Shown here piece by piece: positions 1-64,000 of a stretch of 64,000 nucleotides of DNA (position 1 is the stretch's first letter; every line of letters starts with the position of its first letter). Position numbers and translations under genes: made by a program. This DNA is from an uncultured Armatimonadetes bacterium (GTDB taxonomy: Bacteria; Armatimonadota; Hebobacteria; Hebobacterales; Hebobacteraceae), in NCBI GenBank assembly GCA_963716175.1, contig OY970296.1, positions 1,120,001-1,184,000 on the forward strand, written 5' to 3'. The notes beneath the pieces were generated by a model. It was not told the origin of the DNA. It saw only the letters and a list, made by a program, of their open reading frames with translations, and did not search any database.

Positions 1-75
1 GTCATCTCGTCCCGGCCGGCAGGAAGCCGGCTTCCTCCGTGCGAACAGAAGGGCGTGTGGAGGCAGCAAGGCACT

Positions 76-624
76 ATGGAACTGAGCGGCAAGCGCATCG
101 CCATTCTCATCGCCACCGGCTATCACGAGCACGAGCTGCTCTTCCCTTACTACCGGCTGAAGGAGGCGGGCGCGGAGGTGATCGTGGCCGGGCCCGAGGC
201 CGGGGCGACGGTGTGGGGCGAGGGCCGGCACGGCATGGATGGCCTGCCATTCGTCACCGACATCGCGCTGCATCAGCTCCGCGCCTCCGAGCTTGACGCC
301 CTACACCTGCCCGGTGGCATCTACGGCCCGCTCGAGCTGCGCGATCGCGAGGATGTCCGGCAGCTCGTCCGCGCCATGGTGGATCAGCACAAGATCGTCG
401 GCGCGATCTGCCACGGGCCCTGGGTGCTGATCTCGGCCGGTGTGGTTGCGGGGCGCCAGATCGCCTGCCCCAGGGACATAGCGGTTGACGCCGAGAACGC
501 CGGCGCCTGCTACGTCGCCACCGGCGCGGTGCGAGACGGTCCCCTCGTCACCGGGGTCTACTTCGGCAATCTGCCCGAGTACATCCGACTCTTCATCTCT
601 GCTGTTGCCGAATCGCACCCATAG
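76..624 (+). CDS. DJ-1/PfpI family (type 1 glutamine amidotransferase-like) protein
   Basis: GKRIAILIATGYHEHE N-terminus, LPGG and AICHGPW nucleophile-elbow motif; ATG at 76. Confidence 0.9.
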   Translation: MELSGKRIAILIATGYHEHELLFPYYRLKEAGAEVIVAGPEAGATVWGEGRHGMDGLPFVTDIALHQLRASELDALHLPGGIYGPLELRDREDVRQLVRAMVDQHKIVGAICHGPWVLISAGVVAGRQIACPRDIAVDAENAGACYVATGAVRDGPLVTGVYFGNLPEYIRLFISAVAESHP

Positions 625-672
625 GGTAGCCACATCCTTTCCCGCGCAGGGAAGCCAGAGAGGAGCCCAGCC

Positions 673-2640
673 ATGCCCCATCCCCTCCGACCCGAAGACT
701 GCTACCGCCTGCGATCCGTGTCCGACCCCCAACTTTCTCCCGATGGCGCCTGGGTGGCCTGCGTCATCTCTCAGCCCGACCGGCAGAAGGATCGCGGTCT
801 TTCCGACATCTGGCTGATCTCGACACGCGGGCGCAAGCGCCTCCAGCTCACCAACCGCTACCACCGCGATCACTCCCCGCGCTGGTCGCCGGATGGCGCT
901 CGCATCGCCTTCGTCGCGCCGGAGTCAGATGATGACAAGTCCAAGCCCCAGATCTGGCTGATCCCGGCCGGCGGCGGAGAGGCGAAGCAGATCACCCACC
1001 TCAAGCAGGGCGCCTCCGCGCCCGCTTGGTCGCCAGACGGGCGACGAATCGCCTTCCTCGCCCGCGATCCCAAGCCGGAGGATGAAGAGCAAGATCCGAA
1101 GAGGCCGAAGATCGAGGTCAAAGCCGGCCGCGTCTATGCCACCGACGCCAGGGCGGTTGACCGCATGCGCTATCGCTCCACCGATTGGCTCCCAAAGGAG
1201 GAGCGCCGGCGCATCTACGTGGTCCCGGCGGCCGGCGGCAAGCCGAAGCAGATCACGGACGGCGACGGCGACGACTCCGCCCCGGTCTGGTCGCCCGATG
1301 GCCGGCGCATCGCCTTCGTCTCCAACCGCGGCCGCGACCCGGACTGGGATCTGGCTTTCGATATCTGGGTGGTCGCGGCCTCGGGAGGCACACCGCGGCG
1401 CCTGACCGCGCTGGAGGGAGGCGCTTGCTCTCCCTGGTCGCCGCCGAGCTGGTCGCCCGATGGCAGGTGGATCGCCTTCGTGGGCTCTCCCACCCCTGAG
1501 ATCTTCAGGATGGACGAGTGCGTCTACGTCGTGCCGGCGCGCGGCGGACAGCCCACCAGCCTGACGGAAGGACTGGACCGCCCTCCTCACTCTCCCCGCT
1601 GGGCGCCGGATGGCTCTGGCATCTACTTCATCTGCTACGACCAGGGCTTCAGCTCCCTCTGGCGCACCGGCCTCGACCGCAGGTTCGAGCGCGTCCTGCC
1701 ACAGGACCGCTGCCTCGAGGGCTATGATGTCGCCAGGCGAGGTGATGCCGTTGCCTATCTGCGCAGCGATCCCGATCATCCCGCCGAGCTGTTCGCCTGC
1801 CGCCTCGACGGCCGGGGGGAGCGGCAGCTCACCCGTGAGAATGGCCCGGCCCTCCGCCGCCTGCGTCTGGGCAGGACCGAACCCTTCTGGTGCCGCTCCT
1901 TCGATGGCACGCGCATCCACGCCTGGGTGGTGAAGCCTCCGGCATTCCGCGCCGGCCGCAAGTACCCCCTGGTGCTGATGGCGCATGGCGGCCCCTATTG
2001 GGCCTACTTCCACTCCTGGGAATTCGAGGCCCAGGTGCTGGCGGGCCGGGGCTATGTGGTGGTCTACTCCAACCCGCGAGGCTCGACCGGATATGGAAAA
2101 GCGTTCCAGACCGCGGCCGTGGGCAAGTGGGGTCAGGAGGATTCCCGCGACGTGCTCGCGGCCATGGACCACGTCATTCGCCAGGGATATGTGGACCGCA
2201 AGCGGCTGGGAGTGATGGGCGGCTCGTACGGCGGGTTCATGACCACCTGGCTGCTGGGCACCACCGACCGCTTCGCCGCCGGTGTCGCCAGTTGCGCCGC
2301 CACCGATGAGCCCATGTTCTACTACAGCGCGGACATGCCGCTCTGGTCAGAGCAGGAGCTGGGCGGCCCGCCCTGGGAGAAGCTGGCGAACTATCGCCGC
2401 GTCTCGCCCACCACCCATGCCCACAAGATTCGCGCCCCTCTGCTCTTGCTACACGCGGAGAACGACTGGCGCGTCCCCATCTCCCACTCCGAGATCATCT
2501 ACGCCACGCTCAAGCGCATCGGGGTCGAGTCCGTCTTCGTGCGCTACCCCACCGGCGGCCACGGCTTCGGCGGCTCCTCCCCGCGCTACACCTGCGACAC
2601 CCTCAACCGGACCATAGACTGGTTCGACGAGCACCTGTAG
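673..2640 (+). CDS. S9 family peptidase (acylaminoacyl/dipeptidyl aminopeptidase-like) with PD40 beta-propeller
   Basis: Repeated WSPDG motifs, HGGP, GGSYGG catalytic Ser, DWRV Asp, GHG His; AGGAG RBS. Confidence 0.95.
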   Translation: MPHPLRPEDCYRLRSVSDPQLSPDGAWVACVISQPDRQKDRGLSDIWLISTRGRKRLQLTNRYHRDHSPRWSPDGARIAFVAPESDDDKSKPQIWLIPAGGGEAKQITHLKQGASAPAWSPDGRRIAFLARDPKPEDEEQDPKRPKIEVKAGRVYATDARAVDRMRYRSTDWLPKEERRRIYVVPAAGGKPKQITDGDGDDSAPVWSPDGRRIAFVSNRGRDPDWDLAFDIWVVAASGGTPRRLTALEGGACSPWSPPSWSPDGRWIAFVGSPTPEIFRMDECVYVVPARGGQPTSLTEGLDRPPHSPRWAPDGSGIYFICYDQGFSSLWRTGLDRRFERVLPQDRCLEGYDVARRGDAVAYLRSDPDHPAELFACRLDGRGERQLTRENGPALRRLRLGRTEPFWCRSFDGTRIHAWVVKPPAFRAGRKYPLVLMAHGGPYWAYFHSWEFEAQVLAGRGYVVVYSNPRGSTGYGKAFQTAAVGKWGQEDSRDVLAAMDHVIRQGYVDRKRLGVMGGSYGGFMTTWLLGTTDRFAAGVASCAATDEPMFYYSADMPLWSEQELGGPPWEKLANYRRVSPTTHAHKIRAPLLLLHAENDWRVPISHSEIIYATLKRIGVESVFVRYPTGGHGFGGSSPRYTCDTLNRTIDWFDEHL

Positions 2641-2654
2641 GCCAGGCCATGTTG

Positions 2655-2694
2655 GGCAGGAGGCAGCCCCCGTGTGGCGGGGCTGCCTCCTGCC
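2655..2694. terminator. Hairpin between convergent genes, probable bidirectional terminator or REP-like palindrome
   Basis: Perfect 16-bp stem GGCAGGAGGCAGCCCC / GGGGCTGCCTCCTGCC with 8-nt loop; no U tract. Confidence 0.6.
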
Positions 2695-2720
2695 GCATCT
2701 GTGTAATCTGCGGATGGCCG

Positions 2721-3194
2721 TTACCCGCGTCCCCCCACCACCTCCGGCCCCACCAACCACACCAGCACCCCGGCCCGCGGCTCCACCCGTTCGCAGTCCA
2801 CCCGCGCCACGCCGCTCTTCGCCATCGTCACTTGCCCGCCGCCGATGAGCTGGCTCACGATATGGCCGAAGTCCGGCTCGTGCCCGACCAGCATCATCCG
2901 CCCGCGGCTGTGGTGTGACAGCAGGAGCTGGACATCGCCCAGCGAGCAGCCCGGCGCTAGCCGCGGCTCCACCTGTGCGGGGATGACGAACGCCTCCTGC
3001 AGGATCTCCGCGGTCTGCCGCGCCCGCCTCAGCGGGCTGGTCAGGATCGCCTCCGGTTGCAGGCCGGCCTGGCGCAGCGCCAGGCCCACGGCCAGCGTCT
3101 CCTGCCGGCCCCGCTCCGTAAGCTGCCGCTCCTCGTCCCTCACCGTGGCGCTGGCCGGCTCGGCATCCCCGTGCCGGAAGAAGTAGAGTTCCAT
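2721..3194 (-). CDS. sixA: Phosphohistidine phosphatase SixA
   Basis: LYFFRHGDA, LTERG, TSPLRRARQTA and VGHEP motifs. Confidence 0.9.
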   Translation of the reverse strand: MELYFFRHGDAEPASATVRDEERQLTERGRQETLAVGLALRQAGLQPEAILTSPLRRARQTAEILQEAFVIPAQVEPRLAPGCSLGDVQLLLSHHSRGRMMLVGHEPDFGHIVSQLIGGGQVTMAKSGVARVDCERVEPRAGVLVWLVGPEVVGGRG

Positions 3195-3206
3195 GGCGTT
3201 CCCCCT

Positions 3207-3548
3207 CTACTCGGGCAGCGGGATCATGCACAGGAAGCGAGCGGTGTTCTCCCCCCGGTTGCGGAACTGGTGTGGCTCACTCGGCAGCACCAGCACCGCG
3301 TCTCCTGGGGTCAGCTCGGCCGCCGCCTCGTTCCCTATCACCTCCACCCGGCCCTCCAGCACGAATACCTCGTGCTCCCAGCTATGCTCGTGCTGCGGCG
3401 TTTGCCCCCCTGGGGCCATCTCGAACAGGCGCATGGCGAAGCTCGGCGCCCCCTCCGGCCGCGACAGCAGCCACCGCACCGTCACCTTCGCGGCCCCCTC
3501 CTCCATCACCTCCTGCGGCTCGACCTCCGGCGCGTGCACCAGTCGCAT
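3207..3548 (-). CDS. Cupin domain protein
   Basis: HEHSWEHEVFVLEG and PHQFRN cupin metal motifs. Confidence 0.9.
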   Translation of the reverse strand: MRLVHAPEVEPQEVMEEGAAKVTVRWLLSRPEGAPSFAMRLFEMAPGGQTPQHEHSWEHEVFVLEGRVEVIGNEAAAELTPGDAVLVLPSEPHQFRNRGENTARFLCMIPLPE

Positions 3549-3575
3549 CCTCCCCTCCTCTTCCTCGGTCCGACC

Positions 3576-4340
3576 TTAGCCAGCCTCCAGCCCCAACCAC
3601 TGCATGGCATTGCCGTAGTACACCTTCTCTTGCACCTCCGGCGGAACCTCCAGCGCGGCCATGAAGTTGCGGTAGAACTCTATGGTATCATCCGGGTTAT
3701 CGGAGCCGAACACCAGCTTGCCAATCAGGTTGAGGCCAATCTTCGGCGGCCCGCCGGTCTGGTTCCGCTCCACCCGCTCGAACAGCCAGCGGAACCAGGA
3801 GGTCGGGTAATGGCGGATGGTGCCGCCGCTCATGTCATACCAGAGGTGCCGGCACGTGGCCATTGCGATCACTGCCTCCATCGGCCACTGATTGCCCAGA
3901 TGCGCGCCCACCATCCGGAACTCGGGGAAGTGGCTGGCGATGGTGATCAGGTGGATGGGGTGCAGATTCTCCTGGCGAATCCCCCGCTTGAGCTCCAGGC
4001 TCAGGAATCCGGTGTGGAAGAGTGCGGGCAGGCCCAACTCCTGGGCCCGCTGATACACCGGAAGGTAAGAGTCATGCGAATAGGGCAAATCCGGCCCGAT
4101 GAACTTCAGGCCGCGGAAGCCCTGCTCCCGCGCCCGTGCTACCGCCTCCGCTCCCTCCCGGTCCAGATCGAGATAGTAGAAGGGAACAACGTAGTCGGGG
4201 TAGCGCTTAGCAAGGGCGAGCACCTCCTGATTGGGCATGCTCATGCAGATCTTGACATAGCCCAGCGAATCCCACAGCACGCGCTTCTCCTCGACCTCAT
4301 CAGGTCCGTGGAAATGCGCGTGGCAGTTGATCACCTGCAT
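3576..4340 (-). CDS. Amidohydrolase family protein (Amidohydro_2-like)
   Basis: INCHAH, GFRGLK, FHTG, AHLG, YDMS and FGSD motifs; ATG at 4340. Confidence 0.85.
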   Translation of the reverse strand: MQVINCHAHFHGPDEVEEKRVLWDSLGYVKICMSMPNQEVLALAKRYPDYVVPFYYLDLDREGAEAVARAREQGFRGLKFIGPDLPYSHDSYLPVYQRAQELGLPALFHTGFLSLELKRGIRQENLHPIHLITIASHFPEFRMVGAHLGNQWPMEAVIAMATCRHLWYDMSGGTIRHYPTSWFRWLFERVERNQTGGPPKIGLNLIGKLVFGSDNPDDTIEFYRNFMAALEVPPEVQEKVYYGNAMQWLGLEAG

Positions 4341-4453
4341 GATCGCTCTTGAGACAGCCAGATTGGAATGGCCCTTTCGTGGGGAAGTCCGCAGCAACCT
4401 GCCGCGCTAGGGAGGAGCGAGAAGGTCCGAGCGACTCAAGCCACCCGGCGTTG

Positions 4454-5050
4454 TCACTGCAGCGCGAAGTCAAAGGCGATTCTTTGACCCACGCCAGGGA
4501 TGAAGTCGAAATCTCGGTCGTTCGAGACGATGCCCGTGGCGTCTTGGCGAGCCATTACCGAGCAATGGAAAGCGTCATGTGGCATTAGCTGATGGTCGTC
4601 AATCCTGGCGAGACTGTGGCGTATCTCCTCGCTACCCAGTCCGGCCATATCAAACCTGTCTTTGGATAGGATGAAGTTCGTGAACCTCTTGAGCTCGCCA
4701 ACATGCCTCCTAACAGCTTCGGCCCTCTTGCCCTTGGCTTGCTCGCGCTCGCTCTTCTCTCTCGATGCTGCCCGCTTGCAGAGGTCGGCCCACGCTCCTT
4801 TTCCGTTCTCACTGTCGTACAGCATACGCAATAGGTTCCACCAGACCTCGTCCACCACAAGCGGCGAGAGCCAGATGCCGAGTCTGTTCCTCTCCCTGTA
4901 CACCAGCAGTTGGCTTAGTAGCAGGCTTGCGGCCTTATGGTGCGGGTGGCTGGACACATGTGCGGCGAGCAGCAGGTTCGCATCCAGAAAGTAGGCCGCG
5001 CACTTGAGTAGAATAGTCAGACGGCCGAGCTTAAGGGTCGCCTTGGCCAT
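4454..5050 (-). CDS. PIN domain (VapC-like) ribonuclease toxin
   Basis: Acidic PIN motifs FLDANLL, VVDEV, HDAFH and SNDRDF; overlaps stop of upstream ORF. Confidence 0.85.
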   Translation of the reverse strand: MAKATLKLGRLTILLKCAAYFLDANLLLAAHVSSHPHHKAASLLLSQLLVYRERNRLGIWLSPLVVDEVWWNLLRMLYDSENGKGAWADLCKRAASREKSEREQAKGKRAEAVRRHVGELKRFTNFILSKDRFDMAGLGSEEIRHSLARIDDHQLMPHDAFHCSVMARQDATGIVSNDRDFDFIPGVGQRIAFDFALQ

Positions 5051-5591
5051 ACTCGGTACCGGAGAGCAAGTAGTCGTCGTCAAGGAGAAACGGAGTCCCT
5101 ACTGCTCCCGCAAAGTCCTCGAACTGCTGCCTCATGTCCGGGCTCATCTGCCCCAGCACGAAATCGAACTGGTCACGGGCCTCGTCTGTAACGCCGTGAG
5201 CAGCCATCTCTGCCGCTAGGTCGGATCCGTCGGCTACGGCAGCATCCGGCTCCGCAAGCGAGTCAACTAGCTCCACGCCCGCGTCCCACTCGACCGCGTA
5301 GGCAGACGCAAGCCAGGTCTGTAGCTCGGACAGGACCGGGCTGGCGTTAAGCGCGAGCACGTAGTAGGACAGGTACTGCCCCGGATCGTTGCTAAAGCCG
5401 TAGGTCTCTAGCTGCAGGGCTTCGCGAATGGTTCGCCCTGGGTGTCGTAAGCCGGTGAACAGTCTCTCGACTGGCCTGGGGTCGGAAGTCCATATGCCGT
5501 GCGATCGCTCCTCCTCAGACTCAATCTGTCTGAGAAGCCTGAGCACCTCGGCCCAGGTCTGAGTGCTGGTCTCCCCTGCTATCGCGTGCAC
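5031..5591 (-). CDS. Hypothetical acidic protein, putative antitoxin
   Basis: 186-aa ORF overlapping both neighbours, acidic C-terminus, directly upstream of PIN gene. Confidence 0.6.
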   Translation of the reverse strand: MHAIAGETSTQTWAEVLRLLRQIESEEERSHGIWTSDPRPVERLFTGLRHPGRTIREALQLETYGFSNDPGQYLSYYVLALNASPVLSELQTWLASAYAVEWDAGVELVDSLAEPDAAVADGSDLAAEMAAHGVTDEARDQFDFVLGQMSPDMRQQFEDFAGAVGTPFLLDDDYLLSGTEYGQGDP

Positions 5592-6235
5592 TCCGAAACC
5601 TCCTCAGCGGCCTGGGAACAGAGCCGAGCGACAACGGTGGCGAGATAGCCCTGCTCCTCGCCTGCTCTCCCAAGTAGGGTACCCAAACTGTCTGCCTCGT
5701 GATGAATATTCAGATGACACGATAGTTCATGCTGGGACCGGGGTGGTACCAAAGTCTCAAGTCTGATGTCATACCGCCCGTCTGGACGATTGTACACCAT
5801 CCGTACCCCGCCGGAAACTAGCTGCCCGTTCAGGACCGCGGATACTTCGCTCCCTCTGTCCTTGATCAGCGACAAGATCACCGCGAGCGCAGGCCCATTC
5901 AGCTTGAAGTGATGGTGGTAGTTGACGCCCACGCTTTGCAGCTTCGCCCCCAATATGCCGAGCAGGTGCGTCAGCACGCGCTCCATGAGTTCCGGAGCGG
6001 CCTCGCTGGGGTCGTCAGCGCGTAGTTGGCACCTTGTTCTCTCGAACTGTACGAATTCCTTGCTTTCAGGGTCGACGAGGACCAACGTGTCCCCAATGCT
6101 CTGTATGAGCGGAAACTGCTTCGGTAGTCCTTCGCGGAGCTTCGACTCTGACACGAACAGGAAGTCAGCGGCCTGGTAAAGGGCAACCACAGAGTATCTT
6201 ACATACCGAGCTTCAACGATTTCCACGTTCACCAC
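5579..6235 (-). CDS. Hypothetical protein, resembles TIGR04255 family
   Basis: 218 aa beta-rich; SVGVNYHHHF and CHLNIHH resemble the R-x-G-x-x-Y-x-N and D-x-D segments of TIGR04255-like proteins (by eye). Confidence 0.55.
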   Translation of the reverse strand: MVNVEIVEARYVRYSVVALYQAADFLFVSESKLREGLPKQFPLIQSIGDTLVLVDPESKEFVQFERTRCQLRADDPSEAAPELMERVLTHLLGILGAKLQSVGVNYHHHFKLNGPALAVILSLIKDRGSEVSAVLNGQLVSGGVRMVYNRPDGRYDIRLETLVPPRSQHELSCHLNIHHEADSLGTLLGRAGEEQGYLATVVARLCSQAAEEVSECTR

Positions 6236-6466
6236 CGGAGCGTAGCGCTAGAACCTAGTTGGCTGCCAGGTCCGCGGCGTGACGGCTTCAGACATCACCT
6301 GGCCTTTTCCGCGGAAATCCACCTTCTTCCTTCCACCAACCGCAAGCGGATTCCAACAAACGCGCGTTCCGGGGTCGGGACCAGCAGCCGCCCCTGCCGC
6401 TCCTGTGCCATGCCGGACCCACCGCGCATCGACCGGAAACCCGGCGCGCCATCTCCAGGGGACTTG

Positions 6467-7240
6467 CTACTCTGCCAACCGCCGCAGCAGCGGCCTCACC
6501 TGCAGCCGCGCTTTTTCCAGGTTCTGCTCCCAGCGGGGCGCGTCGCCGGCCGTCCACCCCTCGCAGGCATAGGCAACGCAGAGCAGTGCGTCCTGAAACA
6601 GATCGTGCGGCTGCGCCCACTCGCTCGGAGGCACGATCTCGTCGAATTTCACGAACAGGTTCCGCGCCCGCTTCGCCAGCAGCTCCACCCGCGCCCGCTC
6701 CGCTGGCGGCGCCGCGCCATTGGGCGAGGGCAGGATCTCCACCTTGCTCCAGATGCCGCGGAAGCGCTCCAGCACCGGCCCCATCTCCCCCTGGTACTGG
6801 CGCCGCTCCCGCTCCCTGCTGAGCACCTCTTCCACCGAGCCTCGAATCGCTACGGCCAGCGCCTGGGCCAGCTCTTCTTTCCTCGCGCGCAAGTCCACCC
6901 CTGGCTTCACCAGCCCGGCCCGCGCCAGCACCTCCGGGGCCGAAACCACCGCCCCTGGCCGCACCCCCAATTGCCGCAGCAGGCGGCAGGCCTGGCATGA
7001 GCTGGACCCATCCACCGCCACCACGAAGCTCCTGCTCCCGCGAGGGCACGCTTCCGCGGCGCGGATCGCCACCTCCGACGCGCCCTCGACCACCATCTCC
7101 ACCGCCCGGCGCACGATCCCGCAGCCCGCGCGGCCTGAGTCCGCGCATGGCACCAGGATCACCGCAGGTGCTGTCGCTTGCTCGTCCGAAGCCATCACCC
7201 GCCCTGTCGTTGCATCACTGATACCTTGGATCACCGACAC
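6467..7240 (-). CDS. Degenerate DGC-like domain fused to a helical C-terminal domain
   Basis: ILVPCADSGRAGC and VAVDGSSSCQAC resemble the DGC paralogs upstream; start GTG 7240 or ATG 7195. Confidence 0.6.
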   Translation of the reverse strand: MSVIQGISDATTGRVMASDEQATAPAVILVPCADSGRAGCGIVRRAVEMVVEGASEVAIRAAEACPRGSRSFVVAVDGSSSCQACRLLRQLGVRPGAVVSAPEVLARAGLVKPGVDLRARKEELAQALAVAIRGSVEEVLSRERERRQYQGEMGPVLERFRGIWSKVEILPSPNGAAPPAERARVELLAKRARNLFVKFDEIVPPSEWAQPHDLFQDALLCVAYACEGWTAGDAPRWEQNLEKARLQVRPLLRRLAE

Positions 7241-7244
7241 CGGC

Positions 7245-7925
7245 TCACCTCTTCCGCCCAATCGCGATCACGTAGTCAAGCTTTATGACATACCCAGTCT
7301 CCGCGCCGCTCGCGGTCGGGAACGAGGCCCAACCTTCCACCAGGAAGCTCTTGGTCAGCGGGCTGATGAAGCCGAGGCTCCACACCGAGTCGTGGCCGTC
7401 GTTCATCTGGATCCAGTCGCTGCGCAAGGTCAGCCGCTCGTTCACCGCGGCATCGGCTCCCAGGAACAGCGCGTGGTTGTCGGACTGGACGCTGTAGCCG
7501 AGATGTCCGTTCGCCTGCTTCCCGATAGGCACGGAGGCGACGGCGTAGGGAAAGCTGTCGCCGTGGAAGTCGCGGTTGCCCGAGACGTTCGCCACCCCCA
7601 GCGCCAGCCGCGCGCCCTTCTCCAGGGGTATCCGATATTTCGCCTGGAAGGTAGGCCCGCCTCCGGAGCCGGGGCCGGTGAGGCCGCCATCCATCCCTAC
7701 TTCCCAGTTCTGCCCCGGCCCGACCTTGAAGCCGGCGGCCCAGCTCGTCTCGCGGTCCGCACCGAAGTCGGTCCAGCTCTGCAGCACCAGGATGTCCTTG
7801 GGCACCACGTCAGCCGTCGGGATGTTGTTCAGGCCGGTGGGCGTGGCATTCGCCTGCCGGGGAGCCAGTGCAACGGCGGCTGCGAAGACGGCACCAAGCA
7901 GAACGCGGCGGGATGCTCTAAGCAC
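7245..7925 (-). CDS. Exported protein, probable outer-membrane beta-barrel
   Basis: Signal peptide ending ANA, TPTGLNNIPTADV N-terminus, alternating beta-strand pattern. Confidence 0.7.
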   Translation of the reverse strand: MLRASRRVLLGAVFAAAVALAPRQANATPTGLNNIPTADVVPKDILVLQSWTDFGADRETSWAAGFKVGPGQNWEVGMDGGLTGPGSGGGPTFQAKYRIPLEKGARLALGVANVSGNRDFHGDSFPYAVASVPIGKQANGHLGYSVQSDNHALFLGADAAVNERLTLRSDWIQMNDGHDSVWSLGFISPLTKSFLVEGWASFPTASGAETGYVIKLDYVIAIGRKR

Positions 7926-8781
7926 GGTCGAGAACCTCCTCTACGCCGACTTCCATCTCCACCCCCGGCCCGGGCAGGTAGCGGCGCACCAGAAGCTCGT
8001 AGACCCCGGCCCCGAACAGCGCCCCGATAATGGGGCTCAGGATATAGACGGTGAAGAAGCCTCCCCGCGGGCCCGGTATCGCCACCGATCCCCAGCCAAG
8101 CAGATACGAGACAAGACGTGGGCCGAAATCACGCGCCGGATTGAGGCCGGCCTGGGTAATCGGCGCCACGATGGAGATGATGATCGCCACGGTGAGGCCG
8201 ATGAACAGCGGGACCATGAAGCGCGGCTTGTCCGGATTGCGCTGCTCGGTCAGCGCGAAAACGAAACAGGCCAGGAACGCTGTGCCTATCGCCTCGCCGA
8301 ACCAGGCGGTCAGCAGCGACACCTGGCGGTAGGCCTCAGGGGTCGTGCCGATCATCGCCGGGTTGGGGAAGTATTCTCCGAAGACCATCGCCGATAATTC
8401 GCTCCCCGGCCCTCCGCGCACAAGGTGATGAGCCGCCTCGAAATGCGCGATCATGCCGTGATACAGTCCGTACAAGATCAGCGACCCGCAGAACGCGCCA
8501 GCCACCTGAGACACGACATACGGAGCGATCTTCGACTTGGGGAACCCGCGGAAGGCGGCCATGGCAATGGTAATCGCGGGATTGATGTGGGCGCCGCTCA
8601 CCGCGCCGACGGCATAGATCGCCAGCGCGATCCCCACCGCCCAGACCACCGCCACCTGCCAGAGGCCGGACTGAGCGCCGCTGAGCACAGCCGCGTTCAC
8701 CGCCCCGACCCCGAAGAACACGAGCATCAGGGTGCCCAGGAACTCGCTCAGGCACTCGCCCCAGAGAGTCGGTCGTCTCAT
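7918..8781 (-). CDS. MIP family channel (GlpF-like aquaglyceroporin)
   Basis: SGAHINPA and NPARDFGP signatures, six hydrophobic helices. Confidence 0.95.
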   Translation of the reverse strand: MRRPTLWGECLSEFLGTLMLVFFGVGAVNAAVLSGAQSGLWQVAVVWAVGIALAIYAVGAVSGAHINPAITIAMAAFRGFPKSKIAPYVVSQVAGAFCGSLILYGLYHGMIAHFEAAHHLVRGGPGSELSAMVFGEYFPNPAMIGTTPEAYRQVSLLTAWFGEAIGTAFLACFVFALTEQRNPDKPRFMVPLFIGLTVAIIISIVAPITQAGLNPARDFGPRLVSYLLGWGSVAIPGPRGGFFTVYILSPIIGALFGAGVYELLVRRYLPGPGVEMEVGVEEVLDRA

Positions 8782-8806
8782 GGCTCTCCCTCGCCCCTCT
8801 CTCCGG

Positions 8807-9202
8807 TCAGGCCGCCAGCAGCGCGTCCACCTGCTCTGCGATCCGCTGCGCTATCGCCTGCACCGCGGGATGCGCGGTGTCAATGTGGTTGTCGGGAAGT
8901 GACTCGAGGCTGATCTTCAGTTCCTTCGCCAGATCCGCGATGCGCACGGTCCGCGCCGCCTGCTTGCCCTTCTTGTCAACCAACCGCGTGGCACAGTCCA
9001 GCTCGCACGCCTCCACCGCCAGCACCGGGTACATGTTGATGAAATCCACGTCCTCCTGCACGTTGGCATTGAGCGCCGGGCCGCACCCCAGCACCGTGGT
9101 CTCGGGACGCAAGTCCTCGTGCACTACGTACAGCGCCTGCCGGCCCAGCACCGCCTCCTTGCGCAATCCCAGACACGGTTGCAGGCACACCTTATCGGCC
9201 AT
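8807..9202 (-). CDS. DGC-domain putative zinc-binding protein
   Basis: QPCLG, GC and VLAVEACELDCA Cys pattern, paralogous to 9341-9769. Confidence 0.7.
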   Translation of the reverse strand: MADKVCLQPCLGLRKEAVLGRQALYVVHEDLRPETTVLGCGPALNANVQEDVDFINMYPVLAVEACELDCATRLVDKKGKQAARTVRIADLAKELKISLESLPDNHIDTAHPAVQAIAQRIAEQVDALLAA

Positions 9203-9219
9203 CGCTCTCTCCTCGTTCT

Positions 9220-9274
9220 TGTGGGGCGGGCATGTCGGAGTTTACCCTGAGCGCAGTCGAAGGGCATGCCCGCC
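9220..9274 (+). repeat. REP-like element A (TGT[A/G]GGGCGGGCATG...CATGCCCGCC) with CCTGAGCGCAGTCGAAGG cargo
   Basis: 53/55 identical to the reverse complement of 59333-59387; partner half CCGCCCTACA at 9328-9337. Confidence 0.85.
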
Positions 9275-9340
9275 GGTCTGCTCCCAACGGCGGCGATGCT
9301 CCCTCAGGCCATGCCTCGGTCGCACATCCGCCCTACAGAA

Positions 9341-9769
9341 TCACAGCGTGCTCAGCATCTCGTCCGCAATGATGCGGTCAACCGCCTCCACCGCCTTCCC
9401 GGCCAGCGCCGCCACCAGCCTCTCCCCTTTGGCCGTCAGGCCCCGCCTCTTCTCCCCGGCCACCGGGATCTTCGCTTCCGCCGCCACGTCCGCCACATAC
9501 AGCCGCGCCGCCGGCGCCTTCCCCAGCTCATCACACATGAAGCTGGCGCAGTGCGGCCGGCACCCGTCAATCACCAGCACTGGATACTTGCTGAAAAGCG
9601 CCAGGTGCTCCGGGTCCTTCACCGCCAGCCGCCCGCTGCTCAGCAGCACCACCTGGTCCGGCCGCATCTGCTGGATGCGATAGCCAGCCAGCCTCACCAC
9701 CGTGGAGACCAGCCGCCCGATCCCGTTGCACGGCAACACTGCCACCTTGAAATCGTGCTCCTCTGCCAT
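9341..9769 (-). CDS. DGC-domain putative zinc-binding protein
   Basis: LPCNG and VLVIDGCRPHCA (DGC motif). Confidence 0.8.
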   Translation of the reverse strand: MAEEHDFKVAVLPCNGIGRLVSTVVRLAGYRIQQMRPDQVVLLSSGRLAVKDPEHLALFSKYPVLVIDGCRPHCASFMCDELGKAPAARLYVADVAAEAKIPVAGEKRRGLTAKGERLVAALAGKAVEAVDRIIADEMLSTL

Positions 9770-9867
9770 GACACCCCTTCTCCGGCCTGGCTTCCCTCAA
9801 CCGCCTTCAGCTTAGCGTGCGGCAAGACCAATTCTGAGATTGACGCATGAAATTTATGTGAATGCCC

Positions 9868-9897
9868 TTGACAGGAATTTCTTCCATGTGCGACAGT
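9868..9897 (+). promoter_or_regulatory. Putative sigma70 promoter of MerR gene
   Basis: TTGACA at 9868-9873; weak -10 GACAGT after 18 nt; AT-rich near-palindrome CATGAAATTTATG just upstream. Confidence 0.45.
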
Positions 9898-9919
9898 GAT
9901 GGCATCGGAGGTATGTCAG

Positions 9920-10600
9920 ATGGAAGACCAGCGCGACCGAGCCTTGTTCGCCATTGGCCTGGCAGCCCAGCAGGTGGGCCTGAGCGCCCGCACCCTGCGC
10001 ATCTACGAACAGGAGGGCCTCCTCCGCCCCGCCCGCAAGGGCGATCAGCGCCTCTACAGCGACCAGGACCTGATCTGGATCCGCTGCATCTCCGAGCTGA
10101 TCCACGGCCACAGCCTCACCACTGCCGCCATCCGCAGGCTGCTCGACCTTATCCCCTGCTGGGAGATCAAGCACTGCCCCGAGGAGGTGGCCGCCCGCTG
10201 CGCTCCCCACCTCCACATCCCCGGCATGGCGGTGCGCGCCCCGGGGGCCCCCGCTGGCTCAGCCGCGGCCGAAGACCGCGCCGGCGGCGCCCCAGAGCAA
10301 GACCAGGGAAAGGCCGTGGAGGTGAAGATCTTCTACGGCATCAAGGAGTTCGGGGTCATCTTCCCCTGCCTGAAGTGCATCCAGGCCGAGCGCATCGCCC
10401 GCCGCATCGCCCAGCGCCACCCTGGCCGGGTGGTGGTGCGCAAGTACGACGTGCTCTCCCCGGAGGCCGACCGCCACGGGGTGATGATGACCCCCACCGT
10501 GGTGGTGAACGGGGAAGTGGTGGCCAGTGGCAGGGGCCTCAGCGCCAACCGCCTGGAGCAGTTGCTCGAGCGGCACCTGAAACCTGACCAGGAAGAGTGA
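9920..10600 (+). CDS. MerR-family regulator with Cys-rich segment and C-terminal thioredoxin-like domain
   Basis: MerR HTH (IGLAAQQVGLSARTLRIYEQEGLL...RLYS), PCWEIKHCP...C, CLKC and GVMMTPTVVVNGEVV; GGAGG RBS. Confidence 0.85.
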   Translation: MEDQRDRALFAIGLAAQQVGLSARTLRIYEQEGLLRPARKGDQRLYSDQDLIWIRCISELIHGHSLTTAAIRRLLDLIPCWEIKHCPEEVAARCAPHLHIPGMAVRAPGAPAGSAAAEDRAGGAPEQDQGKAVEVKIFYGIKEFGVIFPCLKCIQAERIARRIAQRHPGRVVVRKYDVLSPEADRHGVMMTPTVVVNGEVVASGRGLSANRLEQLLERHLKPDQEE

Positions 10601-10627
10601 TACCGCCGCGCTCCCCGGTGCGCACCG

Positions 10628-10657
10628 AAAGGGCGGGGTCTTTCGACCCCGCCCTTT
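10628..10657. terminator. Bidirectional rho-independent terminator
   Basis: AAAGGGCGGGGTC-TTTC-GACCCCGCCCTTT between convergent genes. Confidence 0.8.
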
Positions 10658-10683
10658 GCCATGCTACCCCGAAGGCGTTGCGC

Positions 10684-13551
10684 CTAGATCGGGAGCTTAA
10701 ACGCTCTCTGCACGTACACCGCCATCTGGTCGCGGGAGCAGGGATATTCGGGGTGGTACCAGCCGTCGGGATAGCCGCCGGTCACTCCCCGCTCCGGATC
10801 CGCGATATACTCGATGTACTTGTAGGCCCAGAAGCCGGTGGGCACATCCGGGAAGGTGGGAGTGTCGGGCGGCGTGTAGCCCTCGAGGCCCTCATCCCCG
10901 GTCGGCGTGACGATGGCCCGGGCGATGAACACCGCCATCTGTCCCCGGTCAACCACATCGGCCGGATGATACCATCCATCCGGATAGCCGGTCACGATGC
11001 TGTTGGCGAACGCGTACTCCACGTACTTGAAGGCCCAGAAGTCCAGCGGCACATCCGGGAAGTGGGCCGTCGCCGGACCGCTGGGCACGTGCTCATCTCC
11101 GCCCGCCAGGGCGCGAGATACATACACCGCCATCTGGTCCCGGGAGACGGGAATCTCGGGGTGGTAGTTGCCATCCAGATAGCCCGCCACGATCCCAGCG
11201 CTGAAACAAGCAATGATCGGCCGGAAGGCCCAGTGGCTGGGACCCGCGTCCGGGAAGCCGACCGCGATGTACCGGACCTTGGTCTCGCTGGGGGAGGCGT
11301 ACTCATTCACCGCGGTGAGAGTGACCGTGTAGAGCCCGACCTTGCTGTAGGTGTGGTCCGGATGCTGGTCCGTGGAGGAGGCGCCGTCCCCGAAGCTCCA
11401 GCTCCAGGAGCTCGGGCCATTGGTTGAGAGATCGGTGAAGCTCACCGGCAGCGGGACGATCCCGGCAGTGGGCGTGGCCTCGAAGCTCACCTCCGGCGCC
11501 AGCCCCACCCGCATGTAGCCGGTCTTGGTCAAGCTGTCATCGCCATACAGGTTGCCCACCGTCAGCGTCACCGTGTAAGTGCCTGGCGCTGGATACTCGT
11601 AGACTGGATTCTGCTCGTCCGAGCTGTCGCCATTCCCGAAGGCCCAGGTCCACCACTCGGGAGTGCCTTCTGACAGATCGCTGAAGTGCACCTCCATCGG
11701 GGCCGCGCCGATCACCGCGTCGGCAGCGAAGTCGGCATGCGGGCTCCGCAGCAGCATCAGCATCTCGTTCATCACCAGTTCGACGCAGTCCTCGATGCCA
11801 TCCCCGTCCGCGTCCTGGTTGTGCTCGTCCCAGAGGAAGCCATTGATCACGGTGCGGGAGTGGTTCGAGATCACCACCGCCGCCTCGCTGGGCGTCACCG
11901 GCATGGCGAACCCGGCCACGGCGCGGGAGGTGGAGTCGGTCAGCACCAGCCGGTCCGCGTCCAGGATCCACCCATCATTCCACACCGCCAGGTTGGGGAC
12001 GTCTTGCACACCATCGAACAGCGGGTGCTCAGGCTCCCAGCGGAAAACCGATGGCAGCACTGTCAGACTCTCATCGGAGGCTACCCCGAAGGCCGCCGCC
12101 AGGTCCAGCTTATACTGGTCCGTCAATTGCCAGGTGGAGAGAGCAGCATGGCCGCCGCTGTCGACGTAGTTGACCAGGTCGGTCCAGCCCTCCGCCGGCG
12201 CTGTCGAGGGGCAGTCCACCACCACTGCCTCCCAATCACTACCCGTCAGGGCGGCGTTGAAGGTCGCCGTGTCAGCCTGTACATAGGGGAGGCCCAACCT
12301 CTGCGCCGCCTCCAGGGCGGTGTGCTGAACGGTGCCGTCATCGTAGATCAGGATGGGGATAGCGGACCTGGGGTACTGAACGCTGTTGGCCAGGATCTGG
12401 GCCGCGTTCGCATCCAAAGGCTCATTCCAGAAATCGTACCCCAGCATGATGGCGGCGCCGTAGCCTATGTCCCGGTAGGCCACCGCCGCGTTCCCCAGGC
12501 TGTCCTCCACCACCGCCGTCGCCTCCGCGCCGATGGCGTAGACGCCGGTGGCGTCCATCGCATGCACCGGCTCGCTCACCCCTTCCGCCAGCGGGTGGTC
12601 CGGCGCGACCACAGGCAGGGTTTCACCCGCGTTGTAGACGCCCGCGTAATCGGCGGTCATGAGACCGGTCGCGGTCATGAACCCAGCCCAATCTGCCACG
12701 TCAGACCAGGTCTGCTCCCCGCAGACGATCACGGTGCCGCCGTTCTCTACGAAATCCCACAGCACGGGGCCCAGTGCCGAGCCCACCGCTTCCAGCTCCT
12801 CGCGAGTGGCCTGCTCCTGTTCCGGCACCAGGAAGACGTGTTTGCCCTCCAGCTCCAGCCCCAGCACCCCGGGGTCGGTGGTCAGGGATTCGGTCACCGC
12901 GTAGTTGGGATAGCAGGAGGAGAGGGCCGCCAGAGTGTTAGGATACTCCCTGGTAGTGTCCGTGTAGGGCACCCAGGCCAGGATCTGGAGGGGCACCTGG
13001 GGCGTCTCGCCCAGGATCTCGATGTCGTCAATAGTCCAGCCCGTGGCGGTGTTGTCCTCAGTCGGCCCCAGCACCCAGCGAATGTAGACGGTCGCATGGC
13101 CGTCGGCGGCGGCCGAAATGTCGTACTCGCACAGCTTCCAGGCAGTGTCAAAGATGTCAGCGTCCGCGGGGTTCGCCCACACTGTCTGCCACGTGCTGCC
13201 GTTGTTCGAGACCTGGATGGCGACGCGGTCGTACCGGTAGATGCCGAGCCAGCGTTGGAAGCGCAACCTGGTGCCGGTCAGTTGTGAGCAGTCCAATGGT
13301 CCCGTGGTAAGGTACTGCGCCGGCTGCCACCAGGTGATAGCGCCGTTTAGCACAGTGGCGTAGACATTGACCCCGGTGAAGCCGCCGACGGGATCGGCGC
13401 CCCCTCCGGTCTGGGTCCCGAACTGCCAGTCCCCGGTCATCGCCCAGCCGGGGTTGATGGACAGTTGGAAGTTGTAGATCAGATCCGCGGCCGAGAGCGG
13501 CACCGCGCCACAGATGAGCAATGCCAGCAACAGCAGAGCACCCAGCCTCAT
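10684..13551 (-). CDS. Secreted surface protein with two PKD domains and C-terminal SLH repeats
   Basis: Signal peptide; PKD motifs (WTWAFGNG...PGTYTVTLTV, WSWSFGDG); FPDV..W and GY.DG.YHP...RDQMAV SLH repeats. Confidence 0.9.
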   Translation of the reverse strand: MRLGALLLLALLICGAVPLSAADLIYNFQLSINPGWAMTGDWQFGTQTGGGADPVGGFTGVNVYATVLNGAITWWQPAQYLTTGPLDCSQLTGTRLRFQRWLGIYRYDRVAIQVSNNGSTWQTVWANPADADIFDTAWKLCEYDISAAADGHATVYIRWVLGPTEDNTATGWTIDDIEILGETPQVPLQILAWVPYTDTTREYPNTLAALSSCYPNYAVTESLTTDPGVLGLELEGKHVFLVPEQEQATREELEAVGSALGPVLWDFVENGGTVIVCGEQTWSDVADWAGFMTATGLMTADYAGVYNAGETLPVVAPDHPLAEGVSEPVHAMDATGVYAIGAEATAVVEDSLGNAAVAYRDIGYGAAIMLGYDFWNEPLDANAAQILANSVQYPRSAIPILIYDDGTVQHTALEAAQRLGLPYVQADTATFNAALTGSDWEAVVVDCPSTAPAEGWTDLVNYVDSGGHAALSTWQLTDQYKLDLAAAFGVASDESLTVLPSVFRWEPEHPLFDGVQDVPNLAVWNDGWILDADRLVLTDSTSRAVAGFAMPVTPSEAAVVISNHSRTVINGFLWDEHNQDADGDGIEDCVELVMNEMLMLLRSPHADFAADAVIGAAPMEVHFSDLSEGTPEWWTWAFGNGDSSDEQNPVYEYPAPGTYTVTLTVGNLYGDDSLTKTGYMRVGLAPEVSFEATPTAGIVPLPVSFTDLSTNGPSSWSWSFGDGASSTDQHPDHTYSKVGLYTVTLTAVNEYASPSETKVRYIAVGFPDAGPSHWAFRPIIACFSAGIVAGYLDGNYHPEIPVSRDQMAVYVSRALAGGDEHVPSGPATAHFPDVPLDFWAFKYVEYAFANSIVTGYPDGWYHPADVVDRGQMAVFIARAIVTPTGDEGLEGYTPPDTPTFPDVPTGFWAYKYIEYIADPERGVTGGYPDGWYHPEYPCSRDQMAVYVQRAFKLPI

Positions 13552-13760
13552 ATCGCCTCCTGTCTCGCCGCGGCCCAGCCCTGCGGCCGCGAGCCCCGCC
13601 GAGTGTAACCGTCTACGCCCTCAACGGCGATACTACATGCCACTTCTCTACCGACCGCTACAACGACTCCCACAGGGGTGGGCGCCGGGGCCTGGGGCAC
13701 AGCGGGCCTGGAACTCGCGCCCTCTCGCGCGCTGCCAGCGCTCGCAGCCCCCGGCCCGCG

Positions 13761-15650
13761 CTAGCCGCGCCGCGGGGTGGTGTTCACCGCCTCCATCAGC
13801 AGGTGCCGATCCCGGCCCTTGAGCGTGACCGAGAGGAAACGGCGAGGGGAGCATTGCGCCATCTTGATCACCAGCCGGTTCCACCCCTCCCACAGTTCCA
13901 CCTCGAACTCATCCGCGCTGCTGGGGGAGGCGGGTCGGTGCTCGTGCTGGTAGAACACCTCCTGGCCGTGCAGCCACACCTTCGTCCCATCGTTGCAGCC
14001 CACCCGCAGTCGCGCGCCCTGCGCCCGAGGCAGGAAGTAATCGGTCGCCAGGTAGTAGGTCCCCGCCTCCCCCTCCAGCCCGGCCAGCACGTTCACCGCA
14101 GGCTCGGCCACGGACAGCCGGCGCCACCCTTCCCCACCCAGGAGTGCCTCGCCGGAGAGGATCCCGGGTTGCTCCGGAGCGTGGCTCTCATCGAAGCTGG
14201 CATAGGGGCCCGCCGCATACCAGAGCGATTCCCCCACCAGGGTGATGGGCACTGTGACCTCGCCCCCGTCATCCAGGGCCACGAACAGCGTGCACGGGTT
14301 CACCGCACCCACCCGCGCGTACTCCTCCGGTGCGCTCAGGGCGGCCATGAATAAGACCGTGCTCCCCTCGGGCAGCGCGACTCGTTCCGAGTTGGCGGTC
14401 ACCACGAACCCGGCCGGCGCTGAGACCCGGGTGCGCAGCTCCAGGCTGCGGGGCCCGGCGTTGGTCACTCCGATGGCCAAGCGCCGCGGCAGCTCATAGC
14501 CGATAGTGGGCCGCGTGTCATAGTCCACCTGGATCTCGAGCGGCCCCCTGCGAAAGGAGGTGACATAGGGCCCCATCGCCAGTTCCCGAATCAGGCCGGA
14601 GCCGTCGGGCGCGACCAGTGTCGAGGGCTCCTCCACCGGCTCCTCCGAGAGCTGCACCCGGCCCCCGCACTCCGATCGGATCACCAGCCGCGCCACCTCC
14701 AGCGTCTGCTCCGCCAGCACCGCCGCCGGCAAGGACGGCCCCAGCCCCACCAGGCCCCACCCGGTGCCCAGCTCATCCTCCACCACCTCCCGCCATCTCG
14801 CCGGGATCGCCGACGACCCCAGGATCACCCCCAGCATCGCGCCCGCCGCGGCGCAGGTGCACTCCGTGCTCCACCCGCAGTTGGCGGCCGTGATCAGGGT
14901 GCGGCCGAAGTCCCCGCGCTCGTGCAGCAGGGCCAGCGCGATCAGGCCCGCCGCCACCGTGCTGTCGCGCACCTCCTCCGATCCGTGAGAGCGCAGCAGC
15001 ATCTCCCGCGTGCGCGGCCACTGCGCCAGCTCCCCGTGCCACCGCGTCACGTCTCGCATCGCCCGCGCCACCCGCGAGTCATCCGGGATCAGGCTCAGCG
15101 CGATCTCGATCAGCCGGGCAGGCTCCGACTCCACGAAGGCCGCGCTCACCATCGCCGCCATCACCGCCGCCGCCTCCACCCCAGGGCCGGCGTGGTCGAG
15201 CATCGCGTCCTGGCACGCGTAGTGCGCCGCCTGCCTGGGATCTCCGGGCGCCACCAGCCCCCACAGGTCGGCCCTCGCCAGAGCGGCGAGCGCGCCGCGA
15301 AACGGATTGTCGAACACCCCGCACACCGGTGGGCGCAGGTCCCGGCGGAGATTGCCCACGGCATGGGCGTACTCGGATTCCGGGTATCGCAGGTGCCGCA
15401 GCCAGGCGCTGGCGAGATCGTCTGCAGTGAGCCGCGGCCCAATGCTCTGCAGCGTGCGCAGCCACACCAGTTGGAAGTCTGTGCTTGCGGTCCCGACAGC
15501 AGCTCGCGGCAGGCTATCCAGGAAGCTGGGGCTAAGCTCCTGGGGCTGCCTCTGGCCGTCCATCTGCGCGCCCACCGCGGCGCCGATGAGCTTCCCCAGC
15601 CAACCGCCGTAGACTTTGTCGCGATACCTGGCCTCGGTCAGTGTGACCAT
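13761..15650 (-). CDS. ADP-ribosylglycohydrolase family protein with C-terminal beta-sandwich domains
   Basis: YRDKVYGGWLGKLIG, RADLWGLVAPGDP, DA.LDH, NCGWSTEC; C-terminal NDGTKVW...GWNRLVIK. Confidence 0.85.
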   Translation of the reverse strand: MVTLTEARYRDKVYGGWLGKLIGAAVGAQMDGQRQPQELSPSFLDSLPRAAVGTASTDFQLVWLRTLQSIGPRLTADDLASAWLRHLRYPESEYAHAVGNLRRDLRPPVCGVFDNPFRGALAALARADLWGLVAPGDPRQAAHYACQDAMLDHAGPGVEAAAVMAAMVSAAFVESEPARLIEIALSLIPDDSRVARAMRDVTRWHGELAQWPRTREMLLRSHGSEEVRDSTVAAGLIALALLHERGDFGRTLITAANCGWSTECTCAAAGAMLGVILGSSAIPARWREVVEDELGTGWGLVGLGPSLPAAVLAEQTLEVARLVIRSECGGRVQLSEEPVEEPSTLVAPDGSGLIRELAMGPYVTSFRRGPLEIQVDYDTRPTIGYELPRRLAIGVTNAGPRSLELRTRVSAPAGFVVTANSERVALPEGSTVLFMAALSAPEEYARVGAVNPCTLFVALDDGGEVTVPITLVGESLWYAAGPYASFDESHAPEQPGILSGEALLGGEGWRRLSVAEPAVNVLAGLEGEAGTYYLATDYFLPRAQGARLRVGCNDGTKVWLHGQEVFYQHEHRPASPSSADEFEVELWEGWNRLVIKMAQCSPRRFLSVTLKGRDRHLLMEAVNTTPRRG

Positions 15651-15814
15651 GGTCTTACCTCAGGGGACATCGCGGGGAGCGGACCGGCGGATTCTAACAC
15701 AAACCTGCGGGCCGCGTAAAGGCGGCGGGTTCCCGGTGGCCCGCGCGCGGAGCAGGAGCCGGGTCGCGACAGGGGGAAGGACGAGCGCAGTTCGAACTCA
15801 GAGAGGTTGGCCCC

Positions 15815-16279
15815 ATGCGAGCTTCGGAAGCCATGGCCCGGAAGGTCTGCAGCGTCGGTCCGGAGACCACTGTCGCCGAGGCGGCACGGATCATGTGCGT
15901 CAGCGGACATGGTAGTCTCCCCGTGCTCGACGCAGATGGCCGATTCCTTGGGGTGGTCAGCAAGTACGACCTGGTGCGCCACTGTCTGCCGGGCTACCTG
16001 GAGGAGGTCGGCAACCTCTATCGCTCCGGAGAGTTCCAGCCATTCCTCGAGAAGGCCAAGGAGCTGGCCGGCGCGCCGGTTGCCGGCATCATGGACACTA
16101 GGGCGGTGGTTGGCTCAGAGGACATGCCCCTCGCCGAGGTTGCCTCCCTCATGGTGACGCGGCACGTGCATCAGATCCCGGTGCTGCGCGAGGGCAAGCT
16201 CCTCGGTGTCATCGGCCTCCAGGATGTGATCTCGAAGCTGGCTGAGATAGCCTTTTGCTCGACTTCGACGGAGCCATGA
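15815..16279 (+). CDS. CBS domain protein
   Basis: Two CBS repeats (LPVLD...GVVSKYDL; IPVLREGKLLGVI); ATGA overlap with transporter. Confidence 0.9.
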   Translation: MRASEAMARKVCSVGPETTVAEAARIMCVSGHGSLPVLDADGRFLGVVSKYDLVRHCLPGYLEEVGNLYRSGEFQPFLEKAKELAGAPVAGIMDTRAVVGSEDMPLAEVASLMVTRHVHQIPVLREGKLLGVIGLQDVISKLAEIAFCSTSTEP

Positions 16280-17607
16280 CGGCACACCCCCTGCAGGCGC
16301 TGGCCGCGGTCCTGATCTTCGTCGCGGCCTATGCCTTGATCGCCACCGAGCGCATGCATCGCACCGTAGTCGCGCTGGCGGGCGGCGCGGCCGTGCTCTT
16401 GCTGGGGCTGGTGCCACAGGCGGAAGCCTTCGGCGCCGGCGGCCAGGGGGTGGACTGGAACGTGATCTTCCTGCTGCTGGGCATGATGATCATCGTCAAC
16501 CTCACCCGCCGCACCGGTCTTTTCCAGTGGATCGCGATCAAGGCCGCAAAGCTCGCCCGGGGCGAGCCAGTCCGCGTCCTCCTCCTCCTGGCCGCGGTCA
16601 CCGGCCTGCTCTCGGCCCTGCTGGACAATGTCACCACCGTTCTCTTCATGGCTCCCGTCACTCTGCTCATCGCCGACGGTCTGGGAATCAGCCCGGTCCC
16701 CCTGCTGATAGTGCAGATCATCGCCTCCAATGTCGGAGGCACCGCCACCCTCATCGGCGACCCTCCCAATATCATGATCGGCAGCTCCGCCCAACTGGGG
16801 TTCATGAGCTTCCTGGTCAATCTTGCTCCCATCGCCATCCTTGTCTTCGTGCTGCTCATCCCGCTGTTCAAGTGGATGTTCCGGGAGCAGCTCAAGCCGC
16901 CGCCGGATGTGAAGGAGAGAGTGGCCGGCTTCGACGAGAAGCGCGCCATCACCGAACCCCTGCTTCTCAGGAAGTGCCTGGTCGTGCTCGCCTTCACCTT
17001 CGCCGGGTTCATCCTGCACGAGCACTTTCACCTCGGACCCGCGACCGTCGCGCTGGCCGGGGCCGCTCTGCTGTTGCTCGTGACCAGGGCCCCGGTGGAA
17101 GAGCTGCTGCGCGAGATCGAGTGGAGCACCCTGCTCTTCTTTGTGGGGCTTTTCCTGATGGTCTCGGCCCTGGTCCGCACCGGGATCATCCCCATGGTGG
17201 CCCACCTGTTGCTCTCCCAGGCCAGCCACAACCCGGACGCCAGCGCCATCGCGCTGCTCTGGCTTTCAGCTCTGATCTCGGGCCTGGTGGACAATATCCC
17301 CTTCGTGGCCGCGGCCGACCCGATGCTGGTCCAGCTCGCGGCCGGCCTGGCGCCGCCGGGAGCCGCTCACCTGGCCGCTCTCCATAGCCCGGCCATGATG
17401 GTCTTCTGGTGGTCACTTGCCTTGGGCGCATGCCTGGGTGGAAACGCCACCCTGATCGGCGCCTCCGCCAATGTGGTGGTTGCCGGCATCGCCGAGCGCC
17501 ACGGCCACCCCATTGGCTTCCGCCACTACCTGCGCTACGGCGTTCCCACCACCCTGCTCTCCCTCCTGCTCTCTACTCTCTACATCTGGGTGCGCTATCT
17601 GCGCTAG
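16276..17607 (+). CDS. ArsB/NhaD (SLC13-like) transporter
   Basis: LDNVTTVL, SNVGGTATLIGDPPNIMIG, DNIPF, GGNATLIGASAN motifs. Confidence 0.92.
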   Translation: MTAHPLQALAAVLIFVAAYALIATERMHRTVVALAGGAAVLLLGLVPQAEAFGAGGQGVDWNVIFLLLGMMIIVNLTRRTGLFQWIAIKAAKLARGEPVRVLLLLAAVTGLLSALLDNVTTVLFMAPVTLLIADGLGISPVPLLIVQIIASNVGGTATLIGDPPNIMIGSSAQLGFMSFLVNLAPIAILVFVLLIPLFKWMFREQLKPPPDVKERVAGFDEKRAITEPLLLRKCLVVLAFTFAGFILHEHFHLGPATVALAGAALLLLVTRAPVEELLREIEWSTLLFFVGLFLMVSALVRTGIIPMVAHLLLSQASHNPDASAIALLWLSALISGLVDNIPFVAAADPMLVQLAAGLAPPGAAHLAALHSPAMMVFWWSLALGACLGGNATLIGASANVVVAGIAERHGHPIGFRHYLRYGVPTTLLSLLLSTLYIWVRYLR

Positions 17608-17704
17608 CGGCCACGCTGCTCGCTTAGCCGGCCGCTGGTGGTCCCCCTTCGGGGCGCACTCTCGGCAGGAGCGACCGCCCCGATGGTGAACTGCCCGCGA
17701 GAGT

Positions 17705-18469
17705 ATGATGCACCTCCTGCTTCGTGGGTGTTTGGATCTGCTCTACCCTCCTCGCTGCGAGGCCTGCGGCCGGCTCCGCCGCGACCCCATCTGCCCGGAC
17801 TGCCTCGCCGCCATTGACCGCGTGCAACCCCCGGTGTGCGAGGTTTGCGGCGCGCCCTTCGACCCTCGCGCCCAGGCCCCTCCCCGCTGTGAGCAATGCC
17901 GCCGCGGGCGTAGGCCGTTCTCCATCGCACGCACCGCGGCCTACTACCAGGGTGCCCTCGCCCAAGCGATTCGCCGCTTCAAGTATCACCCCCAGATGGT
18001 GCTCGCGAACCCCTTGGCCTCCCTCCTGGTGGAAGCCCTCTCCGCCGGCCCAGCGGCCGACCTGGACCCGGCCACCCTTGATGTCATCTGCCCCGTCCCT
18101 CTGCATCCGTCCCGGTTGCGCGAGCGCGGGTTCAACCAGTCCGAGCTGCTGGCAGAGGGCCTGTCCGCGGCCACCGGAAAGCCCCTCCGCGCCTTGCTGG
18201 AACGCACCAGACCCACCGCTCCCCAGGTGGACCTGCCCGTCTCCTCCCGCGCGGCCAACGTGCAGGACGCCTTCGCCCCTCGACTCACTGAGGTCATCGC
18301 CGTCCAGCGGGTGCTGCTGGTGGACGACCTCTTCACCACCGGCGCCACCCTCACCGAGTGCGCCCGCACCCTCCGCCGCGCCGGGGCCGCCGAGGTGCGG
18401 GTGCTCACCCTGGCGCGCCCCCTGCCCCGGTGGCGAGTGCCAGCCCCTGAGCAGGGCCCGGCCTCGTGA
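17705..18469 (+). CDS. comF: ComF family protein (double zinc ribbon + PRTase)
   Basis: CxxC pairs, PVPLH..R.RERGFNQS, LLVDDLFTTGATL. Confidence 0.92.
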   Translation: MMHLLLRGCLDLLYPPRCEACGRLRRDPICPDCLAAIDRVQPPVCEVCGAPFDPRAQAPPRCEQCRRGRRPFSIARTAAYYQGALAQAIRRFKYHPQMVLANPLASLLVEALSAGPAADLDPATLDVICPVPLHPSRLRERGFNQSELLAEGLSAATGKPLRALLERTRPTAPQVDLPVSSRAANVQDAFAPRLTEVIAVQRVLLVDDLFTTGATLTECARTLRRAGAAEVRVLTLARPLPRWRVPAPEQGPAS

Positions 18470-18543
18470 CGGTCCCGCCAGGGATTTGATGCCGCCGCAG
18501 CGAAAATCTCAATAGTGTCGCGAGGATACCACGAGCCCTGCGC

Positions 18544-20789
18544 GTGAGCATCATCCGCCGTGAGACCCGGGTCAAAGGTACCGTCCAGGGGGTCGGTTTC
18601 CGGCCCTTTGTCTACCGGCTCGCCACCTCCCTGGGCCTGGCGGGGTCAGTCCGCAACACGCCCCGCGGGGTGGTGATCGAGATCGAGGGCGAGAACGAGA
18701 CCGTCGCCGCCTTCCTGCAGCAGCTGGTCAGCTCCGCCCCTCCCCTTTCCCGCATTTCGTCGCTCGAGACCAGCGAGCTTCCCCCTATCGGCCGCAGGGG
18801 GTTCGAGATCATCGAGAGTGCCCCCGGGGCCAGGCCCACCGCCCTCATCCCACCCGATGTCGCGCTCTGTGACGACTGCGCCCGCGAGATCGCCGACGCC
18901 GACGACCGCCGCTTCGGCTATGCCTTCACCAACTGCACCAACTGCGGGCCGCGCTTCAGCATCGTGCGCGGCATCCCCTATGACCGGCCTCAGACCACCA
19001 TGGCGGCCTTCGAGATGTGTCGGGCCTGCGCCGCCGAATATGCTGACCCCGCCGACCGGCGTTTTCACGCCGAGCCCATCGCCTGCCCGGTCTGCGGCCC
19101 CTCCTTGTTCCGCGATGGCCAGCCCTCGCCGGACGCGTTAGACCAGGTGGCGCGGTGGCTGACCGAGGGCAAGATCGTGGCCATCAAAGGCCTTGGTGGC
19201 TATCATCTCGCCTGCGATGCGCGCAACGCGCAGGCGGTGGAGGAGCTGCGCGCTCGCAAGGGCCGGGGCCAGAAGCCCTTCGCCATCATGGTGCGTGATC
19301 TCGCCGAGGCCCGCCGCGTGGCCGACCTCTCCCCGCGCGCCGCCCAACTGCTCACCTCACCGGAGAGCCCCATCGTCATCCTGCCGGGGCGGCCCGACAG
19401 CGGCCTCGCGCCAGGCCTCGCCCCCCGGCAGCGCACCGTCGGACTGATGCTGCCCTACACCCCGCTGCACCGGCTGCTGTTCTCGCAGGCCCCCCGGCCC
19501 TGGTGATGACCAGCGGCAACCTCGCCGAGGAGCCCATCGCGCACCGGGATGAGGAGGCGAAACGAAAGCTCGGCCCCATCGCCGATCATATCCTCTCCCA
19601 CGACCGCGAGATCGCGGTGCCCTGCGATGATTCCGTGGTGCGATGCCTCGGCGACCTGGCGATCCCGGTGCGCCGGGCGCGGGGATACGTGCCCCGCGCC
19701 ATCGCCGTTGGGGTCGAAGGCCCGCCCGTGCTGGCGGTGGGCGCGCACCACAAGAACACCTTCTGTCTGCTGCGCGAGGGGGAGGCGATCCTCAGCCAGC
19801 ATATCGGCGACCTCGACTCCCTGGAGGTGCTGGACTACTTCGGCGTCGCCATCGAGCACTTCGCTCGCCTCTTCCAGGCGAGGCCGGAGATCGTCGCCCA
19901 CGACCTGCACCCCGGCTATCTATCCACTCACTACGCGCGGTCGCTGGAGGGCGTGCGCCTGGTTCCGGTGCAGCATCATCACGCGCACGTGGTGAGCGTG
20001 ATGGCGGAGCTGGGCCTGGCGGGCCCGGTGATCGGCGTCGCCTATGATGGCACAGGCTACGGCCCCGATGGCACGCTCTGGGGTGGCGAGATCCTGATCG
20101 CTGACCGGCGCGAGTTCCGCCGCGCTGGCTACTTGCGCCCTGTGCCTCTGCCCGGCGGCGAAGCCGCCATCACCCATCCCCGGCGCATGGCCTTGAGCTA
20201 TCTCATCAGCGCTTTCGGCGACGAGGCCATCGCCGGGGCGCTCCGCCTCATGCCCGGCTTCGATGAGACCGAGGCGCGAGTGGTAGCGCGGCAGGTCGAG
20301 CGCAACCTCAACTCACCACTCACCTCCAGCATGGGCCGGCTCTTCGACGCGGTCGGCGCACTCCTCGGCGCCACCCCTGTTGCCACCTATGAGGGCCAGC
20401 CCGCGATGGAGCTGGAGGCCATCGCCGACCAGTTCCAGGGGCCCGCCACTCCGTATCCATATGCGATCTCAGATGGTATCATTGACCCGCGCCCGCTCAT
20501 CCAGGCTATCGCGGCTGACCTCGAGCGCCACGCCGATCACCCTGAGGTCGCGGCGCGCTTCCACGAGACCGTGGCCGCCTTCACCGTCGAGATCTGCCAG
20601 CGCCTCCACGCCGAAGGCGGTCCGCCTGATGTCGTGCTCTGCGGCGGCGTGATGCAGAACGCGCGCCTGCTGTCGCGGTTGGTGCAGGGCTTGACCGACG
20701 CCGGGCTGAGGCCCCACCTCCATCGCGAAGTGCCGCCCAACGATGGAGGACTCAGTCTGGGACAGGCCGTGGTGGGCTTGCAGGCGTAG
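18544..20789 (+). CDS. hypF: Carbamoyltransferase HypF; one frameshift near 19490, probably a sequencing error
   Basis: Acylphosphatase VQGVGFRPFVY, CTNCGPR zinc fingers, KGLGGYHLAC, MTSGN, QHHHAH, PPNDGGLSLGQ; adding one C to the run at ~19490 joins the two ORFs. Confidence 0.95.
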
Positions 20790-20837
20790 GCCGGTTCGGG
20801 TAAACTCATAGGTGGGAGCAGACTTGGGGAAGCAGAT

Positions 20838-21788
20838 ATGAGTATTGTTGTTTGCTGCAACCTGCCCGATGGTGTCATAATGGGCGCCGACTCGTACGTC
20901 ACGGTGTCAGGCATCAACGTTGACGAAAGCGGCGCTCAGCGACCCCAATTCCTCAAGTTCTTCGACAGCGCCCAGAAGATCTTCGAGCTGGGTACGATGC
21001 CGGGGCTTGCTTCTGGAGTGCCAGAGGAGGCACGGTGCGGAAGGCGGCAGCCGGCGGGCGGTGCCGCAGTTGCCGTAGGCGCGCTGGGGATGTATCAACT
21101 GGGTGATCGCACGATTGGCAGCCACTTGGAAGAGCTTGATGCCAAAGAGGGAACGGAATTGCTGCATCGGGGCAGCGGGGATACCGGCGCAAAGGGTAGC
21201 CTTAAGCCGGTCTGCACCGGGATCTGGGAGTTCTTCTCGAAGCGCTACACAGTCGCGCTGAGTCGGCACTTTGAGCAGGCCGGGCGCAAGCTCGACGACG
21301 TGCCGCCCGGCGACAGGCCGCCTCTCGGTTTCGTGATTGCTGGCTACGCTGCCGGGGAGGTGCTGGGAGAAGTGTGGTTGCTGGATGTGAGAACCCCGCC
21401 CGAGCAAGGCGGCATCGTGCAGGTCCGTGAGAAGGGCGCGTTCGGTGCAACCTGGGCAGGAGTGGCAGGGCCGATAAGTCGTTTCATCAAGGGATACGAC
21501 AACGAGATGCTGCCTGATAAGCTCCGACAGCTGCTCAATGAGAGACTTGGAGAGAAAGGCGAAGAGATCTGGTCTGATGTGGAAAAGCTGCTCACTCGCA
21601 TGGAGTACCGGATACCCTATGCTGCAATGCCTCTAGAAGAAGGCATTGAGCATGTCAGGTACCTAGTAGGCCTGGCCATCAGCTTCGCAAAGTACGCCGT
21701 CGGCCCCCCGCTGTGTGGTGGGGAAGTAAGACTAGCGGCCATAACGAGAAGGAGGGGCTTCCGCTGGATCGGCCGTGAGCCGATGTAA
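20838..21788 (+). CDS. Proteasome-beta-like Ntn-hydrolase homolog (hypothetical)
   Basis: M-S1-IVVC...DGVIMGADS...QKIF and C-terminal CGGEVRLAAIT..GFRW match the Thr/Ser1-Asp17-Lys33 layout by eye. Confidence 0.65.
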   Translation: MSIVVCCNLPDGVIMGADSYVTVSGINVDESGAQRPQFLKFFDSAQKIFELGTMPGLASGVPEEARCGRRQPAGGAAVAVGALGMYQLGDRTIGSHLEELDAKEGTELLHRGSGDTGAKGSLKPVCTGIWEFFSKRYTVALSRHFEQAGRKLDDVPPGDRPPLGFVIAGYAAGEVLGEVWLLDVRTPPEQGGIVQVREKGAFGATWAGVAGPISRFIKGYDNEMLPDKLRQLLNERLGEKGEEIWSDVEKLLTRMEYRIPYAAMPLEEGIEHVRYLVGLAISFAKYAVGPPLCGGEVRLAAITRRRGFRWIGREPM

Positions 21789-21806
21789 GCAACAGGAGGC
21801 GCGACT

Positions 21807-22025
21807 ATGGCGATGGATAGAGGTTTTGGCCTTGGGAGGACGGCAGATTGGGGACTTGAGTTCGAGCGTTGGGTCGCGCAGAGCACCGTGTCCTCCGCGG
21901 GTGCTGTGGCCGAGTGGTACCCCTTTGAGGTCGGCGGTCTGCCTGCCGAGCCTAGCCTGGAGGAGCGCGTGGATAGCTGGCTCAGACGGCACGAGGAAGC
22001 TATGAACCGCCTTGCCGATCTCTGA
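21807..22025 (+). CDS. Putative antitoxin for Doc
   Basis: 72 aa, AGGAGG RBS, C-terminal LRRHEEAMNRLA resembling Doc-neutralising helices; overlaps doc. Confidence 0.65.
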   Translation: MAMDRGFGLGRTADWGLEFERWVAQSTVSSAGAVAEWYPFEVGGLPAEPSLEERVDSWLRRHEEAMNRLADL

Positions 22026-22455
22026 GCCGTCGGTGCGCTATCTGTCGGCCGACGAGATCTGGAGAGTTCATCTTCGTGTAGCTCGCCATGCGGAGCAGCT
22101 CGGAAAGCCCTTTCTGGCAGCGGTAAGAGAACCCGAGTTGCTGGCGTCAGCTGCAGGTCAGCCCCGCCAGAGCTTTGGCGGGGCTGACCTTTACAGGACT
22201 GTATTCGACAAGGCAGCAGCGCTGGCAAGAGGCATCATATGCGGCCATATGTTTGTGGACGGCAACAAGCGAACAGGCCTTGCCGCGGTAAGGCTGTTTC
22301 TGGAGTACAACGGATGGGACTTCGACCTGCCTGACGAGGAATTGGAGGCCCTCGCGCTGGTGATCGCTGGAGCGCGCGAGCAAGGCCAGGAACCCATCGC
22401 GATAACGGAGATATCTGAGCGACTGCGTAGCGCGTCGAGAAGTACAGATCGCTGA
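22012..22455 (+). CDS. doc: Death-on-curing (Fic/Doc) family toxin
   Basis: YLS..EI..H, LLASA...P, HMFVDGNKRTG Doc motif; start could be GTG 22033. Confidence 0.9.
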   Translation: MPISEPSVRYLSADEIWRVHLRVARHAEQLGKPFLAAVREPELLASAAGQPRQSFGGADLYRTVFDKAAALARGIICGHMFVDGNKRTGLAAVRLFLEYNGWDFDLPDEELEALALVIAGAREQGQEPIAITEISERLRSASRSTDR

Positions 22456-22527
22456 ATGGCACAGGTCGCTCATGAACACGAGAGAGAAGGCACACACTCG
22501 GGTGCGGTCGCTCAGGAGTCAAGCCTG

Positions 22528-22767
22528 ATGTGTCTTGCCATACCCATGCGCGTCGTATCCATCTCCGGCCCCACCGCACAGGTGGAAGAGGGCGGGGTGC
22601 GCCGCGAGGTGCGGGTTGACCTGATCGAGCGGGTCGCGGTCGGCGACTATGTGATCGTGCACGCCGGGGTGGCGATAGAGCGCCTCGATCCCGAGGAGGC
22701 CGAGGAGACGCTGCACCTGTTCGCGGAGATGTTTGGTGGAAAGCCTGAAGGAACTCCGCAGCTCTGA
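22528..22767 (+). CDS. hypC: Hydrogenase maturation chaperone HypC
   Basis: MCLAIP N-terminus, GDYVIVHAG. Confidence 0.95.
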   Translation: MCLAIPMRVVSISGPTAQVEEGGVRREVRVDLIERVAVGDYVIVHAGVAIERLDPEEAEETLHLFAEMFGGKPEGTPQL

Positions 22768-23857
22768 GCTGCTCCGCTGGCTGGCGGAGCAGCTTCGCGC
22801 CATGGCGGCCCCGCCGGCCACCTTGATGGAGGTGTGCGGCACTCACACCGTGGCCATCGCGCGCCACGGCCTGCGCCAGGCCCTGCCCCCGGGGGTGCGG
22901 CTAATCTCGGGGCCCGGCTGCCCGGTGTGCGTGACCCCGCAGCATCAGATTGACCACTTCCTCGCGCTGGGCGGACTCGACGGCGTCACCCTTACCACCT
23001 TCGGGGACATGATGCGGGTGCCGGGAAGCGAGCACAGCCTGGAGCAGGCCCGCGCCGCGGGCGCTGATGTGCGCGTCGTCTACTCTCCCATGGACGCGGT
23101 CACCGCGGCCGCGGAGAGACCGGACCGGCAGGTGGTGTTCTTCGGCATCGGCTTCGAGACCACCGCCCCCGCGGTGGCGCTGGCCATCCTCGAGGCCCAG
23201 AAGCAAGAGCTAAGGAACTTCTCCGTGCTCTGCGCCCACAAGCTCATCCCGCCCGCCATGCTCGCCCTGCTGGATTCACAGATTCGCGTGGACGGGTTCA
23301 TCTGCCCCGGGCATGTCAGCGCCATCATCGGCAGCAATGCCTATCGCCCGGTTGCAGAGCGAGGAAAGCCTTGCGTGGTCGCCGGATTCGAGGCCGCCGA
23401 CATCCTGCGCGCGGTGCAGATGCTGCTGCGGCAGCTCGCCGAAGGCCGCGCCGAGGTCGAGAGCGAGTACACGCGGGCAGTCCGCCCGGAGGGCAACCGG
23501 CGCGCCCAGGTCCTGCTCGCTCGCGTCTTCCGCATCACCGACGCGCGCTGGCGCGGCCTGGGCGAGATCCCGGCCAGCGGTCTCGCGATCAGCGAGGAGT
23601 TCGCGGAGTTCGACGCCGGGCGGCGTTTCCAGGTGGAGCTGCCGCCCACCAGGGAGCCGGCCGCATGCCGCTGCGGCGACGTGCTGCGCGGCCTGATTGA
23701 CCCGCCGGAGTGCCCGCTCTTCGGCGAGACCTGCACCCCGGCCACGCCCGTCGGCGCCTGCATGGTCTCCAGCGAGGGCGCCTGCCAGGCCCATTATCGG
23801 TATAGATCCGTTGGGCAGGGGCTTGCCCCTGCCACTGACGGAGGTGGCGAGCCATGA
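22733..23857 (+). CDS. hypD: Hydrogenase maturation protein HypD
   Basis: MEVCGTHT, GPGCPVC, GFETTAP, PGHVS, CMVSSEGAC. Confidence 0.97.
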   Translation: MVESLKELRSSELLRWLAEQLRAMAAPPATLMEVCGTHTVAIARHGLRQALPPGVRLISGPGCPVCVTPQHQIDHFLALGGLDGVTLTTFGDMMRVPGSEHSLEQARAAGADVRVVYSPMDAVTAAAERPDRQVVFFGIGFETTAPAVALAILEAQKQELRNFSVLCAHKLIPPAMLALLDSQIRVDGFICPGHVSAIIGSNAYRPVAERGKPCVVAGFEAADILRAVQMLLRQLAEGRAEVESEYTRAVRPEGNRRAQVLLARVFRITDARWRGLGEIPASGLAISEEFAEFDAGRRFQVELPPTREPAACRCGDVLRGLIDPPECPLFGETCTPATPVGACMVSSEGACQAHYRYRSVGQGLAPATDGGGEP

Positions 23858-24906
23858 CCGACGACCGCGTCCTGCTGGCTCACGGCGACGGCGGCGAGAT
23901 GATGGCCGACCTCATCGCCAGGATCTTCGTCTCCCGGCTCGGCGCCGGAGACCCACCGGGCGATGACGCCGCCCGGGTTGGTAGCGCAGGCTCCCCCGCC
24001 GGCCTTGTGGCGAGCTCCCAGCCTGCGGCCGGTTCCCATCTCGCCTTCACCACCGATGCCTTTGTTGTGGACCCGATCTTCTTCCCCGGCGGCGACATCG
24101 GCCGGCTCGCCGTCTGCGGCACCGTGAACGATCTCGCCACCGCGGGAGCGCGCCCGCTCGCCCTCAGCGCCAGCTTCATCCTGGAGGAAGGCCTTCTCAT
24201 CACCGACCTCGAGCGCATCGTGGACTCGATGGCGAGCGCGGCTCAGGAGGCCGGCGTCCGCGTGATCACGGGCGACACCAAAGTGGTGCCCCGCGGCAAG
24301 GCCGATCGCGTCTACATCTCCACCTCCGGAGTGGGCGAAGTGCCCCCGGGCATCTCCCTCTCCGGCGCCAATGCCCGGCCCGGCGACATCGTCATCGTCA
24401 CCGGCCCGCTGGGGGATCACGGCCTGGCCGTGCTCTCCCGGAGAGAGGGGTTGCAGTCCGAATCAGAGATCGTGAGCGATTGCGCGCCCCTGGCCGCAAT
24501 GGTGCAGGACCTGCTTGCCGCCGCGCCCGGCGTGCACGCGCTGCGCGACCCGACCCGCGGCGGCCTCGCCGCCGCTCTCAACGAGATCGCGCGCCAGTCT
24601 CAGGTCGAGATCGAGATCGAGGAGTCTGCGGTCCCAGTGCGAGCCGGGGTGGCGGTGGCCTGCGAGCTGCTCGGACTGGACCCGCTCTACGCCGCGAACG
24701 AAGGCAAGATGATCGTGATCGTCGCCCCCGATCAGGCCGAGGCCGCGCTTGCCGCCCTCCGCGCCCACCCCTACGGCAAGGAGGCCGCCGTCATGGGCCG
24801 CGTCGCGACCGCCTCGCGGAAACCGCGCGTCCTGCTCCGCACCGCCCTCGGCACCCACCGCATCCTGGATAGGCATGTGGGCGAACAGATGCCGCGGATT
24901 TGCTGA
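23854..24906 (+). CDS. hypE: Hydrogenase maturation protein HypE
   Basis: LAHGDGG, FTTD, GTVNDL, RDPTRGG, ANEG, C-terminal PRIC. Confidence 0.97.
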   Translation: MTDDRVLLAHGDGGEMMADLIARIFVSRLGAGDPPGDDAARVGSAGSPAGLVASSQPAAGSHLAFTTDAFVVDPIFFPGGDIGRLAVCGTVNDLATAGARPLALSASFILEEGLLITDLERIVDSMASAAQEAGVRVITGDTKVVPRGKADRVYISTSGVGEVPPGISLSGANARPGDIVIVTGPLGDHGLAVLSRREGLQSESEIVSDCAPLAAMVQDLLAAAPGVHALRDPTRGGLAAALNEIARQSQVEIEIEESAVPVRAGVAVACELLGLDPLYAANEGKMIVIVAPDQAEAALAALRAHPYGKEAAVMGRVATASRKPRVLLRTALGTHRILDRHVGEQMPRIC

Positions 24907-24972
24907 TCCGTCGTGCTCCTCCTTGGCAGTCGTTGCTTTCTTCTTGCCCGGCGTGCGCGTTCTCGTCCCGTG

Positions 24973-25001
24973 TTGCCCGCAGCGGCAGAATGCGGTATAC
25001 T
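24973..25001 (+). promoter_or_regulatory. sigma70-type promoter
   Basis: TTGCCC-N17-TATACT 45 nt upstream of ATG 25046. Confidence 0.6.
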
Positions 25002-25045
25002 CGGTGTCGGGCCAAACATCTGTTACTGTTCTCACAGGGGCCAGT

Positions 25046-26500
25046 ATGAGACTGCTGCACTGGCTGACGCGCCATAGGACAATCGGGCAGCAAGACCGAG
25101 GGCCCGCAGTCACTGCTGAGGCATCAGACGCGCCTGGAAAGGGCGCGACGCCACGCGGCCAGCCGCCCTTGTTCAGGGTGCTGGTGTACGGCTACGACGA
25201 CCTCAGGCTGATCGCGACAGAACAACTGCCCGACGGCGTACTCATGCACTACGACCCCCGCGATTCCCGCTTCGATGATTTTGACTGCATAGTGCTCCCC
25301 TACCGCGCATTCCTGTCCAGAGTCGAGGTGGTCCGCCGCTACATGGAGCCCACACGCCGCGACGTTTACGTCTGGGAACCTGAGAGAGACCGCCGCGACA
25401 AAGAGATAGAGGCCCTACTTCGCAAGGGCGGAGTTGTGTGTTGGCTGGTGGACGAGGTGCCCCAAATCGCGCGTCGTGACAAGTACGACGATTTCGGCGC
25501 GTGGGTCAGGGCTAACGCCTCTGAAAACATCCGCGCGTATCCTGGGTTTGTCTCCCTCCACTACCGGGCCGGCTATGCGCTCAGTGATCCCTGGCCCTCA
25601 GCATTTTCCGGGCTGCAGTGTCGCCGTTCCGAGTTCAGGAAGTGGGTCGCGTCCCACGCGAGCACTCGCCACGACCTGGTACTCGTTGAGCCAGACAGGG
25701 CCCATAGCACCCAGGTCATCTGCACCTTCCCCAACGATGACCCGGCAGGTTTGGCGATCCCGGTAGACGCTGGCCTGGTACTCATATTGCCCTATCTGCC
25801 AGCGAACCGTCCTCGCACTGAAGTAGCGTCGGCCATGCACGAGCTGGCGCGAGCGCTTCGCCGTTACCGCGACGCTGTGATCGCGGCGCCTCCTCCTTGG
25901 CTTGACGAGTTCTGCTTCACACAAGAGCGCACCATCCGAGATGAACTGGCGCGCCTGGACCAGCTAAAGGCCGAATCCAGCGCGAAACTAGCTCCCTATG
26001 AGCAGCAGAAGAGACTCCTTTACCTCGGAGATGATCAGCTCACAGAGGACCTCATTGCCTGCCTCGAAGCGCGTGGCCTGAAGACCCAAAGAGAGGAGCG
26101 CTTTGTCGAGGACTTCTTCCTGCTGGACGATGCCCGCACGCCTGTCGCGATCTGCGAGGTCAAGGGTCTGGACGCCAATCTCAGGGGGGAGCACGTCGCA
26201 CAACTCAATCTCCACCGCACTGAGCACGACCTCGACCAGGAGTTCCTGGGGCTTCTTTTCGCGAACACCTTCCGGAGAGCGCCGACCTTTGCCGAGAAGG
26301 ATCATCAGATTGAACCGAGGACACGCAAACAAGCAGCGCACCTCCACATCACTGTCGTCAGAACACTCGACCTGCTCCGCCTCTTCGACCTGATGGACAC
26401 GGGCCAGCTCGACGCCTCAGGCCTGCTTGCGGTTCTAGCCGAGAAGCCCGGCTGGCTCCGGGTTGACCCCGACGGCGTGTGTCAAGTATTGCAGGAGTAG
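25046..26500 (+). CDS. Hypothetical protein with C-terminal PD-(D/E)xK-like domain
   Basis: 484 aa, short coiled coil followed by EDFFL...AICEVKG...QL. Confidence 0.65.
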   Translation: MRLLHWLTRHRTIGQQDRGPAVTAEASDAPGKGATPRGQPPLFRVLVYGYDDLRLIATEQLPDGVLMHYDPRDSRFDDFDCIVLPYRAFLSRVEVVRRYMEPTRRDVYVWEPERDRRDKEIEALLRKGGVVCWLVDEVPQIARRDKYDDFGAWVRANASENIRAYPGFVSLHYRAGYALSDPWPSAFSGLQCRRSEFRKWVASHASTRHDLVLVEPDRAHSTQVICTFPNDDPAGLAIPVDAGLVLILPYLPANRPRTEVASAMHELARALRRYRDAVIAAPPPWLDEFCFTQERTIRDELARLDQLKAESSAKLAPYEQQKRLLYLGDDQLTEDLIACLEARGLKTQREERFVEDFFLLDDARTPVAICEVKGLDANLRGEHVAQLNLHRTEHDLDQEFLGLLFANTFRRAPTFAEKDHQIEPRTRKQAAHLHITVVRTLDLLRLFDLMDTGQLDASGLLAVLAEKPGWLRVDPDGVCQVLQE

Positions 26501-26754
26501 GGGACCACCTCAGCAGGCCCGCGACGCCACCTCCACCTCTGCCCCACTCACGTAGTCGCCATAGCTCCATCCACCCCGGCATCCCGCCCGCGACACAGAT
26601 CACCATCGCCCTCCGCAGAACCATCCGCCTGATGCACGACATTGACTCCCTCCCCCCTCCTGGCCCCTGGCGTGATGAGGCCTACCGCCCCACCCCTGCT
26701 TCGTGTGCAGGCGCACACTGCGCAGGGGTAGGCTACTGCCCTTCGCCCTCCTCC

Positions 26755-28795
26755 TCACAACCCCCAGAACCCATAGGTCCTCGTCCCCCAGATCATGGTC
26801 ACGAAGGTCCAGCTCAGCCCGATCACGGTCTCTCCCAGGATCAAACCGTAGAAGAACGGCAGGGCCTGCCGGTAGAGCCGCAGCCCGCCATAGCGAAGCA
26901 CCGTGCCCTTGGCGATCATCGCCAGCACCATGGGCATCCAGATCAGGTGGATGGACCAGCTCGCGGCCAGGGCGTAGGCCACCGGGTGCAGGGGCCACCC
27001 CACGATGGCGCTTCGCGCCGCCCCCAGCAGTAAGGTGATGGCGAACCCGGCGGCCATGGCGAGCAGAGGCACGTAGTCCGCGTGGGTCGGGTTCTGGACC
27101 CAGGATTGCAGGGTGCGCGCCACCTCATCGCCCTGCCAATCTCCCCCGCTCCACTTGGAAGCCACCCCCCACTGATAGGCATAGTGCAGCCACACCCAGA
27201 ACCCGGCCAGCGTCCCCAGCAGGCTCGCCAGCGTGATGGCGACGACCACCGGCCTGCTGGGAGACCCGGTCCGCGCCGCCAATTGCACCCCCTCGATGGT
27301 GTGCCCGATGGGATGGCCCCGGAAGGCGCGCTGCAGCCACCAATAGATGCTGAACATGGTCAGGTCCTGATGGCTCACGTTCATCGTTCCAGATACCGAG
27401 ACGATGATGCGGCCCGGGCCGGCGTGGTGGAAGTCGTGCACCGGCGAGCCGAACTCCGCCCGCACCCGCGCCACCGCCAGCGATAGCAGGTAGTAGACCA
27501 CGAAGAAGAAGATGGCGATCCGCAGCGACATCCCTCCATAGACGCTGAAGGCCACCAGCAGCGCGATCCCCACCACTGCACCGATCGCGGCCAGCCGGTA
27601 GCTCATCCCCTCCTGGGCATCGCTGACTTCACTCCGCCGGCCCACGATCCGCCGCCACACCGCGGCGAAGTAGCTCCTCCCCACAAAGATCGGCCCCAGC
27701 GCGATCGCCATGTACCCGCCGAACATCTGGTGATTGGCATAGGGAAACGTGGTCTCCACTTCCCCGGTCCAGCCCTGGTTGATCCCGAGCGCGGCCGAGA
27801 GGACATACATCGCCTTCCACCAGAAGAAGAAGACCACGCACGAGAACAGGATGTCCAGCGGCACCAGGAACGCGATCCCGATCACCGCCGGGTAGAAGGT
27901 CACCGGCAGCCAGCCAATCCCGCGCCAGGGCAAATCGGGAAGGAGATTGGCGATATCGTTCGCGCCCCAGTTGTCCACCACTGGCGCAATCGAGAGATAG
28001 GGCAGGGCCGGGTAGATGTAGTGCAGCCCATTGATCAGATCCACCGACCCCGCCGCCACGAACCCGATCCAGAGCAGCGCGCTGCGCCAGAGCTGGGTGT
28101 CCGGCCGGGTGATCTCCAGCGGCAACTGGATGATGGGGAAAGTCAGCCGCTCCCGGTCCGCCCACTGCGCCCGCACCAGCACCGAGAGGCAGGTCATGAC
28201 GAAGATCAGCACCACCATGAACCCGGTCCACCACAGCACTGGCGGCAGCCAGGCCCGCAGCACGAAACTCTGGTACATGCTGGAGGAGCCGTTGTAGTAA
28301 TGGTACAGCGCCTGGGGGTCGCTCACCACCAGCCAGGGCGGTGAATTCGCCCACATCTCCTCCCAGCGGTTCGCCGGGGTGGCGAACCAGAAGGGGTGAG
28401 TGATGGTGGGCACCAGCACCTGCATGTTGTCATAGGCCACCGTCGAGCTGCCGATGGTGAGCATGGCGTAGATGATGATGAACTCGGCCTGGTTGAGCGC
28501 CCAGGCCGGCCGCAGCCTGCGCGCCACGGCATTGGCCAGCGCCAGGAAGAAGACGATGAAGATCACGTTGAAGAAAAGCGAGAATGGTGGTGGGGAGCAC
28601 GCCCGCGCCGGTGATGTTCTCCATGTGGAGCACCCACAGCGCGTTCAGCGGCAGCAGCACCAGCCCCAGCGCAAATCCGCGGCCGACTCGGCTCGTGCTT
28701 CGTAGCGAAGGCCGGTTCGCCTGCCGAAGCTGGGCTTCGGAGCCCGCGAAGGCAGGAGCTTCGCTACTTCGCAGAGTAGCAGTGGCTCTCTTCAT
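26755..28795 (-). CDS. DUF6785/DUF6784-type multi-pass membrane protein, paralog 1; frameshift near 28585
   Basis: QWADRERLTFPIIQLPL, RVRAEFG, WPLHPVAY, LRYGGLRLYR; N-terminal part lies in ORF 28430-28795. Confidence 0.85.
28692..28781 (-). repeat. Palindromic element inserted in frame in the N-terminus of paralog 1
   Basis: Both ends match the reverse complement of 60579-60624; explains the 30-aa excess over paralog 2. Confidence 0.8.
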
Positions 28796-28803
28796 CCTGC
28801 TTC

Positions 28804-30753
28804 CTACAGCCCCCAGAAGCTATAGGTGGGCACGCCCCAGATCAGCCCCACCAGGGGCCAGCCGCACCCGATCACGCTCTCGCCCAGAATCAGGCCGTAG
28901 AACAGGGGCAGCGCCTGCCGGTAGAGCCGGAGGCCCCCATAGCGCAGCACCAGCGACTTCACGATCCACGCAATCAGCATCGGCATCCACACGATGTGGA
29001 TGGACCAGCTCGCGGACAGCGCGTAGGCCACCGGGTGCAGAGGCCACCCCATGAAGGTGGTCCGCGCCAGCCCCAGCAGCATGGTGATGGCGAAGCCGAC
29101 TCCGATCCCGATCAAGGCCAGGGGATTGGGCTGGGTGGGGTTCTGCACCCAGCTCTGCAGGTTCTCCACCATCTCCACCCCGCGCCAGTCCCCGCCCCCG
29201 AACTTCGAGGACACCCCCAGGACATAGGCGTAGTGCAGCCAGCCCCAGAACACCGAGAGCGTCCCCGCCAGCGTGGCCAACACCATCGCCACCACCAGCG
29301 CCCGGCTGGAGGAGCGGCTGCGGTGCGCCATCTGCACTCCCTCGATGGTGATCCCGATGGGGTGAGCGCGATAGGCGCGGTTGAACCACCACAGCAGGCT
29401 GAGCACCACCAGGTCCTGCTGCCTGATGCTGGCCGTGCCCGCCACATAGGTGATGGTCTGTCCCGGGCCCGCCAGGTGGAAGTCGTGCACCGGAGAGCCG
29501 AACTCCGCTCGCACCCGCGCCACCGCCAGCGACACCAGGTAGTACATCACGAAAAAGGGCGCCGCCAGCCGCAGCGACAGCCGGGCGTGCATCGTGAACG
29601 CCACCAGCAGCGCGATTCCCACCACCGCCCCGACCGCCGCCACGCGATAGCTCAACCCTTCTTGTCTGTCATCCGCCTCTGAGCGTCGGCCCAGCACCCG
29701 CAGCCACACCTCCCGGAAGTAGCGCCGCCCCATCAGCAGGGGGGCGATGGCGATGGCGAGATAGCCGCCGAACATCTGCTCGTTGGCGTACGGAAACACG
29801 CTCTTCGCCTGCTCCGACCACCCCTGGCTCACTCCCACCGCGGTGGCGATCACGAACATCGCCTTCCACCAGAAGAAGAAGAAGACCGAGGAGAACAGCA
29901 GATCCAGGGGCACCAGGAAGGCCATCCCGATCACCGCCGGGTAGAACGTCACCGGAAGCCAGCCGATCCCGCTCCAGGGCGGGTCCGGCAGGTACTTCAT
30001 GAGATCATTCGACCCCCAGGTGTCCATGGTGGGCGCGATCGAGAGATAGGGGATGGCGGGGTAGATGTAGTGCAGACCATTGACCAGATCTATGCCCCCC
30101 GCGGCCGCGAACCCGACCCAGAGCAGAGGATTGCGCCACAGTGGCGTGCGCGGCTCGCTCACCGCCAGGGGAAGCTGGATGATGGGGAAGGTGAGGCGCT
30201 CCCGGTCCGCCCATTGGGCGCGCACCAGCACTGAGAGGCAGATCATCACGAACACCAGCACCACGATGAACCCGGTCCACCACAGCACCGGGGCCAACCA
30301 GGCCTGGATCACCGGCCACTGGTACAGGGTGGAGGAGCCATTGTAGTAGCCGTAGAGGATGCTCCGGTCCCAGACCACCAGCCAGCGGGGCGCGCTCTCC
30401 AGCAGTTGGTCGTAGCGGTTCTCGGGGTTGGCGAACCAGAAGCCATGGGTCATCACCGGGATCAGCACCTGCATCATGTCCAGGCCCGCCAGCGCGGTGC
30501 TGATGGCCAGCATGCTGTAGACGATGATCAGCTCGCCCTGGGTCAGCGCCCACCGGGGCCGCAGCCTCCCCAGCGCCAGGTTTCCCAGGGTGAGGAAGAA
30601 CAGCACGAAGACCACATTGAAGAACAGGGAGATGGTGGAGGGAATGGGCCCGTAGGCGCCGATGTGCTCCATGTACAGCACCCACAGCGCGTTCGGCGGC
30701 AGCAAGATCAAGCCGACCAGAAAACCGCGCCAGGTGGGAGCACCCCGCTTCAT
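28804..30753 (-). CDS. DUF6785/DUF6784-type multi-pass membrane protein, paralog 2
   Basis: 649 aa, co-linear with and closely similar to paralog 1. Confidence 0.88.
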   Translation of the reverse strand: MKRGAPTWRGFLVGLILLPPNALWVLYMEHIGAYGPIPSTISLFFNVVFVLFFLTLGNLALGRLRPRWALTQGELIIVYSMLAISTALAGLDMMQVLIPVMTHGFWFANPENRYDQLLESAPRWLVVWDRSILYGYYNGSSTLYQWPVIQAWLAPVLWWTGFIVVLVFVMICLSVLVRAQWADRERLTFPIIQLPLAVSEPRTPLWRNPLLWVGFAAAGGIDLVNGLHYIYPAIPYLSIAPTMDTWGSNDLMKYLPDPPWSGIGWLPVTFYPAVIGMAFLVPLDLLFSSVFFFFWWKAMFVIATAVGVSQGWSEQAKSVFPYANEQMFGGYLAIAIAPLLMGRRYFREVWLRVLGRRSEADDRQEGLSYRVAAVGAVVGIALLVAFTMHARLSLRLAAPFFVMYYLVSLAVARVRAEFGSPVHDFHLAGPGQTITYVAGTASIRQQDLVVLSLLWWFNRAYRAHPIGITIEGVQMAHRSRSSSRALVVAMVLATLAGTLSVFWGWLHYAYVLGVSSKFGGGDWRGVEMVENLQSWVQNPTQPNPLALIGIGVGFAITMLLGLARTTFMGWPLHPVAYALSASWSIHIVWMPMLIAWIVKSLVLRYGGLRLYRQALPLFYGLILGESVIGCGWPLVGLIWGVPTYSFWGL

Positions 30754-30762
30754 ACTAGCGGT

Positions 30763-30847
30763 CCTGCGGGAGCCCGGTGCCTAGCTCCGGGAGAGCGGAC
30801 CGCCATGGCGGCCCGCCGGTGGCGGGCCTAGCCATCCTCCGGGCGAT
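30763..30847 (+). repeat. 85-bp composite REP-like direct repeat, copy 1
   Basis: 81/85 identical to 33554-33638. Confidence 0.9.
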
Positions 30848-30866
30848 ATATCGGTCCTCTCCGGAC

Positions 30867-33457
30867 CTACCCCACATGCCACACCTTCACATCGCCCGGC
30901 CCCAGCTCCACCTCCAGCACCACCGCGCTGCCCGCGGCGCCCGCGCTCACCCTCTCCTGCGACAGCACCTCCGTCATCTCCAAGCTGGCAGCACCCGGCT
31001 TGAGCGGCCCCAGCTCGAAGCTGATCTTCGCCCGCTGCACCTGGTCGCTGTCGTTGAAGGCCGTGAAGTAGAGCGGCGCGCCGGGCCTGCCGAATCGCTC
31101 GACGTAGACCTCCGGGTTGTCCGACCGCGCCTCGGTTACAGGCTCCCATCCCGCCGCGCTCAAGGCTGCGATCACCGGGATGTACTGTTTGAACCGCGGC
31201 CGGTCCCGGTGGTAGAGACTGGGGTCACCCCAGTACGGGTCCTCCGAAGCGTTGTGGCTGAAGAAGCTGGGGAAGAAGCCATAGGCCGTCGCCCGCTTCA
31301 TGTAGAGGTCAATCGCCTCCGGCTTCAGCACCTGGTAGTCGGTGTTCAGCAGCAGGAGGTATGGTCGCTGGTAGCAGAGAGCCCGTGCGTAGTTCGCCTG
31401 CTCGTCCGGCATCTCGCCGCCGAATTCCGTGCCCATCACATCCAGCCAGGCCGCGCCCCATGGGGTCTCGGAGGGGGTACCATTGGCAAAGGTCATCTTC
31501 CCCCGGGGCCACATCCGGTGCGCGATCTCCCTGGCGAAGTCCACCATGTCGAACATCGCCGACTCGCACACTCGCCCCTGGCTGTCGAACACCAGCGGAG
31601 TGTCGAGCCGCGCGAAGTGCTCCCGCCGGTAGTTCAGCTCCTGGCGGAACAGATACATCTCGAAGCTGTCGTGGTACACCCCCGCCAGCTCCGGGTTGCG
31701 GGCGAAGGCCTGCTCGATGCGGCTCCAGAGCAGCTGGAATTGGGTGACCGCGCCGCCCTTGGTGGGCACGGCCGGGTTGGGGTTGATCGCGAACACCGCG
31801 CCATCGCACCAGGGCTCGTTCTCGATGCGGCCGGCCCAGTGGCCCTGCGGGTCCTCATCGGCCGAGCTGGACACGGCCTGGTATTCCTCGTCGCCCTCCT
31901 GGGCTCGCGCTGCGATCAGGGCCATGGCGGCGGGAATGGTGCGCTCCATTTCCTTCGGCATGTCGACCCAGCGGCTCCAGGGCTCGACGTAGACGAAGCT
32001 GTAGATGCCGTGCGCCACATCGAAGGGCACGTTGTCGTCCCCTCCTTGAACTGGAACCCGAAATCCTGGAACCCCTCCACTGACTCAATGTCAGTGAACG
32101 GCATCCAGATGCCCTCTTTGCGATTGCGCTTGGTGAAGGCGTCGGGGAAGAGCTGGTAGTAGCGCTCCAGCGCGGCGCGAAACCCCCACGCGGGATCGCT
32201 GCGATAGAGCACCAGGCTGAAGCTCGCCCGCGAGGGGGACTTCTTCGTATCACGGGAGAGCCCCAGGTCAACCGCCGCGTACAGCTCCCGGGATTCGGCG
32301 TCATACCCGAAGCGCCACAGCCGCGGCAGGTCCAGGGGCGCGCCCACCGCCAGCGCCTCCCCGGGGCCGCCGATGCAGGCCAGCGGGTAGCGGGAGGCCA
32401 GGCCGTTCGCCCCTGCGCCCCGGTCTACGAAGTTGTCGTACTTCTCGCCGGCTTCGATCCGGCGGGAGCTGCGCTGGTCATCGTGCCACTGCCATCCGAT
32501 CGCGTCCACCGGGTAAGTGAAGTACACGGTGATGGCGCGATCCCGGCCAGTCAGGTCTTCGAGTTCCCCATCCACCCGGATCGCTCTGCCAACACTGCGG
32601 TAAGTCACGGCGAGCCGGAGCTTCAGCTCTTCGTCCTCACCCGCAAACCGGAGCGAGCCATCCGGCTGCCGGCTGACGGAGCCGCGGGGCCGGACGATAT
32701 CGGACTTCGCCGCCACGTCCCGCAGTCTGAAGCCGCCCCTTCCGGTGGTGATCACGTCACCGTCCGAGTCCAGTTGCAGCACGAAGCCGTCGTCAGTCTT
32801 GAGAGCAGGTCGAGGCACGCTCTTCACCTCCGAGCTATAAGATGCGATCACCGGCACCAGATCGAAGAGGCTGATGCCCCCCGGGGCTCTGCGCTCCCAC
32901 AGCCGGAAGTCATCGAACCAGGCGGTGCCGGTGCGGTGGCGCAGCAGCGCGTACATGCTGATGCGCTTGATCGGCTTCGCCGGCAGCACCGTGACCCGGC
33001 CGCATTGCCAGCCGTGGCTGCCGGCCTGGAATGGCGCGAGCTGGCCCCAGAGAGGGGTGCCGTCCGCGTATTCCAGGTCAAGATAGAGTGAGTAGTCCTC
33101 CGAGCGGCCGGGCGAGACTTGGTCGGCCTTGCTCCAGCACTCGGCGGTCACCGGCGCCGGCCTCTTCTGGTTGAGCTCGACCGCCAGCACCAGGCCCCGC
33201 TGCTCCTGAGGGGAGAGATTGCCGCAGCGGGCGCTGAACCGGCCGCTGTGCTTGACCTCGCCATCCACCTGATAGCCCAACCCGTACCGCGCCCATCCTG
33301 CGAAATCGCCGCGGATCACCTGCTCGAGATTCGCGTTCGGCACGCTGATCAGCTCGGGCGCGGGCTCTTCCCGCAGCGTGCGCTTGACCACCCGGCCCTC
33401 AGCGAGACCACAAGAGGTCCACAGGAAAATCAGCGCGGCCGTCAGCCACCACGACAT
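30867..33457 (-). CDS. Secreted protein, CBM-like N-terminus plus putative glycoside-hydrolase-like barrel; frameshift near 32040
   Basis: Signal peptide, jelly-roll motifs (VKHSGRFSARC, GTAWFDD); adding one G at ~32040 joins the two ORFs; GVYHDS in C-terminal half. Confidence 0.7.
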
Positions 33458-33553
33458 CGCGGTTGCATCTCCTCTCGCCCCCTCCCCAGTGCTCTATACC
33501 ACCGCGCCGACGGCCTTACCTGCGTGCCGCCAGCGGTACAGGTCTCCGCATTG

Positions 33554-33638
33554 CCTGTGGGAGCCCGGTGGCTACGTCCGGGAGAGCGGACCGCCATGGC
33601 GGCCCGCCGGTGGCGGGCCTAGCCATCCTCCGGGCGAT
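33554..33638 (+). repeat. 85-bp composite REP-like direct repeat, copy 2
   Basis: 81/85 identical to 30763-30847. Confidence 0.9.
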
Positions 33639-33688
33639 TACCTGAGGACACAGGAATCTCTGCTTCCCAACGCCGAATACACTACCCC

Positions 33689-33818
33689 GGCGGGCATGCA
33701 GAGATGGCTAGGTCGCCAACGGCAACCGCTGGCTAAGCCTGCCTTCGGCGGGCCGCCATCCCGGCCTTCAGGCCTAGGGACATGGCGGCCGGAGGCCTAG
33801 CCACATGCCCGCCCTACA
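33689..33818 (-). repeat. REP-like element A with nested TGGCTAGG...CCTAGCCA cargo
   Basis: GGCGGGCATG at left end, CATGCCCGCCCTACA at right end. Confidence 0.75.
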
Positions 33819-33832
33819 GCCGGAGTCGCCCT

Positions 33833-35137
33833 GTGACCAAAGCCGACACCAGCTTCATCCGCAGCCGATCCGAGCAACTGGGTCTCCCTCTCGCCGACGC
33901 CATCTTGCGCGCGCTGCGCCGGAGCGCGCGGCCGGGAGAGCCGGCCCCGACCGTCCTCGCCATCTGTCCCAACTCCGAGGCGGTGGTGAAGGCCGCGGTG
34001 CAGGCCGCCAGCCAGGCCCAGGCGCCCCTCTTCTTCGCCGCCACCCTCAACCAGGTGGACCTGGACGGCGGCTACACCGGGTGGACGCCCGGGCAGTTCG
34101 TCGGCCTCGTGCGGGGGCTGGTGGCGGAGGTCGGATACATGGGCCCGGTGGTGGTGGGACTAGACCACGGCGGGCCCTGGCTCAAGGATGTGCAGACCCG
34201 CGAGCAGTGGCCCCTTGAACGCGCGATGCAGGGAGTGAGGGACTCGCTCGCCGCCTGCCTGGACGCGGGCTACGATCTGCTCCACATTGACCCGACCGTG
34301 GACCGCACCCTGCCGCCGGGCGCGGCCATGCCCATCGCGCTGGTGGTGGCCCGCACCCTGGAGCTGATCGCATTCGCGGAAGCCCATCGCCGCCAGGCCG
34401 GCCTGCCTCCGGTGAGCTATGAGGTCGGCACCGAAGAGGTGCACGGCGGCCTCGCCGACCTCTCCGTCTTCCGCAGCTTCCTGGACGGCCTCAAGGCCGG
34501 GCTGGCTCAGCGGGGGCTGAGTGAGGTCTGGCCCTGCTTCGTGGTGGGGAAAGTGGGCACCGACTTGCACACCACGGAGTTCGACCCCGAGGTGGCGAGA
34601 GCGCTCGCCCGAATCGCCGCTCCCTATGGCTCTGTGATCAAGGGCCACTACACCGATTCGGTATCCAACCCAGAGGCCTACCCCCAGGCCGGCATGGGAG
34701 GCGCCAACGTGGGCCCCGAGTTCACTGAGGCCGAATACCAGGCCCTGGAAGCGCTCGCCCGCAAAGAAGTAGGGCAGATCCGCCTTGGCCGCCGGCCGTG
34801 TGGCGGCGACCTGCCCACCTCCGGTATCGCGGCGGCCCTCCGCCACGCCGTCATCGCCTCCGGCCGCTGGGAGAAATGGCGCCTGCCACAGGAGCAAGGC
34901 CTTGCCTTCGACCAGCTCTCACCCGAACGCCAGGCCTGGCTGGTGCGCACCGGCTGTCGCTACGTGTGGACCCACCCGAGGGTGCTCGCCGCGCGCCAGC
35001 GGCTCTACGCCAGCCTGGAGGGCGCGGGCGAGGACGGCGAAGCCGCGGTGCTCCGCGCCATCACCGGTGTGATCCACAGGTACTTCCGCGCCTTCCGGCT
35101 CACCGGAACCCTGGCACGCATCGAGGCCGTCCTGTAG
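33833..35137 (+). CDS. GatZ/KbaZ-like protein (tagatose-bisphosphate aldolase non-catalytic subunit / tagatose-6-P 4-epimerase family)
   Basis: ATLNQVDLDGGYTGWTP, LDHGGP, LHIDPT, YEVGTEE, KGHYTD, ANVGPEFT. Confidence 0.9.
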   Translation: MTKADTSFIRSRSEQLGLPLADAILRALRRSARPGEPAPTVLAICPNSEAVVKAAVQAASQAQAPLFFAATLNQVDLDGGYTGWTPGQFVGLVRGLVAEVGYMGPVVVGLDHGGPWLKDVQTREQWPLERAMQGVRDSLAACLDAGYDLLHIDPTVDRTLPPGAAMPIALVVARTLELIAFAEAHRRQAGLPPVSYEVGTEEVHGGLADLSVFRSFLDGLKAGLAQRGLSEVWPCFVVGKVGTDLHTTEFDPEVARALARIAAPYGSVIKGHYTDSVSNPEAYPQAGMGGANVGPEFTEAEYQALEALARKEVGQIRLGRRPCGGDLPTSGIAAALRHAVIASGRWEKWRLPQEQGLAFDQLSPERQAWLVRTGCRYVWTHPRVLAARQRLYASLEGAGEDGEAAVLRAITGVIHRYFRAFRLTGTLARIEAVL

Positions 35138-35193
35138 GGCGGGCATGTCGCTTGTCCTGCGAAGCCTGGGCGAAGCAGGACCGCATGCCCGCC
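35133..35193 (+). repeat. REP-like element A with CCTGCGAAGCCTGGGCGAAGCAGG cargo
   Basis: TGTAGGGCGGGCATG...CATGCCCGCC; its GTAG supplies the TAG stop of the upstream gene. Confidence 0.8.
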
Positions 35194-35236
35194 GGCCGTT
35201 CTCTCGGTCTCTGCGCCGCTGTGGTTCCGTCTGGCC

Positions 35237-37276
35237 TCAGAACACCCAGATCAGCTTCAGCGCCACCCGCTCGGTGAACCCCGTCCGTGTCGGGTCGGGA
35301 TCGCCCACCAGCACATAGGCATCCATCCCCCGGCGCACCACCTGGCGATAGGCGAGAAAGGCGCTCACCCCGGCATCGCGCGCGATGAAACGGGCCGAGA
35401 TGCTTTTCTCCGGCGTCAGGTCGTAGGAGGCGGTCAGCACCGCCTGGTATTCGTGGGTGGCGTCGGGTGATGGCGGCTCCAGCGCGGTCTGCTCCACTCC
35501 CAGATTCAGAGACAGGTTCTTCCTGGGCCTGAATCCCTGGTTCAGCGACAGGTAACGGTAGTCGCCGCCGGCGCGCACTCCCCTGGTGAGCGAGAGCCCG
35601 CCCCGCCGGTACATGTCCCGGTTGTTCCACCCGAAGTAGCAGTGGACATCAGAGCTGTCCTGGTTGAACTCCCGCGCCCGGGTGAGGCCGACGGAGACGG
35701 AGTAGCCACGGCGGAAGCTCCATCCCTTCTCCGGCGCGATGCGGGAGAGCCTGATCCCGCTTCCGTCCAGAAACGGGAAGTAGTCCGTGCTCACGTTCCA
35801 GGACTGCTGATCCACTCGGCCCTTCTCATAGAGCTGCCAACTGCTGAGGTTGAAGCTGCCCCCGATGGTGTTCTGGTCATAGTAGTAACCCAGCTCTGGG
35901 TCGAAGTCTTTGCTCACCCGGCGGAACATCCAGTCATAGCCCAGCGCGCCCGCTCCCCTCCAGTGGCCGCCCCCGAGGGAATAGACCCCGCCCGAGGCCG
36001 CGCCCTGGGTTTGCGACTCGTAGAGCACGGTCCACAGGGTGTCCCCTCCTTTCGGGTTCCGCCAGGTGTGACTGGCATCCAGCCCGTAGCAGAAGTTGTC
36101 CGGCTCCCCGACCTTGCGGTGGTTGACCAGCAGCAACGCGGAGCTGGTATCCTGGTCGAACAGGTGCTTCCAGGCTCCGGCCAGGGAGTTCTCTGAGCCA
36201 TAGCTGACCGCATCCAGCAGGCCGATGGTGTCGTTGCCAACGGTCCCGAAGAGCTTGAGGCCGGCGTCGAAATCCTCGATGCGGCGGGTGTAGAGGAGCT
36301 GTTCGCGGGGCAGATAGCCGCTCTGGCCGGTGACGAAGAAGGGCCGGCGCTCCTCCAGATAGCGTTCGGTGTAGGAGAACGCGATCGGCTCCACCACATC
36401 CTCGATCTGCTTGAAATCGGGGTTGATGGTGGCCAGCGTGGTGAGGCCGTTGGGCATGCGGTACTGCACGTCCAGGCCGGTGTCGAAACGGCTGCCCACC
36501 GACTGCCCCAGGTCCAGGGTGACATAGGGCATCAGCAGGGGCCGCGGCTTGAACACCGGAGGGTGCAACCCCACCAGGTCGGCGGCCTGCTTCCAGTTGA
36601 ACGACCGCCCCTCCATGATCGGGTACGCAGTCCAGATCCGCTCCTTCGCGAACCCCCGGGCCAGGGCGAACCCAAAGGTCCTCTGTCCGGGCGGATAGCG
36701 CAGGATGGAGAAGGGTATCGCCATCTCCGCCGTCCACCCCTCCGGGGTGCGAGTGGCTGCGGCTTTCCAGTCCCCCCGCCACTCAATCTTGGCGGCCGAG
36801 CCGCCCGGGATCGCCTCGAACTGCGTCCCTGCGGCCGTGACGTCGAAGAAGTAGGCATCCTGGTGCTTGTGCCAGGGGTCGAGATCCAACTCCACAAAGT
36901 CATCGTTCCAGATCTCGCCATTGCGCCGGGTCTCGGTGCCCTTGATGTCCTCCGGCGTCCGGTCTTTGCAGATCACCCCTACATAGATGGCGGTGCTATC
37001 CACGCAGATCAGCCCGATGGTCTCCTCCGGGCTGGGTTGGTCAACGTTGGGAGCGAAGAACCCCTCCAGCCGCGCCGCCTGCGACCAGCACGGGTCGTCC
37101 AGCTTCCCATCAATCACCGGAGCCGCGTCCACATACACGGCCTGCACCACCGGCGGGGTGAAGGCCTTCTTCCCCCCGGCCGGCTGAGCCGCTTCGCCCG
37201 CGTACCCGAAGCCGCAGGCCAAGAGCACGAGCAGGGTTGTCCCAGGCGCAGCAATGCGCCTGCTCTGGCGCGACAT
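35237..37276 (-). CDS. CBM9-like + DUF5916-type outer-membrane protein
   Basis: Signal peptide, PVIDGKLDD..W, WTAEMAIPF..LRY, TINPDF.Q.E, ERRPFF, C-terminal aromatic Phe. Confidence 0.85.
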   Translation of the reverse strand: MSRQSRRIAAPGTTLLVLLACGFGYAGEAAQPAGGKKAFTPPVVQAVYVDAAPVIDGKLDDPCWSQAARLEGFFAPNVDQPSPEETIGLICVDSTAIYVGVICKDRTPEDIKGTETRRNGEIWNDDFVELDLDPWHKHQDAYFFDVTAAGTQFEAIPGGSAAKIEWRGDWKAAATRTPEGWTAEMAIPFSILRYPPGQRTFGFALARGFAKERIWTAYPIMEGRSFNWKQAADLVGLHPPVFKPRPLLMPYVTLDLGQSVGSRFDTGLDVQYRMPNGLTTLATINPDFKQIEDVVEPIAFSYTERYLEERRPFFVTGQSGYLPREQLLYTRRIEDFDAGLKLFGTVGNDTIGLLDAVSYGSENSLAGAWKHLFDQDTSSALLLVNHRKVGEPDNFCYGLDASHTWRNPKGGDTLWTVLYESQTQGAASGGVYSLGGGHWRGAGALGYDWMFRRVSKDFDPELGYYYDQNTIGGSFNLSSWQLYEKGRVDQQSWNVSTDYFPFLDGSGIRLSRIAPEKGWSFRRGYSVSVGLTRAREFNQDSSDVHCYFGWNNRDMYRRGGLSLTRGVRAGGDYRYLSLNQGFRPRKNLSLNLGVEQTALEPPSPDATHEYQAVLTASYDLTPEKSISARFIARDAGVSAFLAYRQVVRRGMDAYVLVGDPDPTRTGFTERVALKLIWVF

Positions 37277-37523
37277 GTGGTGATCCCCCAGCGGTGGCGA
37301 GAACTTCGCTGTGCTGTGGACAGAGAAGAGGTAAGCCGGCGAGAAGCTCCGGTAGCATACCAGATTCCGTGCGCCGCCGCAACCACCGGCTGAAGTGGGG
37401 CGTGACCGCCGGGAGCTGGCGCTGACGCCCGCTTCCGGCGAGGAGCCCCGAGCCTACTCCGAGCCGAGGGGCCGGCGGGCGGGGTGTGACCGTTTTCTCT
37501 GGGTCGGCCGGAAATTGCTCCTC

Positions 37524-37616
37524 TGTCATCCTGAGCGTCAGCGAAGGATCTCGCCGTCTGCGCCAACCCAACGGCGGGATTCTTCGCGTCGCGCTGCGCG
37601 CTCGCTCAGAATGACA
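37524..37616. repeat. MITE/REP-like element with inverted termini
   Basis: TGTCATCCTGAGCG.CAGCGAAGGATCTC ... GATTCTTCGCG...CGCTCAGAATGACA. Confidence 0.8.
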
Positions 37617-37684
37617 ACGACGGCCTCCCAGACTTTGCGGTCACAGCCGGCGGGCGAAGGGCCGAAAAAACTGTTTCCAGGGTC

Positions 37685-37713
37685 TTGACAAGGGGTACAT
37701 GTCCAGGTATCCT
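37685..37713 (+). promoter_or_regulatory. sigma70 promoter of rpoBC
   Basis: TTGACA-N17-TATCCT with A-tract upstream. Confidence 0.8.
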
Positions 37714-38081
37714 ATAGTTTCACAGCCGACACGATGTGGGGGAATTGACGTTCTCGGCCGGCGATAGTGAACAAGCCGCTGCGCCACCCTTTGGACCCTC
37801 TTCTGGTCGAATAAAACGCGCGCCGGTTCTGGCGCCGCGCCACGCGCGCGACCCGGACTGGCGATTGGCCGCGTCTGCGGTGAGGTCCAGGTCCGAGAGG
37901 AGCTTCTGGCCAACGCAGCCAGCAGCTCGGCGCAGCAGCGGTGGGGTCGAGTCCGCGAATCTGCGCACCACCGGGCAGGACTGTCTAGGGAAATAGTGCG
38001 AGCCGTGCCAGAGCCGCCGCAGGCGCCTCGCCCAGCGCAGTGCCAGGTTCTGGTACCGCCTCCAAAGGGGAGATGCAAGGC

Positions 38082-46902
<8,821 letters not shown>

Positions 46903-46918
46903 CGCTCACCGCGAACCT

Positions 46919-46957
46919 GACAGCCCCCGCCCAGGGATGGACGGGGGTTGTCCTTTT
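46919..46957 (+). terminator. Rho-independent terminator of rpoBC
   Basis: GACAGCCCCCG...CGGGGGTTGTC hairpin followed by CTTTT. Confidence 0.8.
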
Positions 46958-47126
46958 GTGGCGGAAGCGATCGTGAGAGGAGTGTCGCTCCTGCGGGCGG
47001 CGACCGCGAGGGGAGCGAGGTGGGGCCCAATGATGTTCGCACAACGAAGTGATGTGCGAACATCGCCCCGTGCCTGTCTGGGCCGCGTCTTGAGCTTCGC
47101 CGCGTTACCTTATCCGGCGAAGCTCT

Positions 47127-49502
47127 CTAGAGAGCCGCCGCCCTGGTTCGGTCCCCGCGGAGAGCGCGACGGATCTGCTGGAGGTGCTGGTAGGCCTCGC
47201 GCGCGCGATCATCGCTCAATGGCGCGGGGCCATAGCGCGCGAGCAGGAAGAGATCGGTGAGGGAGGCGATGGCGGGAAGGGCCGCCGCGAGCGTGTCTGG
47301 CCGCGAGCGTGCCTGGCGGAGGTGGCCGAGCCTGCTCCACCGCGGCGGGCGTAGCAACGCCCGCCCTACGGCGGCCGGGGCCGGCAGTTCCGTCCTCGGC
47401 TGGCCCAACACGGCCAGGAACTCGAGCGGAGTCTGTGAGGGCCGGCGAAGCTGGCCGGCTCGGCGCAGCAGCGCCAGAAGCTGGGAGTAGGTCCGCACCA
47501 CCGCGGCGCTGGCGTCGGCCGGCGGGGCCGCCCTCCCGGGGAGCCGGAGGCGAATCCGGCGCGCCCAGACCCTCACCAGGAAGACCAGAGCCAACGCGCC
47601 CGCGGCCACCAGCAGTGACAGTAGCGGATGATCCTGCCAGAAGAAGCGAGCGTGCAGCAGCGAGCGCCGGAGAGGTGGGACCGGCGACTCCTTTCCCGCC
47701 GGGGTGGCATCCGCGGTCACCCAACCCCAGGGCTGGAGGTAAGCCTCCACCCAGATGTGGGCATCGGACTCCCGCAGCTGGTAGGCGGCGGCAGACGGAG
47801 GAGGGGGCGAGAGCAGCGGCAATGCCGCGGGCGCGGCCGCTCCCCAACCTAGTCTGCCGACCATGCGCCCAGCGGGGCGAGGCCCGGCCGCCTCCGCCGA
47901 GATGGGAGCGCCATAGGCGTATCCCTCCACCAGGCGAGCGGGGATGCCCACGGCGCGGGCCATGACGGCGAGGGAGCTGGCGAAGAGATCGCAGTACCCG
48001 CGCTGGCTGTCGAAGAGGAAGTAATCGGTGGCATCCTCTCCGTGCGGAGTGGCAGGAGCCTTCAGGGTGTAAACACAGTGCTGCTGAAGATAAGCGATGA
48101 GGGTGGCGAGCTTGCGCTCGGCGGTGGGCTCGCGGCCGGCCACCTCTCGCGCCAGGTCGGCGACGCGCCGGGCGCTGAACGGGACGCGCAGATAGGGGTC
48201 TGGCGGAGGAGGAGAGCTGGCCTCCCCATCCCGGCGGCGCCCCTGGATTTCCAGCGGCGCGGAGAGGACCTGGTAGTAGTCGCCCGGCCGCCAGTCGGCT
48301 TCGGCGGCCTGGACCGAGCCATCACGATCAACCTGAACTCGTCGCGGGGCGACCCCGAAGGCCCTCAGGCGCTGGATCTGGCCAGGGCTGTAGAAGACCA
48401 GAGGCTGGCTGATGTCCAGGCGAACCAGATGAGTCTGGAGGCGGGCCCCGGGCTGCGCGGGAAAGCTTCGCGTGAGGTCCAATACCGGGCCGCCGGGCCC
48501 GCGGATGACGCGCGGCGGGCGGGGAGTAGGGCCCGCGAGGGGGGGGATGCCTGATAGCTCTGGGCTGCCGCCGGGGCTCTGGGACTCGGCCGCCTGGGGG
48601 CCCAGCCAGGCGTGCCCGGTGTAGTAATCGTAGACCTGCCCGCGCCAGAGCGGGAGATACTCTCCCCAGACCGTCAACTCCGGTATCTCCTGCGGCGAGA
48701 CGGGCCCCCGGCCCACAGGCAGGATGGCGGAGGTCCGTTCCCGCCCCATCTGCGGCGAGGCCATCCGACCGGGCACGACACCACCCGCGACCCGGGCCAG
48801 CAGCGGCCACCGGTACTTGGCGCAGTAGAAGGAGATGGGGAAGAAGAGCAGATAGCCCAGCACCGCGCTGACCAAGATGGCCGCGCCCAGGGCCGTCCAG
48901 TGGCGGGTGCGCCAGCCGCCCAGTCGCCAGCGGGAGTCGCTGATCCCACCCGCGGCGGCCATCCCCGACAGCAGCATGCCGTGACCCATGGCCACCAGAG
49001 CCGCCGGCAAGAAGATGGCAAAGCAGGCGCCAACCACCCCCTCAGGCCCCTGCCCTCCCACCAGGCCGAAGATGGCCAGGGCGGGCACCAGGGAGAAAGC
49101 GACCACCTCGTACTTGCCGAGGAGAAAGCTGAGCACCACTGGCAGGATGGCCATGCGCAGGCCCAGCATCAAGCCGACCTCGGCCGCGGCAAATGAGAGT
49201 TCACTGCCCTCCAGGGCGAGTTCTCGCTCGATCAGCCAGTAAAGGGCGAGGCCGGCGGTGAGGCCCAGCGCACCGCCCGCCAGCAGCCCAGGCCAGTGCA
49301 GTTCCCGCAGGCGCCAGCTCACGATGACGCCCGCGGTCACCAGGGAAACGCCGGCCAGGGCGATGGGCCAGCTCCCCGCGCCCACTCCTGCGGCCAGCTC
49401 CGCCGCGCTCAGGGCGATGGCGATGGCGAGGTAGAGCATGGCCTCATCGAAGGCGGTGATGCGGTCTGCGCGAGTTCCCGATCTCAAGCTAATCGCTGGC
49501 AA
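47127..49502 (-). CDS. Transglutaminase-like membrane protein (TgpA type, DUF4129-like C-terminus)
   Basis: N-terminal TM helices, GYCDLFAS, GIPARLVEGY, HIWVEAY..GWV.DATP, SQTPLEF, ARYG. Confidence 0.9.
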   Translation of the reverse strand: MPAISLRSGTRADRITAFDEAMLYLAIAIALSAAELAAGVGAGSWPIALAGVSLVTAGVIVSWRLRELHWPGLLAGGALGLTAGLALYWLIERELALEGSELSFAAAEVGLMLGLRMAILPVVLSFLLGKYEVVAFSLVPALAIFGLVGGQGPEGVVGACFAIFLPAALVAMGHGMLLSGMAAAGGISDSRWRLGGWRTRHWTALGAAILVSAVLGYLLFFPISFYCAKYRWPLLARVAGGVVPGRMASPQMGRERTSAILPVGRGPVSPQEIPELTVWGEYLPLWRGQVYDYYTGHAWLGPQAAESQSPGGSPELSGIPPLAGPTPRPPRVIRGPGGPVLDLTRSFPAQPGARLQTHLVRLDISQPLVFYSPGQIQRLRAFGVAPRRVQVDRDGSVQAAEADWRPGDYYQVLSAPLEIQGRRRDGEASSPPPPDPYLRVPFSARRVADLAREVAGREPTAERKLATLIAYLQQHCVYTLKAPATPHGEDATDYFLFDSQRGYCDLFASSLAVMARAVGIPARLVEGYAYGAPISAEAAGPRPAGRMVGRLGWGAAAPAALPLLSPPPPSAAAYQLRESDAHIWVEAYLQPWGWVTADATPAGKESPVPPLRRSLLHARFFWQDHPLLSLLVAAGALALVFLVRVWARRIRLRLPGRAAPPADASAAVVRTYSQLLALLRRAGQLRRPSQTPLEFLAVLGQPRTELPAPAAVGRALLRPPRWSRLGHLRQARSRPDTLAAALPAIASLTDLFLLARYGPAPLSDDRAREAYQHLQQIRRALRGDRTRAAAL

Positions 49503-50718
49503 GGAGCGCGCCTCGCAATGCCTCTTGCAGATCCTCGCCCCGCCTGATGGAGGCGGTGCGGGCGCCGGCCGCCTCCAGGGCGGCGGCCATGGTGGGCCGG
49601 GGAGCCCGGGGGTCGAAGCTGATGGCGTCGAGCAACACCGCGGCCACTTGGATCCGCAGCTCTCTCAGCAGCGCCACCACCCCGGAAAGGGCCGGGTCCG
49701 GCGCCGCGGTCACCACGCAGACCGCCGCTCCTGGCAGCAGGCGTCGGCCCGCCAGCTCCAAGGCCTCGGAGATGGGCATGACGCCATCGGCCTGCACCCG
49801 GGCGAGCAGCTCCAGGGCCTCGTACTCCTGATCCGATCGCTCCAGCTCCAACCAGTGAAAGCCCCCGGCGCTGTCGCAGGCGAGGATCGAGTGGCCCTGG
49901 CTCTGGAGCGTCCAGCGCACCAGGGAGGCGGCCACGCGCACGCCCACCTCCAGGGTGGTGTCGGCGCCAACGCCGAACTCGGTGCCGGCCCTGGTGTCCA
50001 GCAGCACCGCGAGGCTGCGGGAGGCGCCGCGCTCGAACTCGATCACGGTGAGCTGGTTGTGGTGGGCGGTGGCAGGCCAATGGATGCGCCGCAGCTCATC
50101 CCCGGGCTGATAGTCGCGAATCCCGTAGAAGTCCAACCCCGAATCCGAGGCGTGAGCGCGCTCTCCCGTGGAGATCCCCACGCCGGAAGCGGTCTCGGCC
50201 ATCTCGCCCGGGTTGAGGAGCACGGGCCGGGGATAGACGACGGCTTCCCCCATGGCCGGAAGACGCACGAAACGCTGGAAGATGCCGAATGGGTCGGAGA
50301 CAGAGACGCGGAGCGGCCCCAGGGGATAGACGCCGCGCTTGAGCCCGCGCGCCTGGTAGGAGAGCCTCACCCGCTCTCCCGGCCAGAGTGCGGGCAGGAC
50401 GAACTCGGGCACATGATCCGGGCGCAGGAACTCGGGAAGGGAGTCTATCACGGTGAGCAGGAAGCGCGGGAAGCGGCCGCGGTTGGTGAGCTCAGTGGCG
50501 ATGGTCAGGGGTTCGTGCTCGAAGACGCGATCGGCCGTCTGCCGGCGCCACTCCAGGGCGGAGGCGGAGAGGCGGGAGGTGGTATAGCTCACCAGCGCCA
50601 CCGCGAGCAAGGCGCCGACCATGAACTGCACTACTATGGCGTTGTAGACTAGCCCCACCAACGCCATGCCGGCGGCGCAGGTCAGCAGTGTGAGCAACTG
50701 GAAACTCATCGCCGTCAC
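49489..50718 (-). CDS. DUF58 domain protein
   Basis: RGVYPLGP...SDPFG, DFYGIRDYQPGDELRRIHWPATA. Confidence 0.92.
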   Translation of the reverse strand: MTAMSFQLLTLLTCAAGMALVGLVYNAIVVQFMVGALLAVALVSYTTSRLSASALEWRRQTADRVFEHEPLTIATELTNRGRFPRFLLTVIDSLPEFLRPDHVPEFVLPALWPGERVRLSYQARGLKRGVYPLGPLRVSVSDPFGIFQRFVRLPAMGEAVVYPRPVLLNPGEMAETASGVGISTGERAHASDSGLDFYGIRDYQPGDELRRIHWPATAHHNQLTVIEFERGASRSLAVLLDTRAGTEFGVGADTTLEVGVRVAASLVRWTLQSQGHSILACDSAGGFHWLELERSDQEYEALELLARVQADGVMPISEALELAGRRLLPGAAVCVVTAAPDPALSGVVALLRELRIQVAAVLLDAISFDPRAPRPTMAAALEAAGARTASIRRGEDLQEALRGALLASD

Positions 50719-50811
50719 TCGGGCCGGATCACACGGGCAGGTCAGGTGGCTAGGCCTGCTCCGCAGGCCGCCACCCCGGCCGCCGCAAGCGGCCTAGGGG
50801 GACCTACCCTA

Positions 50812-52125
50812 CTACTTGCGGAGGCGGGCGGGCACGCGGTCGCAGCGCACCAAGTCGGCCAGGCTCTCTCGCCGCACGATGAGGTGGGCCCGTCCGCCCG
50901 AGACCAGCGCCACCGCCGGCCGGGGCAGGCGGTTGTAATTGCTGGCCATAGAGTAATTGTACGCCCCCGTGGTCTGAACTGCCAAGATGTCCCCGGGGGC
51001 AATGTCGGGTGTCTGCAACTCTGCAATCAGAGTATCTGTCTCGCAGTGCTTGCCCGACACCGTCACCGTCTGGGTGAGCGGCCGGTTCGCCTTGTTCGCC
51101 ACGATCGCGCTGTACTTGGCATCATAGAGCGCGGGCCGCGGGTTGTCCGAGAGGCCTCCGTCCACGGACACATAAGTGCGCACCCCCGGGATGTGCTTGA
51201 CCACGCCAATGGTGTAGAGGGTGGTGCCGGCCTCTCCCACCAACCTCCGCCCGGGCTCCTGGATGAGGCGCGGCAGGGGTAAGGCCAGCTTCTCACAGCG
51301 GGCACGCACGGTGCTGGTCACCGCCTCCGCGAAATCATCGATCGATGGCGGCTGATCCCCGGGCCGGTAGCGCACGCCCATGCCCCCACCCAGGTCGAGA
51401 TCCTCGAGCACCACCCCGAACGTGTCTCGCACCTCCCCCGCGAACTCCAGCATCATCTCGGCCGCCTGGCGGAATGGCTCCAGGTCGAGGATCTGAGAGC
51501 CGATGTGGCAGTTGATGCCGCGCAGGCGCAGATTCGGCGCCTTCAGCGCCTTGGCCACCGCTTCCGTTGCCGCCCCACCCGCGATGCTGAACCCGAACTT
51601 GGTGTCCAGCTTGCCGGTCTGGATGCGGGTGTGGGTATTGGCCGTCACCCCCGGAGACACTCGCACCAAGACATCAACGGTGGCGTCGCGTTCCCGCGCC
51701 ACCTCTTGCAGGGCAGCAATCTCCTCCAGGTTGTCCACCCCCACTCGGCCCACCCGGCTCGCCACCGCCATCTCCAGCTCTGCCCGCGACTTGTTGCTGC
51801 CATGCATCAAGATGCGCTCCGATGGGAAGCCCGACTTGAGGCCGGTGTGGAGCTCGCCCCCGGAGGACACGTCCAGGCCCAGGCCCTCCTGCTCGACGAT
51901 GCGGCAGACTCCCATGGTCATGAAGGCCTTGCCGGAGAAGGAGATATGCACTTTCGGGTAGCGCGACTCGAAGGCGCGGCGGTAGTCGCGGCAGCTCTGA
52001 CGCAGGCAGTCTTCATCCAGCACGTACAGCGGGGTGCCGAAGCGCCGCGCCAGCTTGACGGCGTCGCAGCCGCCGATCTCGAGCGCGCCCTGGCCATTGA
52101 TCCGCTGCGTCCCCAACAGCATCAT
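50812..52125 (-). CDS. lysA: Diaminopimelate decarboxylase
   Basis: GTPLYV, FSGKA (PLP Lys), DVSSGGE, TKFG, HIGSQI, EPGR, HCETD, GAYNYSMASNYN. Confidence 0.97.
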   Translation of the reverse strand: MMLLGTQRINGQGALEIGGCDAVKLARRFGTPLYVLDEDCLRQSCRDYRRAFESRYPKVHISFSGKAFMTMGVCRIVEQEGLGLDVSSGGELHTGLKSGFPSERILMHGSNKSRAELEMAVASRVGRVGVDNLEEIAALQEVARERDATVDVLVRVSPGVTANTHTRIQTGKLDTKFGFSIAGGAATEAVAKALKAPNLRLRGINCHIGSQILDLEPFRQAAEMMLEFAGEVRDTFGVVLEDLDLGGGMGVRYRPGDQPPSIDDFAEAVTSTVRARCEKLALPLPRLIQEPGRRLVGEAGTTLYTIGVVKHIPGVRTYVSVDGGLSDNPRPALYDAKYSAIVANKANRPLTQTVTVSGKHCETDTLIAELQTPDIAPGDILAVQTTGAYNYSMASNYNRLPRPAVALVSGGRAHLIVRRESLADLVRCDRVPARLRK

Positions 52126-52172
52126 CTTCGCCTCCTGTCACGGGCAGGCCGCGGGCCTGCCCTACGAACGGA

Positions 52173-52206
52173 CAGCGCCAGACACCTGGTTCAGGGTCTG
52201 GCGCCG
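52173..52206 (-). terminator. Putative attenuator hairpin in lysA leader
   Basis: mRNA CGGCGCCAGAC-CCUG...CAGG-UGUCUGGCGCUG followed by a weak UCCGUUCGU tail. Confidence 0.5.
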
Positions 52207-52232
52207 TGGTTCCCGTCAACTGTCGGAGATCG

Positions 52233-52313
52233 TCAACTGGACGCGAGCACACGAACGCCAGCCAGGCGCTTGGCCTTGGTAGTCATCATGCCCTGGTCCA
52301 CGATGGCGGTCAT
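52233..52313 (-). CDS. Putative lysA leader peptide MTAIVDQGMMTTKAKRLAGVRVLASS
   Basis: 26-aa ORF between promoter and lysA, ACAGGA RBS, two AAG codons. Confidence 0.55.
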   Translation of the reverse strand: MTAIVDQGMMTTKAKRLAGVRVLASS

Positions 52314-52336
52314 GCGATCTCAGTCCTGTCACGCAC

Positions 52337-52365
52337 ATGATAGCCGGTGGCGGCGGAGAAGTCAA
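52337..52365 (-). promoter_or_regulatory. sigma70 promoter of lysA leader
   Basis: TTGACT-N17-TATCAT on the minus strand. Confidence 0.75.
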
Positions 52366-52372
52366 TGCTGGC

Positions 52373-53027
52373 TCACCGGCCACTCAGGTCCGGCCTCAGG
52401 AGCCTGGTCAGGGTCTCGATTTCTGCGGGCTCGCCATCCAGCACCACCGCGCGGCAGGGGGCGGTGCAAACACGCTCGATCAGCAGCGGGAGCACGACGA
52501 GAAAGACTCGCGAATGGATGATCTGCTCGATATGCTGCACCTCCGCGAGGATGGGGATGTCGGCCCGGAATAGCTGGACAAAGATGCCGGTGGGGTTGGT
52601 GAAACCGGTGTCGTAGCGCGGCAGGGTGGCGGCGAGCAGAGACAGCTTGCTCTCAGCCATCCAGGCGCCGCAGCTTCGCGCAAAGTGACGGTCGCTTCTG
52701 CCGCCGGTGTCCACGATCAGCGCCTCCCCAGGGCGGGCCGCTTCGGCGAGGGCGTCGGTCAGCTCGTCCTCATGGATCGCCCCTCCCCGCGCGGTCGAGC
52801 CGCGCGATCGAGGCTGGCAGGAAGAGCTGCTGCACCGGTACATCGCAGGTCATGGTGCCCCCGCGGAAGAGGTGGGCGGAAGCCTCGTAGTAGCAGCCCT
52901 GGTGGGAGCGGAACTCGAACCGGTACTCCTCGCAGAGGTGACCTTCGTAGCTGGGAAGCTGGGCCGGCACCTCGCAGGTGATCTGCTCGCCCGCCCGCAG
53001 CGGCTTGGAGATGTCTATCATGCGCAT
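52373..53027 (-). CDS. Cyclase-family (kynurenine formamidase-like) protein with degenerate motif; frameshift near 52785
   Basis: MIDISKPL start, SHQGCYYEASAH in place of HxGTHxDxPxH, LPLLI...APCRAV end. Confidence 0.7.
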
Positions 53028-53040
53028 GGTGAGCGCTGCC

Positions 53041-54519
53041 TCAACTGGAGTCCATCAACCTCCAGAAGCCTTCCACGAGTTCCCGAAAGCCGGGCCCGCC
53101 GGGGCCGGTGGCCACCACCACTCGCCCCGAGAAGGACCGGCACCGGAAGATGGAGAGCAGCTCCTTCACCTCGCCATGGCCCCGGCCCGGCAGCGTGTAC
53201 TCACCTCCGAAAGTGGCGTCGGAGAGATAGAGCAGGCCGACATATCGCCGGAACGGGCCGTGGTTGATGATGTCCAGGAAGGGCTTCTCCCCCACCAGCG
53301 CGAAGGCCGCGGGGTTGAAGGCGACCATCGGGCACGCCGGCGCGCTCGCCAGCAACTGGAGACACAGGGCCGAGGGAAAGGAGGTGTTCTCGAAGAGCAT
53401 CTCCAGCCCGCGCTGGGCCGCGGCCTCCAGGAAGGGGATGGGGTCCGGTGGGAAGGCCGCGATGGCGGCCTTGGCGCCGGCGGCCGCCACCAGGTCGAGG
53501 CTGTGATCGAGAGCCGAAAGGTCTGCGGGAACGTGGACGGCCCCGACCGCTAGGCCCTCGCTGGCGAAGGTGGCCACGGCCCGTGTCAGCCGCGCTTCGC
53601 GGACCGCCCACACGGGCTGTCCGTAGAGCCGGTCCAAGACCAGATCGTAGATGCCGGCGCGGTTCAGCTCGTAGGCGATCTCGTCGGGATAGGAGGAAAC
53701 GGAGGAGGCGAGGGCGCTGAGTCTGAAGGCCTCTTGCTGCAGCCTGGCGAGACGGATCTTCCGGCGCTGCATCACACAGGCATCGCAGTTCGGGTTGTCG
53801 CAGAGCACCAGCGCGGGATCATCCCGGAACGCCGCCAGCATCACATCGTGCATCTTCCTGGCATCCACCAGGCGCGACCTCGCGCGGCCCACCTTGCCGA
53901 CTCCCTCGACTCCCTCCTTCTGGAACAGGGGGTCGAGGCCGATGAAGTCGCGGTGGGGGCCAGGCTGAAGGGTAAGCTTGATGGTCTGCACCTTGCCCTC
54001 GGCATCGTAGTAGCTGGCCTCGACGTCGCTGAGGTAAGGCGCCTGGGCATACGCCTCCAGGGTGTGCATGGTGGTGCTGCGGTCGTGGTCAACCCCGAGG
54101 AGCAGGATCTTCCCACCCAGCGTGATCAAGCGGCCGAACGGAGTATCGCGGCCGCAGGCCGTGGGACTCTTCAGGTGGTCCGCGACCAAGTCCGCCGCCC
54201 GCGCTCCCAGTGCCGTCACGGGATGAGTGGGATGGAAGCCGTGGACCACATCGGGGCGCTGGCGGAAGGTCTCAGGGATCACCCCCACCACCGAGGGGAG
54301 ATCCGGGTCATAGGGCCGCGACCAGTTGAAGGCCGGCATCACCAGCGTCCCGGCGCGGGTCAACACTTCGAGCAGGGCCTCGATCACCGCAGCCGCTCCT
54401 CCCTCCACCCGGCCGATGCTCGAGAGCGAGCTGTGCACCAGCACGATGTCCCCCGTCTCCAGTCCCAGCTTCCTTAAGTCTGCCACGATCTGAGCTTTGG
54501 TCACCACCTGCTCCGCCAT
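53041..54519 (-). CDS. AAC(3)-family N-acetyltransferase fused to sugar-phosphate isomerase-like TIM barrel
   Basis: LVHSSLSSIG, GTLVMP, HPTHP, ILLLGV...TTMH; C-terminal FEN, FNPA, PGRGHGEVKELLS. Confidence 0.85.
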   Translation of the reverse strand: MAEQVVTKAQIVADLRKLGLETGDIVLVHSSLSSIGRVEGGAAAVIEALLEVLTRAGTLVMPAFNWSRPYDPDLPSVVGVIPETFRQRPDVVHGFHPTHPVTALGARAADLVADHLKSPTACGRDTPFGRLITLGGKILLLGVDHDRSTTMHTLEAYAQAPYLSDVEASYYDAEGKVQTIKLTLQPGPHRDFIGLDPLFQKEGVEGVGKVGRARSRLVDARKMHDVMLAAFRDDPALVLCDNPNCDACVMQRRKIRLARLQQEAFRLSALASSVSSYPDEIAYELNRAGIYDLVLDRLYGQPVWAVREARLTRAVATFASEGLAVGAVHVPADLSALDHSLDLVAAAGAKAAIAAFPPDPIPFLEAAAQRGLEMLFENTSFPSALCLQLLASAPACPMVAFNPAAFALVGEKPFLDIINHGPFRRYVGLLYLSDATFGGEYTLPGRGHGEVKELLSIFRCRSFSGRVVVATGPGGPGFRELVEGFWRLMDSS

Positions 54520-54650
54520 GCTCGCGCTCCCGGGCCCGACTCACCACAAGACGAAGGCCCAGGAGTAGATTCCGGGTCGGCAGAGGTGCAACCTCCTGGG
54601 GGCTGCTGCCAGCAGGGACTGGCCGGCAGGCGAGGAATCTGTTCCTTGCC

Positions 54651-57194
54651 ATGGCGGCAAGGGCAGGGGGCGTCTGCTGGATCGGGCTGTTCTGCGCCGT
54701 CTCGCTTCCGTTCGCGGCTCATGCTGCACTCGCTGCACAGGTGGGCCGAGGGCAGGACCACGCGCCGGGCCAGGTGCTGGTGCGGCTGCGGGAGCGGCTC
54801 TCTGATGAAGCGCGCCGGAGAGTGTGGGCCGCGCATGGCCTGAATCACATCGTCTCCCTTCCCGCTCTGGGCGTTGACCTGCTGGCCTCCCCGAACCGCC
54901 CCTCCGATGGAGTGCCGGCCGAGCTGGCGGCCTCGTCAGCGGTGGAGTGGGCGGAGCCGAACTACCTCTGCCGGCCCGCGCTGGCGGAGCCGAACGATCC
55001 TGCTTACCACGAGATGATCGCAGGCCGGTGGGTGCAGTGGCCGGCGCATCAGCTAGACATGATGGCGGCCTGGGACAGTTACCCCGCGGACTACCTCACC
55101 GCCTCCAACCGGCCCCAGACGGGGCCGATAGTGGCAATCGTAGACACCGGGGTGGACCCTGGTCATCCCGATTTCATGAACGTGGGCGCGACCGGAACCG
55201 ATGTGGCGCAGGGAGGACAGCTCTTGCTCTCACAGGCCTGCACCTTCCTCTCCGGCCAAAGCAACGACCTGGCGCCGGAGGCCACCGATGAGCATGGACA
55301 CGGGACTTATCTCGCCGGGCTGGTCGCGGCGGCCGCGAACAACGGCATCACCGCCGGCGATGGCATTGCGGGGATCGCCTACACCGCGCGGCTGCTTCCC
55401 CTCAAGGTGGCGCGGGCGAATGGGGTGGCCATGCATGCGGACGTGGCGCGCGCGATCATATACGCCGCGGATCAGGGCGCGATGGTGATCCTGATCGGGA
55501 TGGAAGCTGAGACCTGGTCGCAGACCTTGCAGTCGGCCGTGGATTACGCCTGGAATCGCGGCTGCTTCCTGGCGGCGCCGGCCGGAAACACCAGCGACAG
55601 CACGCCCATCTTCCCCGCGAGCTGCCCGCATGTGTTCGGGGTAGCGGCGGCCACCGCCGATGGTCGAGTGGCCGCTTACTCGACCCGCGGGCGGGCGGCA
55701 CTGGCGGGCCCTGGCGGCGACGAGACGATCGGCATCTATTCGACGCTCCCGACCTATGCTTGCACGCTGCGGAGCGATCTCACCACCCCGGCCTACGGCT
55801 GGCTGATGGGCACCTCACAGGCGGCCGCGCATGTGGCCGGGGCGGCGGCGCTGCGTGCCGGCAGCGTCGGGCTGGCGCCGGCGACTGGGGACGAGGGCGG
55901 GCTGATCTGGCAGGCCCTGCAGCAGAGCGCGACCGCACTGACAGACACCGCCCTCGGAGGCTGGGAGGAGACCGCGGGCTACGGGCTGCTGGCGCCGGCA
56001 ACTCTGCTCACCGGCGAGGGCCGCCGCGCGGCGAGTGTGGGCGGGATCGTAGGGCGGGTGTTGTCGGCAGGGAGCCCGGTGATCGGAGCGCCCGTGACGG
56101 CCACTCCGGAAGGGCCCGGGCAGCCGGTCACGGTGACCACGGAGTGGCCGGCCGGGGGATACCGTATGGCAAATGCGGCGCCCGGACGCTATCAGGTGAC
56201 GGCGGAGGCCGGAGGGAATACGGGGGTGTGGGAACGGGCGAACGTGCGGGCCGGCTGCGATGCCCCGGGGGTGGATTTCAGGCTGGGCAGCCTCTCCTCA
56301 GACGCGGCCTTGCTGGAGGCTGAGATACCCACGGCCGCGCGGTGCGCAAGCCAGATGCCGATGCGTGTCAGCTTCGCCAACACCGGGGCTTCCACCTGGA
56401 CCCGGAGCCAAGGCTACCAACTGGTGCAGGTGGCGAGCGATCATCCTCTGTGCGAGGACCCCGATCACGTGAACCTGTCGCCGGCGGTGGAGGTGGCCCC
56501 AGGGGCGTCAGCCGCCTTCGACTCCGACCTGCCGACGCCCGGGGCCTGGGGCTTCTACACCACAGCCTGGCGCCTGTCCCAGCAGGGCGGGGTGGGGTGG
56601 TTCGGACCGGTGGTGAGCGGGACCATCAGTGTGACTTCTTTCCTGGACATCGCGGCGGATCACTGGGCGGTGGCGGCGATCGAAGCCGCGCACCAGGCCG
56701 GGGTGGTGCAGGGCTATGGGGGGGATCTCTATCATCCAGAGTGGCCGGTGTCGCGGGATCAGATGGCGGTCTACATCTCGCGCGCGCTGGCGGGAGGCGA
56801 TGCCCACGTGCCGGCCGGCCCTGCGGCCGCGAGCTTCACGGACGTGCCCAGCGAGCACTGGGCGTACCGGTATGTGGAGTACGCCGTGGGCCACGGCGTG
56901 GTCGAGGGCTATGACTCCACACACTACCGCCCGGAGCTGGTGGTGGATCGGGGCCAGATGGCTGTGTTCGTGGCTCGGGCCCAGGCCTGGGTGAAGATCG
57001 GCGATGACATGACCACCGCCCCCGAACTCTTCTCTGATGTGCCGGCTGGTTTCTGGGCGGGCACGGCGATCAAAGCCTGTGTGGACCACGCGGTGGTCCA
57101 GGGCTACCTGGACGGCCTCTACCATCCCGGTGACACGGTGACCCGAGACCAGATGGCGGTGTACGTGGCGAGGGCCTTTGAGCTGGCGATGTAG
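54651..57194 (+). CDS. S8 subtilase with Ig-like domains and SLH repeats
   Basis: Signal peptide, AEPNY propeptide end, triad motifs VAIVDTG / HGHGT / GTSQAA, three SLH repeats. Confidence 0.92.
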   Translation: MAARAGGVCWIGLFCAVSLPFAAHAALAAQVGRGQDHAPGQVLVRLRERLSDEARRRVWAAHGLNHIVSLPALGVDLLASPNRPSDGVPAELAASSAVEWAEPNYLCRPALAEPNDPAYHEMIAGRWVQWPAHQLDMMAAWDSYPADYLTASNRPQTGPIVAIVDTGVDPGHPDFMNVGATGTDVAQGGQLLLSQACTFLSGQSNDLAPEATDEHGHGTYLAGLVAAAANNGITAGDGIAGIAYTARLLPLKVARANGVAMHADVARAIIYAADQGAMVILIGMEAETWSQTLQSAVDYAWNRGCFLAAPAGNTSDSTPIFPASCPHVFGVAAATADGRVAAYSTRGRAALAGPGGDETIGIYSTLPTYACTLRSDLTTPAYGWLMGTSQAAAHVAGAAALRAGSVGLAPATGDEGGLIWQALQQSATALTDTALGGWEETAGYGLLAPATLLTGEGRRAASVGGIVGRVLSAGSPVIGAPVTATPEGPGQPVTVTTEWPAGGYRMANAAPGRYQVTAEAGGNTGVWERANVRAGCDAPGVDFRLGSLSSDAALLEAEIPTAARCASQMPMRVSFANTGASTWTRSQGYQLVQVASDHPLCEDPDHVNLSPAVEVAPGASAAFDSDLPTPGAWGFYTTAWRLSQQGGVGWFGPVVSGTISVTSFLDIAADHWAVAAIEAAHQAGVVQGYGGDLYHPEWPVSRDQMAVYISRALAGGDAHVPAGPAAASFTDVPSEHWAYRYVEYAVGHGVVEGYDSTHYRPELVVDRGQMAVFVARAQAWVKIGDDMTTAPELFSDVPAGFWAGTAIKACVDHAVVQGYLDGLYHPGDTVTRDQMAVYVARAFELAM

Positions 57195-57334
57195 CGGAGA
57201 AGGGCACCAAGCGAACTCCTGCCCAAAGACCATCCTACCCCCGCCGCCGCGGAATGTGAAGGGGGCGGGATGATCGCAGAGCGCTCGGGGTAGGTTTGGT
57301 GCCGGGAGACCCGGCAATGTGTGCTGTGCCGGCG

Positions 57335-58990
57335 TCATGGTGGGAGCAGCTTCAGCCCGTAGTAGGCGACTTCCCCGCGCTCAATGATGGCTTGGTTGCG
57401 CTCAGCTAGGATTCCGGCTGCCTGGGCGGTCGGAACGGCCAGCAGCAGACAAGCCAGCGAGAGAACTGCCGTCAGGGGCAAGAGCAGGGACAGCAATGTC
57501 CCCAGATAGTAACCCATCAGACCCGCGCGCTTCTCCTCGAGCCGGTGGCGATAGGCCACAACGATCACGAATAGCGATATGAGGATCGCGGGGAGACCGA
57601 TGACCACGGAGTACGCACCCCACGGGCGTTCGCCCAGGCCCACACGGTACTCGTTGACGCCAAGCTCCTTGAATAACCCGGACAACTCGCGGATCGTTCT
57701 CACATGGGATGAGAGTTGGGCGCCGGTCCACACCAGGCCGACCAGGAAGACCACAGCAGAGCAGAGCGCGACGACCAACACCCAGCGCCAAGCTGGCCAC
57801 TGGATCGGGATCACCGGACGGCGCGAAGGCTTCATCACGAGTGCGCCCAGCCCCAAGAGCAGAAGCAACCCCAGGGCCCCGGCAAGAGCTACAGATAGGT
57901 GGCCCAGAATCGCCGCCATGCGTGGGTAATCGGCGTACTCGCGTGCCTCCACGGCCTGCAATTGCTTGACCCGGTCGTGCGCTGGGCGCATCTCCCTGCC
58001 AGACTGCCAGAACCAGTCAGCTAGGTCAGGCCGTCCGTGCTGGCGCAGATAGACCGAGATCGCGGCTCCTGTCTCGCCCTCCGTGTTGAGCTCCTCACGA
58101 CCGCGAGCTGCTGCCGGTACCGGCTGCTTGGGGTCCCAGCCGCTGGCCATCGCTGCAACCGTGATGGCGGCGGTTGCACCTATGAGACCGTAGGCGTTGC
58201 TCGACATGAGCCGCGCCATGTGCGCCAGAGTCTGGCGCAGGAAGATCCCCCGCTTGTGGTCGCCGTGCCGTGCCGCCAGCATCGACATGCCAGTCAGGAC
58301 CTCAGAGAGTTCGAGTAGGGCAGTCTCGCTGCCGCTACCCCACTCGCGGGCAAACTGAGATGCCTCCAAGCGAGGCAATGCACGCCGCAGGGTCTCAGAT
58401 ACCGCGGCCTCTAGATCGTGGTGATAGAGGCTCCACCCGTGCTTCTCGGTCGCCGACCGGAGAAGCGTCATGGCGTCTGTATCTCGGTGTTCAGCGAGAG
58501 CGAGGTAGGCGCGGAGGTAATCGACTGCAGCATTCGCGGAGTCACGCTCGCCGGCCCGGTACAACGCCTGGTCCACCTTGGCGGCGAGGGCTTCCTGCTC
58601 AGGGTCGAGACGCGCGCTCTTCGCGCCGTATGTGTCCTCGCCGTAGACAGCGTTGAGCTCCCTCCTGTCCAGGCGGACTTCTCCTATGACGCGGCTCGCG
58701 TAGACCCAGTGCGGAACGGCGCTTTTTGGGGAAAGGGCCGCGGCGCGAGCGTACGCGCGGTCGCGATCAGCGGCAGTCACCTTCCCTCCAGCAGGAGCCC
58801 AGCATGCCGCCAGCCAAGCGCTCGCGTCACCGGGCCGACGGTCTGCCAAGGCCATGAAATCGATGTCCCACGTCAGCTCTGGGCGAAAGGGCGCTGTCAA
58901 GCGCTCACGCAGAGGCGGTACTGCCACTGCGACCATAAGCGTGCCAGCGAGAACCAGCAGCGATATCGCGTTCAGCGACCGGGCGCGCAT
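57335..58990 (-). CDS. Hypothetical membrane protein with helical extracytoplasmic domain
   Basis: N-terminal TM, TPR-like helices, four C-terminal hydrophobic segments. Confidence 0.7.
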   Translation of the reverse strand: MRARSLNAISLLVLAGTLMVAVAVPPLRERLTAPFRPELTWDIDFMALADRRPGDASAWLAACWAPAGGKVTAADRDRAYARAAALSPKSAVPHWVYASRVIGEVRLDRRELNAVYGEDTYGAKSARLDPEQEALAAKVDQALYRAGERDSANAAVDYLRAYLALAEHRDTDAMTLLRSATEKHGWSLYHHDLEAAVSETLRRALPRLEASQFAREWGSGSETALLELSEVLTGMSMLAARHGDHKRGIFLRQTLAHMARLMSSNAYGLIGATAAITVAAMASGWDPKQPVPAAARGREELNTEGETGAAISVYLRQHGRPDLADWFWQSGREMRPAHDRVKQLQAVEAREYADYPRMAAILGHLSVALAGALGLLLLLGLGALVMKPSRRPVIPIQWPAWRWVLVVALCSAVVFLVGLVWTGAQLSSHVRTIRELSGLFKELGVNEYRVGLGERPWGAYSVVIGLPAILISLFVIVVAYRHRLEEKRAGLMGYYLGTLLSLLLPLTAVLSLACLLLAVPTAQAAGILAERNQAIIERGEVAYYGLKLLPP

Positions 58991-59332
58991 GGACACTCTG
59001 TCGGCACGTAGCACTGCGCCATGGGATCCCTCAACCTGGCGCTCGGAAAGACCCTCCCCATTCTACCGCCGCCGCCGGGGAATGGGAAGACGTTAGCCAC
59101 CTGACTGAGCCCAGACGCCGAAGCCTGCACCGGTTCCTGGCATTTCTTCTTTCGGCACGAGAGTCCAGAAGGCCCGCAGCGGCTCAAGCCCCCTCTCCGC
59201 ACCGACCGGCACTGCTATGCTTCTTCGGGCTGCCGATGTGAGAGTTGTCCGCAGATTGCGCAGACTTGTCCACCAGAAGCGGACAAGTCCGCCTCTGGTG
59301 GCTTGGCGGAGATGTGATGGCGAGAGAAGGGC

Positions 59333-59387
59333 GGCGGGCATGCCCTTCGACTGCACTCAGGGTAAACTCCGACATGCCCGCCCTACA
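59333..59387 (-). repeat. REP-like element A within a cluster of palindromes (about 59237-59436)
   Basis: Reverse complement of 9220-9274 (53/55). Confidence 0.85.
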
Positions 59388-59518
59388 GCGCGGTTTGTCG
59401 CTCGCGATGCTCGCGACAAACCTGCGCCACTGCTGACCGCTGCGGTTGTGACAGACCCGCGCCGCTGTTGGGCGCCCGGAGATGCCTCCAGGCTGGGAGC
59501 CTGGGCTACCGGCCAGAG

Positions 59519-60364
59519 CTACTCGCCTTCGTCCACGGCGCGGCGGATCATCTCCGCGCGAAGCCGATCCATTTCGGCCTGGTCTCCGCGGGCGGAGGCC
59601 TGGTCGAATCTCTCCTCCAACGAGATCAGGAGGTCCTTGTCTCGGCGCAGCAGTTCCACCAGGGCCGCGACGTGCTGGCGCATGTGGGTCGGGAGCTGCT
59701 GGTTATCGCCCTCGTCTGCCGCGTACTGCGCGGCCTGCTCCTGGCCGAACTGCTCGATGCTGCGCTGGCAGCGATAGAGTTCGGTGGCGGCATGCTCGGG
59801 CAGGTCGTGCTCCAGGTCCCAGAGGGCCTGCGCCACCGCCCGGTCGCGCTCGATCCAGGGCCACCACTTGAGGTAGCTCCACTTGGAGGCCTCGCTCGCG
59901 TTGCAGCGGGCGATCAGGTTCCAGATGCCAAGGTTGTGCTCGGCGTCCTCCCGCGCCTGATAGTAGTCCCCCAGCAGGAAGTCGAAGCAGCGGCGGACGT
60001 AATACTGCCACGATTCCTCGCGCAGCGCGGCCAGCTCATCTTCGCTCAGCGCCAGGCTCTCTCCGGGGCGGGCGCGGAGATGGAAGTCCACCAGGGATTC
60101 CTCTCCGTAGGGATGCTCACCGTCGGGCCGGCCGGTGCGCTCGTACTCGCGGGTGAGCAGGGCCTGGCCTCGCACCTCCCCCGTGGTGGAGATGATGGTG
60201 CAGGCCTCGATGAAGGCGATGCGCTCGCGCCCGAAGCGCTCCACCTTGTCTATCAGCAGATAGCGGGGATCGCGATAGAGGCGCTGGAGAAAAACGCTGA
60301 CACTGGGCGGCAGTGTCTCGGCGCTCTGCTCCTCCGGCTCATCCGCGGGTAGGTCGGACATCAT
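59519..60364 (-). CDS. Hypothetical protein with C-terminal UvrB/UvrC-like motif
   Basis: GRPDG.HPYG.ESL, LREESWQYYVRR, C-terminal LEERFDQASARGDQAEMDRLRAEM. Confidence 0.7.
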   Translation of the reverse strand: MMSDLPADEPEEQSAETLPPSVSVFLQRLYRDPRYLLIDKVERFGRERIAFIEACTIISTTGEVRGQALLTREYERTGRPDGEHPYGEESLVDFHLRARPGESLALSEDELAALREESWQYYVRRCFDFLLGDYYQAREDAEHNLGIWNLIARCNASEASKWSYLKWWPWIERDRAVAQALWDLEHDLPEHAATELYRCQRSIEQFGQEQAAQYAADEGDNQQLPTHMRQHVAALVELLRRDKDLLISLEERFDQASARGDQAEMDRLRAEMIRRAVDEGE

Positions 60365-60445
60365 ATGCGGGCACTTCGGCGCGCCGCGGAGTTTCCCTCT
60401 GGAATCGGAATCAAAAGCGCGCACACGAGTTGGAAGGCGGTTGCC

Positions 60446-60474
60446 TTGACCCGGTCGGGTGGAGGTGCTATCTT
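60446..60474 (+). promoter_or_regulatory. sigma70 promoter
   Basis: TTGACC-N17-TATCTT 29 nt upstream of ATG 60503. Confidence 0.65.
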
Positions 60475-60502
60475 CAGTCCACTTTCGCGCCTGGAGAAAG
60501 CG

Positions 60503-63500
60503 ATGATCCGAGGTTTGCGTCTGGGTGGGGCGCTGGCACTGCTGCTGCTGACCGCGCAAGCAGCTCGCTGCCAGCACGCTGCTACTCCGCGAAGTAGCGA
60601 TGCTACTTCGCTACGAAGCACGAGGCGCAATATCTGCCCCCTGCGGGAGGTGCGGGCGGGCCAGCGCGCGGTGGGAAAATCGGTGTTCCGGGGGACCAAG
60701 ATCGAGTCCTTCCATATCGAGATCGTGGGAGTGCTGCACAAGTTCGACGGCACGCGCAACCTGATCCTGGGGCGGGTGCTCGATGGGCCCGTGGTGGCGC
60801 GCAAGAGCGGCATCATCGCCGGGATGAGTGGCAGCCCGGTCTACATCAAGGGCCGACTGGCGGGCGCAATCGCCCTTGCCTGGTCGTTCAGCAAGGAGCC
60901 GATCGCTGGCATCACGCCGATCGAGGAGATGCTGGAGGCGTGGCAGCCGAAGCCCAGCCCAGAGCCTGCAGCCGCCGGCTCCGGCCAGCGGCTGGCTCAT
61001 CCGCTGCGGGTGGGCGGCAAGGTGATCGAGCGGGTGCGGGTGGCGCCCAAACCGGGGCAGCCAGACCTGCCCGGAGTGATGACACTGACCCCGGTAGGGG
61101 GGTACATCCAGGCCTCCGGATTCAGTCAGCGCGCGGTGGAGCAGCTCTCCGAGCTGCTGGCGCCCTACGGCCTGAAGGTGCTTCAGGGGCCGGGCGGCGG
61201 GATGGAGCACCTGCGGCCGCCGGTGGTGCCAGGCGCGGCGGTGGGGGCGCAGATTGTGGGCGGAGACTTCGATATCACCGGCCTGGGCACCATCACGCTG
61301 GTGGAGGGCAACCGGGTGCTGGCCTTCGGGCACCCCATGTTCCAGCTCGGAGACGTGGATCTGCCCATGACGGGGGGCTATGTCTACGACATCATGCCCA
61401 GCCTGCTGATCTCCAACAAGATCATGTCGGCCACCCAGGTGGTGGGGCGGGTGTCGCGGGACATGCAGACCGCGATCGCGGGCGAAGTGGGGAAGAGACC
61501 AGACCCGCTGGCATTGACGGTGGAGGTGACGGACCGGGACCTGGGGAAGACGCGGCGATTCCAGCTCACGGTGGCGCGCATCCGGGAGCTGCTCCCGGCC
61601 TTGACTGCTTTCTCCGTGATGAATGCGGTGGACGAGACCCGGGGCCGGGTAGCGCGAGGGACGGCGCGGGTGGTGACCGAGATCGAGGCGGAGGGACGTC
61701 CGCCCATGCGCCGGGAGGAATTCGGCTACAGTGAGGGGGACGCGGCGATGGCCGTGTTGCCCGCCCTGCTGAGGCCCCTGGCGGTGCTCACCGATAGTCC
61801 CTTCGGCAAACTGCGGCTGCGGCGAGTGCGGGTGCGGGTGGAGACAGAGGACGAGCGCAGGACGGCCACCATCGAGCGGGCGGCCGTTCCCCAGTCCAGG
61901 TTCAAGGCCGGCGATGAGGTGACAGTGGCGGTGACGCTGCGGCCCTATGGGGCCGACCTGGTGGAGGTACCGGTGCGGTTCAAGCTCCCGGCCGACCTGC
62001 CGCGAGGCCAGGTGCGCCTGGCGATCTCGGGCGGGGGAGAAGCCGAGGAGGCGCGGGGCGCCATCGGCGCGCCCCGGCCCGCGCCAGTATCGCTGTCGCA
62101 ACTGATCGAACGCTATCTGACGCAAGACCGCCGACAGGACCTGGTGGTGCAGGCCGGGGTGGCGCGGACAGGGGCCTCGCTGCTGGGCGAGGAGCTGCCC
62201 GATTTCCCCCTGGAGGCGGTGGAGGCGCTGCGCGCCAGCCACCTCACCGATCTCCGGCCCGCCGCCTCGGTGCTGAAGGTGGTCACTCCAACCCAGTGGG
62301 CTCTGTCCGGGCGACTGATGGTGAGTCTGGTCGTGGAGAGCCCGCTGGCGCCAGCCGGGCCGCCGACTCCGCAGCGGCCGCGGCCTCAGCCGCAGCCCCC
62401 GGCCGGCGGCCCCGAGGAGGAAGAGCCGGGCCCCGAGGAGCAGGGCGGCGATTGGTATGATGGTGGCAGGGCGACGATGGCGGGCCCGGGGCCTGACCTG
62501 CTGCTTGGGGCGGGCGCGAGGCCAGGCCGGGGGAAGCCGGAGCCGCAGCCAGCGGCGAAGAAGGAGCAAGAGGCGAAGCCTCTGACCCGCGCGCCCCAGG
62601 CTTGGGTGCAGCAGGAGGGCTCTGACTACGCCAAGGCCAGGCTGACGGAGGTGGCGGTGGGTGAGGATGGGCGCGTCTCGCTGGGGCCTAGCCGCACCGA
62701 CCTGGCGCAGTTGCCAGTGGATGTGATCTGGGGGCTGGCGATCCGGGCTGGAGTGGCGTTCGCTGGGACCGGCAGCGCCGGGCTGGTCTACAAAGTCTCC
62801 GAGGAGGGCGAAGCCTCGCCCTTCTTCGCCACCGGCGAGCTCCACGTCCACGCCCTGGCCTTTGACCCGGAGGGCAATCTGTACGCTGCCACCTCCCCGC
62901 GGGGCAAGCTCTTTCGCATCGCCCCGGACGGGAAGGGCGAACTCTGGTATCAGGCGGATGGCAAGTACCTGTGGTGCCTGACGGTGGGGCCAGACGGGAC
63001 CATCTATGCCGGGGCCGGCACGCCGGCGCGCATCTACGCTATCGGCCGGGACGGCAAAGGCAAGATGCTGGCCGAGCTGCCGACCAGCAATGTGCTCTCT
63101 CTGGCGCGGACCGCCGACGGCAACCTGTACGCAGGCACCTCTGACGGCGGAGTGGTCTACCGGGTGCGACCGGATGGCACGGCGAGCGCGGTGTGCCAGC
63201 TCCCGGGGGCGGAGGTGGCAGCCCTGGCGCTGGATGCCAAGGGGAACCTGTACGCGTCGGCCTCCCCCAGCGGTGATATCTACCTGGTGCCCGCCGACGG
63301 ACTGCCTTCGCTCTACTGCGAGACCGACGAGAAATGCATCTATGGTCTGGGCCTGCTGCCGGGGGGCGAACTGGCCGCGGCCACAGGGCCGAGTGGACTT
63401 CTCCTCCGGGTGGGCCCGAACCGCAGGCCGGAGACCCTGTTCAAGCCCGAGGCCGGGGTGGCAACCGCGCTGGCCGTGGCCGACGGGAGGATCTACCTGG

Positions 63501-64000
63501 GAAGCGCGGGGCCGGCGGCGCTGCGCAGATTTGGGCCCGACCACGCCAGCTCGGGGACGCTGGAGTCGCCGGTGCTGGACGTGGAGCGAGTGGCGCAATG
63601 GGGTCGCCTGGAGTTGACCGCGGAGACGCCGAGCGGAACCGCACTGGCGGCCGAGACCCGCTCGGGCGACGCGCCCATCCCGGAGGATCACTGGAGCGCG
63701 TGGGCGCCGGTCCGGGACGGAGATGTCCTCAGCCCGCCGGCGAACCACCTGCAATACCGGCTGCTGCTGTCCACCAACGACCCGCAGCTCACCCCGACCG
63801 TGCGGCAGGTGCGGCTGGGCTACCAGCCGTCAAACCGGGCCCCGATGGTGGCGCTGAAAGCCCCCTCCCCGGGGGAGGCGGTGGCGAAGAAGTACACCAT
63901 CAAATGGGAGGGGCAAGACCCGGACAAGGATACGCTGACCTACGATGTGGCGATGTCCCGGGACCTGGGCGCGAGCTGGTATGACCTCAAGCAGGGGATC
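60503..64000 (+). CDS. SpoIVB peptidase S55 domain protein fused to beta-propeller repeats, truncated by window end
   Basis: Absent from the ORF track because no stop is reached; manual translation gives signal peptide, GIIAGMSGSPVY, AFGHPM, then GNLYA/GTIYAG repeats in the same frame at 64000. Confidence 0.9.
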   Translation, partial: MIRGLRLGGALALLLLTAQAARCQHAATPRSSDATSLRSTRRNICPLREVRAGQRAVGKSVFRGTKIESFHIEIVGVLHKFDGTRNLILGRVLDGPVVARKSGIIAGMSGSPVYIKGRLAGAIALAWSFSKEPIAGITPIEEMLEAWQPKPSPEPAAAGSGQRLAHPLRVGGKVIERVRVAPKPGQPDLPGVMTLTPVGGYIQASGFSQRAVEQLSELLAPYGLKVLQGPGGGMEHLRPPVVPGAAVGAQIVGGDFDITGLGTITLVEGNRVLAFGHPMFQLGDVDLPMTGGYVYDIMPSLLISNKIMSATQVVGRVSRDMQTAIAGEVGKRPDPLALTVEVTDRDLGKTRRFQLTVARIRELLPALTAFSVMNAVDETRGRVARGTARVVTEIEAEGRPPMRREEFGYSEGDAAMAVLPALLRPLAVLTDSPFGKLRLRRVRVRVETEDERRTATIERAAVPQSRFKAGDEVTVAVTLRPYGADLVEVPVRFKLPADLPRGQVRLAISGGGEAEEARGAIGAPRPAPVSLSQLIERYLTQDRRQDLVVQAGVARTGASLLGEELPDFPLEAVEALRASHLTDLRPAASVLKVVTPTQWALSGRLMVSLVVESPLAPAGPPTPQRPRPQPQPPAGGPEEEEPGPEEQGGDWYDGGRATMAGPGPDLLLGAGARPGRGKPEPQPAAKKEQEAKPLTRAPQAWVQQEGSDYAKARLTEVAVGEDGRVSLGPSRTDLAQLPVDVIWGLAIRAGVAFAGTGSAGLVYKVSEEGEASPFFATGELHVHALAFDPEGNLYAATSPRGKLFRIAPDGKGELWYQADGKYLWCLTVGPDGTIYAGAGTPARIYAIGRDGKGKMLAELPTSNVLSLARTADGNLYAGTSDGGVVYRVRPDGTASAVCQLPGAEVAALALDAKGNLYASASPSGDIYLVPADGLPSLYCETDEKCIYGLGLLPGGELAAATGPSGLLLRVGPNRRPETLFKPEAGVATALAVADGRIYLGSAGPAALRRFGPDHASSGTLESPVLDVERVAQWGRLELTAETPSGTALAAETRSGDAPIPEDHWSAWAPVRDGDVLSPPANHLQYRLLLSTNDPQLTPTVRQVRLGYQPSNRAPMVALKAPSPGEAVAKKYTIKWEGQDPDKDTLTYDVAMSRDLGASWYDLKQGI
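60579..60624 (+). repeat. Palindromic element in frame after the signal peptide of the S55 protein
   Basis: CTGCTACTCCGCGAAGTAGCGATGCTACTTCGCTACGAAGCACGAG shares both ends with 28692-28782. Confidence 0.8.

Follow-up and report, generated by a model that had tools for sequence, protein, structure and literature searches.

A mobile cassette encoding a proteasome-like hydrolase, a small partner protein and a Doc toxin between hypF and hypC in an uncultured Armatimonadetes bacterium

Examination of a 64,000-nucleotide stretch of contig OY970296.1 from an uncultured Armatimonadetes bacterium (hereafter the window) shows that a mobile element of 1.74 kb has landed within its hydrogenase maturation (hyp) operon, at the 3' end of hypF and ahead of hypC. 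The element carries genes for a predicted proteasome-type Ntn hydrolase, a 72-residue partner protein and a toxin of the Doc family. Comparisons with homologous loci indicate that different toxins have been attached repeatedly to a core formed by the hydrolase and its small partner, and we regard it as quite probable that the three genes constitute a single functional module. A more specific reading, in which this is a three-component toxin-antitoxin-type module with the hydrolase acting on the small antitoxin, is the one that we prefer, though we rate its chances as somewhat short of even. The coordinates of the cassette and its immediate flanks are collected in Table 1.

Table 1. Features of the hypF-hypC region, in coordinates of the window
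Feature	Position	Strand	Evidence
hypF, upstream flank	18544..20789	+	HypF domains; last codons within the inserted segment
Inserted segment, 1738 nt, carrying the three-gene cassette	20776..22513	.	Empty-site contig; low GC and GC3; hypF-hypC abutment in relatives
ORF1, 316-aa proteasome-beta/Anbu-like Ntn hydrolase (predicted)	20838..21788	+	ORF; structure model; conserved catalytic positions
ORF2, 72-aa small partner, presumed antitoxin or adaptor	21807..22025	+	ORF; AGGAGG upstream; conservation in Doc-linked homologues
ORF3, 147-aa Doc (Fic-fold) toxin with H-M-F-V-D-G-N-K-R	22012..22455	+	PF02661, TIGR01550 and PDB matches
hypC, downstream flank	22528..22767	+	PF01455 (residues 25-89 of a longer ORF)

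An earlier note on this DNA had described three co-oriented, tightly spaced genes of lower GC content inserted into the hyp operon, and each part of this description is upheld. All three lie on the forward strand, with 48 nt between the hypF stop codon and ORF1, 18 nt between ORF1 and ORF2, a 14-nt overlap of ORF2 and ORF3, and 72 nt from the Doc stop codon to the hypC ATG. The GC content is 0.575-0.65 over positions 20800-22600 against 0.675-0.74 in the flanks, and GC3 is 0.68 in ORF1 and 0.64 in ORF3 against 0.85-0.88 in the hyp genes. The most direct evidence for insertion is an empty allele found on a metagenome contig of 460 nt and depth 4 (X2 record 14), in which position 20775 is joined to 22514, with 8 other letters at the join and 1738 nt skipped. 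The left end of the segment thus defined lies 14 nt ahead of the hypF stop codon and its right end 14 nt ahead of the hypC ATG. A sequencing chimera is ruled out by the filled left junction, which is present in contigs of two further runs (X2 record 10, covering 20741-20955, and X1 record 3, covering 20364-20849); the right junction at 22467-22499 is bridged by none of the pieces listed. The cassette is a polymorphic insertion, of which both filled and empty alleles exist in nature.

The hypF loci of relatives point in the same direction: among 11 of them, hypC begins 0-55 nt past hypF in five (L038, L042, L043, L046 and L047) and lies 0.2-1 kb away in three (L039, L044 and L045), and in the remaining three it is absent from view (L037, at a contig end, L040 and L041). 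The flanking genes of the window also include hypD and hypE. A frameshift within a stretch of consecutive Cs splits its hypF into two ORFs (18544-19506 and 19503-20789), and the hypF of relatives is a single open frame of 750-840 codons. The hypC product begins M-C-L-A-I-P, as it does in relatives. A search of 20600-22700 for flanking repeats or a target-site duplication returned only short, chance-like repeats, and between 20500 and 22800 there were no promoter-like sites and two terminator-like sites, against a mean of 1.5 in shuffled sequence. No RNA runs are listed among the 23 sequencing runs.

The product of ORF1 begins M-S-I-V-V-C and contains the motifs DG..GADS, QKIF and CGG..IT..GFRW, as had been read earlier from the same ORF. 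An AF2 model built with 122 sequences (pLDDT 92.3, pTM 0.90) predicts the proteasome-beta version of the Ntn fold, with its four-layer α-β-β-α arrangement. With a first model as query, Foldseek gave no fewer than 500 matches at E ≤ 0.001, headed by 20S beta subunits. All of the 50 matches listed by VIA-align were to Anbu or 20S beta subunits (Z 17.2-19.1, 187-203 aligned residues); those to Anbu had Z scores of 18.0-19.1 and rmsd values of 2.5-2.7 Å, and the alignment with the Anbu chain 5nyw_L (Z 19.1, rmsd 2.5 Å, 198 aligned residues) placed model residues 2..313 on chain residues 1..211. In nearly all of these listed alignments residue 2 of the model falls on residue 1 of the chain, so that the proposal of an Ntn hydrolase is supported down to the placement of Ser2 on Thr1 of the mature beta subunits. 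At the sequence level, a profile matched yeast beta1 along three collinear stretches (E 5.6e-4); residues 4-28 of the query fall on residues 3-27 of the mature chain, and the G-A-D-S of the hydrolase is aligned with the G-A-D-S of beta1.

The predicted active site is strongly conserved. Position 2 is occupied by Thr in 74 and by Ser in 48 of 122 relatives, and Asp18, Lys47 and Gly84 are retained in 120, 119 and 120 of them, respectively. Lys47, to judge by where it lies in the strand that follows the hairpin, probably corresponds to Lys33 of the proteasome. Ser2 is presumed to become the nucleophile once Met1 is removed, and this removal is assumed because methionine aminopeptidase prefers small second residues. 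One feature counts against our preferred reading: the window's hydrolase has Ala171 where 96 of the 122 relatives have Ser, a residue that in these relatives may be the counterpart of proteasome Ser129. The model contains two long helices (93-111 and 123-147), three further helices (211-218, 225-237 and 240-254) and a last long helix (266-286); the helices of the 225-254 segment are extra elements, and a low-confidence loop at about 55-75 is missing from close homologues.

The hydrolase belongs to a family of 3275 sequence clusters that has gone without annotation. The window's member has no match in Pfam, NCBIfam, PADLOC or PHROG and does not reach the gathering score of PF00227, which is matched by only 3 of the 122 relatives (best E 0.0018). 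Every named member is labelled 'hypothetical protein', and the corresponding clusters of the Atlas are likewise hypothetical, although in one cluster 15% of the members carry PF00227. PADLOC-DB 2.0 yielded nothing for the window's hydrolase and a single chance-level match (2.9e-4) among the 122 relatives, and neither peptidase nor helix-turn-helix families of Pfam and NCBIfam were found in ORF1 or ORF2. Within the window's phylum the family is present, at E ≤ 1e-10, in 16 of 401 genomes, with Doc (recognised by its motif) in 6 of these and PIN in 2, one at 2.2e-8 (L057) and the other at 23.0 bits, below the cut-off of 23.6 (L049).

To our knowledge, no function is known for bacterial relatives of the proteasome beyond HslV and the actinobacterial proteasome. 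The hydrolase shares with Anbu and HslV a nucleophile position directly after Met1, and Anbu is its closest solved fold, but its size and neighbours rule out that it is Anbu or HslV proper. At 316 residues it exceeds the proteasome beta subunit (~200) by about 110 residues, and Anbu chains have 231-241; HslU is not encoded beside it; and in place of the ATP-grasp and transglutaminase-like genes that neighbour Anbu, it is surrounded by hyp genes and Doc. It bears comparison, by description only, with the 'proteasome homologues with multiple insertions' (PMI) that are among the 22 new families of proteasome homologues reported by Fuchs, Alva and Lupas in 2021, of which PMI-4 (represented, for example, by HDY66466.1) is the largest and occurs also in phages (PMC8665760). 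The PMI group has a proteasome-like core with equivalents of Thr/Ser1, Asp17 and Lys33, lacks a propeptide and an AAA+ partner, is widely distributed in bacteria and is present in phages, and the hydrolase and its family resemble it in these respects. PMI proteins also have extra elements, located after H1/H2 and between H3 and H4, to which helices of our model may correspond under our own helix numbering. According to the same paper, the genomic surroundings of the new homologues gave no hint of a function, whereas the hydrolase described here has a small partner ORF and toxin genes linked to it, which is new relative to PMI as published. An unannotated family of 3275 clusters thereby gains a testable role, with a dedicated small partner and repeated wiring to classical toxins.

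The last gene of the cassette is the most readily recognised, and its earlier identification as Doc from the motif HMFVDGNKRT is corroborated by PF02661 (3.4e-14; 53.9 bits, cut-off 24) and TIGR01550 (3.3e-13, above its cut-off). Its matches in the PDB include a Doc-family protein (9vzc_A, 1.6e-14) and P1 Doc (3k33, 7.2e-4), and it alone of the three products matches PADLOC candidate families (PDC-S23, PDC-M59B and PDC-S04). The start codon is TTG, and homologues share the N-terminus M-P-x-(S/T)-E/D. The Fic/Doc motif has the form H-x-F-x-(D/N)-(A/G)-N-K-R, and P1 Doc phosphorylates EF-Tu and thereby halts translation; turnover of the P1 antitoxin depends on the host ClpXP. The cassette resembles P1 Phd-Doc in having a Fic-fold Doc with H-x-F-x-D-G-N-K-R and an antitoxin-like gene directly upstream and overlapping it; it differs in that the 72-aa protein shows no Phd/YefM, AbrB or other DNA-binding domain and in that a protease-like gene lies within the cassette.

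This 72-aa protein is without a match in Pfam, NCBIfam, PADLOC and PHROG. A profile of nine homologues, searched against the PDB, found neither Phd nor any other antitoxin; its best match was to a DUF507 protein (E 0.16). No DNA-binding domain of the Phd/YefM, AbrB or Xre kinds was detected by the family libraries or by that profile search. That it resembles no known antitoxin counts against our preferred reading. What it does possess is a C-terminal stretch conserved in the Doc-linked small proteins only, with E64, L69 and A70 invariant in nine, and an N-terminal half that is variable. The earlier note had proposed a Doc-antitoxin-like C-terminal helix and no obvious DNA-binding domain: the latter stands, and the former, because no family or solved Phd is matched, rests on position and on the Doc-linked conservation. 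A role for such a short segment would have a parallel in Phd, where a C-terminal fragment alone neutralises Doc and the other antitoxin domains are accessories (PMC10440598).

The small ORFs of all loci are mechanical calls, and that their genes are putative counts against our preferred reading. Two small proteins (L030 and L022) have their first ~43 residues in common (E 2e-12) and differ in their C-termini, and their toxins differ as well, being phrog_4575-like in the first and PIN in the second. HMMs of the first 40-48 residues were built for three trios, one linked to PIN/phrog_4575 (L014, L022 and L030), one to Doc and one to RelE. When the 4243 ORFs from all loci were searched with them, each HMM found its own members only, with other best E values of 0.2-3, which is a further point against our preferred reading. 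A G-[ST] motif that appeared by eye to be shared across the small-protein classes is therefore unproven.

The idea of the earlier note would have fallen had the protein lacked the Ntn fold or had its homologues shown no linkage to toxin-antitoxin genes, and neither check refutes it. The linkage is strong in the loci sampled, which come from the window's own clade. In 25 of 32 loci gathered with patterns from the hydrolase alone, a small ORF is followed by a toxin gene: Doc in 9, PIN in 5, RelE/ParE in 5 and a phrog_4575-like gene in 6. The other seven comprise three in which the contig ends within 360 nt, one split by insertion sequences and three that are toxin-less. In the window the small ORF lies directly upstream of the toxin gene and overlaps it; this order recurs in the nine Doc loci, and record titles place the layout in at least four phyla (Armatimonadota, Chloroflexota, Bacillota and Acidobacteriota). 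On the well-supported branches of a hydrolase tree of 44 rows, the toxin label changes at least four times for Doc, three times for PIN and three times for RelE/ParE. This tree left out L064 (a very long branch); the near-duplicates L011, L012, L018, L019, L032 and L048; the truncated or broken L007, L013, L016, L023, L029, L030 and L031; the viral L068, L069, L074, L075, L078, L079, L081, L084, L085 and L087-L089; the ~420-aa forms L093-L116; and L050-L055, L065 and L066. The phrog_4575-like protein becomes a candidate new toxin.

These data bear directly on one alternative, namely that an ordinary two-gene Doc toxin-antitoxin pair travels beside an unrelated prophage gene. Toxin-antitoxin pairs and accessory genes do crowd the same prophage hot spots, and three of the 32 loci have the hydrolase and no nearby toxin. 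Against this stand the same gene order and tight spacing in at least four phyla, the recurrence of the layout with four toxin types, the fact that the small proteins lack the DNA-binding domains which ordinary Doc antitoxins carry, and the movement of the entire 1.74 kb as a single piece; we consider this alternative very improbable.

The earlier note knew of no described system with this layout, and our literature search likewise found no description of a hydrolase-small protein-toxin arrangement; a three-component toxin-antitoxin system with a dedicated, though different, protease had already been predicted. This closest precedent is the COG2856-Xre-RelE/PIN system of Makarova, Wolf and Koonin (2009), in which COG2856 is the ImmA/IrrE Zn-protease (PMC2701414). 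The two share a dedicated protease encoded in a single operon with an antitoxin-like protein, interchangeable RelE or PIN toxins and frequent occurrence in phages and prophages, and the logic proposed there is that the protease cuts the antitoxin or repressor. They differ in that the COG2856 protease is an HEXXH metzincin, often fused to the antitoxin, whereas here a separate hydrolase of the proteasome type is found, and in that the COG2856 antitoxin is an Xre helix-turn-helix repressor, whereas the small protein here has no DNA-binding domain. Doc itself is partnered in that study with AbrB, Xre and YhfG, and not with COG2856.

How antitoxins are removed is a central open question of the toxin-antitoxin field. 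In our preferred reading the cassette would itself supply what keeps its antitoxin short-lived, or what destroys it when a cue arrives. From its position and class-specific conservation, the small protein would neutralise Doc through its C-terminal helix, and its N-terminal part might occupy the hydrolase's substrate groove, where it would be cut; that the hydrolase cleaves the antitoxin at all we hold to be slightly less than an even proposition. Doc thus set free would phosphorylate EF-Tu and stop translation, and the host could as a result become addicted to the element, or the infection could be aborted; here we infer the direction of control, the trigger and the biological role. A cassette with its own hydrolase would not need the host Lon or Clp, and this would explain how it could function after transfer between phyla.

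A predicted complex of the hydrolase with the 72-aa protein weakly suggests that the two may bind. The pair scored 0.46 (runs 0.50, 0.43 and 0.46), whereas none of three controls scored above 0.00; the partner pLDDT was at least 46, and the runs agreed in at least 81% of contacts, the fold of the small partner itself being uncertain in the prediction. Of 80 solved complexes 58 attain the mark that this pair attained, as do 2 of 110 mismatched pairs; but just 7 of the 80 solved complexes attain it with a score no higher than 0.60, and both of the passing mismatches do so. So weak a contact would also suit an unlikely alternative, in which the hydrolase-like protein is an analogue of the SecB-type chaperone that protects an unstable small antitoxin, catalysis on the antitoxin being unneeded; a phage or stress cue would displace the antitoxin, host proteases would destroy it, and Doc would be freed. 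Such an arrangement is known from the TAC systems, in which HigBA or MqsRA is joined by a SecB-like chaperone: as there, the cassette is a three-gene module in which an extra, non-neutralising segment of the antitoxin might be recognised by the third protein, and TAC systems are described as sensing phage proteins and aborting infection in phage defence (PMC11980606; bioRxiv 10.1101/2024.02.24.581848). The difference is that the third TAC protein is a chaperone protecting the antitoxin, whereas the hydrolase has a conserved active site and its gene comes first in the operon; Pfam detects no SecB in it, and its predicted fold is proteasome-like instead. A pure binding protein would not be expected to retain the nucleophile, the Asp and the Lys almost completely, as the family does (119-122 of 122 relatives), and the catalytically dead alpha subunits of the proteasome have lost these residues (PMC8665760).

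A different picture emerges from phage contigs, where the conserved core is the hydrolase with its small partner, often toxin-less. The viral tally, drawn from another hydrolase clade than that of the 32 loci, includes 26 phage loci with a ~280-aa form of the hydrolase, of which 19 have an abutting ORF of 45-72 codons and only one has Doc; a ~420-aa form had an abutting ORF of 58-68 codons in 6 of 8 phage loci examined. These toxin-less pairs are not explained by a protease that serves antitoxin degradation alone, and they leave room for the hydrolase as an effector or stabiliser rather than an antitoxin-degrading protease.

As an effector, the hydrolase would itself be toxic to the cell or phage and the small protein its inhibitor, a reading to which we assign a minor share of the probability, if a larger one than to the chaperone. 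The phage pairs would then be self-sufficient two-gene toxin-antitoxin systems, and in the three-gene form the N-terminal part of the small protein would block the hydrolase and its C-terminal helix Doc. The conserved catalytic positions agree with this, the weak predicted binding suits an inhibitor as much as a substrate, and the insertions are of a kind that Fuchs et al. argue would hinder ring assembly (PMC8665760), in which case the active site would stay open and require an inhibitor. The exchange of toxins around an unchanging pair of hydrolase and partner resembles instead a platform serving the third gene, and in the order large gene, small gene, toxin the last two genes, with their overlap, have the usual antitoxin-toxin arrangement. 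Moreover, we know of no proteasome-type Ntn hydrolase that acts as a toxin.

The pairing of hydrolase and dedicated small ORF, the commonest form, could also mean that the hydrolase matures or joins peptides in the manner of connectase, with the small ORF as its specific substrate, the product as the point of the system, and the toxins as later add-ons using the same small protein. Connectase is indeed a monomeric, sequence-specific ligase of the same superfamily (PMC8665760; PMC7980362). Yet conservation of the small ORFs from clade to clade is poor, which is not what a fixed recognition motif would show, genes for tailoring or export were not seen beside the pairs, and the site of the connectase insertion holds in our model the low-confidence loop and no structured helical insert; we regard this possibility as rather improbable.

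Returning to a hydrolase that cuts its partner, we put forward a broader version as a speculative possibility less likely than the cleavage itself: the hydrolase and small partner would form a widespread and hitherto unrecognised conflict module of phages and prophages, with the hydrolase as a partner-cutting switch, possibly tripped by phage, whose cut frees a toxin (Doc, PIN, RelE/ParE or phrog_4575-like) wherever the tail of the partner holds one. If true, systems of abortive infection or addiction that are gated by a protease would form a new class, and this would provide the first biological role for an orphan family of proteasome homologues.

The neighbours of the hydrolase homologues include phage portal or terminase genes. 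At two loci (L001 and L005), putative restriction-modification genes, recognised by reading of the ORFs, adjoin the homologues.

We rate the three-gene cassette lying between hypF and hypC as a putative toxin-antitoxin system of three components, one of them a dedicated protease from a class never before tied to such systems. The earlier note had described three co-oriented, tightly spaced ORFs of lower GC than their surroundings at this site, and this arrangement was found as described. The start of the hydrolase gene lies 48 nt past the hypF stop, 18 nt separate ORF1 from ORF2, which is preceded by AGGAGG, ORF2 and ORF3 overlap by 14 nt, and the hypC start is 72 nt past the end of ORF3. GC is 0.575-0.65 across 20800-22600 as against 0.675-0.74 in the flanks, and GC3 is 0.68 in ORF1 and 0.64 in ORF3, compared with 0.85-0.88 in the hyp genes.

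Coordinates of the cassette, its flanks and other features of the window
Feature	Position	Strand	Remarks
Low-GC3 ORF block	3057-10587		GC3 0.46-0.72
PIN-domain protein	4454-5080	-	208 aa, inside the low-GC3 block
hypF (HypF domains)	18544-19506 and 19503-20789	+	upstream flank
C run with hypF frame shift	19488-19506		
ORF1, hydrolase	20838-21788	+	316 aa, begins M-S-I-V-V-C; ORF listing
Extra loop of ORF1	21000-21065		residues ~55-75
ORF2, small protein	21807-22025	+	72 aa; ORF listing
ORF3, Doc	22012-22455	+	147 aa; ORF listing
HupF/HypC ORF	22456-22767	+	downstream flank; hypC start at M-C-L-A-I-P
hypD	22733-23857		downstream flank
hypE	23854-24906		downstream flank
583-aa ORF	24749-26500		GC3 0.72
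Tandem paralogous membrane proteins	26755-28566 and 28804-30753	-	DUF6785 and DUF6784 domains
RNA polymerase beta-subunit domains	38040-39659 and 40424-41749		~760 nt apart

The sequence of ORF1 taken by itself had no match in Pfam, NCBIfam, PADLOC or PHROGs. When nine homologues were combined in a profile, this matched the yeast proteasome beta1 subunit (E 5.6e-4) over three collinear stretches, in which query residues 4-28 pair with residues 3-27 of the mature chain, thereby placing Ser2 of ORF1 on Thr1. When a first structural model (9 sequences, pLDDT 76) was searched with Foldseek, at least 500 structures matched at E <= 0.001, with 20S beta subunits and Anbu at the top. With a second model (122 sequences, pLDDT 92.3, pTM 0.90) each of the 50 VIA-align matches listed was Anbu or a 20S beta subunit (Z 17.2-19.1), the best among them being Anbu 5nyw_L (rmsd 2.5 A over 198 residues, model 2..313 against chain 1..211). 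Among predicted viral structures the best match was a phage 'Proteasome beta type-2 subunit' (9.7e-8). The Ntn fold proposed in the earlier note thus survived the profile, Foldseek and VIA-align comparisons, and the 316-aa protein is, as judged from profiles and models, a proteasome-type Ntn hydrolase. Across 122 aligned relatives position 2 is Thr in 74 and Ser in 48, and Asp18, Lys47 and Gly84 are kept in 120, 119 and 120, respectively. The window protein has Ala171 at a position occupied by Ser in 96 of the 122, and carries an extra low-pLDDT loop of ~20 residues without counterpart in its 8 closest homologues.

The third gene was also correctly named at the outset: by its profile matches ORF3 is a Doc toxin (PF02661, 3.4e-14, 53.9 bits against a cut-off of 24; TIGR01550, 3.3e-13), with the H-M-F-V-D-G-N-K-R motif and PDB matches to a Doc-family protein (1.6e-14) and P1 Doc (7.2e-4). 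ORF2 had zero matches across Pfam, NCBIfam, PADLOC and PHROGs, and a profile of nine homologues found no antitoxin in the PDB. It is presumed to be the antitoxin because it lies directly upstream of, and overlaps, the Doc gene, and because its C-terminal stretch is kept among Doc-linked homologues (E64, L69 and A70 are invariant in nine sequences).

Gene context was tallied in three sets of loci. The first comprised 32 loci (5 genomic and 27 metagenomic) retrieved with hydrolase-only patterns, in which the small ORF encodes ~60-130 aa. Near-copies in this set are L011 and L012 of L001, L017-L019 of L014, and L032 of L021. The linkage to toxin-antitoxin genes that the earlier note had proposed held up, with 25 of the 32 loci having a Doc, PIN, RelE/ParE or phrog_4575-like gene.

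Gene following the hydrolase and small ORF in 32 loci retrieved with hydrolase-only patterns
Class	Loci of 32	Locus handles	Basis of call
Doc	9	L002, L004, L005, L006, L009, L010, L021, L029, L032	
PIN	5	L014, L017, L018, L019, L022	PF01850 4.5-4.7e-8 for L014, L022; L017, L018, L019 by eye
RelE/ParE	5	L015, L020, L024, L025, L026	PF05016 over cut-off in L024, L026; weak in L015, L020; L025 by eye
phrog_4575-like (141-204 aa)	6	L001, L008, L011, L012, L016, L030	PHROG matches 1.6e-7 to 2.9e-4 for L001, L008, L030
Contig end <=360 nt away	3	L007, L013, L023	
Broken by insertion sequences	1	L031	
Toxin not seen	3	L003, L027, L028	

The phrog_4575-like proteins, named after a PHROG of unknown function, share the motifs Q-G-D-[IV]-F and S-Q-[ST]-C-D-I-E; no Pfam match was found for those of L001, L008 and L030. 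From its position in the toxin's place, this protein is a candidate new toxin. In L031 the hydrolase gene is interrupted by a 300-aa transposase-like ORF, and a 531-aa transposase-like ORF occupies the toxin position after a RelE-class small ORF; this locus holds the module in a decayed state.

The second tally covered 16 positive genomes from a sample of the phylum. Doc, called by motif, was seen in 6 of them: that of the window, G306, G336, G192, G249 and G005, whose locus L048 has the same ORFs as L002. PIN was seen in 2 (L057 at 2.2e-8; L049 slightly under cut-off), L061 has a 166-aa ORF in its neighbourhood, and 3 have other unknown ORFs (L058, L059, L062). A 245-aa form of the hydrolase occurs in 3 of the 16, all of one genus; in L050 and L051 it adjoins an ORF judged aldolase-like by eye, and no toxin was seen. 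A single genome (L065) has a 424-aa form. The third tally, 50 viral-contig loci retrieved with another clade of the family, contained a ~280-aa form, whose stop directly adjoins a 45-72-aa ORF in 19 of 26 loci and which has Doc in 1 of 26 (L092), and a ~420-aa form with an abutting 58-68-aa ORF in 6 of 8 examined. Genes nearby code, among others, for a small terminase subunit, for portal proteins and for a transglycosylase. In L092, hydrolase, small ORF and Doc are followed by a gene for a Schlafen AlbA_2-domain protein (5096-6274, 1.1e-11). By these tallies the conserved core is the hydrolase with its small partner, and the toxin is an optional third gene.

The gene linkage and the conserved active site together lead us to favour, tentatively and at a little short of an even chance, a toxin-antitoxin module of three components whose hydrolase would act on the small antitoxin; the cleavage, its trigger and the biological role are inferred. 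In structure prediction the hydrolase and the small protein gave a complex score of 0.46, with a partner pLDDT of at least 46 and at least 81% of contacts common between runs; the highest-scoring of three controls gave 0.00. Of 80 solved complexes 58 reached the mark used for such scores, as did 2 of 110 mismatches; at scores of 0.60 or under, 7 of the 80 reached it, along with both passing mismatches. The prediction lends weak support to binding of the small protein by the hydrolase. The frequent pairs of hydrolase and small ORF that have no toxin are the main argument for three other readings: 1) that the hydrolase is itself the effector and the small protein its inhibitor, which appears unlikely; 2) that it is a stabiliser akin to the chaperone that forms the third protein of toxin-antitoxin-chaperone (TAC) systems (PMC11980606), which seems a distinctly poor prospect; and 3) that it is a peptide-processing enzyme, which we regard as quite improbable.

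The small proteins of L030 and L022 are alike over their first ~43 residues (BLASTP E 2e-12) and diverge at their C-termini, and the toxins after them differ, being phrog_4575-like versus PIN. Small-protein C-termini are toxin-class-specific. Profiles of the small proteins built per toxin class do not retrieve the other classes, which speaks against an N-terminal module common to all. In a maximum-likelihood tree of 44 hydrolase rows, from which near-duplicates, truncated or broken copies, ~420-aa forms and some viral and other loci were left out, well-supported branches require the toxin label to change at least 4 times for Doc, 3 for PIN and 3 for RelE/ParE.

The cassette is a polymorphic mobile insertion. 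Among 11 hypF loci from relatives' genomes, hypC begins 0-55 nt past hypF in 5 (L038, L042, L043, L046, L047), with one base common to the hypF stop and the hypC start in 3 of these; it lies 0.2-1 kb away in 3 (L039, L044, L045) and was not seen near hypF in 3 (L037, at a contig end, L040, L041). Contigs from four public metagenome runs were compared with 20300-23000. A 460-nt contig of run X2 (record 14, depth 4, 10 other letters) passes from 20775 straight to 22514, with 8 other letters at the join, and omits 1738 nt of the window; the omitted stretch extends from 14 nt upstream of the hypF stop to 14 nt upstream of the hypC ATG. The junction from hypF into ORF1 is spanned by X2 record 10 (20741-20955) and by record 3 of run X1 (20364-20849), and the right junction is unbridged among the metagenome pieces listed. 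Contigs with and without the cassette imply that filled and empty sites are both present in nature, bearing out the view of the earlier note that the genes had been inserted within the hyp operon. The hydrolase family is also present in two same-family genomes, G005 and G011, at sites away from hypF; its position in G011 is ~2.82 Mb, that of hypF 3.07 Mb.

A word-indexed search had recovered only 9 homologous proteins; an exhaustive profile search of cluster representatives gave 3275 at E <= 0.001, of which 1226 remained at 1e-10 and 236 at 1e-30. Members are mostly of 260-300 aa, matched from residue 1, with an M-[ST] N-terminus, and are named 'hypothetical protein' in source records. Of 122 aligned members, 3 have a weak match to PF00227, none matches NCBIfam and 1 has a chance-level PADLOC match. 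The distribution is patchy: the family occurs in 6 of 41 relatives' genomes (E <= 0.001) and, in the phylum sample, in 16 of 401 (E <= 1e-10).

Fuchs, Alva and Lupas (PMC8665760) report 22 new proteasome homologues, including the 'proteasome homologues with multiple insertions' (PMI), of which PMI-4 is the largest group and also occurs in phages, and they state that they found no informative genomic context. Compared by description, with the helix numbering being our own assignment, PMI insertions may correspond in place to those of our hydrolase model. Makarova et al. 2009 predicted that the COG2856 Zn-protease cleaves an Xre antitoxin tied to PIN or RelE toxins (PMC2701414); the logic of those systems is like that of the cassette, although the parts differ. 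According to Ernits et al. 2023 (PMC10440598) a C-terminal Phd piece is enough against Doc, and other antitoxin domains may serve as accessories; the terms 'proteasome', 'Ntn' and 'peptidase' are absent from the text. As the earlier note had maintained, a layout of hydrolase, small partner and toxin was not found described in the full-text literature, a search that did not extend to subscription journals and bioRxiv supplements. The context of the cassette gives a large orphan hydrolase family its first functional handle.

A second, distant member of the family lies in the same genome outside the window (G000:C1:1373907-1375112, L034). It has 422 aa and begins M-T-S-E-V-A-V-L, with an 82-aa ORF just before it and adjoining ORFs that by eye resemble an insertion sequence. 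Phage contigs also encode the ~420-aa form; there it matches phrog_5990, and a 58-68-aa ORF mostly comes next.

Several other features of the window were recorded. The hypF frame shifts within a C run just before the conserved V-M-T-S-G-N, hence its two ORFs, and hypF of relatives is a single open frame of 750-840 aa; either an indel from assembly or a genuine frameshift may account for the split. The split of the RNA polymerase beta-subunit domains could reflect further assembly indels or an insertion in rpoB, and in the former case the hypF split would be an artefact too. The 583-aa ORF right after hypE has no Pfam, NCBIfam or PADLOC match, and with it the hyp operon may end in a second foreign gene. 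The low-GC3 block containing the PIN-domain protein, mostly without Pfam matches and with one exception to its low GC3 (8877-9683, at 0.84), could be a further mobile or defence island.
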